Source: Dendrobates tinctorius
Taxonomy: Eukaryota
Assembly (NCBI RefSeq): GCF_039654945.1
Contig: NW_027361797.1
Coordinates: 34,534,001 to 34,598,000 of the forward strand
Length of the DNA: 64,000 nt
Reading direction: 5' to 3'
Shown: piece after piece, positions 1 to 64,000 of the stretch
How positions within the stretch are numbered: position 1 is the stretch's first letter
How the letters are laid out: every line of letters begins with the position of its first letter
Program-made: the position numbers and the translations under genes
Notes under the pieces: generated by a model
The model's database searches: none
Told to the model about the DNA's origin: nothing
What the model saw: the letters and a program-made list of their open reading frames with translations, nothing else

Positions 1-502
1 ATCCCCTCTACACTGTGACATCCCCCACTGATCCCCTCTACACTGACATGTATTACCCCCCGCAGCACCCCCACTGGATGAATAAAGCATTGCACTTTTC
101 CTCTTTACATCAGTGGGCTGTCTATGTAATTGGCAGACAATTAATTCAGAATGTTATAATAAAGTATTTAAAAAATGTTTTTCTAAACTAGACAACCACT
201 ATAGCATGGTGTAGTATAATATATATCCTGTGGTCTCTGTGCTCAATAGAACACGGTGACCTGTCCGTTCAGTGACTGTTATTTCTTTATTTTTCAATCG
301 TGCTTGAAAATCGTCATGAACCGTGTAAGACCCCTGTAAAGTCCAATTATTGATGAGATGAATGAACTTCTGTGCAGATAAGAAAGTAACATGAACCAGG
401 TCTATTCCGAGGACGGTAATACATCTGGACGACAGCTGTAGCCATGGCTGGGGACTATAGGGAGAGGAGAGACCTGAGTCCAGTGTGGCCCCGGCTGGAT
501 TC

Positions 503-634
503 ACTCAGTGGAAGTCTTCAAACAGAGCCTGGACAGACATCTGTCTGGGATGATTTAGTGAATCCTGCATTGAGAAGGGGGTTGGACACGATGACCCTGG
601 AGGTCCCTTCCAACTCTACCATTCTATGATTCTA
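503..634 (+). mobile_element. CR1 LINE 3' end fragment
   Basis: GGTCCCTTCCAACTCTACC followed by ATTCTATG-type tail repeats; same sequence family as 15600-15720 and 58996-59217. Confidence 0.8.
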
Positions 635-765
635 TCAGCTGTAGGACATTGGGCAATAGAGCAGCAGAAACTGTGGACAGAGATTCGACAACTCCTATAG
701 TACGTCGCCATTTTTTCTTGGAACTTCCAGGAGAGTTGGCAAGAATAAGCAACACTCCGGTACTA

Positions 766-1071
<306 letters not shown>

Positions 1072-1814
1072 TTATATAAGCGCAAAGCATGAATGTGAAA
1101 ATTGGGTATTCAAGGGATTTTTTCTGTTTTCTTCTTACATGGGTCCTCTAAAAATAATCATATCAAATTTGATTTTGTTGAGGCCTCAAACATCTGCAGG
1201 CAAACCTGGCGGCAAATGTTCAATTTGGTTGCAGTGCCAACATAGATTAAATTAAAGGGAAGGGGGTCATCAGGAAATTACTTATGTTTAAATCAGGTTC
1301 TTATGGTAAATTTATTATGAACTTTTATCTTTTGTATACAAAACTTCTGAGCTTCTAATCTGAGTCATTGTTAAAGAAGATGGAATAGATGAGCCGTGAC
1401 CAACTTCAGTTGTGAATGGTGGATCCTCTGTATCCAGTCTATACAAAGGTGTTACCGTTCATTGTCATCATGTATGTGATGATAATGAGACTGCTGAAAA
1501 GTCTTCCATAAAGATCAAATAGTAGGGGTCACTAGTATAAAGACTCTCATAATAAGGATACATTCAGCTGATCTCAGCCAACAATGTAATGTGTATGGGG
1601 CTTATTGACTCTCCATACAATCAACAAATCTTCAAGGAAGGGTGAGCTGACACAATTCTCTTTTTTTTTTAATTGACGCTCCTCTTATGATGTTGGGGGA
1701 CAGAAGGATTCGGCCTGTTGAATTTCAAGGACTGTTAATTTTGTTCAGAGAAGAAATAAGCCTCTATCAGAGGAATCTGACAGCGACTCTCTCATAGAGA
1801 ACACTGGAACGCTT

Positions 1815-2000
1815 GGGACATTATTACAGGAAGGGGCCAGGATGGGGGACATTATACCAGGAAGAGGCCAAGGTAAGGGAGCATTATACCAGGAAGGGGC
1901 TCAGAATGGAGGACATTATACCAAGAAGGGGCAAAGGAGGAAGATTTTACCAGGAAAGGGCCAAGGACATTATTACAGGATGGGGGACATTATTACATGG
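1815..2000. repeat. About 30-bp minisatellite (GGGACATTATACCAGGAAGGGGCCAGGAT-like), about 6 copies
   Basis: Visible tandem units. Confidence 0.75.
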
Positions 2001-2362
2001 GGGTGAGGGGTGATCACGTGTGTCTTTATAGGATCTAAAATGCTAAGAGGGCACATGAAACAGACCAACATGCAGCTGGGCGCCCAGGTCCAAATTTTGC
2101 ATCGGACTTTAGTTACGTCACTGGACATAACAGTCCGGTCAGTGGAGTCCAATTTGAATAGAGGTTATATTAAGTTGTCTTACTAAAGTAGTTTTCTATA
2201 ATTACCATTCATTTCAATATTAGGGTTACCCTTACACTGAATTTATGGGCTACCCAGTCTGCCTGACTTTTATGACTTGTCTGAAAGTTATTTCTAATTC
2301 CTTGTGATGAATTCTGGATATTCCCAGGAAAATGAATGATACCAGTCTAATATGATCCATAC

Positions 2363-2456
2363 CTGCCTTCTGTCACTTAATCCTATCCATACATCAGTGG
2401 GTATTCCTGGGACTTGGCTGTTCACAAGATCAAATACAAAAATGTTTTCCTCCCAG
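2363..2456 (-). CDS. CLEC19A: CLEC19A-like coding exon 3 (SWEENIFVFDLVNSQVPGIPTDVWIGLSDRRQ)
   Basis: CAG acceptor, CAG|GTATG donor, WIGL motif, frame continuity with exons 2 and 4. Confidence 0.93.
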
Positions 2457-2676
2457 CTGTTGAGGAAAAAAGACGGTCATGTAGAGATGCATCAAGGAAT
2501 AAGCATCCGTTGCTAACGTTTTCAATAATATTATACTTACCACTGCAAAAAAAATTGCTTACAACATAAGTAGCTGACTACTTGTTTTGGGTAAATTCTG
2601 GAAAATCCAAGTATTAGACCCATTGATAGTCCCATTGAATAGCTAAGAGGCTAATCCTAATGCAAATCCTGGTTTG

Positions 2677-3835
2677 TAGATAGAGACAAACACCTTGGTC
2701 ACCTCAAAAAGACCTTTTTGAATCAGGGCTACCATCCAAGAACAATTGAAAACCAAATTACAAGAGCCACCAGATTGTCAAGGAATCACCTGCTACATTA
2801 CAAAGCTAAAGAAGAAAATAACCGAGTGCCTCTAGTAGTCACCTACAACCCAAATCTGGAGGTGCTAAGGGGAGCTGCACGGAAATTACAACCTTTACTA
2901 CAGAAAGATGCCCGATTACAATCCATTTTTCCAGACCCCCCACTGCTGTGTTTTAGGCAGCCCCCAAATTTAAGAAGCATCATTGTCAGAAGCTCCCTGT
3001 CCTCTCCAACAGCTGCAGGAACCTTTCCTTGCAACCAGAAAAAATGTAAAACCTGTCCATTTATAATGACCATGGACAAGATAAAGATCCCCAACTCACA
3101 TCAGGACTACAAGATCCCAGGTACTTTCACCTGCATTACATCTAATGTGGTGTACTTAATTATTTGTACTAAATGTCCAACTGGGGGTCTGTATGTGGGG
3201 GAGACAGGGCAAAAGCTTAGAACAAGGATGAATGCTCATCGTCACACAATAGGAGAAAAAAGAATGGATCTACCTGTGGCAAAACATTTCTGTATCCCTG
3301 ATCACAGCAGCATGGATATGAAATTACTGGTATTGAAAGGTAACTTCAATTCTCAGAGAGATAGACGAGTTTGGGAGTATAAATTTATGACGACCTTTGA
3401 CACTCTCAGTGCTGGAATGAATGTGTCGCATGGATTTATGTCTTTTTACATCAATTAAGGAATTTCCTTTTAAAACCTTGCGGGGCAACACAGAACTAGA
3501 CCCCAATCAGAGGACCATAAAACATCCAGACTCCTTATCTATGAACTGGTCCGATGTTTATATTTATGTTTCTCCCTCTCCCATATTGATAGTTCTGCTT
3601 CACGTCACTTGTCTTATCTATTGCATTTTTTCTTGGCTGTATTGTGCATAAATATGTGACTTCAGATTTTGTATTATTCTATGCCTGATGAAGAGACCTG
3701 AGTAGTCTCGAAAGCTTGCAATGTGTTACCATCTTTTCAGTTAGCCATTAAAAAGTATCCACCACTGAGGACTCTCAATCCTGAATATTTTTCTATCCAC
3801 TGGCTAACACGGTACAAAGATATACATCTTTTCTG
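2677..3835 (+). mobile_element. 5'-truncated Penelope-like element: thumb/linker plus GIY-YIG endonuclease ORF (2718-3458) and 3' terminal repeat
   Basis: CKTC zinc motif, VVYLIIC..C...YVGETGQ.L..R...H (GIY-YIG), PVA.HF, R...E; hammerhead motif in the 3' tail. Lies in CLEC19A intron 2, antisense. Confidence 0.9.
3682..3720 (+). ncRNA. Minimal hammerhead-ribozyme motif (Penelope terminal-repeat type)
   Basis: TGC-CTGATGA-A-GAGAC(ctgagta)GTCTC-GAAA-GCTT-GCA: core boxes, 5-bp stem II, palindromic AAGCTT stem III, 3-bp stem I. Confidence 0.7.
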
Positions 3836-4099
3836 GTTTGTACTTCAGAACTGTGTCAGGAGTCCATTGGTCAACCTTGAATTTTTCCTGACAAAGTACA
3901 CAGTGAATGTATCCGTCACTTTTCTTTCATAGGATTACTATACAACATCGATTATAAAAATTGCGTGGGGCTGAGGCTGGCAGGTTTGATTTATCCATTC
4001 CGGCTCAGGCAGCAGGATACCAACCTGAGTATTCAGGTAGCAAGCGTCATGCCACTACTTAGAGTTGGATTAGCTCTGATTCACTCTCCTACACAGAAT

Positions 4100-4385
4100 C
4101 CCAGCACAGCTCCAATTATTGAGTCAACTTTGCTAGATTTTTACACTAAGTCTGCTACTCCATAATGCCTATTCTGCTACGTCACTTTATCAACTCTGCT
4201 CCTCTTTGTGCCAGCTCTGTTACATTGCTGAGTCAACTCTCCTACATTGCTGAGCCAAGTCTGCTACTCCATCGAGTCAATGCTGCTATTTTGTTATGCC
4301 AACTCTACTACATCTCTGGATCAACTCTGCTGCATCATGGTGACTGCTCTGCTCCATTGTAGATTACTACTCTGCTACGTTAGTT
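4100..4385. repeat. Degenerate low-complexity repeat (ACTCTGCT-rich)
   Basis: Recurring CAACTCTGCT/TCTGCTACT motifs. Confidence 0.5.
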
Positions 4386-4640
4386 TCTCATTGCATAGAG
4401 TGTATAGTTGTATAGGCAGTGATTGGGATCAAAGACAGAAATATCCTATTAGGGAACGCGCCACGCAAAACCGATACCGTATTTTATACCTTGTCAAAGT
4501 CCAGCGCAGACAGTCCTATGTGAACAAGGCATAACATACTATATCATTTTGCCTGGAATATTCCTTTAAATTCTGCTCATATAATTCTAGAACATTATCT
4601 AGAATTCTGCTACAACTTCGGAAAGCAGGATGTCTTTTTA

Positions 4641-4919
<279 letters not shown>

Positions 4920-5474
4920 TTAATATATCGTCCACCTCATTATTACAGGACAGTTGAGTACACATAGTCTATGACAATTGCTGTCTGCTTTAATACAGTT
5001 CCGTCAAATGACATTTTTACTTTTTTTGTTCCTACTGAGGGATCAGAAAAAAGTTTTACTTTAACGATTCTGAAACAGTTGGAACAGTTTTGGAGATTGG
5101 TGGTCCAACTTGCCCAAAAGTTCATAAGATGTGCATTGGTGGATCACAAGCATTGTCGTTACCTCTATCGCCAAAGTAAATGGATTTATCAACCGCATCA
5201 TTTAACAATGAAATTGGTTGCCCTTGTGATATAGGAGGTAAATAATGTCTACACTGCGTGGTGCATTGACATTTCCAATGTCTTCCTTCTTTTAGATGGG
5301 AAATGTATGAAAAGTTGGGAGAACGTTTGGGAGGGTTTTGCAAACTTCGACATGATGTTGTTCATCTTTTTTATTCGATAAGTGGCGTTAATCCTTTGTA
5401 AAATGGCTTCTACTGCAGGATATTGTCAGTGGTAACCACGAGACATTGAAGTTGACTTGGACCAATGGTGGATT

Positions 5475-6230
5475 TGTGGTAACGGCCCGGATTGGGGGGT
5501 GGTCCACTGCTTACCGCGCCCAGACGACACAGAGACGAGACGGAGGCAGATTTTCGGTTGCAACAGGTCCGAGTTTATTGGCCATCCTCCTGACGACCAT
5601 AGCCATGCACCGCAGCACCTTTACAGCTCTCCGTATTCGAGCCCGGGTACCTTCACCTTCCTTCAGTCGTAGTGACGTTCCTCGCGGATCTTTCTCTAGG
5701 GCTGCCCTAGGCCTATCTACCGCCAGTACTTCACCAGTCCGAGGTTGTTGTCCAATCGGTACCCCCGGGGCCTCATCTGTCCTGCGGTTCTTTGTGTCAG
5801 GGCCACCCCCCTGTCTCTTCCTATCAGTCCCCTGGTCGAGCTCTCCACCATCGTCAGTCCTCCATACTGAGTCTTCTCCTCCTGAGCTCCTCCCGGGACT
5901 AGACTAGCCTGGAACCCTGTCCTGTCCTATTTATCCCCTTCCTCGGGAATTTCCCTCCTGGGTTCCTATCTCCCCGCCCCCATGACTAAGCGGTTTCGTA
6001 GCCCTAAGCCGTTGTAAAGTCCTGTTCTCAAGCTCCCCTCTGCCATCTTGTGGTCAAATCCAGGTACTGCACTCCTTTTCCATCTTCCCCAGCTGTTCCC
6101 CTTCTGTCATTACCAATGTCCGTCTATATTGCACAAACCATCCCTTTTTCCTTCAGTCAAGTCCGTCCGTCAAGTCACCTTCCCCACAGATTAACAGCAG
6201 AACATATTGCTGGAGAAGAAATAATACAGA
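5475..6230 (-). mobile_element. Probable solo LTR or LTR remnant
   Basis: Abrupt GC-rich island in AT-rich intron. On the minus strand a TATA-like ATAAATAG (about 5930) precedes AATAAA (about 5575). Ends are uncertain. Confidence 0.4.
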
Positions 6231-6498
6231 GTCAATGGTGATGCCAAATTCCCTAAATACTGTATGCTGCTGAGCATATCTGGTGGTCTCTGTAGCCTGA
6301 AACATCGGCATTTAAGTTGCTTTTCCAATCAAGTAAACACACAATTATATAATTTTACATTGACTTTCTAAGGAAATTTTTTATTGCTGCTAAATATACA
6401 CTCATGCGGTGATTGTGGGTTCTCTCGACTCCAGGATCGTCTCCTGTGCACCGTTACCTGACCAGCACCTGGATGTGTGATGGTTGTGACCCAGACAT

Positions 6499-6555
6499 AC
6501 AGTGGCTTCCAAAAGTATTCACACCCCCTTGGCATTTTTCAGGTTTTGCTACCTC
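6499..6555 (+). mobile_element. Tc1-like TIR fragment
   Basis: TA-CAGTGGCTTCCAAAAGTATTCACACCCCTTGG terminus. Confidence 0.6.
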
Positions 6556-7218
6556 ACATCGGGGCTCTCTGACCTTTCCCGGCACCTGCGTGCTGCAGTA
6601 CTTTGCTCTTCCCTCAACAGGGCAGGTAGGTAAATTTATGTTCCTATCAAAATAAAAAGCTTTAAATGCTTACTTCCACACCTGTTAGAGAACTTTGCTT
6701 TAGATAATGTTTATATTGCTTTCTTACTTTTTTATATTAATTTATGTATTTTTTTTTACTTTTTAGCATGTGTAGCTTTGTCTTGTCGTCGCTGGAAGCC
6801 CCAGTTATAAAGAGCCAGCATTGTGTCACCGGAACTTGGCAGCCACCGGTTCCAAGCCAGCGCTGATCGTACTCTTAATTTTAACTAATGTTCTATATTC
6901 TGCAGACAAATGGAAGTACAAGCAGATCAGTCCAATAAGAGTAATATTTTGTTTTTACAGCAGGGAAGATCTACTCTGTAATTAGAAAATTCAAGGGGAA
7001 TTCCAGTCTTTGATCTCTTGGCTCTTGGGCCACCGAGTTGTACAGTTGGCCTCCTACAGTTGAACGGAGCAGAAGATGGCTGGGAATGCCCCTGTGCAAA
7101 GGAACAATTTTGAAGGCAAAGACGTTCTCAGGATCATGGGTGCCCAGAAGTCAGCGTTCCAGTAACCAATCAGTCATGACATATCGTAGGAAAATGCTAC
7201 CTGTTACTGACATGGATT

Positions 7219-7480
7219 GGGCAACATGGTGGCTCAGTGGTTAGCACTGCAGCGCTGGGCTCCTGGGTTCAAATCCCACCAAGGACAACATCTGCAAGGC
7301 ATTTGTATATTCTTCCCATGTTTGCGTGGGTTTCCTCCAGGTTCCTTCCACACTCCAATGACCAACTGATAGGGAATCTAGATTGTGAGCCTCAATGGGG
7401 ACAGTTTTGGTGATGATGTCTGTAAAGTGCTGTGGAAATTAATGGAATGGTGCTATGTAAATGAGTACAATAAAATAATT
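7219..7480 (+). mobile_element. V-SINE-like tRNA-derived SINE with L2-type tail
   Basis: A-box TGGCTCAGTGG, B-box GGTTCAAATCC, V-domain-like TGCGTGGGTTTCCTCC, and a 3' TGTAAAGTGCTG...GCTAT..AAT tail resembling the local L2 tails. Confidence 0.8.
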
Positions 7481-9028
7481 ATACATCTGTAAAGTTCCTG
7501 ATGATGATGTTAATAATTTTACCCCAGCAAACACATGCCATATATGTTGGGAGCACTCGCACTGACTTCATGCAATACAGTAAATGCTTGCTTATAGCCT
7601 AGGTGCTATTGATCTAGTAGGACATGCTTGTTATAGGAGCGCTGAAAAAAGTAGGTCAAGAAGACTTGTTTACTCCCTAAGTTTATTTCATAGGCTTTAT
7701 AAATAGGTGACAGTGAGATTGCGGAAACATGACATCATGTCATCTGCACAACTGCCAATAGTCCTTATTGAAATGGTGACAAGGTTGGGAAGGGCCCAAA
7801 TCTTCAAATCTTTGCCAAGAAATATCCAAGCAAAACTTCTAAACACTTCTAAACTCTACTGGTTATTGAGCACCCATTTCCATATGTAGTATTTTTTTTT
7901 TATGCTCTGCTTCTATAGCGCCATCATATTGCACAGCACTTTACAGACATTATCGTGGCTGTGCACATTGGGGTCCACAATCTAAATTTCCTCTGAGTTT
8001 GTCTTTTGGAGAATTACCCCGGTAAGGTTGATTGTATTGGCATAAAGTGATGTTATTGCTTAATGTCCCATCATGTCTCAGGCATTCCTGCAACTACTGA
8101 TCCAATATCTTTATTACACAGGTAAGAACATATGTGCCCCCGTATAGTGCCGTTGTGCGTAGACTGCTCTTATGATCTCACTGCGAGAAGTAAAGCCGGT
8201 CATATTCTAGCCATGTAGACTAATGTACAGACTCCGAGTGATGTCGATAGAAGTCCAGTTGACCATGTTGAATTTTTTGGTTCTTGCTCTGTTCTTGGTG
8301 TTCTTAAAAAGAACTAATGTGAGCTACAGAGAGGGCTCGGTATGGGGTGGTTTGGGTCTACAATTATTTTTATTGTTTTTTTTTACTTGACTTCATTAGT
8401 AGAAGTGCAGGCGGCAATAGTGGGCCAACTGTGCGTGATACACCATTTAAAAGAGGCTTGGTTCATCATTTACTTTTCCAATCTGTCAAATGTGTAGACA
8501 AGATGGTGAAAACACTAGATGTCAATATCCTAATTAAAGTCAAAGTCCACCTTCAGAGGACTTTAAAAACTATTGGCCCCTTTAAAAGGGCCAATTTTGA
8601 CCATTAAACGACCACCATCAGCAATAGATGGGCTGATCAGCAGCCGTTCACTGGTTTGTTTCGAAAGGCCGACGAATATTTTATGTACTGTATGCAAAAC
8701 GATCGTCTATTCACAATCGCATTATCGACAGCACATCACTTGTTTATACAAGATATCTTGCTAATACTGATAATTTTTAAGCCTGCTAAAAAATTATTAC
8801 ACCTAACAGACTCATTCCTCGAGTAATTATTGTCCAGTTTTGATGGGCCAATAATTGGGAAAAAGCATTATTGACTTGAATAAAAGGGTCATATATTGAG
8901 GAAATTGCATTTCCTACTTTACAAGAAAATATATATATAAAGTGCACTCAGTGAGAGAAACAAAATAGGAATCTTATGGGTATGATACCTTTTAATGGCT
9001 AACAATTAGTAGTAAATGATGCTACAAG

Positions 9029-9065
9029 GCAAGCTTTCGGGACTGCTTACGTCCCTTCATCAGGC
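9029..9065 (-). ncRNA. Minimal hammerhead motif, left arm of fold-back
   Basis: Minus strand reads GC-CTGATGA-A-GGGAC(gtaagca)GTCCC-GAAA-GCTT-GC. Confidence 0.65.
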
Positions 9066-9165
9066 TTATATAACAAAATATTTGAAGAAACCTTATTTAT
9101 ATACAGTTAATAAGGTTTCTTCAAATATTTCAAAATAAGGTTTCTTCAAATATTTTGTTATATAA

Positions 9166-9202
9166 GCCTGATGAAGGGACGTAAGCAGTCCTGAAAGCTT
9201 GC
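9166..9202 (+). ncRNA. Minimal hammerhead motif, right arm of fold-back
   Basis: GC-CTGATGA-A-GGGAC(gtaagca)GTCCT-GAAA-GCTT-GC. Confidence 0.65.
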
Positions 9203-9300
9203 CTTCTAGCATCATTTACTACTAATTGTTAGCCATTAAAAGGTATCATACTCACGAGATTCCTATTTTGTTTCTCTTACTGAAAGCACTTTATATATAG

Positions 9301-11390
9301 TAATAATAATAAATTTTCTTTCTATAGCGCAGACATATTCCGCAGCACTTTACATTTCAGAGGGGATTTGTACAGACAACAGACATTACAGCATAACAAT
9401 AATCACATAGATTATAACAAATACCAAGAGGAATGAGGGCCCTGCTCGAAGCTTACAATCTATGAGGAAAGAGGTAGACACGAAAGGTGGGTGGTAACAT
9501 TTGCCCTGATTGTATGGACCAGCCATAATGTTAAGTGTGTAACAGTACGGATGCAGAGGGCTAATGGATGCATAAAGCATGTGGGAACATGATGCAGGGA
9601 ATCTGGTTATGGTAAAACTTTTGACTGTGCCACAGAGGGATAGTTAGGTTAATGTGTTGAGGCGATAGGCCAGTCTGAACAAATGAGTTTTCAGGACACG
9701 CTTAAAATTGCAGGGATTGGGGACTACACGTATTGACCTGGGAAGTGCATTCCAAAGAATTGGCGCAGCACGTGTATAGTCTTGGAGACGGGAGTGGGAG
9801 GTTCTGATTATCGAGGATGCTAACCTCAGGTCATCAGCAGAACGGAGGGCACGGGTAGGGTGGTAGACTGAAACAAGGGAGGAGATGTAGGGTGGTGCTG
9901 AGCCATGGAGTGCTTTGTGGGTGAGGGCAATAAGTTTGTACTGGATTCTGGAGTGGATGGGTAGCCAGTGTAATGACTGGCACAAGGTAGAGGCATCAGT
10001 GTAACGATTGGTGAGGAATATGATCCTGGCTACAGCATTCAAGACAGATTGGAGGGGGGAAAGTTTGGTAAGAGGGAGACCGATTAGAAGAGAGTTACAA
10101 TAGTCCAGACGAGAATGAATAAGAGAAACAGTAAGAGTTTTTGCAGAGTCAAAGGTAAGAAAAGGTCGAATTCTAGAAATGTTTTTGAGATGCAGATAAC
10201 AAGAGCGAGCCAGTGATTGGATGTGGGGGGTGAATGAAAGCTCGGAGTCAAGTATGACCCCAAGACAGCTGGCATGTTGCTGGGGAGTAATAGTGGAACC
10301 ACACACAGAAATGGCAATGTCGGGTATAGGTGCATTAGTAAAGGGAGGAAACACAAGGAGTTCAGTCTTTGACAGGTTCAGTTTCAGATATAGTGAGGAC
10401 GTGATGTTAGACACAGCGTTTAGACAATCGCCGGTGTTTTATAGAAAGGCTGGCGTGATGTCAGGAGAAGAAGCGTATAATTGGGTGTCATCAGCATAGA
10501 GATGGTACTGGAAACCAAATCTACTGATTGTTTTACCAATAGGGGCAGTGTACAAGGAGAAGAGGAGGGGGCCTAGAACCGATCCTTGAGGAACCCCAAC
10601 AGTAAGGGGAAGATGAGAGGAGGAGGAGCCAGCAAAAGATACAGTAAAGGAGCGGTCGGAGAGATAGGAGGAAAACCAGGAGAGAACGGTGTCCTTGATG
10701 CCGATGGAGCGGAGCATAGTGAGGAGGAGCTGATGATCCACAGTGTCGAATGCTGCAGAGAGATCCAAGAGAATTAGCATGGAGTAATGACCGTTAGATT
10801 TAGCTGTTAGTAGATCATTAGAGACTTTAGTGAGGGCAGTTTCAGTAGAGTGTAGAGAGCGGAAATCGGATTGGAGAGGGTCGAGAAGAGAGTTATCAGA
10901 GAGATAGCGGATCAGACGGGAGTGGACCAGGCGTTCCAGGAGTTTAGAGATGAAGGGAAGATTAGAGACAGGTCTATAGTTAGCGGCACAGTTTTGGTCG
11001 AGGGATGGTTTTTTAAGTAGTGGATGTATGATGGCATGCTTAAATGAGGAGGGAAAAATACCAGGAGAGAGAGAGAGGTTAAATATTTTAGTTAGGTGAG
11101 GGGTGACAGCAGGGGAAAGGGACTGGAGCAGATGTGACGGAAATGGGTCACTGGTGCAAGTGGTTGGGCGACAAGATGCAAGGAGCCTGCTTACTTCTTC
11201 TTCTGTGACTGGTTCAAACTCAGAGAGTGAGCTAGATGCAGTGGGGGAGGGAGGAGAGTGCATGGTATGAGGTGATTGGGAGATAATTTCCTGTCGGATA
11301 TGATCAATTTTTTCTTTGAAGTAATTGGCCAGATCGTCAGCTTGAAGCTCCATGGTTGGGGCCTGTACTCTTGGGTTGAGCAGGGAATGA
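9301..11390 (-). mobile_element. 5'-truncated L2 LINE (RT domain; in-frame stop at 10439-10441), sense within CLEC19A intron 1
   Basis: [56 protein letters not shown]; L2 3' tail TGTAAAGTGCTGCGGAATATG...(TTA)n. Confidence 0.95.
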
Positions 11391-11494
11391 AAAGTATCAA
11401 AGAGACGTTTCGGGTTATATATATTTTTTTCTACTGGCTAACACGGTACCAAACCACTTTTTTCGTTCTACTTTACAAGAAAAACAGATTTTAA

Positions 11495-11816
11495 GGATGT
11501 ATCACTTAGATTACTGGGTGCAACAGTTGTGACACAATCAGAGTTTTTAGATGTAGCAGAGCTCAGAAAGCTGCACAACTCTCTTTGCACATTGTCTCTT
11601 GACAGGGAGCTGCTTCTCAGAGGAGGGGGGCGTGGCCGGACCAGAGCTCACATGCACAGCAGTCCAGGCAGTGATAATCTCCTGATGATAAAACATTCAT
11701 TGTATTGAGACAACAGCACACAGTCTAATAATTGACACATCCCTGAAATCAGCATCACAGCCCCAACCTCATGTTGTCCTCAGATTACATAGCAAAAACC
11801 TGCTTGCAGATACCCC
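11495..11816. mobile_element. Degenerate T2/Kolobok-type MITE remnant
   Basis: Reverse-complement similarity to the MITE at 52434-52871; ends in CCCCTTAA. Confidence 0.55.
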
Positions 11817-12652
11817 TTAAGTGATAGTAGTGTAAACCACAGACCAATATGACGTCCTCCTCACTTTCGTATTTATTTTTTGAGAGTGGAACTTGTGCCA
11901 CGAGTTGGGTCTCTCTGTTCATATCGATCAGGTTTTTTGGCTACCACTTCAGTGTTATGGCTATAATAATCTCACCTCTGTTAGACATTTTTAATTTTTT
12001 TATATAGATATAACATTTATTTTTTGTGTGTATTAGTTATACCAAGACGTATGATTGTCTTTCAGTAAGAATTGCACGTATATGAGTTTATAGCCTTTCA
12101 CCCTTTACCTATTTGTAGGTGGCTCCTCTTTCTTATATAGTTAATATTACAGAATAGCAAAATAGTTTCTTAATCTAATGATCATGATACTACTCAGCAA
12201 TACCTATATGTATTATGGTTAAAGGGTTATTCCCTAAAATACCAAATTAGGGAACACTTTGCTTATAACAGACTGCTGGGACCCCCCAGTAATCTTGAGA
12301 ACAGGGCTCCGCTCTTGCCTTTTTCCGGCAGTCCCATAGACAATGAGATTGATGGTTAGTCCCAGCGGTCAGTAAGTTATTCACTATCCCTATAGATAGG
12401 GGATAATTTGCTATTTTTGGAATAATATTTTACAGTGATAAAACAAATTTTTACAGCCTTGTGGAAATAGTTTAGTAAAATCTTTCTATAGTGAGAAGTA
12501 ATTGGCATTTAACAGAAATTAAATAAACTGAAAGGACACAATAGCGAAACCTCAGAGGGCTCTTAAACCAAATGTTCCAAATTCATGTAAATAATAATAC
12601 AATGTAATCCAAATATTTAGCGCCCAGAAAAAGAAAAATGAAGTGCACTCAC

Positions 12653-12725
12653 CTTGACTAAGTTGAATCTCCGTCTGGGGGAAAGCGTGTGCTGTTAATA
12701 TAATTAATGCAAGGACTGAGAACAT
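12653..12725 (-). CDS. CLEC19A: CLEC19A-like C-type lectin, coding exon 1 (signal peptide MFSVLALIILTAHAFPQTEIQLSQ)
   Basis: Hydrophobic signal peptide followed by AFPQTEI, like human CLEC19A AFPQTDI. Ends at a G|GTGAGT donor in phase 1. An alternative in-frame ATG lies at 12761. Confidence 0.85.
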
Positions 12726-13251
12726 GTCCCATTGTAAGGAAGAAGCCAGACAGTGTCTCATTTTCAGATTTTAAGACGGTTTCGGTGAGATGTCAGACTT
12801 GGAAGTCTTTGCTGGGTGAAGTTTCCTACAGCAGATGTAGTCCTCACGCAGAACACACCCCTAGGAACTGTCAACCACTTGTGTGTTGGGCGGCAGAGAG
12901 GTCTCCTCCAGCTCCTGAACAGTAAAATATCACATCTCCACTGGGTCCATGGTTTAGTTTAGAAGAAACGACCCTTTGACCTAAGCCATTTGTGAAGAGG
13001 AATTTCAATGTAACACAATCACTGAAGTTTTAAATTGGTGCAAACCCCACAGTGACTTGCATGAAAAGTTTGCTAGCCTAAGGTTGGAATTAAAAGTATT
13101 TTATTGGTGGTATTTATTTAGCCGTACCTACGTTGGTAGCTATTATGCTGGGGTAAATTACAGTATTGGCAGTATTATTTATTTTACATGCTTACATAGT
13201 GCCATTCATTTCCATAGCACTTTACAGATATTGTCATCACTGTCCCTATAA

Positions 13252-13372
13252 GGGTCTCGAAATCTTGTTACCATCTTTTCAGTTAGCCATTAAAAGGTAT
13301 CAACCATTGAGGACTCTCAATTCTAAATATTCTTCTACCTACTGGCTAACACGGTACAAAGATATATATCTT
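13252..13372 (+). mobile_element. Penelope terminal-repeat fragment
   Basis: Near copy of 3705-3830 (GTCTCGAAA...TTAGCCATTAAAAGGTATC...CTGGCTAACACGGTACAAAG). Confidence 0.75.
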
Positions 13373-13574
13373 TCCTCTTTATTCCAGCGTTGATTACTGA
13401 CATTTTTTACTCGCAAGTCATGGACTGTCTAGGTCAGCCTTTTATCTAGATCTCACAATATTGTGCATGTTTGGTAATCTGATTATTTAACTTGTAGGTC
13501 CTTCAATTGGTGTGTTTTCTTGGGATTATGTTCTCCACGAATGAATGTACACACATTGCATGCAATATGTACCA

Positions 13575-14795
13575 ATAAACCAGGGTGCTGAGGTATGACG
13601 AGGCTGCTCACACTGTTGTCCACCCTGCTTATCTGATCTGATACTGAAGATACCAGAGGTGCTAAAGTAAGTAGAGGATGCTTGCATTGCTGTCCACTAT
13701 GTGTATCTGATCTAATACAGGAGATAATACGGGTGCTCAGGAATGAAGATGCTGTTCACACTGCTGTCCACCCTGTCTAGCTGATCTAATACTGAAGATA
13801 CCATAATTGTTGAGGTAAGAAGAGACTGCTCACACTGCTGTCCACTCTGTCTATCTGATTTAATACCATGAGTACCGAAGTAAGTAGAGGCTGCTCTCAT
13901 TGCTGTCCACTCTGTCTTTCTGCTCTAATACTGGAGATAAGAGACATGCTTGGCTTGCTGAGGTAAGAAGAAGTTGTTCTTTGTCTTTCTGATCTAACGT
14001 TGGCGGTTCCAGGAGTGTTCATATAAGAAAGGGCTGCTCACACTGCTGTCTACCCTATCTTACTGATCTAATACTGGAAATACCAGGGATTCTGAGGTAA
14101 AAAGAGGCAGCTCACACTGCAGTTAATCCTGTCTTTCTGATCTCATCCTTTAGATACTGGAAGTGATGAAGTAAGAAAAGGCTGCTCACACTGCTGTCCA
14201 CCCTGTCTATCTGATGTTATGCTGTAACACTGTGAGTGCTAAGGCAATAAGAAGCTGCTCACTCTGCTGTCCACCCTATTTTCCAGACCTAGTACTGGAG
14301 ATACCAAGGATGCCGAGGTAAATAGAGGCTGCTCACACTGCTGTCCACTTTGTCTATCTGGTCTAATACTATAAATTCCAGAGGTGCTGAGGTAAGAAAA
14401 AGCTACTCATACTGCTGTCTACCCTGTCTTACTGATCTAATACTGGATATACGAGTATCAGGGGTGCTGGGGCACAAAAAGGCTGTTCACACTGCTGTCA
14501 ACCATGCCTATATGATACTATGAGTACTGAGGTAAGATGAGGCCACTCACTCTGCTGTCCAACTTATCTGTCTGATCTAATACTGGAGATACCAGGGGTG
14601 CTGAGGCAAGGAGAGGCTGCTCACACTGCTGTCTACCGTGCCTGTCTAATCTAAGACTGGAGATATCAAGAATGCCGAGGTTAGAAGAGGCTGCTCACAC
14701 TGCTAACAACCATGCCTATCTTATCTATTACTGGATATATAAGGAGTGCTGAGGTAAGAAGAGGCCGCTCACACTGCTGTCCATCCTATCTGTCT
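13575..14795. repeat. Tandem satellite, about 73-77-bp unit, about 16 diverged copies
   Basis: Unit GAGGCTGCTCACACTGCTGTCCACCCTGTCTATCTGATCTAATACTGGAGATACCAGGGGTGCTGAGGTAAGAA. Confidence 0.9.
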
Positions 14796-15359
14796 GAGAA
14801 GAGACTACAGTGATCATTTGTAATAGATGGGAAATTCAAGAAACAAGTGCTCAATTCCTCTGCAGCACCACCACCATCCATTCCTTTTTAGCATTTATTA
14901 AAAGTGACCGTAAAAGGTAAAGGGGTAATTTCACAAACAATATTTATCACCTGTGTGAGAAAAAATATTTCAGGACCCTGATCCACTGATCAGGTTGACT
15001 GTCAGCGCCCTGTAAATGTCTGTCTGCCTGCTGGCATCTTTTGCTATTAACTAGGCTCAGTGTCATGCATGCATCATGCCACAATGATGACATTGCACCA
15101 GGCCTACTGACAATGCATGAACACGGCTCCATTCTCTTCAATGGAAAGTAAAGCAGTAGTCCGCATTCATGACCACTGCTTTATTCACAATTTTTATGCT
15201 AAGACAGTACCAGTGTTCATGCAGGACCACAGCTATGAGTTTATGGAAGCAGTAGGGTGCATGTGTGATTATTTCGTTATTACACTATCTACTTTTTTGG
15301 GTCTATGGAAGCATAATGCTCATGTAAGACCAGCACTTCTTTCACTGTCTATGAAACCA

Positions 15360-17215
15360 ATAGTCATAGAATGCTAGAGTTGGAAACGACCTCCAGGATC
15401 ATCTAAAGGAAAAAAGAGGGGGTCTCCAGCACCAAAATTGGTGAAAAAAGATAAAACTCACATTTATTAGGAAGGTTTTAAAATCATATTAATAAACCAC
15501 CATGACAGGCCGCACTGGACATCTCCTGGCATCAGACCGCTTATGGACTATATGGACACTGATGTACGGTAGGCTGAATATTTTTTCTTTTTTTTTTTGC
15601 TTTTTGCTCCAGGATCATCGTGTCCAACCCCCTGCTCAATGCAGGACTCACTAAACCATCTCGGACAGATGTCTGTCCAGCCTCCGTTTGAAGACTTCCA
15701 TTGAAGGAGAACTCACCACCTCTTGTGGCAGCCTGTTCCACACATTGATCACCCTCACTGTCAAAAGTTTTTTTCTAATATCTAATCTGTATCTTCTCCC
15801 TTTCAGTTTCATTCCATAGTTTCTCGTTTTTCCATGTGCAAATGAGAATAATGGTGATCCCTCTACACTGTGACCTCCCTTCAGATGTTTGTAGACTGCT
15901 ATTAAGTCTCCTGTTAGCCTTCTTTTTTGCAAGCTAAACATTCCCAGATCCTTTAACCATTTCTTGTAGGACATACTTTGCAGTTCGCTCACCATCGTGG
16001 TAGCTCTTCTCTAAACTTGTTCCAGTGTTTCAATGTCTTTTTTTAAAATGTAGTGCCCAGAAATGGACACAGTATTCCAGATGAGGCCTGACCAAGGAGG
16101 AGTAGAGGGGGACAATTACTTCATTTGATTTAGACTCCATGCTTCTCTTAATACATCCTAGAACAGTGTTTGCTTTTTTGTTGCTGCATCACACTGTTGA
16201 CTCATGTACTGTCTGTGATCTACAGGGTGGGCCATGTATGTGTATACACCTAAATAAAATGGTAATGGTTGGTGATATCAACTTCCTGTTTGTGGCACAT
16301 TAGTATATTGGAGGGGGAAAACTTTTCCGCAAATTCAGCGCCGATCTGGGTCATCCCCGTTGAGATGCTGCAGCAGCTGGAATTTGTAAGGGTGCCATTT
16401 GTGAGTAGCTAATATCTGCCGATGAGATGTTCGATTGATGCCAGATCGGTGCACTGAATTTGCAGAATGGGCAAAACAAAAATTGGAACAGGACCCTCAG
16501 TTTACACAGAACATGTTCAGTGATGAGGCAAAAAATTTTGAGTGGGCCATTTATATGGATACACCTAAATAAAATGGGAATGGTGACAGTTTTCTTGCGT
16601 GGGGTGTCTTGCATTGAAGTCTGCTGCAATGACCTGGGTACTGCGTTCACCAGACATCAACACAATTTCTATCCGCTCCTCACGTGTTAACCTCTGTGAC
16701 ATGTTAATGGCTGTGAACAAAGAGAAACTTGTAAATAACTCATGAAAGAATAAAGTTACATTAAAACCAAGCACACCATTGTTTTTCTTGTGAAAGTCTC
16801 AATAAGTTTGATGTGTCACATCACCCTCTTCCCATTGGAAAAAATAAACTTGGATCCAAAATGGCCAACTTCAAAATGGCCGCCATGGTCACCACCCATC
16901 TTGAAAAGGTTTCCCCCTCCCATATACTAATGTGCCACATTCAGGAATTTGATATCACCAACCATTCCCATTTTATTTAGTTGTATCCATATACACTACA
17001 TGGCCCACCCTGTATTAGTATACCCAAGTTTTTTTCACACGGGCTGTTGCTTAGTTCTATTTCTCCCATTCTATAGATGTAATTTTTGTTTTTCTTGCTG
17101 AGATATAGAATCTTGCATTTCTCCCTGTTAAATATGATTCTTTTAGTCACTGCCATTTCTCTGTCTTCTCAAAGATTAGCTATCTCTAGCTTTGCATTGT
17201 CTGCAAAATTGATTG
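15360..17215 (-). mobile_element. CR1 LINE 3' part, interrupted by two insertions (15404-15606 and 16223-17012)
   Basis: ORF 15651-15995 has the CR1 RT C-terminus (L..LGMFSL.KRRL.GDLIA.YK...TR...KL...WN.LP..VV....FK..LD); ATTCTATG tail at about 15365. Confidence 0.88.
16223..17012 (-). mobile_element. Internally deleted Tc1/mariner-superfamily DNA transposon
   Basis: Long TIRs CAGGGTGGGCCAT...ATGGCCCACCCTG flanked by TA; remnant of a transposase N-terminus MSQRLTREERIEIVLMSGERSTQVIAADFNARHPT. Confidence 0.8.
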
Positions 17216-19250
17216 GTTTACTTTTTAGTTGCGTATGTACATTTTCTTAGGCGTATAGAAAAGAATACAGCGGTGTTCACACATGCAGACTACCTTTCCC
17301 ATATACCCATACAAGTGAATGTACTGTATTATTGGCCATGCATGGGCACTACTTCTCTGCTCACAAGGGAGTCACATGACCTCTGATCTCTTGATCGGTG
17401 CGGTCCCAGCAGTCATACCCCAACAACAATGCATTTATTACTTATCCTGGGGATAGGTGATGAATGTTGTTCCATTTACCCTAACTTTTATAACGTTCTT
17501 GCTTTTCACAATCTAGTAACATACAATATGATATATGTAAAAGCAAAGTCACAATAATCACTGTGATGAATATCAGCTACCCCAGTGTTGTCAGACCTAT
17601 TCTTAATGTTCACCCGTCATATATCTGAACATGTTTCGGTGAATTTATTTGCATGTTTTATACACAGGACGTAAACCAGGACCACATGTCAGGTAAGGGC
17701 TGACATTTTCCAGCACTTCAGACTATGCAGCACTGGCCAGCTAATGAACACCATATGGAGAACTGCGAAGAAGGATACATGGTGGCATGTAGCAAGATAT
17801 CAACATAAAGATGTTCTACATGGGGTTTTTATATGCACAACGCTAATGCAAATTTCAACACTTTTCTATATTTACAAGCCATATGTACAGAGGTGTCTTT
17901 CCTTACCTTTCCTTTTAGACTAACTCATCAATAGATAAGTGGCATAAGACTACCAGCTTTAAAAAAATGCATAATTTTGCAAATATCCTGTCGGGAGCTG
18001 TTTATGCCATATGTTTAGCTATCGATGTAGACAGCATGAACTACTGACAGCCCACTGAGTGGTTGCTATCATCACGGGCACTGTAGTTGTGACGTCAATG
18101 CTTATTTCTTAAAACACAATTTCAGCATTTTACTTTACCCCTGGAGTGATGCCACTAGTCTAAATTCCCTGTCCCTAGTCTTCGTTATTGGCGCCGCTCC
18201 AGTCATCTTCTGCAGTTTGCTACCTGTTTAAATCACTCCAGTATTTGCAGATCAATCTGGAAGTCACAGCTCAACGTAAGTCTATGAGAAAATGAGCAAA
18301 GCCAGATGGAGGCTCTCATAGACTTAAATTGAGAGCCTGTGACCGCTTCCTCTGATTTCCAACCAGAAGTTATGGTGACAAGATGGTGGCGCAGGTCCAA
18401 AGCGGCGCCGGGAGAGATGAAGACATCAGCTGGTAAGTATAATTCTAAGCTCATGATAAAGAGAAAAAGAAGGCGGCACTTACTGTTCCTATTAAAAGAC
18501 TTTCATCTGTTAAAAAACATGGAGCCGGGGAGAAGTGTGAAGAGCAGAATGAATGGTGTTGTGATTGGGTCACCGAGGAGGAAAACAAGACCAAGCTAAG
18601 CCACAGAAAACAAGAGAGGTTGGTAACTAAGCAGATTGCAGACCCCTGATCCTATCCACACAACTAGCAGTAGCCGTGGAGCGTACCTACGATGATTCTA
18701 GACGCCTCGACACAGCCGGAGGACTAAACAAGCCTAAAGCAAGAAAAGGGGAAATCTAAACTGCCCCAGAGCAGACCCCAAAGAAATAGATAGCCCCCAA
18801 ACATATAATGTCGGTGAGACAAGATGAAAACACAAACACAGGTAGGAAAATAGGCTGAGCAAACGATGGGGCCCACACTAACTAGAAAGGACAGGAAAGA
18901 AAAGATACTGTCTGCAATCACATCAAAAAAACCCTGCAAAAATGTCCAATACTTCTGATAGCAAAAAAACCCTGAAGTCACTAGACTTCGCCCGCTATAT
19001 CAGCACTCTGGCATATTCTGAGAACAGAGCAAAAAGAGGCCAATCTAATAAGGGACAAAAAGCAAACTGGCAGAAACAGTAACATAAGAATGGAAATTCC
19101 GCCAAAGGAGTAGCATCAATACTCCTCAAAGGAATAGGCGCCCGCAGAGGTATCATGGGAAAACCACAATGTTTAGCAAAATCCAAATCCATCAGATTCA
19201 AAGCTACTCCTGAATCCACAAAAGCCATAGCGTAAAATGTGGATAAGGAG

Positions 19251-20184
19251 TGTAACGTCCGTCTGCGGTTCTGGGCTGCAGCCAGGCAACACCCCGAGAA
19301 ACACTGATACCCTTTACCCCTATACAGGGATCTGGATTTACAACAGAGCCCAGGAGGTACTGCCTGAATAGGAGCAGCGGCCAGAGCAGGACGGTCGTCA
19401 GAGTGAAGTACAAAAACGGCAGGCAATAGCAGAGTCAATTTCAGGCCAAGGTCAGAGTCAAAAACCAGGAGGGCGGCAGAGGTACAGAATCATTAGGAAG
19501 TAGCAGAGTCAGAATATCCAGGCCAAGGTCACAAACCAGGAGAGTAGCAGAAGTACAGAATCGTCAGGCAAAAGAGGGGTCAGAAATCCAGGCTGAGGTC
19601 AGAGTCAAAGAGAAATCAATCACTAAGTAACACACAGGGGAACCAAGAATATATCCGGCGGCTTGCAAGACCAGTCCCAAGGTATTTGAGGGATCAGGTC
19701 ATCCCTCACAGGTTCCTGGACTGGTGATGTCATTAGGGCCGCCCCCAGGACCAGGCCAGATGGAGTTGCAGTAACCCCCTGATGACTGACAGAGGGGCAA
19801 AGCCTGCGCCCACCAGATGCCTGCGCAGGAGCCACTTTTCTGTCACCACCATAACTCACGGGCGGACCACGGCGCCTCCCAGCGGCCGAGGCAGGAACAG
19901 CAGTCCCCGAGTCTGACAGTGAAGTGGCGGTCTGGCGCCTCCTAGTGGCCGTGACCGGAACAGCAGGCCTCGAATCCAACGGTGACGTGACAGATCGGCG
20001 CCTCCTAGTGGCTAAAGCTGGGACCATAGGCCCTGAGTCTGACGGCGACGTAATAGAACCACGGCGCCTCCCAGTGGCCGAGGCAGGAACAGCCGTCCCC
20101 GAGTCTGACGGCAAAGTGGCGGCCCGGCGCCTCCTAGTGGCTGCGACCGGAACAGCAGGCCCCAAATCTGACGGAGACGTGACT
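19251..20184 (-). repeat. 3' LTR of nested Gypsy (starts AGTCAC instead of TGTCAC)
   Basis: Direct repeat of 23745-24678; preceded by the PPT. Confidence 0.95.
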
Positions 20185-23100
20185 GTACCCCCCCTTCCAA
20201 GAGGGGCCTCCGGACCCTCAAAACCTGGTTTGTCAGGGTGAAGGAGGTGAAACCTTCTAATTAGTGCTTTTGCATGGATGTCCCGCGCAGGGACCCAGGA
20301 CCTCTCCTCCGGGCCGTAGCCCCTCCAGTGTACCAGATACTGTACGGACCCTCTTACAAGGCGGGAGTCAAGGACACCCTGGACTTCATACTCCAAGGAC
20401 CCTCCGACCGAAACGGGAGGAGGAGGGGACGGGACAGGGTGAATTGAGGAGCGATACAACTTGAGGAGAGACTTGTGGAAGACGTTGGGTTATTTGAAAG
20501 ACTGAGGGAGTTTTAAACGGAAGGCCACCGGGTTAATCACCTCTATAATCTCGTATGGACCAATAAATCTGGGACCCAGTTTGGCAGACGGTACTTTAAG
20601 CTTGATGTTTTTGGTGGAGAGCCAAACCTTGTCTCCAACTCCCAGGTGCGGTCCTTTGGATCGCCGTTTGTTCGCTGCCGAGGTCTGTCTAACCCGGGCC
20701 CCTTTCAAGTTAGAGTTTACCTCAGACCAAATGGTTTTTAAACGATGTATATTTTTCTCTACCCCAGGAAGCTCCGACATTCTGGCCGAGAATGAGCCAA
20801 AGCGCGGATGCAGCCCGTGGTTGCAGAAAAAGGTGGTAGACTTAATGGAGTCCTGATACTGATTATTTAGGGCAAACTCGGCTAGTGGCAGATGTTCTGC
20901 CCAATCGGACTGGTGTTCTGAGACGTAGCAACGAAGGTATTGCTCAAGAGCCTGGTTGACACGTTCGGTTTGACCATTGGTTTCAGGGTGGTAAGCCGAG
21001 GAAAAAGATAGCTCAATACCGATGCGTTTACAGAACGCCCTCCAGAACTTTGACACGAATTGGGTACCCCTGTCAGACACAATATTGACCGGGGCACCGT
21101 GTAAACGTACCACATGTACAATAAACAGTTTACTCAACGTTTCCGAGTTAGGTAACCCCGACAGGGGGACAAAGTGACATTGTTTCCTGAACCTGTCCAC
21201 CACCACCCAGATACACGTCTTTCCATCTGAGGACGGTAGGTCCGTAACGAAGTCCATGGAGATGTGGGTCCATGGACTCTCGGGGATGGGCAAGGACTGG
21301 AGCCAGCCGGCAGGGCGAGTATGGGAGGACTTGGCGCGGGCACAGACCTCACATGCTAAGACATATTCTTTGCAGTCCTTAACCACCGTCGGCCACCAAA
21401 AATTCCTAGTTATCAATCTGGCGGTATTATTGAGACCAGGATGGCCTGTCAAGACAGAGTCATGTGATTCTCTAAGTACTTGTAGTCGAAATGCAGGCGG
21501 AACGAACAATTTGTTGGGTGGCGTAGTGTCAGGGGCTTGTTCTGGGGATTTACGGATCTCCTCCAGAAGGTCCAATGACACTGCGGACACAATGATCCCA
21601 GTGGCCAATATCGGAACTGGTTCACAGTCCTCGGCTTGTGAGGGGCAGAAACTGCGAGAAAGGGCATCGGCACTCACATTTTTTTGTACCAGGGCAGAAG
21701 GTGATTATAAAATTAAACCTAGAGAAAAACAATGCCCACCTTGCTTGTCTAGGATTTAACCTTTTTGCTGATTCTAGGTATGTCAGGTTCTTATGATCGG
21801 TAATTACCGTGATCTTGTGTTTGGCGCCCTCGAGGAAGTGACGCCATTCCTCGAAGGCCCATTTAATTGCTAATAGTTCCCGATTCCCAATATCATAGTT
21901 TTTCTCCGTGGGAGAGAATTTGCGGGAAAAAAACGCACATGGACGAAGCTGAGTGAGGGATGTAGTGCCTTGTGATAGCACTGCTCCCACTCCGACTTCA
22001 GAGGCATCCACCTCCACAATAAATGGACGGTCCAGATCCGGCTGAACCAAAACTGGGTTGGCCACAAAACTCTCTTTTAACGTAGAAAACGCCTGAATTG
22101 CCTCAGGATTCCAGTTGGCCACGTCCGCCCCTTTCCGGGTCAGATCCGTGAGTGGCTTGGCAATCTCTGAGAAACCTCTAATAAACTTGCGGTAATAATT
22201 AGCGAACCCCAAAAATCGCTGCAGTGCTTTCAGCGATTTTGGTTGCACCCAAGCCTTAATAGGCTGGACCTTGGTAGGATCCATGCGGAAGCCTTTACCT
22301 GAAACCATGTATCCTAAAAACTGTACCTCCTCAGCAAAAAAGACACATTTCTCCAGTTTAGCAAACAAGGAGTGTTCACGTAGTCTTTGTAGCACAGAAC
22401 AGACGTGTTGAGAGTGTGTCACAGGGTCAGCAGAGTAAATCAGAATGTCATCTAAATACACCACGACATACACCCCACAAATGTCTCTAAAAATATCATT
22501 AACAAAGTGCTGAAATACGGCAGGTGCGTTGCTGAGTCCGAACGGCATAACCAGGTACTCAAAATGGCCAAGGGGTGTATTAAAGGCCGTTTTCAACTCA
22601 TCTCCCTTTCTTATGCGAACCAGATTATATGCCCCCGGAGGTCAAGTTTAGTAAACCAACGGGCTCCTGTTAGCTGATTAAAAAGATCAGGAATGAGTGG
22701 AAGTGGATACTGGTTTTTTATAGTGATTGCATTCAACTCCCGATAATCAATGCAGGGTCTGAGACCACCATCTTTCTTCTCCACAAAGAAGAACCCGGCC
22801 CCAACTGGAGAAATGGACGGTCTGATAAACCCTTTTCTTAGGCTATCTGCAATATAGTCATTCATGGCCTGACACTCTGGGCCAGAGAGATTAAATATTC
22901 TTCCCTTAGGGAGACGGGCATCCGGAATCAGATCAATAGGGCAATCATACTCTCTGTGAGGGGGTAGCTTTTCAGATTCTACAATAGAAAAGACATCCTC
23001 AAAATCTCTGAAAGCAAACGGTATGTGGGGGGTTTTGACCTTAACTTGGTTTACTGCCAAGGATATGCAATTTTTCTGACACTGTGGGCTCCAGCGTACA

Positions 23101-23576
23101 ACGTCACCCAAGTGCCAGTCGATGACAGGATTGTGCTGGCGTAGCCATGGCATACCCAGAATAACTGCAGAGGTTAAATTGTCCATCACAAAAAATGACA
23201 CCAGCTCAGTGTGTAAGGCTCCCACAGACATAGCAACCTTGGCAGTAACAAACTTAACCCCCTCCTGAATAATGGACGTGCCATTAATAGCCGTGGTTTT
23301 AATAGGGGCATTAAGTTTTAGTAGAGTTACACCCAGATTCCTAGCAGTCAAGGAATCCATAAAATTTCCTTCAGAGCCACTACCCACATACGCGTTTAAA
23401 CACAGCGATTTCTGACCACATGAAACTGAAATGGGTAATAAAACTTTAGCCGCATCTGCGGGCAATACCTGAGCCCCTGGGCAACCATAGCCAGAGTAGT
23501 TGCCCAGAGGTCGACGTGCCAGGAGCATGGATCTCTGAGGTGCAGCTCTCTCCCTGAAGACTCCAGACTTCCGCAT
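20185..23576 (-). pseudogene. Gypsy pol (protease, RT, RNase H, integrase, chromodomain), disrupted
   Basis: [66 protein letters not shown]...YLVHWRGYG.EE.SW. Frameshifts near 22630 and 21680, stop at 20490, protease DSG changed to GSG. Confidence 0.93.
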
Positions 23577-23744
23577 AGTTGTCCAAGAAAATGAGAGAGA
23601 TCTTCCAGGCTGTGCACTGCAACAGGTGTTCAGGCTAAAAATCAGCTCAGTCAGAAGAAGAAAAAAAAAAAAAGTTCAGGGAGACTGCTTTTGTATATGT
23701 TGGGTATATACACAAGAAGCAGTTAATTTTACGGCCGGATATAA

Positions 23745-24678
23745 TGTAACGTCCATCTGCGGTTCTGGGCTGCAGCCAGGCAACACCCCGAGAAACACTG
23801 ATACCCTTTACCCCTATACAGGGATCTGGATTTACAACAGAGCCCAGGAGGTACTGTCTGAATAGGAGCAGCGGCCAGAGCAGGACGGTCGTCAGAGTGA
23901 AGTACAAAAACGGCAGGCAATAGCAGAGTCAATTTCAGGCCAAGGTCAGAGTCAAAAACCAGGAGGGCGGCAGAGGTACAGAATCATTAGGAAGTAGCAG
24001 AGTCAGAATATCCAGGCCAGGGTCACAAACCAGGAGAGTAGCAGAAGTACAGAATCGTCAGGCAAAAGAGGGGTCAGAAATCCAGGCTGAGGTCAGAGTC
24101 AAAGAGAAATCAATCACTAAGTAACACACAGGGGAACCAAGAATATATCCGGCGGCTTGCAAGACCAGTCCCAAGGTATTTGAGGGATTAGGTCATCCCT
24201 CACAGGTTCCTGGACTGGTGATGTCATTAGGGCCGCCCCCAGGACCAGGCCAGATGGAGTTGCAGTAACCCCCTGATGACTGACAGAGGGGCGGAGCCTG
24301 CGCCCACCAGATGCCTGCGCAGGAGCCACTTCTCTGTCACCACCATAACTCACGGGCGGACCACGGCGCCTCCCAGTGGCCGAGGCAGAAACAGCCGTCC
24401 CCGAGTCTGACAGTGAAGTGGTGGTCTGGCGCCTCCTAGTGGCCGTGACCGGAACAGCAGGCCTCGAATCCAACGGTGACGTGACAGACCGGCGCCTCCT
24501 AGTGGCTAAAGCTGGGACCATAGGCCCTGAGTCTGACGGCGACGTAATAGAACCACGGCGCCTCCCAGTGGCCGAGGCAGGAACAGCCGTCCCCGAGTCT
24601 GACGGCGAAGTGGCGGCCCGGCGCCTCCTAGTGGCTGCGACCGGAACAGCAGGCCCCAAATCTGATGGAGACGTGACA
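23745..24678 (-). repeat. 5' LTR of nested Gypsy (TGTCAC...GTTACA) with internal 57/60-bp GC-rich repeats
   Basis: Direct repeat of 19251-20184 with few substitutions. Confidence 0.95.
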
Positions 24679-25674
24679 AGGAGCAGATCAGAGTAATTGC
24701 CAAAGAAACTTAGGTTTTACACTGCCCACAGCAAAAGTGTGTGCAAAACGTTTCTCTCGTTTAGGGCAGACAGAAATAGTATGAGAGGCATCTCCACAGA
24801 AAAAACACAGCTTATTACGCCTTCTAAACTCCTGACGTTGCGCCCTAGACAAAACCCCATCACATTGCATAGGTTCAGACATTTGTTCAAAAGGTGACAG
24901 CGCCTCCCGTGTAGTTTTACATTCACGTAAACGCCGATCAACTTGAATGGCTAATGACATAGAATCATCCAGACCAGAGGGAACAGGAAATCCCACCATA
25001 ACATCTTTTACGGTTTCTGACAAACCCTTCCGAAAGAGAGATGACAATGCACCATCATTCCAGGTAGTAAGGACCGCCCACTTTTGGAATTTTTGACAAT
25101 ATAACTGCAGAATCCTGACCCTGGTTCAATGCCAATAGGCAGGGGTGGGCTGGGCTGGGTGTAAGAGAGGCATTTGCCCCTCGGGCTGGTTAATTAGCGT
25201 CAGACAGGGCCGCGCCACTCACCCGCCCGCCCCGCAGCCACAGCCACAGCCTGTACATTACATGATATAAAACATGGCCGTGGCCCCCAGTACAGGTGGA
25301 GAGGAGAGTGTGAGCGGCGGCCAAACACAGAGCAGAAGACACAGCGCGGTGGTGGTGGGCGGGACTCAGTCACTGCACTGACTGCAGGCTGAGACCGCGT
25401 TGCCGTGGCAGCCGGCGACGCAGTTATTGGAGCAGTAGGTAGCTGGGGGGGCAGAGGGGGCTGTGGCTCACTCACTGTTACATTCTGCGCCTGCCCAGTG
25501 CGGCCACTATAGTCAATCTTTTCTGTGTGCAGCGCACAGGCCCTGTGATGAGGTCACAGGAGGGGAGGAGTCGGGGGTCACATGATCAGGGCCCTCAGTG
25601 TATGCAGGACTCTGCTGTGCTGTTGTCATCGTGCTGGATGAGGGCAAGTGTATGTGTGCAGTCAGGAGGGGTTT

Positions 25675-26635
25675 ACAGTGTGGATGTAGCAGAGCTGTAT
25701 GTGTACAAGGTGTACAGAGTGGAGCCGTGTGCGTACGAGGTGTACAGAGCTGAGCCGCGTTTGTACAAAGTGTATTGAGCGGAGCCCTGTGTGTAGAAAG
25801 TGTACGGAGCAGAGCTGTGTGTACGAGGTGTATTGAGCGGAGCCGCGTGTGTACAAAGTGAGCGGAGCCATATGTGTACAAGTGTATGGAGCGGAGCCGC
25901 GTGTGTACGAGGTGTACGGAGCAGAGCCACCTGTGTATGAGGTGTACGGAGCGGAGCCACCTGTGTATGATTTGTACGGAGTGGAGCCGCCTGTGTATGA
26001 GGTGTACGGAGCGGAGCCGCCTGTGTATGATTTGTACGGAGCGGAGCCGCCTGTGTATGAGGTATATGGAGCGGACCTGCGTTTGTACGAAGTGTATTGA
26101 GCGGAGCCCTGTGTGTATAAAGTGTACAGAACTGAGCCGTGTGTGTACGGGGTGTACAGAGTGGAGCCGCTTGTGTATGGAGCGGAGCCGTGTGTGTACA
26201 GGATGTACGGAGCGGAGCCGTGTGTATGGGTTGTACGGAGCAGAGCCGCGTATGTACGTGGCGTAAGAAACGGAGCCCTGTGTGTACGGAGCTGAGCCGT
26301 GTGTGAGCGGAGCAGAGCCATGTGTGTATGGGGTGGATCGGCGTGTGTATGGAGCGGAGCCACCTGTGTAAGAGGTGTATGGAACAAAGCCACGTGTGTA
26401 CAAGGTTTACGGAGAGGAGCTATGTGTGTACAAAGTGTACAGAGCGTGGCTGAGTGTTTACAAGGTGTACGGAGCAGAGCCGCATGTGTATGAGGTTTAC
26501 GGAGTGAAGCCATGTGTGTACTGAGTGGAGCTGTGTGTGTGCGAGGTGTACGGAGCGGAGTCATGTGTACGAGGCATAGAAAGCGGAACCGTGTGTGTAT
26601 GAGGTGTGCGGAGCCATGCGTGTACAAGGTGTGTG
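25675..26635. repeat. About 30-bp minisatellite (GTGTACGGAGCGGAGCCGCGTGTGTACGAG), about 30 copies, probably inside a non-autonomous DNA transposon starting near 25140
   Basis: Tandem units; explains the repetitive ORFs in several frames. Confidence 0.9.
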
Positions 26636-27024
26636 GTGGGGATCATTTATACCTCCCAACCGACCCGGATCCAGCGGGACAGTCCCGATTTTGAGAGAGA
26701 GTCTGCCCCGGCTGGGAGCTTACTTTTCCCACAGACACAGGAGTACACGGCGGAGCCCCGAGGAGCACTTTAAAATTTGCACGTGACGTTCCACCGGAAA
26801 TGACGTGCTAGAAGCTGACCAGAAATGAGGTAATTTCGGGAGGAGATTTTGATGGAACCATGGAGGCACTTCAGGGAATTCTTCAGATCCATCACTGTGT
26901 CCTCCGACCACAGCGCGGATAGCGGGATCACCTTGGACTGGGGGATGTCGGCCATGATATGTCCTGCAGCGGGAGGCTCAGGTGGGCATTACAATGGGAG
27001 CCGGGCTGCTATAGTATCCTTATA

Positions 27025-27510
27025 GAATCTTTCTTTTTCTCTCTGTTTCTTTCTCTCTCTCTGTTCTTTCTTTCTCTCTCTAATCTTTCTTTTTTTCTTT
27101 CTCTCTCTGTTCTTTCTTTCCCCTCTTCCTTTCTCTCTCTCTGTTCTTTCTTTCTTTCCCCTCTTTCTCTCTCTAATCTTTCTTTCTCTCTCTAATCTTT
27201 TTTACTCTCTCTCTGTTTCTTTCTTTCTCTCTCTCTGTTCTATCTTTCTTTCTCCTCTTCCGTTCTCTCTCTCTGTTCTTTCTTTCGCTCTGTTCTTTCT
27301 TTCTTTCCCCTCTTTCTTTCTCTCTCTAATCTTTCTTTCTCTGTTCTTTCTTTCTCTCTCTGTTCTCTTTCCCCACTTTTTTCTTTCTCCCTGTTCTTTC
27401 TTTCTTCTCCTTCTCTGTTCTTTCTTTCTCTCTCTGTTCTCTTTCCCCACTTTTTTCTTTCTCCCTGTTCTTTCTTTCTCCTCCTTCTCTGTTCTTTCTT
27501 TCTCTCTCCA
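27025..27510. repeat. Polypyrimidine (CT-rich) compound micro/minisatellite
   Basis: About 480 bp of almost only C/T with recurring CTCTGTTCTTTCTTT units. Confidence 0.95.
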
Positions 27511-27524
27511 CAAAGTAGCACCTA

Positions 27525-28847
27525 CATTTGAAAATGAGTTTTACCATCAAACGACTGGGACTGCGATGGGCTCGAAAGTAGCACCTACGCTTGCGAATCT
27601 TTTTATGGGGGTTTTTGAAGAAATATTTGTTTTTAATGAAATTTGGCAAAAATATATTGTATTTTATAAGAGATTTATTGATGACCTATTTTTTATTTGG
27701 GACAATACAGAAAACAATATTAATGATTTTATCCAACAAATGAACAACAACAATTGGGTATCTCCTTTACTGCTTTTTATGACGTTTTTAGCATTAACTT
27801 TTGAGATGTCACTCTTTTCGTAGAAAATAACAAGATCTGTAGTAAAACCTTGTTTAAGAAAGTTGACTCTAATAGCTATATCCACTTCAGCAGTGCGCAC
27901 TATCCTAAATGGCTGAAAAATATCCCCAACATCAATTTCGCCGTATCAGAAAGAACTGTACCACTGATACTGATTTTAAACACCAGTCTGCTATTCTCAG
28001 AAAAAAATTTTTAACCCAGAAATCTCGCTCACATCTGGTAAAAAAAAGCCTATAAAAATTCTATGAAATTGAAACAGACAGCGCTGTTAGAGAATAATGT
28101 TAAAAATGGTACTGATAATAAATTTTGCATGAATTTTATAACTCAATATAGCAATCAACACACGGAAATCCGCGAGGTCTTACAGAAAAATTGGTACATC
28201 CTACTTGATGACCCTGTCCTCAGTAAAATCCTCCCAAGAAATCCTGGAATAACGTACCGTAGAGCACCTACTATCAGGAGCATTATAGCACCTAGTCGCC
28301 TCAAGCCAGTAACCAACGGCCATGAGAGGCATATTTCAAACACTATTAAAGGGCTTTTAATTGTGGAACTAAGAACTGTTTATGCTGCCTGAGTATTGGG
28401 CATAAGATGATGGATATTATCTCCTTTTCCACTAAAGAGAAATTCAATATACCCTACTTCCTAAACTGTAATTCTAAATTTGTTATTTATATGATAGAAT
28501 GCCCCTGCGGAAAGCAATATGTAGGAAGAACTACACAACAACTTCTTCTCCGTCTGAATTCCCACAGACACAACATAAAAAAAGGTCTTCTTACCCAAGG
28601 TCTTTCGAGACATTATACCTTAGTTCATAATAAAGATTTTAATAAGTTAAAATTTATTCCTATTGATCATATCCCTGCTCATATCCCAAACAGGATTATG
28701 AAATTAAACAGGAAAGAGGTATATTGGATCTATAAATTAAGAAGCCTCAAACCACAGGGTCTTAGTGAGATCACAGAGGTTTTTATTTAATTTATTAATA
28801 GAGTTTGTTATATGTATTTATTTATATTTTTTTAATACTTATGGATG
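27525..28847 (+). mobile_element. Penelope-like element, RT C-terminal half plus GIY-YIG endonuclease (frameshifted); 3' part continues after the LTR insertion
   Basis: FY.Q..GTAMGS.VAP.LANLFM, RFIDDLFFIW, YRRAPTIR, C....VIY.IECPCGKQYVGRT...L..R...H, L.RKE.YWIY.L.SL.P.GL. Confidence 0.9.
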
Positions 28848-30167
28848 TGTGGCGCCCCTGAGGCTCAGTAGCCACAGAGGTTCTGCACCTCCTCCTGAGG
28901 TGTGGTGCCTCACCATCCAGTTAAGTTGGAGGCTCCTGACCACGCTCCAAAATCTGCATCCCACACAACACAGTAGTTCAGCAAAGCCACATTGCGGCTC
29001 CCTGCTTGGAGTGTAGCAGAGCACCTTTGGTGGCTCCCTGCTTGGAACACGAAACGTGCTGGGAGGCGGGTGGAGTTAGAATACATAAAAGAGCGCGAAG
29101 GGTTAGGATTTGAGGTCAGAGTCAGTCGGAGAGTCACTCAGAGAGGAGTGAGGAAAGAGGATCCCTGGGAGAGGGATGGAGGAAGTAGGTGCTGCAGCAG
29201 ACCTCAGTGACCTGGATCTGCTGGCACGGGAAAGGAAAGCAGGAGAAAGACATTGAACTGAAACCTGATCTTCCATGAGGAGGAGAGATTAGTACGGAAC
29301 GAAGGAGTAAAAGAGAACAGAGGACATGGGTTAGAGGAGAACCCTGCCTAGAAGTTCTAAGCGCAAGGCCGGGGCCCGGTCCCCAAGGTTGTATGGATGC
29401 TAATGGTCCTGCAGCAGACACCGGTGGAGTAGTGGGCTGTAAATGCACTACTCCCATCTAAGACTTGGGGGCACAACAGCAACTTGGATAGTGAGCCGGG
29501 ACTCAGGAGTAAGGAGTCCCCGAAGCAGGCTACAGCTGTCTGCCATACAAGTAGAGTTCTTGGGAACATCTGTCAGGAGGCACTCCAGTGTAACACAGTA
29601 CTGGGAGTACTTCACACTTAAAGGCACTATAAGAGGAGACTTCACAAAGGTACATGTTGGCGGAGCGTTGGAAGGGAGCATTCCATCTGGCCTAGAGGTT
29701 GATTGAGCCTCTGACCCGAACAACACAGTACGGAGGCAGGCACCTGTGTGTACTACAGACTGTGAGTAAAGCTTTAGAACTACAAGCCCTAGTGTCCTCC
29801 ATTGATTCTTGCGCCAACACACCCAGCACCGCTACATCTGGGTACCAGCTACTACACCGCTTGTGCCTCTCCTCTACCCCTACGTCTACACTGCCCTGGG
29901 GCTACAGCTTCACCTGTGGGGAGCTTCACCATCTTGGCTGCAACACACCACCAGCCCCAGAGGATCTGCACGCAGCGTCGACTTAACATCTCACTTGCCA
30001 AACACCACAGGTGGCGTCACGAACTATTCCATTAACTACATTCCACCATTCAATCTTCCCCTGTTAATTGGGCGCCCAGGGCCACGGACCTGATCACCGC
30101 TGCTGTGACACATCTTGCCGACACCGGCCCGGTACCGAGTACCCCACAGCCCTGGGAGGGCGACCCA
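28848..30167 (+). repeat. 5' LTR of the CSD-carrying element
   Basis: Direct repeat of 32663-33982 with TG...CA ends. Confidence 0.95.
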
Positions 30168-30173
30168 AATACT

Positions 30174-30191
30174 TGGCGTCACGAAAAGGAT
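30174..30191 (+). promoter_or_regulatory. Primer-binding site complementary to tRNA-Ser 3' end
   Basis: TGGCGTCACGAAAAGGAT versus the complement of a vertebrate tRNA-Ser(CGA) 3' end ATCCTGTTCGTGACGCCA (recalled); one mismatch. Confidence 0.75.
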
Positions 30192-30384
30192 GACTAGACC
30201 TGATGCCATCGGGTTCTGTGTGCCTAAGACTTAAAGTTTTTGAAGATGTGCCGAAGACCCAATTTAATAGACTGTACAATGAACATTAAAAATGGCCGCT
30301 GGCGTGGTGAAGAAGGACGTGATGACATGGGAGGTCCTAAGAAAAGACCGCGAACTGTCCTGGGCCTCCCCTGCCTGAATTACT

Positions 30385-31860
30385 ATGCAACGACAACATG
30401 GTCCACCCCCCGAGGGCTTCGTATACTGGCTTGGTATGGAGGAACTGGAAGAAGACGCCAAGAAGGAGGAGCGGAAGCCAGTGGCTGGAAAAGAGCCGAG
30501 ACAGGAAGAAGAACGCCAGAACGCCATCTTGGAAGGAGAAGGGAGGAGGCCTGCAGAGCGCGAGGAGGTTATGCTGGACCTCCCCGGCGCCATGGCTGAA
30601 GGCTCCAACCCCGTGTCCGAGATGAACCACCAGCAGCTGGAGGACGAAATCGCCCAGCTGACACGCCGACTGCAACTGAGGCAGGAAGCGCTATGGACTT
30701 TGAATCTGCAGCGCGCCCAGGAGGGGCCTACACCTGCGGTACCCGCACCACCGGTACCCGCCGCTGCTGCACCGGAATCTTTCCAGGCAGATCTTGTGGA
30801 GCCTGCAACCGCTGCCATACCACCGGTAGCGAATAGTGTTCCCTCTCTGCCGCTACCACCGGAGGAGTTGTACACGGTCCTGGGAGCCGTAACGGAGGAA
30901 GAGAAGCTCCCGGCCGGACCTGACGCGGCCACGCAGGTCCCTCCAGAGACCCCTGCAGACCCGGAGCCACCATTAGCTCCACTGCCGTTCCCGGTATCCC
31001 ACAGAATGGTACCCGCTGCCACCATGCCTGCATCAGAGCAGAGGCCGCACCACCAGGAGGTCCCAGGTATGTCTGAAGCCCCTACACCTGGGAAGGCCCT
31101 GGGGTGCACCGCGGTCGCGGCGGCCGGCCAGGTCGTGTTGGATCTAGTCTGGGACCGGGATATCTGTCCCTGGGGGGAACCATCTGAACCTCTGACGGTG
31201 GTGCAGCGGTACACCACGAGCCGGGATCGGTCTCGGGAGGAACGAGAAGAAGATGAGAACTCGGCTGGCTGCCAAGTGACCATCCGACAACTGGCAGCTG
31301 AACACCGAGAGAGGGAGCAGCGGAGGTTAGCTGTACTGGGCCCTGATTTGGACCGGAAGGAGCAAGTCCGTGCCGGTCGCTGTGGTCCCCGGGATGCAGC
31401 AGGTTGGGGGCACGTCCTGAATGTAAATCATGAGAGGGGGTTCGACTTTATCCATGACCCTAGCCGAATCTCCGATCTGTTCTTTAATCGGCGGGACGTG
31501 GAACCCCACTTGAGAAAAGGGCACCCTGTCAGAAACCTGCATCCGGGAGATCATGTAACGTTTACCAAACATGAGGGATTGAGAGGCTGGTATGCAATGA
31601 ACATCAGACGGGTCCTGAAGGATCTCATCAAGTCCTGCAGGCAGAAGCCGCCTACTGCCCCTTCATCCCCAGTGACCACTCCAACAGTGTTTGTACCTAC
31701 CCACATGTGCCGAGCTGGATCAGCACCAGTCCCGCAGCCAAGCATACAGAGGATCATGGGTTTGACTCCGATGGAGAAGGGGTACCTGCGGACTGCCAAT
31801 ACCTTTTTCTCCCCTAGAAGCAGTTCCAGTCCAGAAACCCCAGGAGGGGACAACAATTAG
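30385..31860 (+). CDS. 491-aa protein: acidic/coiled-coil N-terminus, Pro/Ala-rich linker, cold-shock domain (about aa 341-410), Pro/Ser/Thr-rich tail
   Basis: Uninterrupted 1476-nt ORF. WGHVLNVNHERGFDFIHDPSRISDLFFNRRDV...LHPGDHVTFTKHEGLRGWYAMNIRRV follows the CSD pattern G.V...N..+GFGFI....D(V/L)F.H.....L..GD.V.F.......G..A.NV. An in-frame upstream ATG at 30292 is cut off by one TGA at 30376. Confidence 0.75.
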   Translation: MQRQHGPPPEGFVYWLGMEELEEDAKKEERKPVAGKEPRQEEERQNAILEGEGRRPAEREEVMLDLPGAMAEGSNPVSEMNHQQLEDEIAQLTRRLQLRQEALWTLNLQRAQEGPTPAVPAPPVPAAAAPESFQADLVEPATAAIPPVANSVPSLPLPPEELYTVLGAVTEEEKLPAGPDAATQVPPETPADPEPPLAPLPFPVSHRMVPAATMPASEQRPHHQEVPGMSEAPTPGKALGCTAVAAAGQVVLDLVWDRDICPWGEPSEPLTVVQRYTTSRDRSREEREEDENSAGCQVTIRQLAAEHREREQRRLAVLGPDLDRKEQVRAGRCGPRDAAGWGHVLNVNHERGFDFIHDPSRISDLFFNRRDVEPHLRKGHPVRNLHPGDHVTFTKHEGLRGWYAMNIRRVLKDLIKSCRQKPPTAPSSPVTTPTVFVPTHMCRAGSAPVPQPSIQRIMGLTPMEKGYLRTANTFFSPRSSSSPETPGGDNN

Positions 31861-32662
31861 TCAAGATGCTTCTTTAAAATAACTCTCGTTACCCAGGAGG
31901 GTATTTGCACCGTTGTGCCTTTTGTTCCTTATTTTGACCATCATGGTTTAGTTTTGTTTTTCCAGTTGTTGCCAAGTTGTATTGGCAGCTTCCCCACTTG
32001 AACTGCAGAGATCATGAACGCTGAATGGTCCAGAACTGTTATTGTACTGTATATAGTTTGCACCTCTTTAGGTGCTCTCTCTCTTGGTTTTACATAGAAC
32101 TCTCTCTTCTTGAAGGAAGAATTTCCTCAGCATAAGGACATTTCCAGACGTGTTGGCCGGACCCATGTCTATTATTGCACTTATTGATAATGGTTAATAT
32201 ATTTTTGAGACAGAAAGCTAGAAAGTGATAATGCTTAATGACAGATTTTATAGTGAATGTTTTACAAATGTCGAAATTTAGTAACGGTATACTAAAGAAA
32301 TGTTGAAGTCCAAATGCCTTGATTGTGAATAAAGAATTGAGGTTACAGGTGATGAACCAGACACCAGCAGTTGTCATATAAGAAAGTAAGAGAATGTGTA
32401 GAGTAACAGAACAGAGATGTGTTGCTAGAAAAAGGTGAATTTATATTGAGTTACTTCCATAGCACTTTAAATTAGGTAGCATAATTTTGAATTTAGATAG
32501 CTAGTTAAAACTGTTTGCAATGTACAAGAAACCGTGCCTCCCACTTTGGGAAGTTTAGTATAAGAAATGTTTATTCAGCATTACAAAAATTTTGTATGTT
32601 CCTGAATTGTCAACTTTGTTTGCCTTGCAGCCCGCGGACATGCTGTGTTTAACAGGGGGGTA

Positions 32663-33982
32663 TGTGGCGCCCCTGAGGCTCAGTAGCCACAGAGGTTCTG
32701 CACCTCCTCCTGAGGTGTGGTGCCTCACCATCCATGTAAATTGGAGGCTCCTGACCACGCTCCAACATCTGCATCCCACACAACACAGTAGTTCAGCAAA
32801 GCCACATTGCGGCTCCCTGCTTGGAGTGTAGCAGAGCACCTTTGGTGGCTCCCTGCTTGGAACACGAAACGTGCTGGGAGGCGGGTGGAGTTAGATTACA
32901 TAAAAGAGCGGGAAGGGTTAGGATTTGAGGTCAGAGTCAGTCGAAGAGTCACTCAGAGAGGAGTGAGGAAACAAGATCCCTGGGAGAGGGATGGAGGAAG
33001 TAGGTGCTGCAGCAGACCTCAGTGACCTGGGTCTGCTGGCTCGGGAAAGGAAAGAAGGAGAAAGACATTGAACTGAAACCTGATCTTCCATGAGGAGGAG
33101 AGATTAGTACGGAACAAAGGAGTAAAAGGGAACAGAGGACGTGGGTTAGAGGAGAACCCTGCCTAGAAGTTCTAAGCGCAAGGCCGGGGCCCGGTCCCCA
33201 AGGTTGTATGGATGCTAATGGTCCTGCAGCAGACACCGGTGGAGTAGTGGGCTGTAAATGCACGTCTCCCATCTAAGACTTGGGGGCACAACAGCAACTT
33301 GGATAGTGATCCGGGACTCAGGAGTAAGGAGTCCCCGAAGCAGGCTACAGCTGTCTGCCGTACAAGTAGAGTTCTTGGGAACATCTGTTAGGAGGCACTC
33401 CAGTGTAACTCAGTACTAGGAGTACTTCACACTTAAAGGCGCTATAAGAGGAGACTTCAGAAAGGTACATGTTGGTGGAGCGTTGGAAGGGAGCATTCCA
33501 TATGGCCTGGAGGTTGATTGAGCCTCTGACCTGGAGGACACAGTACGGAGGCAGGCACCTGTGTGTACTACAGACTGTGAGTAAAGCTTTGGAACTACAA
33601 GCCCTGGTGTCCTCCATTGATTCTTGCGCCAACGCACCCGGCACTGCTACATCTGGGTACCAGCTACTACACCGCTTGTGCCTCTCCTCTACCCCTACAT
33701 CTACACTGCCCTGGGGCTACAGCTTCACCTGCGGGGAGCTTCACCATCTTGGCTGCAACACACCATCAGCCCCAGAGGATCTGCATGCAGCGTCGGCCTA
33801 ACATCTCACTTGCCGAACACCACATGTGTCGTCACGAACTATTCCATTAACTACATTCCACCATTCAATCTTCCCCTGTTAATTGGGCGCCCAGGGCCAC
33901 GGACCGGTTCACCGCTGCTGTGACACATCCCGCCGACACCGGCCCGGTACCGAGTACCCCACAGCCCTGGGAGGGCGACCCA
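32663..33982 (+). repeat. 3' LTR of the CSD-carrying element
   Basis: Direct repeat of 28848-30167. Confidence 0.95.
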
Positions 33983-34455
33983 GATGTCTTTTAATATTTA
34001 TTTTTCTGTGGGAGTTTTTAAAGAATTTCACCATAAAATACCTGATGGGTTGATTATTTAATTGTTACAAAAGATCTTATTCATGTTTTATAAGGGAAGT
34101 ATTTTTAATGTGCTTTTATTATATTTATTTCCATCATACTCCTTTATGTCTAGTAAGCCTTTTAAATTTAGAGACTTATTAACTATTAGTGCTCCACAGT
34201 AATAGGAATAAACCGATGGTGCTGCGGTTAGAAAATCAGGTGAGTAACCTAGACCCTGTTTTGTTTTGTTTTTTCTTTCAATTTTTTATATTCTATCTCC
34301 ACTCAGAGAAATAGTAGTTCTACAGAGCATTAACTCCTCTCCTCTTTCTTGACTTGTCTTTGGCCCCAGTAAAATAAATACTGTTATATTTATTTTTATT
34401 TTATTTTTTTTTTAAGTTTGTTAATAATATTCCTCTCAGAAATAATTGTACATAA

Positions 34456-34857
34456 GGCCTCTTTCACACTTCAGTTTTTACAATCAGTCACAATCCGCCA
34501 GGTTTTGAAAAAAACAGATCCTCAATTTTCTTTTGAGGATCCGTTTTTTTTCCCCATTGACTTGCATTAATGGCGGATTGTGACGGATTGCTGTCCGTTG
34601 CATCCGTTTTTTGTGAGGATCCGCCAAAAGTTGCCGTCCGTCTCCATCCTCAAAGATTTCAAAACGGAGCTTGCAACGTTTTATTCTCTGGCGGATCCTC
34701 CAGACACTGATTTAACCCGAAATTCTTTCTGGGTGCCGGACAAAATCAATCAATCTCTCTCTCTCTCTCTCTCTCTCATCAGTTCAGAACGGATCCCCTT
34801 GTCTGACTTTTTGGCGGATTTGAACTGATTCTAAAAAACTGAAGTGTGAAAGAGGCC
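34456..34857. mobile_element. PIF/Harbinger-type MITE
   Basis: TIR GGCCTCTTTCACACTTCAGTTTTTA / TAAAAACTGAAGTGTGAAAGAGGCC with TAA TSD on both sides. Confidence 0.88.
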
Positions 34858-35702
34858 TAACCAATCATTCCTTTGTCCTAAAGAAATCATCCTCTGACAT
34901 GATTTGCTGTCCTCAGGTGGTGTTAATAACGCTGCTGAAGGAGTGATTTTGTTTTTAAACTTTGGTATGTGACTTATACTAGCACTGGTCGCTGTATAAT
35001 TTGACTCTGTGCTGGAGCTTTTAACAGCCATGTGGTATTTGGAGAAGCGCTGTGTGCTCCTCCTTTGGTCCGATCCTGAAGGTGTATGCAATATTGCAGG
35101 TGTGGAGGACATTGTCCTTCCCACTCTGCCACTGAGCTTTGGAAGATGACTGATTCCCCCTCTTTTTTTTTCCTTTTCCCTTTATTCTAGTTCATCATTA
35201 AATAGGAATAATAAGCCGAACCTAAGTTTTTAAAAAAATATATATTCTATATTTTTTATTAATAAAACATTTATTTTTAATTCATTAAAATTTAGATCCC
35301 TACAATTTAATTTTTAACTAATGGTTTATTTCAACATATGTCTCTTCCACATTGGATATACTTGCAGGAACCTGTTACCGTAGCCGAGTGGTCTGATTGT
35401 CGGGCAGCAGATCTGGAGGAAGCTGAGGCATATCTCTAGGAGTTTCGTGTTTGAGATTTGCTTTTCTTGCTCAGCATATATGTGTTTTTTAATTTTACTT
35501 ATATATATTTTTTTTTCCTTTTGTTCAACAACCTGTGAAATTAAAATACACATGTCAATATAAGAACACTTTCTAACTATTACTATGAATTTTTATACTG
35601 TCTGCTAACTATGAACTTTGACTTCTGTCATCTGACTGTTTGGAGCTCATTTTTTTTAAATCTGTGTGTACTTAATGCACCACCTATGTATGCTTCATCT
35701 GG

Positions 35703-35749
35703 TATTTCCTGAAGAAGAGGTTGCAAAAAACCTTGAAACGCGTAGAATA
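35703..35749 (+). ncRNA. Minimal hammerhead motif
   Basis: TTC-CTGAAGA-A-GAGGTT(gcaaaa)AACCTT-GAAA-CGCG-TA-GAA; palindromic ACGCGT stem III, GUA triplet. Confidence 0.7.
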
Positions 35750-35997
35750 AACCACTGTCAAACTTTATTAACCTTCTGGAATTTCATCATTTGGGCAGCG
35801 CGGACGAAATCCACGTATTCCTTTGCAGAGCTCTGTTTCAGATAGTCGGTGACAGACTTGTGGATCTGCAGCAGCCCTTATCTATACATGCTTTGAATAC
35901 CTACTACCTGGTGAGCAGTTTTTTGTCAAACTGCTTACTTTATTTGTGGAATAAGACCCTATATTGCGCTTGTGTCTCCCTCTTTCCTCACAATACT

Positions 35998-36308
35998 AGT
36001 CTCTCCACATTTTAGAAGGGCCACATCCCCGTTAGAGGGTCACATCCCCATTACACAGGGTCACATCCACATTTTAGAGGGTCACATCCACATTTTAGAG
36101 GGCCACATTATGTGACCCTCTAAAATGTGAATGTGACTCTCTACAATGTGGATGTGACTCTCTATAATGTGGATGTGACCGTCTATAATGTGGATGTGAC
36201 CGTCTATAATGTTCATGACTATATTGTGGATGTGACCCTCTATATTGTGGATGTGACCCTCTATAATGTGGATGTGACCCACTGTAATGTGGCTGTGACC
36301 CTCTATAA
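35998..36308. repeat. 21-bp minisatellite with an orientation switch near 36108
   Basis: CCACATTTTAGAGGGTCACAT units followed by reverse-complement ATGTGACCCTCTATAATGTGG units. Confidence 0.85.
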
Positions 36309-36835
36309 CAGGGGTGGGCAATTAATTTTCCTGAGGGGCCACATGAGAGACCATGACTGTCGTGGAGGGCTGAACCAATAGGCCAAAATTAATTATTCTC
36401 AATATTAATATTGATATTTTATAATTATATTATTGATAATTTTATTAATATTAATTGTATCAGAATTGTATATTGAGCAGAATTATGAATGTCGACATCC
36501 CCCTATATATCGTTTGAACCCGAGCACAGCCCCTTCAGTATATTGTATGAGGCCCCCTAACAGCCCCTTATATGCGGCATGAGACCCACACAGCCTCCCT
36601 ATATATACAGCATGAGCCCCACACAGCCTCCCTATATACAGCATGAGCCCCACACAGCCTCCCTATGTACTGCATGAGACCCACAGCGCCTCCATATATA
36701 CAGCATGAGCCCCACACAGCCTCCCTATATACATTGCATGAGCCCCACACAGCCTCCCCATATACTGCATGAGCCCCACACAGCCACCCCATATACTGCA
36801 TGAGCCCCACACAGCCTCACTATATATACGGCATG
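36309..36835. mobile_element. hAT-like non-autonomous fragment containing a ~32-bp minisatellite (36560-36830)
   Basis: CAGGGGTGGGCAA terminus; tandem ATACAGCATGAGCCCCACACAGCCTCCCT units. Confidence 0.6.
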
Positions 36836-36839
36836 GGGG

Positions 36840-37838
36840 GCTGGCTGACCGGGGCTGGCTGACCACACAAAACTGAATAGACAAAACCAAATCAAATGTG
36901 AACAATAGGAAAGAACACATAGCTTGAGAATGCAGGGACTTAACTGGAAGCTAAGACCTCAGGAGGCAGGAAAAATCACCAGCAGGGGTAGAGGGAGTCA
37001 GCTGTCTTAAATCCAGTCAGAGACTCCAGATGTCCAATCGTCGTCCTCATTATCAGGTGGCCGGTCTCTGTTAATTAGATCAGTTTCATTACCTCCTGCA
37101 ACCACCAGAGGGAGCCCGGAAAGAGAACTCACGACTCCTCTGTCAATACAACCAGCTCCACCACCCTCACCAGCAACCAGAGGCAGACCAGAAAGTAAAT
37201 TCACAACAGAATGGACTGTTTTCTCTGGGTGCTTATTTTCTGTTATCCTTGCTGCAGTCTTTTTAGGGTAACAGGTGTTTTCATTGACTCATTTGTCTGC
37301 ACTACCACTTTTTGGGTGCGGCTTTATACACATTCCTCATGCTAGTATTTCCTGCTGGTGATAGTCTCTTTTTGATGTCCAGCCATACTGCTGTAGTTTG
37401 AGTCAATCAGTGATATACCAGCAAGGGTTTATCTCTTTGCTGTTTATTTTCTTTACCCTGTACCTATTTTCGGTCTCTTTGGGAAGTAGGTGGCATATTT
37501 TCTAACAGTACGTATTTAATCCCTTGGTATTTTTTGGTTCGTTTTACTCACTCTGTGATCTTTCCTTTTTTCAGCACACTTTTCATTTTGCAGGTAATTC
37601 ACAGTCTGCTCTGCCCTCCGGTTCTTTAGGAAGTAAGTGAAGTGCTTGATGGCCTTTCCTGCAGAATAGGTCCGAGTTGTCATAGTTTAGTCTGGGGTTT
37701 GGGCCATCTCAGGTCACGCAGGGACCACTAGGGACTGCGGGGTCAGGATCTCTAGCCTGGACAGGAATCCGCAGGGTCAGTGACAGATTTTTTGTGTGTT
37801 ACCTATTTTCCTGATTGAGTTGCTACACTATCATAACA
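36840..37838. mobile_element. Degraded LTR-like remnants (two pieces ending TCACAACA at 37208 and TCATAACA at 37838)
   Basis: LTR-type ACA termini and strand-skewed composition resembling 18557-19090. Confidence 0.35.
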
Positions 37839-38529
37839 CTACGCTAACATAAAAAAAATGCTTTATGAAATATGCCCTCTGTTGGATGGTTCAAAAAACA
37901 AATCATGAGGATGGTGGACAGAAATTGTGCACCAGCTCTCGCACAGCATAAGAATTTAGCGTATATCCGACATGACATCTAAATTTGTAGAGTGGCAATG
38001 ATCTAATATCAAGAAAAAAAGTGAAATTTCAGGATTTTTATGGATTCGGAGAATCCCCTTTTGGTTTCTGTGACACAATGCATTCGCAGTGGGCAAGAAT
38101 ACAATTGAAAGGTTTGTTACAATTTTGCACACAGCAAGCTGATGTTTCTTTAGCTTGTGAAAATAAGTATACAACATCCTCACCACGAACCCTCCTGTAT
38201 ACCATCGCGTATGCGGGAGTAGAATTCCAGGTCTGTGACAGATCCCATAAAATGCTATTCAGATACCATCATGTAAAGAACCAGATGGGAACACAAATAG
38301 TCTGCATTAAGCCACTGGTGATAACATAAAGTGGAATGGGACTGATTATAGGGCTATGCAGCAGTGGAGTGAAGTGGGTGCTGTAGATGGCTGTGGAATG
38401 AAGTACAAAAAGTAACACAAAGTAACCCTAGACCTAGTCAGATAAGATATGACACAGCACATGGGCTGCTCTCAACGCTCCCCCATCATTGGCAAAAGGG
38501 ATTTCTGATTCAATGGGAAATAATAGTGA

Positions 38530-39203
<674 letters not shown>

Positions 39204-40083
39204 AACCAGAGAGTGTTAAGAAACGAGGTATTAGCCGGATATATGTTATTGATAGTCAAGCCTGGCATTAATATTTAATATACGGAACACTACCTCTGAC
39301 AGCAGCGTTCCGTTTTAGTCAATATCACAGCTTTATTCTCTGGTAATATGATGAATAAGTCAAGTATTAGTATTATGGCTAGAAGTGCATCGTCTTATAC
39401 CATGCACAACGTAACTCTCTCAAGAATTGACTGTATCACCTGCAGAAAAATGTGTCTGTGAAGTCAGTATATATTATATATACACGACTGACCCCCGGCC
39501 CAGCAGGTCTCATGATAACTGAACATATCCTCCTCTTCTCCTCCTCAAGGATGGTGTGTTAGCTAGCTCCCTGTGTAATACGGTCTATACTTCCGAGCCG
39601 GTAATGGACGTAGATGGGAAAACGTTGACTTCACAGTTGTCTAGAGTCGAATGTAAATACGAAGGCGACTGATGATCACCAATAAATGATACAAGGAGCA
39701 TGTGTTTGTAGAAACGCAATTACTGAAAAGTGTTCTCCAGATGATAATAAATCCACAAGCAATGCTGGAAGCTTTTCCCTGCACGCGTTTTAGGATCGCT
39801 TAACTACTTGTGTTCTGGAAACTCATTTACATCAGTCATTGAAAATAGTCAATTGCATCAGTATTTTTGACTTTCATGAACTTATATTAAAATACTTGTT
39901 ATTTAATATCATAAATCTACTGTCATCTTGTGGACCAGTCCCCACTGCACCACTGGTATTATTGAGTGGGTTTCTTCATGGACTGTACCCAGGAACTCCA
40001 TGACGGTTTCTGCCTGTATCGTTGTCTCATCTGACGATTGATGATGACTACTTCATCCATGGAGATGTTTCTGTTGTGCTTGA

Positions 40084-40514
40084 AGGGAGTCTCTCATCAG
40101 GTTTTTGCTATTTTTGTCACCCCAGTATCATGTAGGAGCAGGAGATCTGATTCCAGTGATGTCACCTACTTTACTGGAAGCTGCAGGTTTGATTAAAAAC
40201 TGTTTTCTCTGCTGTAGATTTACCAGTTCTCTGAATTCTGAGTTCTGTATAACCCCGTCCACACCACTGATTGGAGGTTTTCTGTGTACACTGTATATAG
40301 GCAGAAAGCTGCCAATCAGTGGTGGGGGGCGTGGCTGGACTACCTGGCAGCAGGGTATGTAGTTTTCTAGTGATAATCTCCTGCTGATAAAAGTGATATT
40401 GTAAAAAACTACAACAAGCAGCCTAGAAAATGACACTTTGCTGGAATCAGGTTCTATGTCTCTACAGCGTGCTGCCCTGAAATTAGGTAGAAAATATTTG
40501 GTGACAGTTTCCCT
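40084..40514. mobile_element. T2/Kolobok-type MITE
   Basis: AGGGA.TCT.TCA...TGACAGTTTCCCT-TTAA ends; internal similarity to 52434-52871. Confidence 0.7.
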
Positions 40515-40959
40515 TTAATGTTCTTCTCTGCTTCTTTTAAGAACCCAGAAAAAGCTGTTTGGCTTTTGTTTGACTAATATTCTTGGTGACAATTAGAAAC
40601 TCTTTCGTGGGTTGGACATTCACAGAGTAGCTCCCTATGGGTGGTGATAGACAATTTTCTTCCTCCTTCTTCTTTTAATTTGCATCTATATATATCTATC
40701 ATCAGAAGGCTCCCCAAGGGACTATAGAGTGTTGTACAAAATTTGACGGTGATTCTCAGCACCTTCCCATCTTCCAGTAGTCAGGGTAATGACATTACCA
40801 ACTTTCTTGGGGAGCGAAATCAGAGGTTCGATTTTAGGATTTTTGGGCCAGAACTGAGGTGGCTCCTACCTCCCCACTGGTGTAGATCATGAAAACTACT
40901 TTAAGTTAGTAAGGATTAAACTTAAAGAGGTTCTCCGGTCATATGATATTGATGACCTA

Positions 40960-42589
40960 CAGTACAGACCAAAAGTTTGGACACACCTTCTCATTCAAAG
41001 AGTTTTCTTTATTTTCATGACTATGAAAATTGTAGATTCATTCTGAAGGCATCAAAACTATGAATTAACACATGTGGAATTATATAATTAACAATAAAGT
41101 GTGACACATCTGAAAATATGTCTTATATTCTAGGTTCTTCAAAGTAGCCACCTTTTGCTTTGATTACTGCTTTGCACACTCTTGGCATTCTGTTGATGAG
41201 CTTCAAGAGGTAGTCACCGGAAATGGTTTTCACTTTACAGGTATGCCCTGTCAGGTTTAATAAGTAGGATCTCTTGCCTTATAAATGGGGTTGGGACCAT
41301 CAGTTGTGTTGTGCGGAAGTCTGGTGGATACACAGCTGATAGTTCTACTGAATAGACTGTTAGAATTTATATTATGGCAAGAAAAAAGCAGCTGAGTAAA
41401 GAAAAACGAGTGGCCATCATTACTTTAAGAAATGAAGGTAAGTCAGTCCAAAAAATTGGGAAAACTTTGAAAGTGTCCCCAAGTGCAGTGGCAAAAACTA
41501 TCAAGCGCTACAAAGAAACTGGCTCACATGAGGACCGCCCCAGGAAAGGAAGCCCAAGAGTCACCTCTGCTGCAGAGGATAAGTTCATCCGATTCACAAG
41601 CCTCAGAAATTGCAGGTTAACAGCAGCTCAGATTAGAGACCAGGTCAATGCCACACAACAGAGTTCTAGCAGCAGACACATCTCTACAACAACTGTTAAG
41701 AGGAGACTTTGTGCAGCAGGCCTTCATGGTAAAACAGCTGCTAGGAAACCACTGCTAAGGACAGGCAACAAGCAGAAGAGACTCGTTTGGGCTAAAGAAG
41801 ACAAGGAATGGACATTAGACCAGTGGAAATCTGTGCTTTGGTCTGATGAGTCCAAATTTGAGATCTTTGGTTCCAACCACCGTGTCTTTTTGCGACGCAG
41901 AAAAGGTGAACGGATGGACTCTACATGCCTGGTTCCCACCGTGAAGCATGGAGGAGGAGGTGTGATGGTGTGGGGGGTGCTTTGCTGGTGACACTGTTGG
42001 GGATTTATTCAAAATTGCAGGCATACTGAACCAGCATGGCTACCACAGCATCTTGCAGCGGCATACTATTCCATCCGGTTTGCGTTTAGTTGGACCATCA
42101 TTTATTTTTCAACAGGACAATGACCCCAAACACACCTCCAGGCTGTGTAAGGGCTATTTGACCAAGAAGGAGAGTGATGGGGTGCTACGCCAGACGACCT
42201 TGCCTCCACAGTCACCAGACCTGAACCCAATCAAGATGGTTTGGGGTGAGCTGGACCGCAGAGTGAAGGCAAAGGGGCCAACAAGTGCTAAGCATCTCTG
42301 GGAACGCCTTCAAGACTGTTGGAAGACCATTTCCCGGTGACTACCTCTTGAAGCTCATCAAGAGAATGCCAAGAGTGTGCAAAGCAGTAATCAAAGCAAA
42401 AGGTGGCTACTTTGAAGAACCTAGAATATAAGACATATTTTCAGTTGTTTCTTCTTTTTTGCTAATTATATAATTCCACATGTGTTAATTCATAGTTTTG
42501 ATGCCTTCAGAGTGAATCTACAATTTTCATAGCCATGAAAATAAAGAAACTCTTTGAATGAGGTGTGTCCAAACTTTTGGTCTGTACTG
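40960..42589 (+). mobile_element. Full-length Tc1 transposon (Passport/PPTN-like) with ~200-bp TIRs and TA TSD
   Basis: CAGTACAGACCAAAAGTTTGGACACACC...GGTGTGTCCAAACTTTTGGTCTGTACTG flanked by TA; 1630 bp. Confidence 0.95.
41374..42432 (+). pseudogene. Tc1 DD34E transposase, inactivated
   Basis: Paired-like HTH, WSDESKF, KHGGG.VMVWG, FQQDNDPKH, SPDLNPI. +1 frameshifts in the G-run (about 41975) and near 42335; catalytic E changed to K (NPIK). Confidence 0.93.
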
Positions 42590-43970
42590 TAGTTGGTCGC
42601 CTCTGGAGCTAATGACAGTCGATAGGTGAGGGTGCTGGGTGTCGGACTCCCACCAATCTGATATTGATGCTAAGGATAGGCCATCAATATCATAAGACTA
42701 GTGAACCCCATTTAGCAACATGTCTGTACCAGAATATGGGGTTCAGCTTTACTCTTGCTGATTTCTGCATCAGATGTATCCAGAATTGCGACCGAAGACT
42801 CTTGCACCCCCATCAGCTGGGAAGCAAAAAAAAATTGTCACCTTCACATATTTATATACATAATATGGAAATATGGTGCTGGCAGTGACTGGTACCCATA
42901 GAACAGTTGTAGGGCTTAACTCTGTTAGGGCACATTCACATGAAAAGTTAGTGGTCATCTACTCTGAATAGTGGTATGTTTAGCGCATAAACCAAAATAT
43001 TAAATTCATGTTCATCTGTATAAAATCAAAACTGATGAACGTAAAGTGTGTGCCAATATATAGCATATATCAGTAGCTATCGTTTGAAGGAGCCTGAAGA
43101 CACAAAAATGTGACAATGTAGGCTACACTTGTTAATATGCTCACACCCACAACACTAAAGGAAGAAAAATGATCATGGAGGTCAAAACTGCAATGAAAAA
43201 TGTAGTAGATCCGAGTCTTATAGGCAGTTTCGGACTGGGATGCCTAGGGCCCACCAGTAACCTCAACTCCAGGGCCCCGCTTTTCAGCTACATGCAAAAA
43301 TGACTTTATTGTCATTCACAAATTTCTATATTAATAAACTGGGTAGATTATTAAAGAATAAGATTCTGCCGTTGTCTGTACATAGTGTATCAAGGGTATT
43401 GTGCCGAGTACTGCTCAGATAAAAAGCTGGTGGCCCACTCCTGCACAGGAGCTCACAGGAGGAATCTCTGCCTCCAGTGATGTGCTGCATAAGTATGTCA
43501 GAAATTGGTGAGATGCACATAAATACATTGTATGGGGGAAATGCCACAGCTATAACATGCGGAGAAAGGATGCCACTAAGTAGCAGAAGTGATGCCTCAG
43601 TGGGACGAAGGCAGATCATAAAGAGATAACACACTGAGCTGCTGTGCGAAATGCTAAGGACATAGGAAGTGTGAATTTAGAATTAGTATGTCTGCCACGC
43701 TACCTGGGTGTGTGAGAGAGCTAGATTGTCCAGTGTAACGTTGCTGAGGCTGTGAAAGTTTGTCAGAGAACCTGGAAGCTGAAGCATGAAAGACTTCTGC
43801 AAGATGCGTAGCTACCAAGTGTCGGCGCGTAATGTATGCCAATTGCTGTGCTACCTCAATGACTGAGGAGGTTTAAGCTTCACTGTAGATGATGTAGACT
43901 TTCCCAGGAAGAAGAAATTGGACCTCATGGATAAAGCCAAGGATATTGCAGAGAGGTATAGGTAACCAAT

Positions 43971-44010
43971 GCCCTTGATGAAGCATTTCAATGCGAAACG
44001 CGCGTCGGGT
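43971..44010 (+). ncRNA. Minimal hammerhead-like motif (C3U core variant), probably an orphan Penelope terminal repeat
   Basis: GCCC-TTGATGA-A-GCATT(tc)AATGC-GAAA-CGCGCG-TC-GGGT; palindromic stem III, GUC triplet, 4-bp stem I. Confidence 0.6.
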
Positions 44011-44370
44011 GTGATGGGTACTTGGATAACCTGGCTCTTTAAGGTATTATGAGTTGTACTGTGCATTAGACTATGTGTATAATATGTGTTCAATAGGCAA
44101 TACTGACACCTTATTGGTCATGATACATATTGGCAGTGCAATGTTATGCTCTTTACCTTTATCTGATGTTCTGTATATTTATTGTATTCATATATGTCTA
44201 TTGGTGGCCACATGTATTACACAAATACCATATGATATGAACCAAGACTATCTTCCTATCAAAGTTTTTTGAACTAATTTTGTTTGATGACTTGTGTTGC
44301 CGTTTTTATTTTATATCTCACCTATTTGTCATTATAGATACACATAGCATATAATATCTATAACAGCTAT

Positions 44371-47300
44371 AATAATAATAATAATCTTTATTTATATAGC
44401 GCCAACATATTCCGCAGCGCTTTACAGTTGAACAGTTTCAAACACAACAGTCATAAGTAACAACGTTAACAATACAATAATTAAAGCGAAATAAGACGAC
44501 CCTGCTCGTGGAGCTTACAATCTACAATGAGGTGGGGGGGATACAAAGCACAGGTTTGTATTTACAATGATGTATTTACAATGACGGTCCAGCCATCTTC
44601 AGGGGGTGGGGGTTAGATGGAGATAGTGAATGGGCTACACACACACAAACATGACTTTGATTACTGAATGTGATAGGCCGCTCTGAACAAATGTGTTTTG
44701 AGCGAGCGCCTAAAACTATGCAAATTGTGGATGGTCCTAATATTTTGGGGTAGAGCATTCCAGAGGATTGGCGCAGCACGGGAGAAGTCTTGGAGTCGGG
44801 AGTGGGAGGTATGGATTAGGGCAGAGGTTAGTCGAAAGTCATTTGCAGAGCGCAGCGGTCGGTTAGGCCGATAGACAGAAATGAGGGAGGAGATGTAAGG
44901 GGGTGCCGCACTGTGGAGAGCTTTGTGGGTGAGAACAAGTACTTTGAATTGTACCCTGTAATGAATTGGCAGCCAGTGTAACGACTGGCGAAGAGCGGAC
45001 GCGTCTGAGAAACGATTAGCCAGATGGACAACCCTGGCTGCTGCATTAAGGATAGACTGGAGAGGGGAGAGTCGAGTGAGAGGGAGGCCAATTAATAGAG
45101 CATTACAGTAGTCTAGGCGGGAGTGGATCAGGGCGACAGTGAGAGTTTTTGTTGTTTCCATGGTGAGAAAAGGGCGGATTCTAGAGATGTTCTTTAGGTG
45201 TAAGCGGCATGAGCGGGCAAGAGATTGTATATGGGAGGTGAAGGAGAGATCGGAGTCGAACATAACACCCAGACAGCGCACCTGCTGTCGGGGTGTTATT
45301 ATGGTGCCACCCACAGAGAGGGAAATGTCAGATTTAGGGAGGTTAGTAGATGGTGGGAGCAGAAGAAGTTCAGTTTTGGAGAGGTTGAGTTTCAGATAGA
45401 GAGCAGACATGATGTTGGAGACTGCAGACAGACAGTCAGTGGCGTTCTGTAGTACAGCGGAGGTAAGGTCAGGGGATGATGTGTACAGTTGTGTGTCATC
45501 AGCATAAAGATGGTACTGAAAGCCAAATCTGCTGATGGTCTGTCCAATTGGGGCTGTATAGAGAGAGAAGAGAAGGGGGCCAAGGACTGAGCCCTGAGGT
45601 ACCCCAACAGTGAGAGGAAGAGGAGATGAAGTGGAGCCAGAAAACAGAACACTGAAGGAGCGGTCGGAAAGATAGGAGGAGAACCAGGAAAGAGCAGTGT
45701 CCTTAATGCCTAGTGACTGGAGCCTAGAGAGTAGGAGAGGATGGCCAACAGTGTCGAAAGCTGCAGAAAGGTCGAGAAGAATGAGCAGAGAATGGTCACC
45801 ATTACGTTTTGCTGTCAGAAGGTCATTGGTCACTTTGATGAGTGCAGTTTCTGTCGACTGTAGGGGGCGGAAACCGGACTGTGAAGGGTCTAGGAGGGAG
45901 TGAGTGGAGAGGTAACGGGTAAGGCGTGAGTATATCAGGTGCTCCAAGAGTTTAGAGATGAAGGGGAGATTGGAGACTGGTCTGTAGTTGTTTGTGCAGG
46001 ATGGGTCAAGGGTGGGTTTCTTTAGTAATGGAGTAATGATAGAGTGTTTGAAGGAGGAGGGGAAAATGCCAGAGGAGAGGGAGAGATTAAAGATTGTAGT
46101 TAGGTGAGTTGTGACGACTGGGGAGAGAGACTGGAGGAGATGTGAGGGAATGGGGTCGGTTGTGCATGTAGTTAGAAGAGGAGAGGAGCCTGGAGACTTC
46201 TTCTTCTGTGATGGGAGCAAATGTGGAGAGTGAGCCAGGGGAAATGCAGGGAGGGATGGGAGTCACTGAACTTGGTGATTGGGAGCGGATTTCCTGACGG
46301 ATATTGTCTATTTTCTCTATAAAGTGGGAGGCCAGGTCATCAGCGCAAATGTCTGTGATAGGGGCTTGTGCTTTTGGCCTGAGGAGGGAGTGAAAGGTGT
46401 CAAAAAGTTTCTTGGGGTTGTTGGATAGTGAGGAGATCAGGGTGGTGAAGTAGGTCTTTGGCGAGGTGAAGGGCAGAGTTATATGTCCTTAACATAAATT
46501 TGAAGTGTATGAAGTCTTCTGGTGTGTGTGTTTTCCTCCATAAGCGTTCAGCACACCTAGAGCATCGCTGGAGAAATCGGGTTTGCGATGTGAGCCAGGG
46601 CTGTTTCACTCTGTGTTTGGAGGTTCTGAGGGTGAGGGGAGCTACTTGGTCAAGGGTGCTTCTAAGAGTGTCATTGAAGTGATGTACAGCCAGATCAGGA
46701 CAGGACAAAGAAGAGATTGGGGACAATGATGAGTGTAGGGAGTCTGAAAGTGTATGAGGGTTAATGGCTTGTAGATTTCTGACTGAATGGTAGGTAGGAG
46801 GGTGCTGGGGTGAGCGAGGATTTGTGAGTGTAAAGGAGAGAATGTTGTGGTCAGAGAGGGGAAGCGGTGAGTTATCTAGGTAGGAGATTGAGCAGAGCCG
46901 GGCGAAAACCAGGTCCAGGGTGTTACCGTCTTTGTGTGTTTCAGAGGTTGAGAGCTGAGAGAAGCCTAGAGAAGTGGTTAGTGATAGAAGCTGGGATGCA
47001 GATGTGGAAGTGGGGCTGTTAATGGGGATGTTGAAGTCTCCCAGGATAAGGGTTGGTAGTTCTGAGGACATGAAGTGCGGCAGCCAGGCAGAGAAATGGT
47101 CCAGGAAGTGGGTGGGTGAGCCTGGGGGCCGGTATATGACCGCTACTCTGAGGGAGAGGGGACGAAAGAGCCTGATGGTGTGGACTTCAAAAGAAGGGAA
47201 TGAGAGTGATGGAACTGAGGGGATGACCTGGAAAGTGCATTGTGGGGACAGGAGTATGCCGACTCCACCACCAGGTCTATTTGTCGGTCTCGGGGAATGG

Positions 47301-47880
47301 GAGAATTGTAAGCCAACATGGGAAATGGCAGCAGGAGAGACAGTGTCAGAATCCTGAATCCAGGTTTCCGTGAGGGCCAACAAATTCAGAGAGTTTTTCA
47401 GAAAGTAATTGTGTAGGAAAGGAAGCTTGTTGCATACAGACCGTGGATTCCAAAGGGCACAATTGAAAGAAGGAGATGAAGGAGTGCAAGTGATATTAGT
47501 AAGATTATTAAGGTTTCGATGTGAGGTAGGGTAGGGGTTGAGGTTGGGGGATGGTGGACCGGGGTTGGGGGAGATGTCCCCTGAAATCAGTAGGAGCAGG
47601 AAGATAAAGAGCAAGTAGTTTTTGGAATTGTATGAAGATTTTATGTGCAGTGTGTTTGGGCAAGATGGGCTGAGGCTTTTTAAGAAGGTGAGAAGTGCAT
47701 GGGAGCTGTACATGGGAGAAGCAAAGAGAGAGGAGCTGATGTATATGAGTCGTGATGGAGGGGGGATTGGTCGGTGAAAGTGGATCGCAAGAGAACATAG
47801 GAGGATAGGAATAAAGCACATGGTTAAAAGGGACAGCAGAGTGAGGGTTACCTGACTCCTGTCCTGACTAACTGCCATGT
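44371..47880 (-). mobile_element. L2 LINE with essentially complete APE-RT ORF (two frameshifts, near 46450 and 46190)
   Basis: APE motifs LWN.RS, LALTETW, GGGVG, IYRPP, LGDFN, TH..GNTLDL, SDH; RT motifs as in the other L2; 3' tail TGTAAAGCGCTGCGGAATATGTTGGCGCTATATAAATAAAG(ATT)n. Confidence 0.96.
47555..47599 (-). other. 2A-like (StopGo) peptide LLLLISGDISPNPGP at the N-terminus of the L2 ORF
   Basis: Hydrophobic run plus GD(V/I).xNPGP directly upstream of the APE domain. Confidence 0.75.
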
Positions 47881-48565
47881 AATAACTGCTGTATCCCGAC
47901 GCTTATCTTCGTGACGCTTTGCTTCTGTGATGCGTGCACCCCTATGGATGGTTCTAAATTTATAGTCCAGACTGCAGGGTCTGAAGAGATGGATTGTGGG
48001 AACTGGTTGAGGATAATTTGGCAGCTGGGGTCAGCACACCAGGGTTTTTTTTTTTTTTGTTTTTTTTTTGGGATGATCAAAGACATTCAGCCTGGCAACA
48101 TCTATTTTAACACCTCCACCAGATAAGATCTACACTGATCCCAGTCATGGAAATGCAACAGTGAGTTTTAAGTACAATGCACCAAATGATTTATAACAAA
48201 GAATTAGCAGACACATTAAACTATGTTTCTAGATGGTAAAGCAGCAGATGACACAGCAGACAGCAAGCAGAGGGAATTTTTACCATTAGAGTCTATTGCA
48301 GCAGATGAGACAGCAATCAGAGGTGGGAAGTTGTACCATGCTACATGACTATTATGCTTTAGTAATATCTTCACTTGGCACACATTTTCTATATATACAG
48401 TACATGCTATCCTCCAGGTTCGCCCACCCATGGTTCCATTTGTGGTGTTTTAGAAAAATATATACTGTATTTTGATAGTCTCTATTTTTATATTACCTGA
48501 ATAAAGTGTATTTGCCTTTTATTCTTGGTTTTCAAGGTTCCTTTTTTTTGGTCTATACTCTAAGT

Positions 48566-48719
48566 CAGGGTTCCCCAACTCCAGGCCCACCAACAGGTCA
48601 TTTTTCCAGGATTTCCCTTGTATTGTACAGGTGATGCAATTATCACCTGGGCAATACAAAGGAAATCCTGAAAACACGACCTGTTGGTGGGCCTTGAGGA
48701 CTGGAGTTGGGGAACCCTG
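48566..48719. mobile_element. hAT-type MITE with 8-bp TSD CTCTAAGT
   Basis: TIR CAGGGTTCCCCAACTCCAG / CTGGAGTTGGGGAACCCTG; TSD at 48558-48565 and 48720-48727. Confidence 0.92.
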
Positions 48720-49847
48720 CTCTAAGTGGTAAAAACGAGGTGATAATGGCCGTATAAGAGGTCAGCAGTGCCATAAATGGACCATAAAAGCCGAGCGCCA
48801 GTGTTACAGATTTTGCATTTGGGTCCAGGATTTTATTATACATCTGGTTGACCTTGATTTTGGATCATGGATTTTAGTATCTACCATTGCCAGGATGGAT
48901 GGCTGTGCTTGTAATCATAAAAATATCCATTTAATAATCCATTGTAAAGAGAAGCAATAAATACAGTACATGGATCCCTGTGAATAGCCGGCATCCATAG
49001 AGGCTAATGTGCCTCGTCTCTCAGCTTAAGCAACTTGTTAGTCAGTGAAGTCTACCGGTTGCAGTAACACTACCAATATCTCATAATTGGGTTCATACCC
49101 AGTGGAGCACTTAAGTTGGCCTATTTCTATGTGAAATGTCGCCCACTTTGATGAATAGGAGGTTGCATAAATCGACCGTCTCTCAGCTGGCGAGAGGTGT
49201 GAATCCTTAGAGTGTAACGTGTAATCAGAGCTCATGGGGTAGTAAAGATCTTCTTACTAATAATTTCCCTGTGGCTTTTTCTCTGTACTTTTTTTCCTTC
49301 CTTTCTCTGAGCTGAAATTCCTGTGAAATGAAACCACATAGCAAACTGCCATCAGTGAGCCACGCTAAATATGTAAAATGTGTAATTTAAAGCAAAACTT
49401 CAATTGGAACCATTCTAAATGTTTGGTTTTTTTTTGGATAAAGATAAAGAACCAATTATCAAACTCCCTATTAGATCCGGGGTATTTTTTGTCTGAAAGT
49501 TATCCGCCATTTTCTGCAGGATAGGGGATAACTTCCCGATCACTGGGAGTCCGATAGCCGATCCCGAGAGTATAACGGAGCAGAGATTGCGCATGCATAC
49601 CTCCACTCTATTATTTAATGGGACCGCCAGAGATGGTTGACTGTAAGGCTCGGCTGTCTCCGGCAATTCTAAAAGAATGAATGGAGTGGCAGCGCACATG
49701 ATTGACCACTGCTCCATTCCCATGGGGCTCTTCACAACACCCTCTGTCTGTCATCTACTTGTTACTAATAGTCTTTCTGCTGCTTAACAAGAGGTAAGAG
49801 GAAGCCGGAAGGAATTAAAATACATGGAGGCCCTAGATCTGCATAGG

Positions 49848-49930
49848 AGGCACAAAATGGTGGTACAAAACGGTTGCACAGAACGGTGGCACAAAACGGT
49901 GGCACAAAACGGTGGCACAAAACTGTTGCA
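49848..49930. repeat. 14-bp tandem repeat GGCACAAAACGGT(G), about 6 copies
   Basis: Visible tandem units. Confidence 0.8.
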
Positions 49931-50480
49931 GATTATTTTTTATGAAGACTATTCGGAAAGTTGCTTTACTTGATTTGTTATATGCATCTGTGGCTTCGAC
50001 ATTTTGAAAGGTGATTAGTTTAATGTCGGATATAACAATTAAAGCGTATTTTCATGTTGGGCCTTGGATAATCCAACCCTTTTAGACTGAAGCTTTTTTT
50101 TTTTACGATCACTTGTATTAATACGTTGGTTAAAGAACACCTTCCGAAACAATTGTTTTATACTCTCAATACTTGATAAATGAAAGCAACTTTGTGATGA
50201 ATGTTAATTAGAAATGTCGTACCGTTTAGTATATACCGCACCTATGCAGACTAAGTATTTCCATGGCAACAGACAACAAACAAGCTGTGTAGTCAGACTC
50301 TGTTGTTACATTTCGTTCTATTAGTCCTCTTTCTTCAAGCTACCCTACCAAATGTGAGAGAGCGTGTAATAGGAGACTAATGGGAAATAAAGTACGATTC
50401 TGCAGGATTACATTGTGTGCTTTCTGTTATCATGGAGAGGCATAATCTGCAGTAACCACCAAAAAATGGAAAATATTTAA

Positions 50481-50886
50481 AGGGAACCTGACAGCATGAT
50501 AATGCCGTCCAATCTGCAGACATCATCTTATAGGGCAGGGGGAGGTGAGCAGATTGATATATAGCATTGTGAGAAAGATTTAGTATAACTTATGCTTTCA
50601 TCATTGAATCCTCTGCTCTTTCTGGGATTTTCAGTCCAGTGGGCGGTCCTGTCAGTGACTGACAGCCATCTGTGTGTGCACATTTATACAAGGAAAGCTA
50701 TCAGTCACAGACAGGACCGCCCACTGGACCGAAAATCCCATAAAGAATCGAGGATTATATTATGAAAGCCCAGGCTATACAGAATATTTTTTTTCACAAA
50801 ACTATATATCAAATTACTCAGCTCCCCCCGACTCAATAACATGATATCTAGAGATTGGACTGCATTTTCATGATGCCAGGTTCCCT
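50481..50886. mobile_element. T2/Kolobok-type fold-back MITE with TTAA TSD
   Basis: TTAA-AGGGAACCTG...CAGGTTCCCT-TTAA; arms stay complementary toward the centre (CAGTGGGCGGTCCT / AGGACCGCCCACTG). Confidence 0.9.
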
Positions 50887-52433
50887 TTAATAAAGAACTT
50901 TAGTTTTAGGTGTATTTGGACAAATAAAGGAATGGCATACATGGCCTTCATAAAAAAACATAACTATATTACTACAAATAAAACGTGTGGTCATGTCTCT
51001 GTTCCTTACAGCCTTTGAATGTATCACCTACTATACCTTGTGGTCATAAAGGGTCTACTAGGTTATGGACCTATAGACAGTTCTTGAACATGGGTTCTAT
51101 CCTCGAGGTTTCCTTCGTGGGTCAAGATACAAGTTTGTAGAAGTCGAAGTTGAAGAGAAAATGTTGACCGACTCACATCTTTATTTCAGTAGCATAAAAT
51201 ACAATTTCACAATGTGGTGACTTCCCTTTAAGGACAAGTCAAAAAAATAAAGTGATAGATAAAAAAAAAAAGGTGGAGATACCAAAATCTTCTGTGACGG
51301 CCTTCCAACTATTAGACCAATATCCTTTTGTGATCCAGAACCTGACATCGAGCCTGGAGGGCATTGAGTAATAACATTTGTCCCCACAATTCAATATATA
51401 TGAGGAAAGCTGAACTGTACAGACTTTGCCAGATGCCACCAAACCTGCCTAAAGGGTGCCAATAAAACAGAACACCTCTAAAAATGGATGGAGTAGCTTC
51501 ACAATAACATACAGTACCGTGCTAAGGAGTTGAACAATACAGTGCTTTTGTTTTTAGTAATGGTACATATTATTTCTGTACAGTGTGACATCATCATATA
51601 CGGCGCCATGTGAGCAGTATGTATGTATATATTTTATATGATGCTTATATATATATGTACATATATTTTATACATATTTAGAGATCGAAATAGACAGATA
51701 AATGACTCAAAAAGCTTTTGAAAGGGTCAATGGTTAAAAAATGCCCATGTGGCTGGGACACAATATTATTTCAGAGTCACTTCGAACCACTGGGTCAAGT
51801 CTCGAAAAAGGATGCACGGACATCTCTTTAAGTCCAATTAAAAATAAAATAAAAGTTTCTTGGTAGGCCGTAAAGTAATAACTTAAGGTAAAATAAAGGG
51901 GAATAAGAAAAAGAAAATGACTCGCCTATACTGTGCAATCGCGGGCACAACCCTAGGAATGGCAGTAAAAAGCAAACTGTGCTTTACTCACCATCCCCAT
52001 TGCTGCTTCTGGTCATAGTTATCGTCTGCAGTGCTGAAAAAAAATGCCGACAGTGCTGCAGACAATCAGTGAGCTCAGTCGCTCTGCGCGAGTTGTCAGC
52101 AAGAGCCGCTGAGATCAATGATTGGCTGCAGTGCGGTCAACCTGATATATTTCAGCCATCCTTTTTTAGAGGCCCGAACGAGCAAATTGCGTCACTCCTG
52201 AAATCTGCACTATTATGTCTCCCCTTTGTGATCTTATTGATGCCTGTCTCATGACAGAGGCACTTTAAAAGAAATAAATTAGCAAAAACCATAGTCCAGG
52301 GTCTTTGTTTTAAATAGTGTTGTCAAAGATATAATAAATACTAAAAGCAGAAAACAGAGTAAAATGAAAAAGAAAAAAACTTTTACTACCTTGGATAATA
52401 CCCCTCTTTTCTAGCAATACCAATCAGATTTAA

Positions 52434-52871
52434 AGGGAATCTGTCAGAAGGTTTTTGCTATGTAATCCGAGGAAGGCATGATGTAAGAATTAAAACACTG
52501 CATTCAGCAATGTGTCACGCTGTGTGCTCCTGTTTTCTTACAATGAAGGTTTTATTACCAGGACATTATCACGGCAAGGACTAGTGGTCAGATGAGCACT
52601 GGTCCGACCACGCCCCCTCCTCTGATAAGCAGCTTTCTGTCAATATACCATGTACACAGAAAGCTGTGGTGTGGGCGAGGTTAGCTTTCTCAGCTTTGCT
52701 CCACGGGCGGGGTTAGCTTTCTCAGCTCTGCTCCATGCTCCATCGAAAAACTCTGTGTCACAACAGCAGCACCCAGTAAACTAAGTGATACATCGTTGGA
52801 ATCAGGGTCTCTTTTCCTACATTATGCTGCTCTCTGATCAGGTAGAAAAAAATCCTTCTGCCAGATTCCCT
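52434..52871. mobile_element. T2/Kolobok-type MITE with TTAA TSD
   Basis: TTAA-AGGGAATCTGTCAGAAGG...CCTTCTGCCAGATTCCCT-TTAA. Confidence 0.9.
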
Positions 52872-53929
52872 TTAAGTTAATTTGTTATCTTTTCACATTC
52901 TTTGCTTTATGAACATTTATGAAAAATACCCCTTTAAGGCAAACCAACACTCTATTAGATAATACCTTTAAAAAAAATAGTGTTTCCTACAGAGACACTT
53001 TTTCGCAGATCTTTCAGTCCACATACAAGATATGGATGGAACAAATAAATATATTTATTTTTAATAAATATACACTCTTAGACTACACTTTATACAATAC
53101 AGTATCTAGCAGAGCTCAGAGGTGGCCATGAAAATGCATATTCTATAAGAAATGGTGATCTCCGCTGCAAATCCATGCAAACTCCCTCTTGTTTTCTTTC
53201 AAAGACTAAACCTTAATGTATCATCTTTAAAGTGTAACTCCACCTTACATGGGATGGTTCAGGGCAATGACATGTGAAAACGGTTTTATTGTGGCACTCA
53301 CATTATTTGATACTGCCATTGTGGAGGGGGTTTGCATCAAACTTGTTGCCCACTAAGCTTGAGCTGGCCCAAAGTTGTATAATGATTTAATGATTTATTT
53401 ATTAACTTTTTAAATCCTTGTAACCCAAAAAAGGAAAAAAATAGTAATTTGCTGCATGCTATGTCTACTATTTTTTGGTAAATTTGCTACAATCATGTTC
53501 AATGCATGACCATCATATTTTTTGATCGTTGGGGGTCCAACTGTCAGCATCCTTGTTGAGATCACAGCAGGGCCGCCGCCTCCTGGACTGCTTACCTGAG
53601 CGCTGTCTACATTGTAGCAGCTGTGTTGGGAATTGCAGAGTGGCCCCATTCCTTTTAATAACACAACACTGCAATAATTATGACTCCAAAGTTGGACCTC
53701 TCAAAGGAAATGTATAATCAGAAAATGACCTATTGTTTAAATTGTATGTTCTTTAAAACACATGCACTGTACATGTACCATATAATTAAGCAGAGTTTTT
53801 CAGCACATTTTTTTTGACACGAGTCAATTGTTCCAGAAAGATGGCGGGAGAGGGGGAGCGCGGAGCAGTGGGTCACAGAGGCAGGAGTCGGCGGCTGTAA
53901 CTGTGCCCACTGCTAAAGAGAAATGAATA

Positions 53930-55105
53930 TTGCATACAAGGACAGGACGGGGGAGCCATGCATACAGGGACGGGTGAGCCATGCATACCAGGATGGGGAT
54001 GAGGGGACAATGCATACAAGGGCAGGGACGGGGGGTCATACATACACGGACAGGACACGGGAGCCATGCATACAAGGACAGGGACGGGGGAGCCATGCAT
54101 ACAAGGACAGGGACGGGGAGTCATACATACAAGGACAGGACACGGGAGCCATGCATACAAGGACAGGGACGGGAAGCCATGCATACAAGGACAGGGACGG
54201 GGGAGCCATGCATACAGGGACGGGGGAGTCATGCATTCAAGGACAGGACAGGGGAGCCATGCATACAGGGGCGGGAAGCCATGCATACAAGGACAGGACG
54301 GGTGAGCCATACATACAAGGACAGGGACGGGGGAGCCATGCATACAAGGACAGGGACGGGGGGGTCCTGCATACAAGGACAGGGACGGGGGAGTCATGCA
54401 TACAAGGACAGGGACGGGGGAGCCATGCATACAAGGACAGGACAGGGGAGCCATGCATACAGGGATGGGAAGCCATGCATACAAGGACAGGACGGGTGAG
54501 CCATGCATACAAGGGCAGGGGCGGGGAGCCATGCATACAAGGACAGGACGGGTGAGCCATACATACAAGGACAGGGACGGGGGAGCCATGCATACCAAGA
54601 TGGGGATGAGGGGACAGTGCATACCAGGATGGGGATGAGGAGACAATGCATACCTGTCTTATACTCGAGTCAGTAAGTTTACCCAGTTTTTCGTGGCATA
54701 CAAGGACAGGACGGGGGAGCCATGCATACAAGGACGGGCAGCCATGCATACAAGGACAGGACGGGGGAGCCATGCATACAAGGACAGGGACGGGGGAGCC
54801 ATGCATACAAGGACAGGATGGGGGAGCCATGCATACAAGGACAGGACGGGGAAGTCATGCATACAAGGGCAGGGACGGGGAGCCATGCATACAAGGACAG
54901 GACGGGTGAGCTATGCATACAAGGACAGGGACGGGGGAGCCATGCATACCAGGATGGGGATGAGGGGACAATGCATACCAGGATGGGGATGAGGAGACAA
55001 TGCATACCCGGCTTATACTCGAGTCAGTAAGTTTACCCAGTTTTTCGTGGCAAAATTAGATGCCTCGGCAAATACTCGGGTTGACTTATACTCGAGTATA
55101 TACGG
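53930..55105. repeat. About 29-bp minisatellite (GCCATGCATACAAGGACAGGGACGGGGGA) inside a pogo/Tc2-like MITE whose TIR ends at 55105
   Basis: About 35 tandem units; terminus TACTCGAGTATATACGG-TA matches the TIR of 58138-58942. Confidence 0.9.
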
Positions 55106-57019
55106 TATTTATTTCTTGACCGCTTACCTACCATTTTTAAAAGTCTGTTGACTCTCTTTAGTCCAAATTACTCAGCTATCTCCATCAGTCCTACTCTATA
55201 GACTTTAGATGGAGCAAAAGTGATCATGCTTTACTATTGCTCCATTCAAGTTTTTCCAGAATGGACTTTGGAACCCTAATTCTAGTGACTATGGAGGTTC
55301 CACTGATGCAGCCCCCAATCGTACATTTAGAACCTGTCGTGTATCCAAGATTCTGAAAGCAACTCCTCGGAAATCAGATTGATGTGTCTCCCCTGATGAT
55401 TTCTACTGAGCTCTCTCTTTATAGATACATATTTCCTATCTACATATGTTATAGATATTTGTATTTCTAAAATAATAGAATTCTTGTAATTTTTACTGGG
55501 GCTATTTAAGACTCACACATTCTGTTCTGCAAAGAAATCTTTTCTGCAGTCTCATCATCATAGACAATATTTGAGTGACAGCTAACACCTTTACACAGCC
55601 AGAAACAAAGGATCCAATAATCATACTACATGATGTCACAGCTTACCCTGCTCCCGTTCCTTCAAATTGACCTTTTGCACATGATCATTAGATGCTTCAA
55701 TGCAAAAGATAGGGTCTGAATGAGTCTATTGCCGCTAATGTACAGTGCATTTCCTGAAAGAGCAGGAAAGGATGAGTCAAGAATACCCTCAGTGGCCAGT
55801 GTGGAAATTGCAAGAATTCTATATGCACACACATATGTATATATTATAAAAGCACATGAAAACTCGATGTAAACAGTAGATCTTTTTCTGAAGACACATT
55901 GATATACTGATATTAAAAAATCCCTTAATAAGAGATGGTCCGAGGAACAAATCACCGCATGCTGGAGTTTGATCAGATATTGCACTCAACCATGCAAGTC
56001 AATGAGTCTGTGGAAAACATCGGACTGCACTCTGATGACATCTGAGTGAAGTCCGATTTCTGTGGCCTTACAAAATAGAGAAGATGGAGACATTTTTTTC
56101 TGATCACAGTTTGATGAGACTGTCATTTGCATAATCGACCCGATTCTCTCAGATGAGAGAATATACGCTCGTCTGCACCTGACCTTATACTCATAACAGC
56201 TAACCTGCTTGTTGGTGGTTTACAGGCAGCTAAGCAGATATATTTAGCAAAAATGATCTAAAAATAAGGCAATGAAGGCATAGTACAAAGTATGGCGCCA
56301 ATGAGAGTAGAAGGTGGAGTTTCACTTTAAAGTAAAATATAAAAGGTATCCTGGGAGATGCATCTTCATGTTACATACGCATTATTATAATATATAGATT
56401 TATTTTACGCTTTTATATTTGTATCCAGATATACATATATATATTTTAATTTCTATAAATATGTCTTTGTATATTTACTGTACAAACAGGTATATAAATA
56501 TAGATATGCCTTAATACACAAACGTACCACATAGGCCAACAGGTATAGAATTTAACGTTGAAGGACGAAACTGCACACCACGCATTTTAGACATTTTTTT
56601 GTTGTTGTTTTCAGGAGTTTCACCACATTCACAAATTGTACCACGGATACCAATATCTCCCTTGACATGGAATATGAGAGGTCGAGTGAATGGCAGTGTC
56701 CCATAGGCTAAAAGTCCTTAGATGAGAGTTTGCACCTCCGATATGTCGCTTTCTATGTCCCTTGCGTCTTGTGATAGATGGAAGAGGAATTCAATGGTTG
56801 CGGAAGGTCTTGACACTTAGAAGAATAATCAGCATTTTTGAGGGACATGGTCAGAAGAAGCTGATTAGACCAACATTTAACAAATGCTTTGCATCGTGGA
56901 TATTTACTGAGGCACACAGGCTAAATGCTGCCATTCAATCAGAAGCAGCAGAATAATTGCTCCCAATCTCATGGTTCCTTGCAAGAAAACGTTGGGCGAC
57001 GTCGTGGCTTCCATGGATC

Positions 57020-57216
57020 TCACGTCACCTCCAGAGATGCTGGGGATACTCTGTCACATTCTGCACGGGACCTCAGGCTGTGCCACTGCTCCACTGCCGT
57101 CCGGTGAGTACTTAGCATGCGTCGCCAGTGGTTGGACTCTGGGGAGCCCGATGAATACTGACCAATCACTATCCTCCCAATGAAGTCATTGCTGCTTTTC
57201 ATGTTGTGTCCATACA
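57020..57216 (-). CDS. SYT17: Synaptotagmin-17 last coding exon (end of C2B domain; YGHNMKSSNDFIGRIVIGQYSSGSPESNHWRRMLSTHRTAVEQWHSLRSRAECDRVSPASLEVT*)
   Basis: TTTTGCAG acceptor; C2B C-terminal ND.IG / HW..ML / QWHSL motifs plus the SYT17-type tail; neighbour of CLEC19A as in human. Confidence 0.95.
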
Positions 57217-57307
57217 CTGCAAAATAAATTTCAATAATGTGAAAGATCACTTTTTTTCTCAACAGTTTACCTGTCTTTCAGCCTCAGCCTGTACATAAGA
57301 CTCATTT

Positions 57308-57754
57308 GGCTAGTTTCACACTAGCGCTTTTGAGCGCAGCGACGGCCTGCGCACGGCCGCCGCTAATCCCCGCCCCGCCTCCGCCGGTAGCTCCGCCTAC
57401 CGGCGCATGACGCTGCATGCGTCCTGCGTCCCCTATCTTTGTCACTGGGGGCGCAGGCCGTGCGCAGTATGCGTTTGGCGGCGCATGCGTCCTTTTGACG
57501 GTGCTCCGACCTGCGCCAAACGCAACCTGCTGCAGTTTGGTTGCGCTCGGCGCACTGTCAAAAAGGCGCATGCGCCGCCAAACGCATACTGCGCACGGCC
57601 TGCGCCCCCAGTGACAAAGATAGGGGACGCAGGGCACATGCAGCGTCATGCGCCGGTAGGCGGAGCTACCGGCGGAGGCGCGGCGGGGGCGGGGCTTAGC
57701 GGCGGCCGTGCGCAGGCCGTCGCTGCGCTCAAAAGCGCTAGTGTGAAACTAGCC
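57308..57754. mobile_element. Near-perfect palindromic Harbinger-type MITE in the last intron of SYT17
   Basis: GGCTAGTTTCACACTAGCGC...GCGCTAGTGTGAAACTAGCC; arms complementary over about 210 bp; flanks TTT/TTA. Confidence 0.9.
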
Positions 57755-58137
57755 TTAGACATGAGCCTGCTGTGATCATTCTGTTTGTCCTCCTGAAACT
57801 CAGGAAGGGTCCCGGCATTTCTCTGCACATACATTTTTATACGGTATTGTTAATTCACTATTTTACTTTTAGTCGAAGTTGCGCCTGCACCAGGATTTAA
57901 AGTCAGAACCTTTAGCTATGAACCACAGGCTTCACTGCTAAGAATGGGAGAATTTTCTCTTCCTATACAGTATATCTAAATATCTATCTTCTTCTGTACA
58001 GGAATCCTGTACCGGTGTGTGTGTACAGAATATTGCACTGGTAGGTATATTTATATACCTACCAGTGCAATATTCCTGTAAGGAAGAAGAATATATATTA
58101 TACATACCAGTACAAATTCCTGTAAAGAAGAAGAATA

Positions 58138-58942
58138 CCGTATATACTCGTGTATAAGCCAACCCGAATATAAGCCGAGGTCCCTAATTTTGCCACAAAA
58201 TCTGGGAAAACTTATTGACTCAAGTATAAGCCGAGGGTGGTGCTGCACAAGGGTTAATGGTGGCCCAAGAAGATGCTCCATAGATAAATACAGCCCATAT
58301 ATTGCTGCTGCTGCAATTAAAAAAAATGACATACTGACCTCTCGCCGCTGGGGGCCAGGTGCCGGTGTCCTGAGCAGGCAGGGACATCGGTGCGCTATGT
58401 TGGTCAGGTGCCGGTGTTGCCGCTGGCTCAGGCCCCCGGCACTGGCGATACTTAGCGGTCCCTGTTCCATCGCCGTGCGCCGCTCTGTCCTCCGGGTCCT
58501 CAGCAGTGACGTTCAGCAGAGGGCGCGCACTGACTACGTCATCGCGCCCTCTGTCCTGAACGTCACAGTCAGAGGATGGCAGGACGCCGAAGACAGCGCG
58601 CGGAGGTGGAACAGGGACAGGTGAATATTGTAAGTGCCGGGGTCCTAAGCAAGCGGTGACACCGGTACCTGACTCCCATAGCGCGCCGGTGTCCCCGCCT
58701 GCTTAGGACCCCAGCATTTGCCCCACTGCCAAAGCTGACCACCGGCCCTGCAGCAGCCACCGGGGACACTGACAGAGGCTGCAGGGACGCAGCTACATCG
58801 CCCAGAGATGCCGGGGAGGGGACCTCCACCCTGCATCGGTGACCAGTTAAGTGGGACCCATGACTCATGTATAAGCCGAGGGGGGTCTTTTTCAGCCCCA
58901 AAAAGGGGCTGAAAAACTTGGCTTATACTCGAGTATATACGG
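58138..58942. mobile_element. Non-autonomous pogo/Tc2-like (Tc1/mariner superfamily) element
   Basis: TA-CCGTATATACTCG.GTATAAGCC...GGCTTATACTCGAGTATATACGG-TA. Confidence 0.88.
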
Positions 58943-58995
58943 TATAAGATAGATGGATAAATGTTCCAAAATCAGACAAGGCGATTTTCTGGATT

Positions 58996-59217
58996 TCATA
59001 GAATCCTAGAATGGTAGAGTTGGAAGGGACCTCATTATGTCCAACTCCCTGTTCAAAGCAGGATTCATGAAATCATCCCACACAGATGTCTGTCCAGCCT
59101 CTGTTTGAAGCCTTCCATTGAAGGAGAACTCACCACTGCTCAAGGCAGCCTGTTCCACTCATTGATCACCCTCACTGTCACAAAGTTTTTTCTAATATCT
59201 AATCTGTGTTTTCTCAT
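58996..59217 (-). mobile_element. CR1 LINE 3' fragment
   Basis: Matches 15610-15800 and the reverse complement of 503-634. Confidence 0.85.
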
Positions 59218-59237
59218 TTTGACTCTTATAGTTGTGG

Positions 59238-59331
59238 TCTACCTATGATGTCAAGTACAGGCCTCTCTCATGTTTTTAAGCGGGAGAACTTGCACAATTG
59301 GTGACTGACTAAATCCTTTTTTTCCCCATTG
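59238..59331 (+). mobile_element. Tc1-like 3' TIR fragment
   Basis: GAGAACTTGCACAATTGGTGACTGACTAAAT.CTTTTTT.CCCCATTG-TA terminus. Confidence 0.55.
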
Positions 59332-61429
59332 TATGCTTGAGTGCATCGCTCTACTATGTATGTGTGTGTAATATGTGTGTAGTGTGTGTGCTTAATGTAT
59401 TAGCATGTGGATATTTTATATATGTGAGTGTGATGCAGACTGATTAGAAGAACTTCTGGGATTGACAGCACAGATTGCTAACTGCCTCTTCCAGTGTGGG
59501 GATTTCTGAGAAGGGGGTGTATTATACACTGGTGTTACATAGGTGCATGATTAATAATTCATTTATTAAACTATTATTTTTTTTTATTTATTATAATAAT
59601 TATTTATTACTGTAAGGTAATATGTGATTGTAAACTGCGGAGAGAGATTCATTATTATGCTAATGTGGAGGGATGATGGATGATTACTGTATTACTCCAT
59701 TTCAATTTTCACCTCAGGAAGCAGAAAAGAAGGAATCTGCCCTAAGGAAAAGTGTCATTTCATTAGCTCAAGACGGCTCTGATGTAAAGGTATGACAGAG
59801 ACGGTCGTATGCCTGCCCCCGAAGAAAACAAATTGCGTTATGTGAATATTGACATTGCATTTCATTGTGTAATGTGAAATGTGACTAGTGTACAGTGTTA
59901 GGTACTGATGCTGCTGTGTTGATAATGCAAGGTAAAGCCTAAGGTAACTTTGGTACTCTCAGCTCAGGTGTAGGGTAAGGCTTAGGACCAAGAGTAGTGA
60001 CAGATAGCGCAAGATAGGTAGTGGTGGGCTTTATTAGTGCATAAGTGAAAGGAATAGTGTAGAATATAGTCAAATGTTTGGGACCAGCCCATGATGTGAA
60101 GGAGGTATTGGTCAAGTATAAAGGGGAACTGCTTCCTGGTTTATTTACTAAGAGAAAGTGTGAGGTCTGTGTGAAGACCAAGTTCAAGGTGCAGTTGGCT
60201 GGAGGCACATGGAGTACATATCGTTCTGGCAGCAAGAGGTCTTACCAAATTTCTTGAGGATCTTTCTGAAATGTCTGGGCCCTACAGCCCGAACTAGATA
60301 CTGAGGAGTGTGCATTAATCTTGTCCATACACAGAAAGCCGGATGGGAAACCACGCGCGAGAGATGTAACGAATCTCTGGAATGCTCTGGGGCTGGTCGG
60401 GGAATTTCTGGGGCTAACAAGAGAATCAAGAGTAGGGATAATCCGAGCTGAATGTTAGCAGAAGCTTAAAATGTACTGTGTTGATGAAACTGGAAGCGGA
60501 GGGTGGTCTGCCCAATAACGTGTGATGGACTTGAACTGTTCAGTAAAGTTGATTTACTGATGAGTGTGCCTGATCATGGAACCAAGGACGTGGATGCAGC
60601 TGAGGCATCCGGCCTAGAAGTGAGTGCAAAGAAAGCTTCACAGCACATCACCCACTGGACTGGGACACTGTTTGCTTGTAACACGCCAGGGCATGGAGGA
60701 GTAGCATCTCACCCATGGCTACCGGCCTTGGAAAATTACACTGACATCACATCAAGTGGGGTCCGCCCAATCAACACAGTTACAGAGAAAACAGGTACAG
60801 GTACAGAAATTATGAAGTGCGGAAGTTACCACCCAAAATATGCAGGATATGTATATTATTTCTGGCTGAGCTAAATCTAATACACGACTACAAGATGAAG
60901 GCTTCAAAACATTCCTGAGATTACGTTGACAAATAAGTGACCTATTATTGTACAATTTTACCAAATTATTACATTTCATCACTCTAAGACCTAATTTCTC
61001 AGATGTTGAGTGGGAAGGTTTTCATATCAGCCAAAAATCTGACACTGTGTAATAATCCGTGGGTTTATGTACATCACAGCGTACAAACCATCCAAATATG
61101 TTAGATGAGTAACTGTAAAAGAGCTAATTCTAGATATTTGTTTGGAGAACATGGAAAGCATTTAAAATCCAGAACGTCTGCTGCATGATGACGAACAGGA
61201 CGCGTTCCAATCCTCTATGCATTAACCCTATTCGCTTTCTCACTCTGAGATTCTGTTTCTGTAGTAGCATAGTCAGTGAAGAAAGTCCTACAGAGAATGA
61301 ATGGAGTGGGGGTCCGCATAGTCGACCTCGACCATCATTGAGGGTCCCAGCGGTTGGATCACTAATGATCGTGAAGTTATCCCTTATCTTAAGTTTGTAA
61401 ATAACTTCAAAAGTTGGCACAAACCCTTA

Positions 61430-61820
61430 AAAGGGGTTTCAAGTTTCTGAAAACCCCTGCCCTCACCTTCAAACCGTGCTTTACTCACCTCCACCAAAGG
61501 TTCATCTGTGAATCTCCACCGTTGCTTCAAGTGTCTGTTATTGTCTGAAGCACTCACTTCATGTCACTAGCACTGCAGACAATCAGTGAGCTTAGCGGCT
61601 CTACCCAAGTTGACGGCGCGAGCTGCTCTGAACTGCTGAGCTCACTGATTGGCTGCAGCACTGTTGACGTGACGTCAGCGCTGCAGACAACAACAGACAC
61701 CTGGAGCTGCGGTAGAGACTTGGCACTAGATCAGGGAAGGATGAGTAAAGTAGATTAGATAGCTTTAAAAAAACAAAAAAAGTTGGAGAAGAGGGGTTAT
61801 CCGAAACTGGAAAACTCCTT
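61430..61820. mobile_element. Degenerate TTAA-type MITE
   Basis: TTAA-AAGGGGTTT...AAAACTCCT-TTAA ends; internal palindromic CTGCAG.CAATCAGTGAGCT / AGCTCACTGATTGGCTGCAG core also seen near 52050-52135. Confidence 0.55.
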
Positions 61821-62202
61821 TAAGGTAACAATTCAACATAAACAAAAGCAAAATAAATCAATGGCCACTCCAGCACTGCTGCTATGGTGGTCCTGACAAT
61901 CTTTTTTTAGCTGTCCTACAGTAATGATGTTCAAACTACCCTCACGTAACCACTGCAGCCAATCACTTGTTAGCACATGATCACTGTGAGGCCAGTGACA
62001 GGTTGCAGAGGTCATCATTTGGTCGGTACATCATCACCTTGGTACAACAAACATAGACTGGCAGATCCACTGTAGAAACAGTGGAATTACTGTCTAATCT
62101 TACCACCTTCTCACTACAATCATGGCGATGCAATGACTTAGTGTGACAGTGCAATCATGCAGTTATTACCACTCTCATTTTAATAAAAAAAAAGTGGACC
62201 CT

Positions 62203-62885
62203 TAAAGTGATTGTCTTGGATTTTTACATTGATGGCCTATCCTTAGGATAGTTCATCTGCATCTAATTGTGGGGGTGTGATAATGTTGGCAGCAGATTAT
62301 TCAGGATACTCTCCAAGCGTGTGACAACAGAGCTTCTTTATTCAGGAACAATATATGATATGCTTAATAGATCAGGAATAAATCATTTGTGTGTCTCTAT
62401 CTGTGCAGCATCTACAGCAGGCTGCTTCTCTCATACACAGACACAGGAAAAACAGGAAATACAGTCACATGCTCTCCCTGTGTGAGCCTCTGGGAGTGTC
62501 TTTTTTGTTCTAACTTTATGAACAGCATACAAATCTAGCAACTGAACACTCATAGACAGGAATGGAGTTGTTGCACCAAACATATTCCAACAGACACTTT
62601 CCACACGGTCAATCAGCGGCGACCAGAAATGTGGAGTTGCACAGCGGCCGTGTCCAGGTACTGCACATGCTCCTCCTATTCAAAAAAAAAGGGGGCGGGT
62701 TGCAGTACCCAGCTGCAGCCAATAGACAGTTGATGGAACTGTACCGTGCTGCTCCACAACTGAGCACTTCTGCACCGAAAACAACTGATCGGTTGGGGTG
62801 CCGGGTGTAGCACCCCAACTGATCAGATACTGATGACCCACCCTAAGGACAGGCCATCAATGTTAAAGTCCTGGACAAACTCCTT
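62203..62885. mobile_element. Degenerate T2-type MITE(s)
   Basis: ATTGATGGCCTATCCTTAGGATAG at the left end and CCTAAGGACAGGCCATCAAT at the right end form inverted sub-termini. Confidence 0.55.
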
Positions 62886-64000
62886 AGCTAAAAATGCAAA
62901 TATGACTGTAATTTGAATTCAACTGAGTTTATAAACCAGACACAAAATGATTCTTCTATAGTAATATTACATTCTATAATAAATATACATAAAATATTAT
63001 TAGTTATTATTATGTTTTTCTAAGTCTGATCTATTTGGTTCGGTTTCCACTATAAGTCATATTATTAGGCTGGCAAAGTCCTCCACAGCATTTTTTTTTT
63101 GCATAGTATTTTACGTAGTATTTTCATATGATTCTAAGTGATCTCAATGCTTTTTGTGATCCTGAAGTACAAGGGAGGTTACAAAAATTAGAAACCAACA
63201 AGAACTTTGCTGCCATCAACAGGATTAACGATTAACATTCAATATAAGGAAATAATACCAAGTGCTATTACACAATCTAATAAATTATAAAAGCATATTA
63301 CAAAAAAAAAAAAATGTATACATTTCTAAAATTCTGCTAGGCTTTAATTTCTGTTTTTTATTATTAAAAACTGCTAAAACTTTTGCACGACAAATGCTTT
63401 ACAATTGATTTGATAGTAACTTCTTGAAAGGAAATGAATGATTTGTAGACAGATCACAGCTGGAACTGTTAGGCAAGTTGCACAGGTTATGTGTTCTGGC
63501 AGTCCTATGTAAAACTACATATAACAAGTTGTGACTTAACGGTGAGTTATGCCAAATGACAAACTCAACTCTCGCCAAAAAAGCTATGGCCTATCCGAGA
63601 TTGATAATACTTGTCTATTAATGGGGTGCTATAAAATGATGAATTTGCTGTCAAGTGGCTGAAAACGGGACAGGGGGCATTCATTGTCATGCGCTCATCG
63701 GCTTAGGTAGGACACAGGCAGAAACGGTTGCAGTCCTATTATTCTGCACTTATTAAGACGATCGTTCAATTTGGACAATCGTTTTTGAGAGCATTGTGCC
63801 CAATGCCAAACTCATCAAACCCCATACTGACACCTACTAGGCTTTAGGGAATCTAGCAACAGTCAGTAGTCCCTTATGAAATCACTGGAAGCTGTCCATT
63901 TAAAGGTGACCTGTCACCAGCCCAAAAGTGGACAGATTTTGCTCTTATTTTATTCCTGCTTCTAACCTGGGTATCCCTTTTTTGTTTCTTTTAAAGGGAA

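Follow-up and report, generated by a model that had tools for sequence, protein, structure and literature searches.

Non-autonomous LTR elements are usually viewed as bare sets of cis signals, so what would such an element do with a gene of its own? The question is raised by an LTR element at positions 28848–33982 of a 64,000-nucleotide stretch of DNA from the frog Dendrobates tinctorius (the window). A first-pass annotation, made from the sequence alone, described it as a complete element without gag or pol that carries a cold-shock domain (CSD) gene, and proposed that it belongs to a non-autonomous family that is mobilised in trans and keeps its own CSD protein. This proposal is supported by the other copies in the genome, by a gag-pol partner and by selection on the reading frame, as set out below.

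Structure of the element and of its protein

The annotated cis signals are all present (Table 1): two 1320-bp LTRs with TG..CA ends, a 4-bp target-site duplication (TSD; GATG at both flanks), a primer-binding site (PBS), a polypurine tract (PPT) just before the 3' LTR, and an AT-rich 3' untranslated region (GC = 37%). The LTRs align without gaps and are identical at 1271 of 1320 positions (96.3%; K2P 0.038). The PBS is putatively of the tRNA-Ser type. The T-loop plus PBS complement has 138 matches in the genome, and no tRNA was called at such loci by ARAGORN (none at 2/2 loci) or by Rfam (none at 2/2).

The annotation had also reported one long open reading frame (ORF) in the interior, extended to 522 aa if the TGA at 30376 was a decayed CGA. 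The first part stands, as there is a single long plus-strand frame at 30379–31860 (493 codons from stop to stop), and the second does not. The stop at 30376 is common to the family (of 55 other copies, 46 have TGA here and 5 have TAA). It lies in another frame, one that evolves neutrally (dN/dS about 1), which rules out a 522-aa read-through ORF. The N-terminus of the family ORF runs instead in the frame of the window ORF at 30228–30599, from an ATG at 30246. Relative to 48 of the 55 copies, the window copy is frameshifted shortly after this N-terminal part; judged from its sequence, this private frameshift leaves it dead for the full protein. The family protein has about 540 aa and comprises a strongly basic N-terminus (22 K+R per 90 residues, in NLS-like runs), a likely coiled coil, a disordered linker and the CSD.

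Table 1. Features in and around the LTR element (window coordinates).
Feature	Position	Strand	Remark
Left TSD, GATG	28844–28847	.	sequence
5' LTR, 1320 bp, TG..CA	28848–30167	+	
TATA-like ATAAAA in 5' LTR	29085	+	inferred
LTR segment common to gag-pol partner	29371–29604	+	87%
AGTAAA, possible poly(A) signal in 5' LTR	29765	+	inferred
LTR 3' segment common to gag-pol partner	29882–30167	+	85%
Second PBS-like 12-mer inside LTR 3' segment	30012	+	
PBS	30174–30191	+	one mismatch vs family motif
Basic N-terminus of family ORF	30246–30435	+	frame of window ORF 30228–30599
Frameshift private to window copy	30436–30480	+	
Heptad-like helical segment	30619–30720	+	dN/dS 0.25; probable coiled coil
Pro/Ala/Ser/Thr-rich linker	30721–31068	+	
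Module switch point	31070	+	15/32 CSD-less copies
Charged helix-like segment ahead of CSD	31249–31398	+	dN/dS 0.21
CSD, five-strand OB fold	31408–31611	+	dN/dS about 0.08
AT-rich 3' untranslated region	31861–32650	+	
PPT	32651–32660	+	
3' LTR, 1320 bp	32663–33982	+	96.3% identity to 5' LTR
Right TSD, GATG	33983–33986	.	sequence

Pfam, AlphaFold and Foldseek agree with the annotation on the CSD. PF00313 is the sole Pfam match of the window frame (residues 344–411, E = 3e-5), and the search returned no capsid or CCHC motif. The score against the curated cut-off of 27 bits is 24.2 bits on the whole window frame, 28.1 bits for the excised domain and 30.5 bits in family copy L036. AlphaFold predicts five strands (pLDDT 84.9), and the best Foldseek matches of the predicted domain are CspA, YBX1 and YBX2 (probability 1.0).

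Single-sequence protein searches with queries of 269–858 aa gave no match, unlike profile searches, which recovered relatives that lack annotation from five species of dendrobatoid frog. Similar short LTR elements without pol contain diverged CSDs of at least five lineages, several of them older, and the CSD is kept across lineages that are just 21–57% identical. Lineage D matches YBX1 without gaps (E = 1e-13) and has YBX1/2 as nearest relative; for lineage B the closest relative is a tie, and for lineage C a bacterial Csp matches best. A sequence search for the closest relative of the window-lineage CSD gave no significant match, and trees of the CSDs did not place the donor. We consider a Y-box (YBX) origin of the window-lineage CSD likely.

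The family, its gag-pol partner and its C-terminal modules

Sequence comparison identifies the window element as one copy in a high-copy, dispersed non-autonomous LTR family. A first look at the genome gave 3907 CSD candidates (all 150 of those scored were 85–100% identical), and exact matches to the LTR end plus PBS number 2405, with 0 in the control. We estimate that there are several thousand copies. Among 21 two-ended copies, 14 have an exact 4-bp TSD and 0 have a 5-bp one. Contigs from three putative RNA runs of one study contain short family-like pieces over the LTR and interior, which show neither level nor strand.

When 70 PBS sites were sampled, 50 proved to be family copies and the other 20 belonged to an autonomous Ty3/Gypsy partner whose LTR ends and PBS are those of the family, as the annotation had envisaged. 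The partner encodes a PNMA capsid, reverse transcriptase (RT), RNase H and integrase, in the order gag, RT, RH, IN; it shares the PPT type of the family, and two LTR blocks are 85–87% alike. Its TSD is exact in one of three automatically called copies. The shared ends and PBS make mobilisation of the family in trans by this partner likely. In comparison with 4/4 partner interiors, homology is limited to about 60 nt at the start of the interior, and therefore the family is no deletion derivative of the partner. No CSD was found in 11 partner loci and 30 other PNMA loci, in a search that recovered 3/3 positive controls. The dominant PNMA-gag family was rejected as the helper, having no LTR, PBS or ORF similarity in 30/30 loci (about 3.5 kb). 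Partner Gag modelled together with the N-terminal part of the family protein gave a complex score of 0.03.

The CSD is absent from 32 of the 50 family copies. Most of these bear another module in its place, a finding that the annotation did not anticipate, which has no match in Pfam and is itself under selection (0.38–0.41), and 15 of the 32 change over at a single point. Splicing at a donor-like site (31068) does not account for the CSD-less copies, which retain the site and carry other coding sequence. Since 15 copies switch to a module that is likewise selected, the CSD is dispensable; with at least one other C-terminal module able to stand in for it, it would be an optional advantage and not a requirement.

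Selection and the probable role of the protein

A first dN/dS set had been chosen partly on CSD score, so we repeated the analysis with copies picked by PBS. The main set holds 18 sequences, 17 chosen by PBS alone plus the window copy (L293 was left out because of an insertion). Over the CSD, pN is 0.134 and pS 0.68, a ratio of 0.20 (0.15–0.25; JC 0.08), far below the value near 1 that the annotation had named as speaking against its proposal; the other two frames give 1.3 and 2.5. Synonymous divergence is saturated while dN is low. This pattern indicates that the ORF has been under purifying selection during the spread of the family. Singleton variants in the CSD have a ratio of 0.71 (1.04 in a 56-copy set) and include stops, and variants present in at least three copies have a ratio of 0.11 (0.14 in the 56-copy set), calculated without correction for recombination between subfamilies, and include none. 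Constraint on shared but not private variants is a signature ascribed to cis-acting gene products in PMC9073684, which also states that cis-targeting lacks experimental evidence in the case of Ty1. Near-neutral private variants together with a shared ratio of 0.11 thus point to a cis-acting protein.

The reading that we favour, and think moderately probable, is that the window element is a dead copy from a family that borrows the capsid, RT and integrase of a helper, and whose own protein was selected for what is likely cis binding of RNA. Selection would have retained the protein because its likely target is the RNA that encodes it. A helper Ty3/Gypsy element would supply its proteins to the family RNA, the CSD would bind that RNA during its translation, and the helical part would oligomerise the protein; the resulting RNP may be steadier than naked RNA, or may reach helper particles better. 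L1 ORF1p similarly serves its own RNA, a cis preference.

A few master loci could instead supply the protein in trans, or it could serve the host or helper; selection would then reflect those masters, with the remaining copies riding free. Only 1/18 of the unbiased CSD set is open from the start through the CSD, CSD-less subfamilies are equally abundant, and a few masters, each the sole active one in its cell, would yield the same variant spectrum; but the frame is kept in many subfamilies that are 10–30% apart, the replacement module is also selected, which free riders would not need, and no one locus stood out as conserved and host-like. We therefore regard action in trans as unlikely. Slightly less likely, in our judgement, is that the CSD fold is now a protein-protein module, which might, for instance, counter a silencing or restriction factor. 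The base-stacking residues given for YB-1 in PMC7226217 are W65, F74, F85 and H87; the equivalent of W65 is Asn in 18/18 copies and that of H87 in 17/18, and the CSD can be swapped for a module without a Pfam match. The other two stacking residues speak for nucleic acid binding, with F74 invariant in 24/24 aligned rows over all CSD lineages and F85 aromatic in 23/24, as do N67 and D83, which do not vary within family A, and an additional W/Y on the last strand. CSDs bind ssDNA too, and this and the NLS-like basic N-terminus would suit a role in the nucleus, where the protein would act on the locus of its element or on the transcript as it is made (in transcription, export or escape from silencing), in place of packaging or storage. 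Re-import into the nucleus would cost the cis preference that the variant spectrum suggests, and we give this role a lower probability again. That the ORF is an inert relic, whether a fragment captured from the host or a deletion derivative of a gag-pol element, accords with the broken state of most copies and nothing else, and it is refuted by low dN against saturated synonymous divergence, by the variant spectrum and by an interior without partner homology.

Beyond the cis reading, we offer a wider scenario only tentatively: dendrobatoid frogs may be home to 'satellite' LTR elements of an old radiation, which took a Y-box CSD from the host and made of it a protein protecting or packaging RNA in cis. 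These parasites would out-compete their helper, by 50 to 20 of the 70 sampled sites, and the C-terminal module would be exchanged between lineages as a cassette in the course of an arms race. A family without gag or pol that maintains a predicted host-type RNA-binding domain at a dN/dS near 0.1 shows that such parasites can bear a selected protein of their own, and offers a clean system for an open question: do the proteins of LTR elements work in cis and, if so, by what means? A set of CSD genes listed as 'uncharacterized' in the annotations of poison frogs would also be explained as transposon ORFs, and the family points to a class of element that RT-based surveys of giant genomes overlook and that here makes up about 40 Mb by rough estimate.

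Comparison with known systems

The annotation knew of no comparable architecture, and in the papers searched we found neither this architecture nor a catalogue entry for the family. TRIM, LARD, TR-GAG and MaLR elements need a helper with which they have LTR ends, PBS and PPT in common; TRIM and LARD are non-coding, and the ORFs of TR-GAG and MaLR are gag-derived. The helper dependence is alike here, but the ORF is unrelated to the helper gag and strongly selected. The Xenopus elements 1A11 and Xretpos(L) (PMC4585706) are likewise single-ORF LTR elements of anurans, and are expressed in embryos; 1A11 is described there with a Gag-like ORF in tens of ORF copies, and the account of it that we compared does not mention a CSD. 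Unlike this gag-only type (1A11, TR-GAG), the family ORF has no capsid or CCHC match. With YBX1 and YBX2 (FRGY2) the family shares the CSD fold and a long beta3-beta4 loop (PMC7226217), whereas its CSD lies near the C-terminus behind the coiled coil and linker, has lost W65 and H87, and is not followed by a Y-box C-terminal domain. L1 ORF1p resembles the family protein as a working model, with a basic N-terminus, a coiled coil, an RNA-binding domain and its own RNA as target; it differs in having no homology, an RRM in place of the CSD, and a non-LTR, autonomous element as its carrier. He et al. 2025 (PMC12287698) report that bird endogenous retroviruses (46 ERVs) captured CSDs several times, and argue for adaptation. 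There too PF00313 lies inside LTR retroelements. Those are retroviruses identified by their RT, for which the passages compared here mention neither a test of selection nor an example from amphibians, whereas the frog CSD gene is the sole gene of a non-autonomous element with a Ty3/Gypsy helper, in thousands of copies and with measured selection. With the frog elements, the convergent capture of CSDs would reach beyond the retroviruses of birds to Ty3/Gypsy satellites in amphibians.

Structure and coding capacity of the window element

The window contains an LTR element that carries a cold-shock domain (CSD) gene, and this combination is a real feature. We confirmed the first-pass annotation of paired TG..CA LTRs, which align without gaps and match at 1271 of 1320 positions, a target-site duplication (TSD), a primer-binding site (PBS) and a purine tract. 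The CSD recognised at that stage also stood up to closer analysis, because in addition to its PF00313 match it has a five-stranded AlphaFold2 model (pLDDT 84.9, from a 24-row alignment) for which the top Foldseek ranks are CspA, CspB/E, YBX1 and YBX2.

Features of the CSD-carrying element and its relatives (window positions unless a locus is named)
Feature	Position	Strand	Detail
LTR element	28848-33982		two 1320-bp LTRs, TG..CA termini
TSD			GATG flanking the element on both sides
Primer site	30174		
Purine tract			upstream of 3' LTR
Long frame	30379-31860		single Pfam match, PF00313
PF00313 (CSD)	31408-31611		24.2 bits in whole frame, 28.1 when cut out (cut-off 27)
Replacement C-terminal module	L281:1545-2783	-	plus 14 more loci

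The earlier proposal of a 522-residue ORF, obtained by restoring the stop at 30376, fails. This stop is present in 51 of 55 other family copies (TGA in 46, TAA in 5), and the frame containing it has dN/dS of about 1, compared with 0.4-0.7 for the frame from the ATG at 30246. The 522-residue product is ruled out as the family protein; the family frame starts at ATG 30246, and copies without breaks encode about 510-540 residues. The window copy carries a private frameshift: its length within 30436-30480 is unlike that of 48 of the 55 copies. Each LTR also contains a second PBS-like 12-mer (30012-30023 and 33827-33838, about 155 bp before the LTR end), which resembles a motif in the LTR of the gag-pol partner described below and is possibly a relic of LTR extension.

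Directly before the element is a decayed Penelope-like element (27026-28790) with a reverse transcriptase (RT) motif and a GIY-YIG domain (PF01541, E 6e-6). Other transposon debris (19623-24716, 9644-11437, 44661-47902, 41356-41991 and 2661-3458) was labelled from translations as chromodomain-type Gypsy, L2/CR1-like LINEs, Tc1-like transposase and another Penelope piece, and a small element at 34455-34858 has perfect 25-nt terminal inverted repeats. A 20-mer resembling a tRNA 3' end (loci L301-L304) has 138 copies, many ~130 kb apart; no tRNA was called at the loci examined (ARAGORN, 2 of 2; Rfam, 2 of 2).

Family size and the gag-pol partner

By searching the species' own 6.36-Gb genome with the CSD we found 3907 first-look candidates, of which 150 were scored and every one proved 85-100% identical. 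The LTR-end plus PBS pattern gave 2405 matches (control, 0), so the element belongs to a multi-copy family. Since an exact fit to this pattern holds for just 8 of 37 junctions at loci picked by their CSD, the total is roughly 11,000 junctions. We sampled 70 of 100 listed PBS sites in two batches, 30 from the top of the list and then another 40. Eight near-periodic repeats on C5 were left out, 10 sites offered no more than 1.5 kb, and locus L084 duplicates L122. The sample comprised 20 gag-pol partners, 18 family members with a CSD and 32 without, which extrapolates to an estimated total of some 8,000 family copies, around 2,900 of them with a CSD. The TSD is an exact 4-mer in 14 of the 21 copies having both ends, and a 5-mer in none of the 21. 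Tandem elements with one common LTR (LTR-interior-LTR-interior-LTR) occur at L031, L035, L040 and L165.

The autonomous partner has the same LTR termini and primer site as the family, a similar purine tract, and LTRs of ~1 kb with two blocks 85-87% alike. It codes for a PNMA-type capsid, RT, RNase H and integrase in Ty3/Gypsy order; its zinc knuckle match is below cut-off, and its TSD is exact in 1 of 3 copies by automatic calls. From these sequences we infer that the partner mobilises the family. The family is no deletion derivative of this partner, an alternative raised at the first pass: only the first ~60 nt of the interior is common to the partner and the window element (4 of 4 partner interiors), and a multi-lineage CSD profile had no match in any of 11 partner loci or 30 further PNMA loci (3 of 3 controls positive). 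Therefore, the family ORF is not a leftover of this partner.

Selection, module exchange and a proposed role

We measured selection in the window copy and 17 CSD copies selected solely by their primer site. The CSD has pN/pS 0.20 (0.15-0.25; JC ratio 0.08, with pS near saturation), far below 1, and its off-frames give 1.3 and 2.5. For the other segments the JC ratios are 0.21 (helix preceding the CSD), 0.25 (heptad segment), 0.54 (N-terminus) and 0.62 (linker). Private CSD variants, stops included, are near neutral (0.71; 1.04 in a 56-copy set that is partly CSD-picked), and variants present in at least three copies are constrained (0.11; 0.14 in the larger set). Of the 18 CSD copies in the unbiased set, just one has a frame open from the start through the CSD.

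According to PMC9073684, this pattern is expected solely under cis-acting gene products, and Ty1 cis-targeting is unproven. We lean modestly towards a model in which the protein would bind the RNA encoding it and then oligomerise, making the bound RNA more likely to survive and enter the helper's particles. One rival is that the protein acts in trans from a few masters; a small number of master loci, if only one were active at any time, could produce a similar variant pattern.

The CSD is optional, because most CSD-less copies carry in its place another module under selection (dN/dS 0.38-0.41 in 15 copies; 1792 first-look candidates in the genome; no Pfam match). Fifteen of the 32 CSD-less copies diverge from the window sequence at one point, 31070, and 10, a third type, near interior nt 372-400; 25 of 28 middle segments fall in one similarity cluster. 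The core common to the family is the N-terminus plus heptad segment.

Binding surface, origin and known CSD elements

We used YB-1, as described in PMC7226217, as the reference for the binding surface. N67, F74, D83 and F85 (YB-1 numbering) do not vary across the 18 family rows, and F74 is conserved in 24 of 24 rows spanning all lineages. The W65 and H87 positions are Asn in the family (18 of 18 and 17 of 18 copies), which makes canonical Y-box binding doubtful; altered binding is plausible. Other readings give the CSD a protein-binding role or the protein a nuclear one.

Using PF00313 and diverged members as queries, we found at least five CSD lineages with 21-65% mutual identity. Where both LTRs are visible, interiors are about 2-2.5 kb long, and the few pol matches among 20 loci appeared as separate nested pieces. 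Short LTR elements with diverged CSDs (L241, L246, L248, L254, L255 and L164) have different LTRs, two primer-site types and no pol within the same LTR pair. Among the best 150 matches listed in profile searches, a list crowded with multi-CSD proteins and silent on species outside it, are unannotated relatives in Ranitomeya imitator, R. variabilis, Dendrobates tinctorius, Phyllobates terribilis and Anomaloglossus baeobatrachus. Protein P0001, annotated in R. imitator, joins one such CSD to an astacin/CUB protease, a fusion that probably arose when the gene model took in an element.

Sequence searches gave no significant relative for the window lineage. Of the diverged lineages, D matches YBX1 most closely (E 1e-13, gap-free; 4.7e-7), B has a tie for closest relative, and C scores highest with bacterial Csps. 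A joint profile ranks YBX1 first by a small margin. A quickly built tree places the element CSDs in one group with weak support (82), separate from the Y-box and bacterial rows. A Y-box origin of the long-loop lineages is moderately likely.

In the literature searched, with subscription journals, Repbase and Dfam outside its scope, we found no description of a CSD in any LTR element that is non-autonomous or comes from an amphibian, and the word 'cold' is absent from PMC4131045 and PMC12822217. The 1A11 element is Gag-like, according to PMC4585706. CSDs are carried by 46 bird ERVs, which captured them repeatedly, according to PMC12287698, whose supplements may list structures close to the window element.
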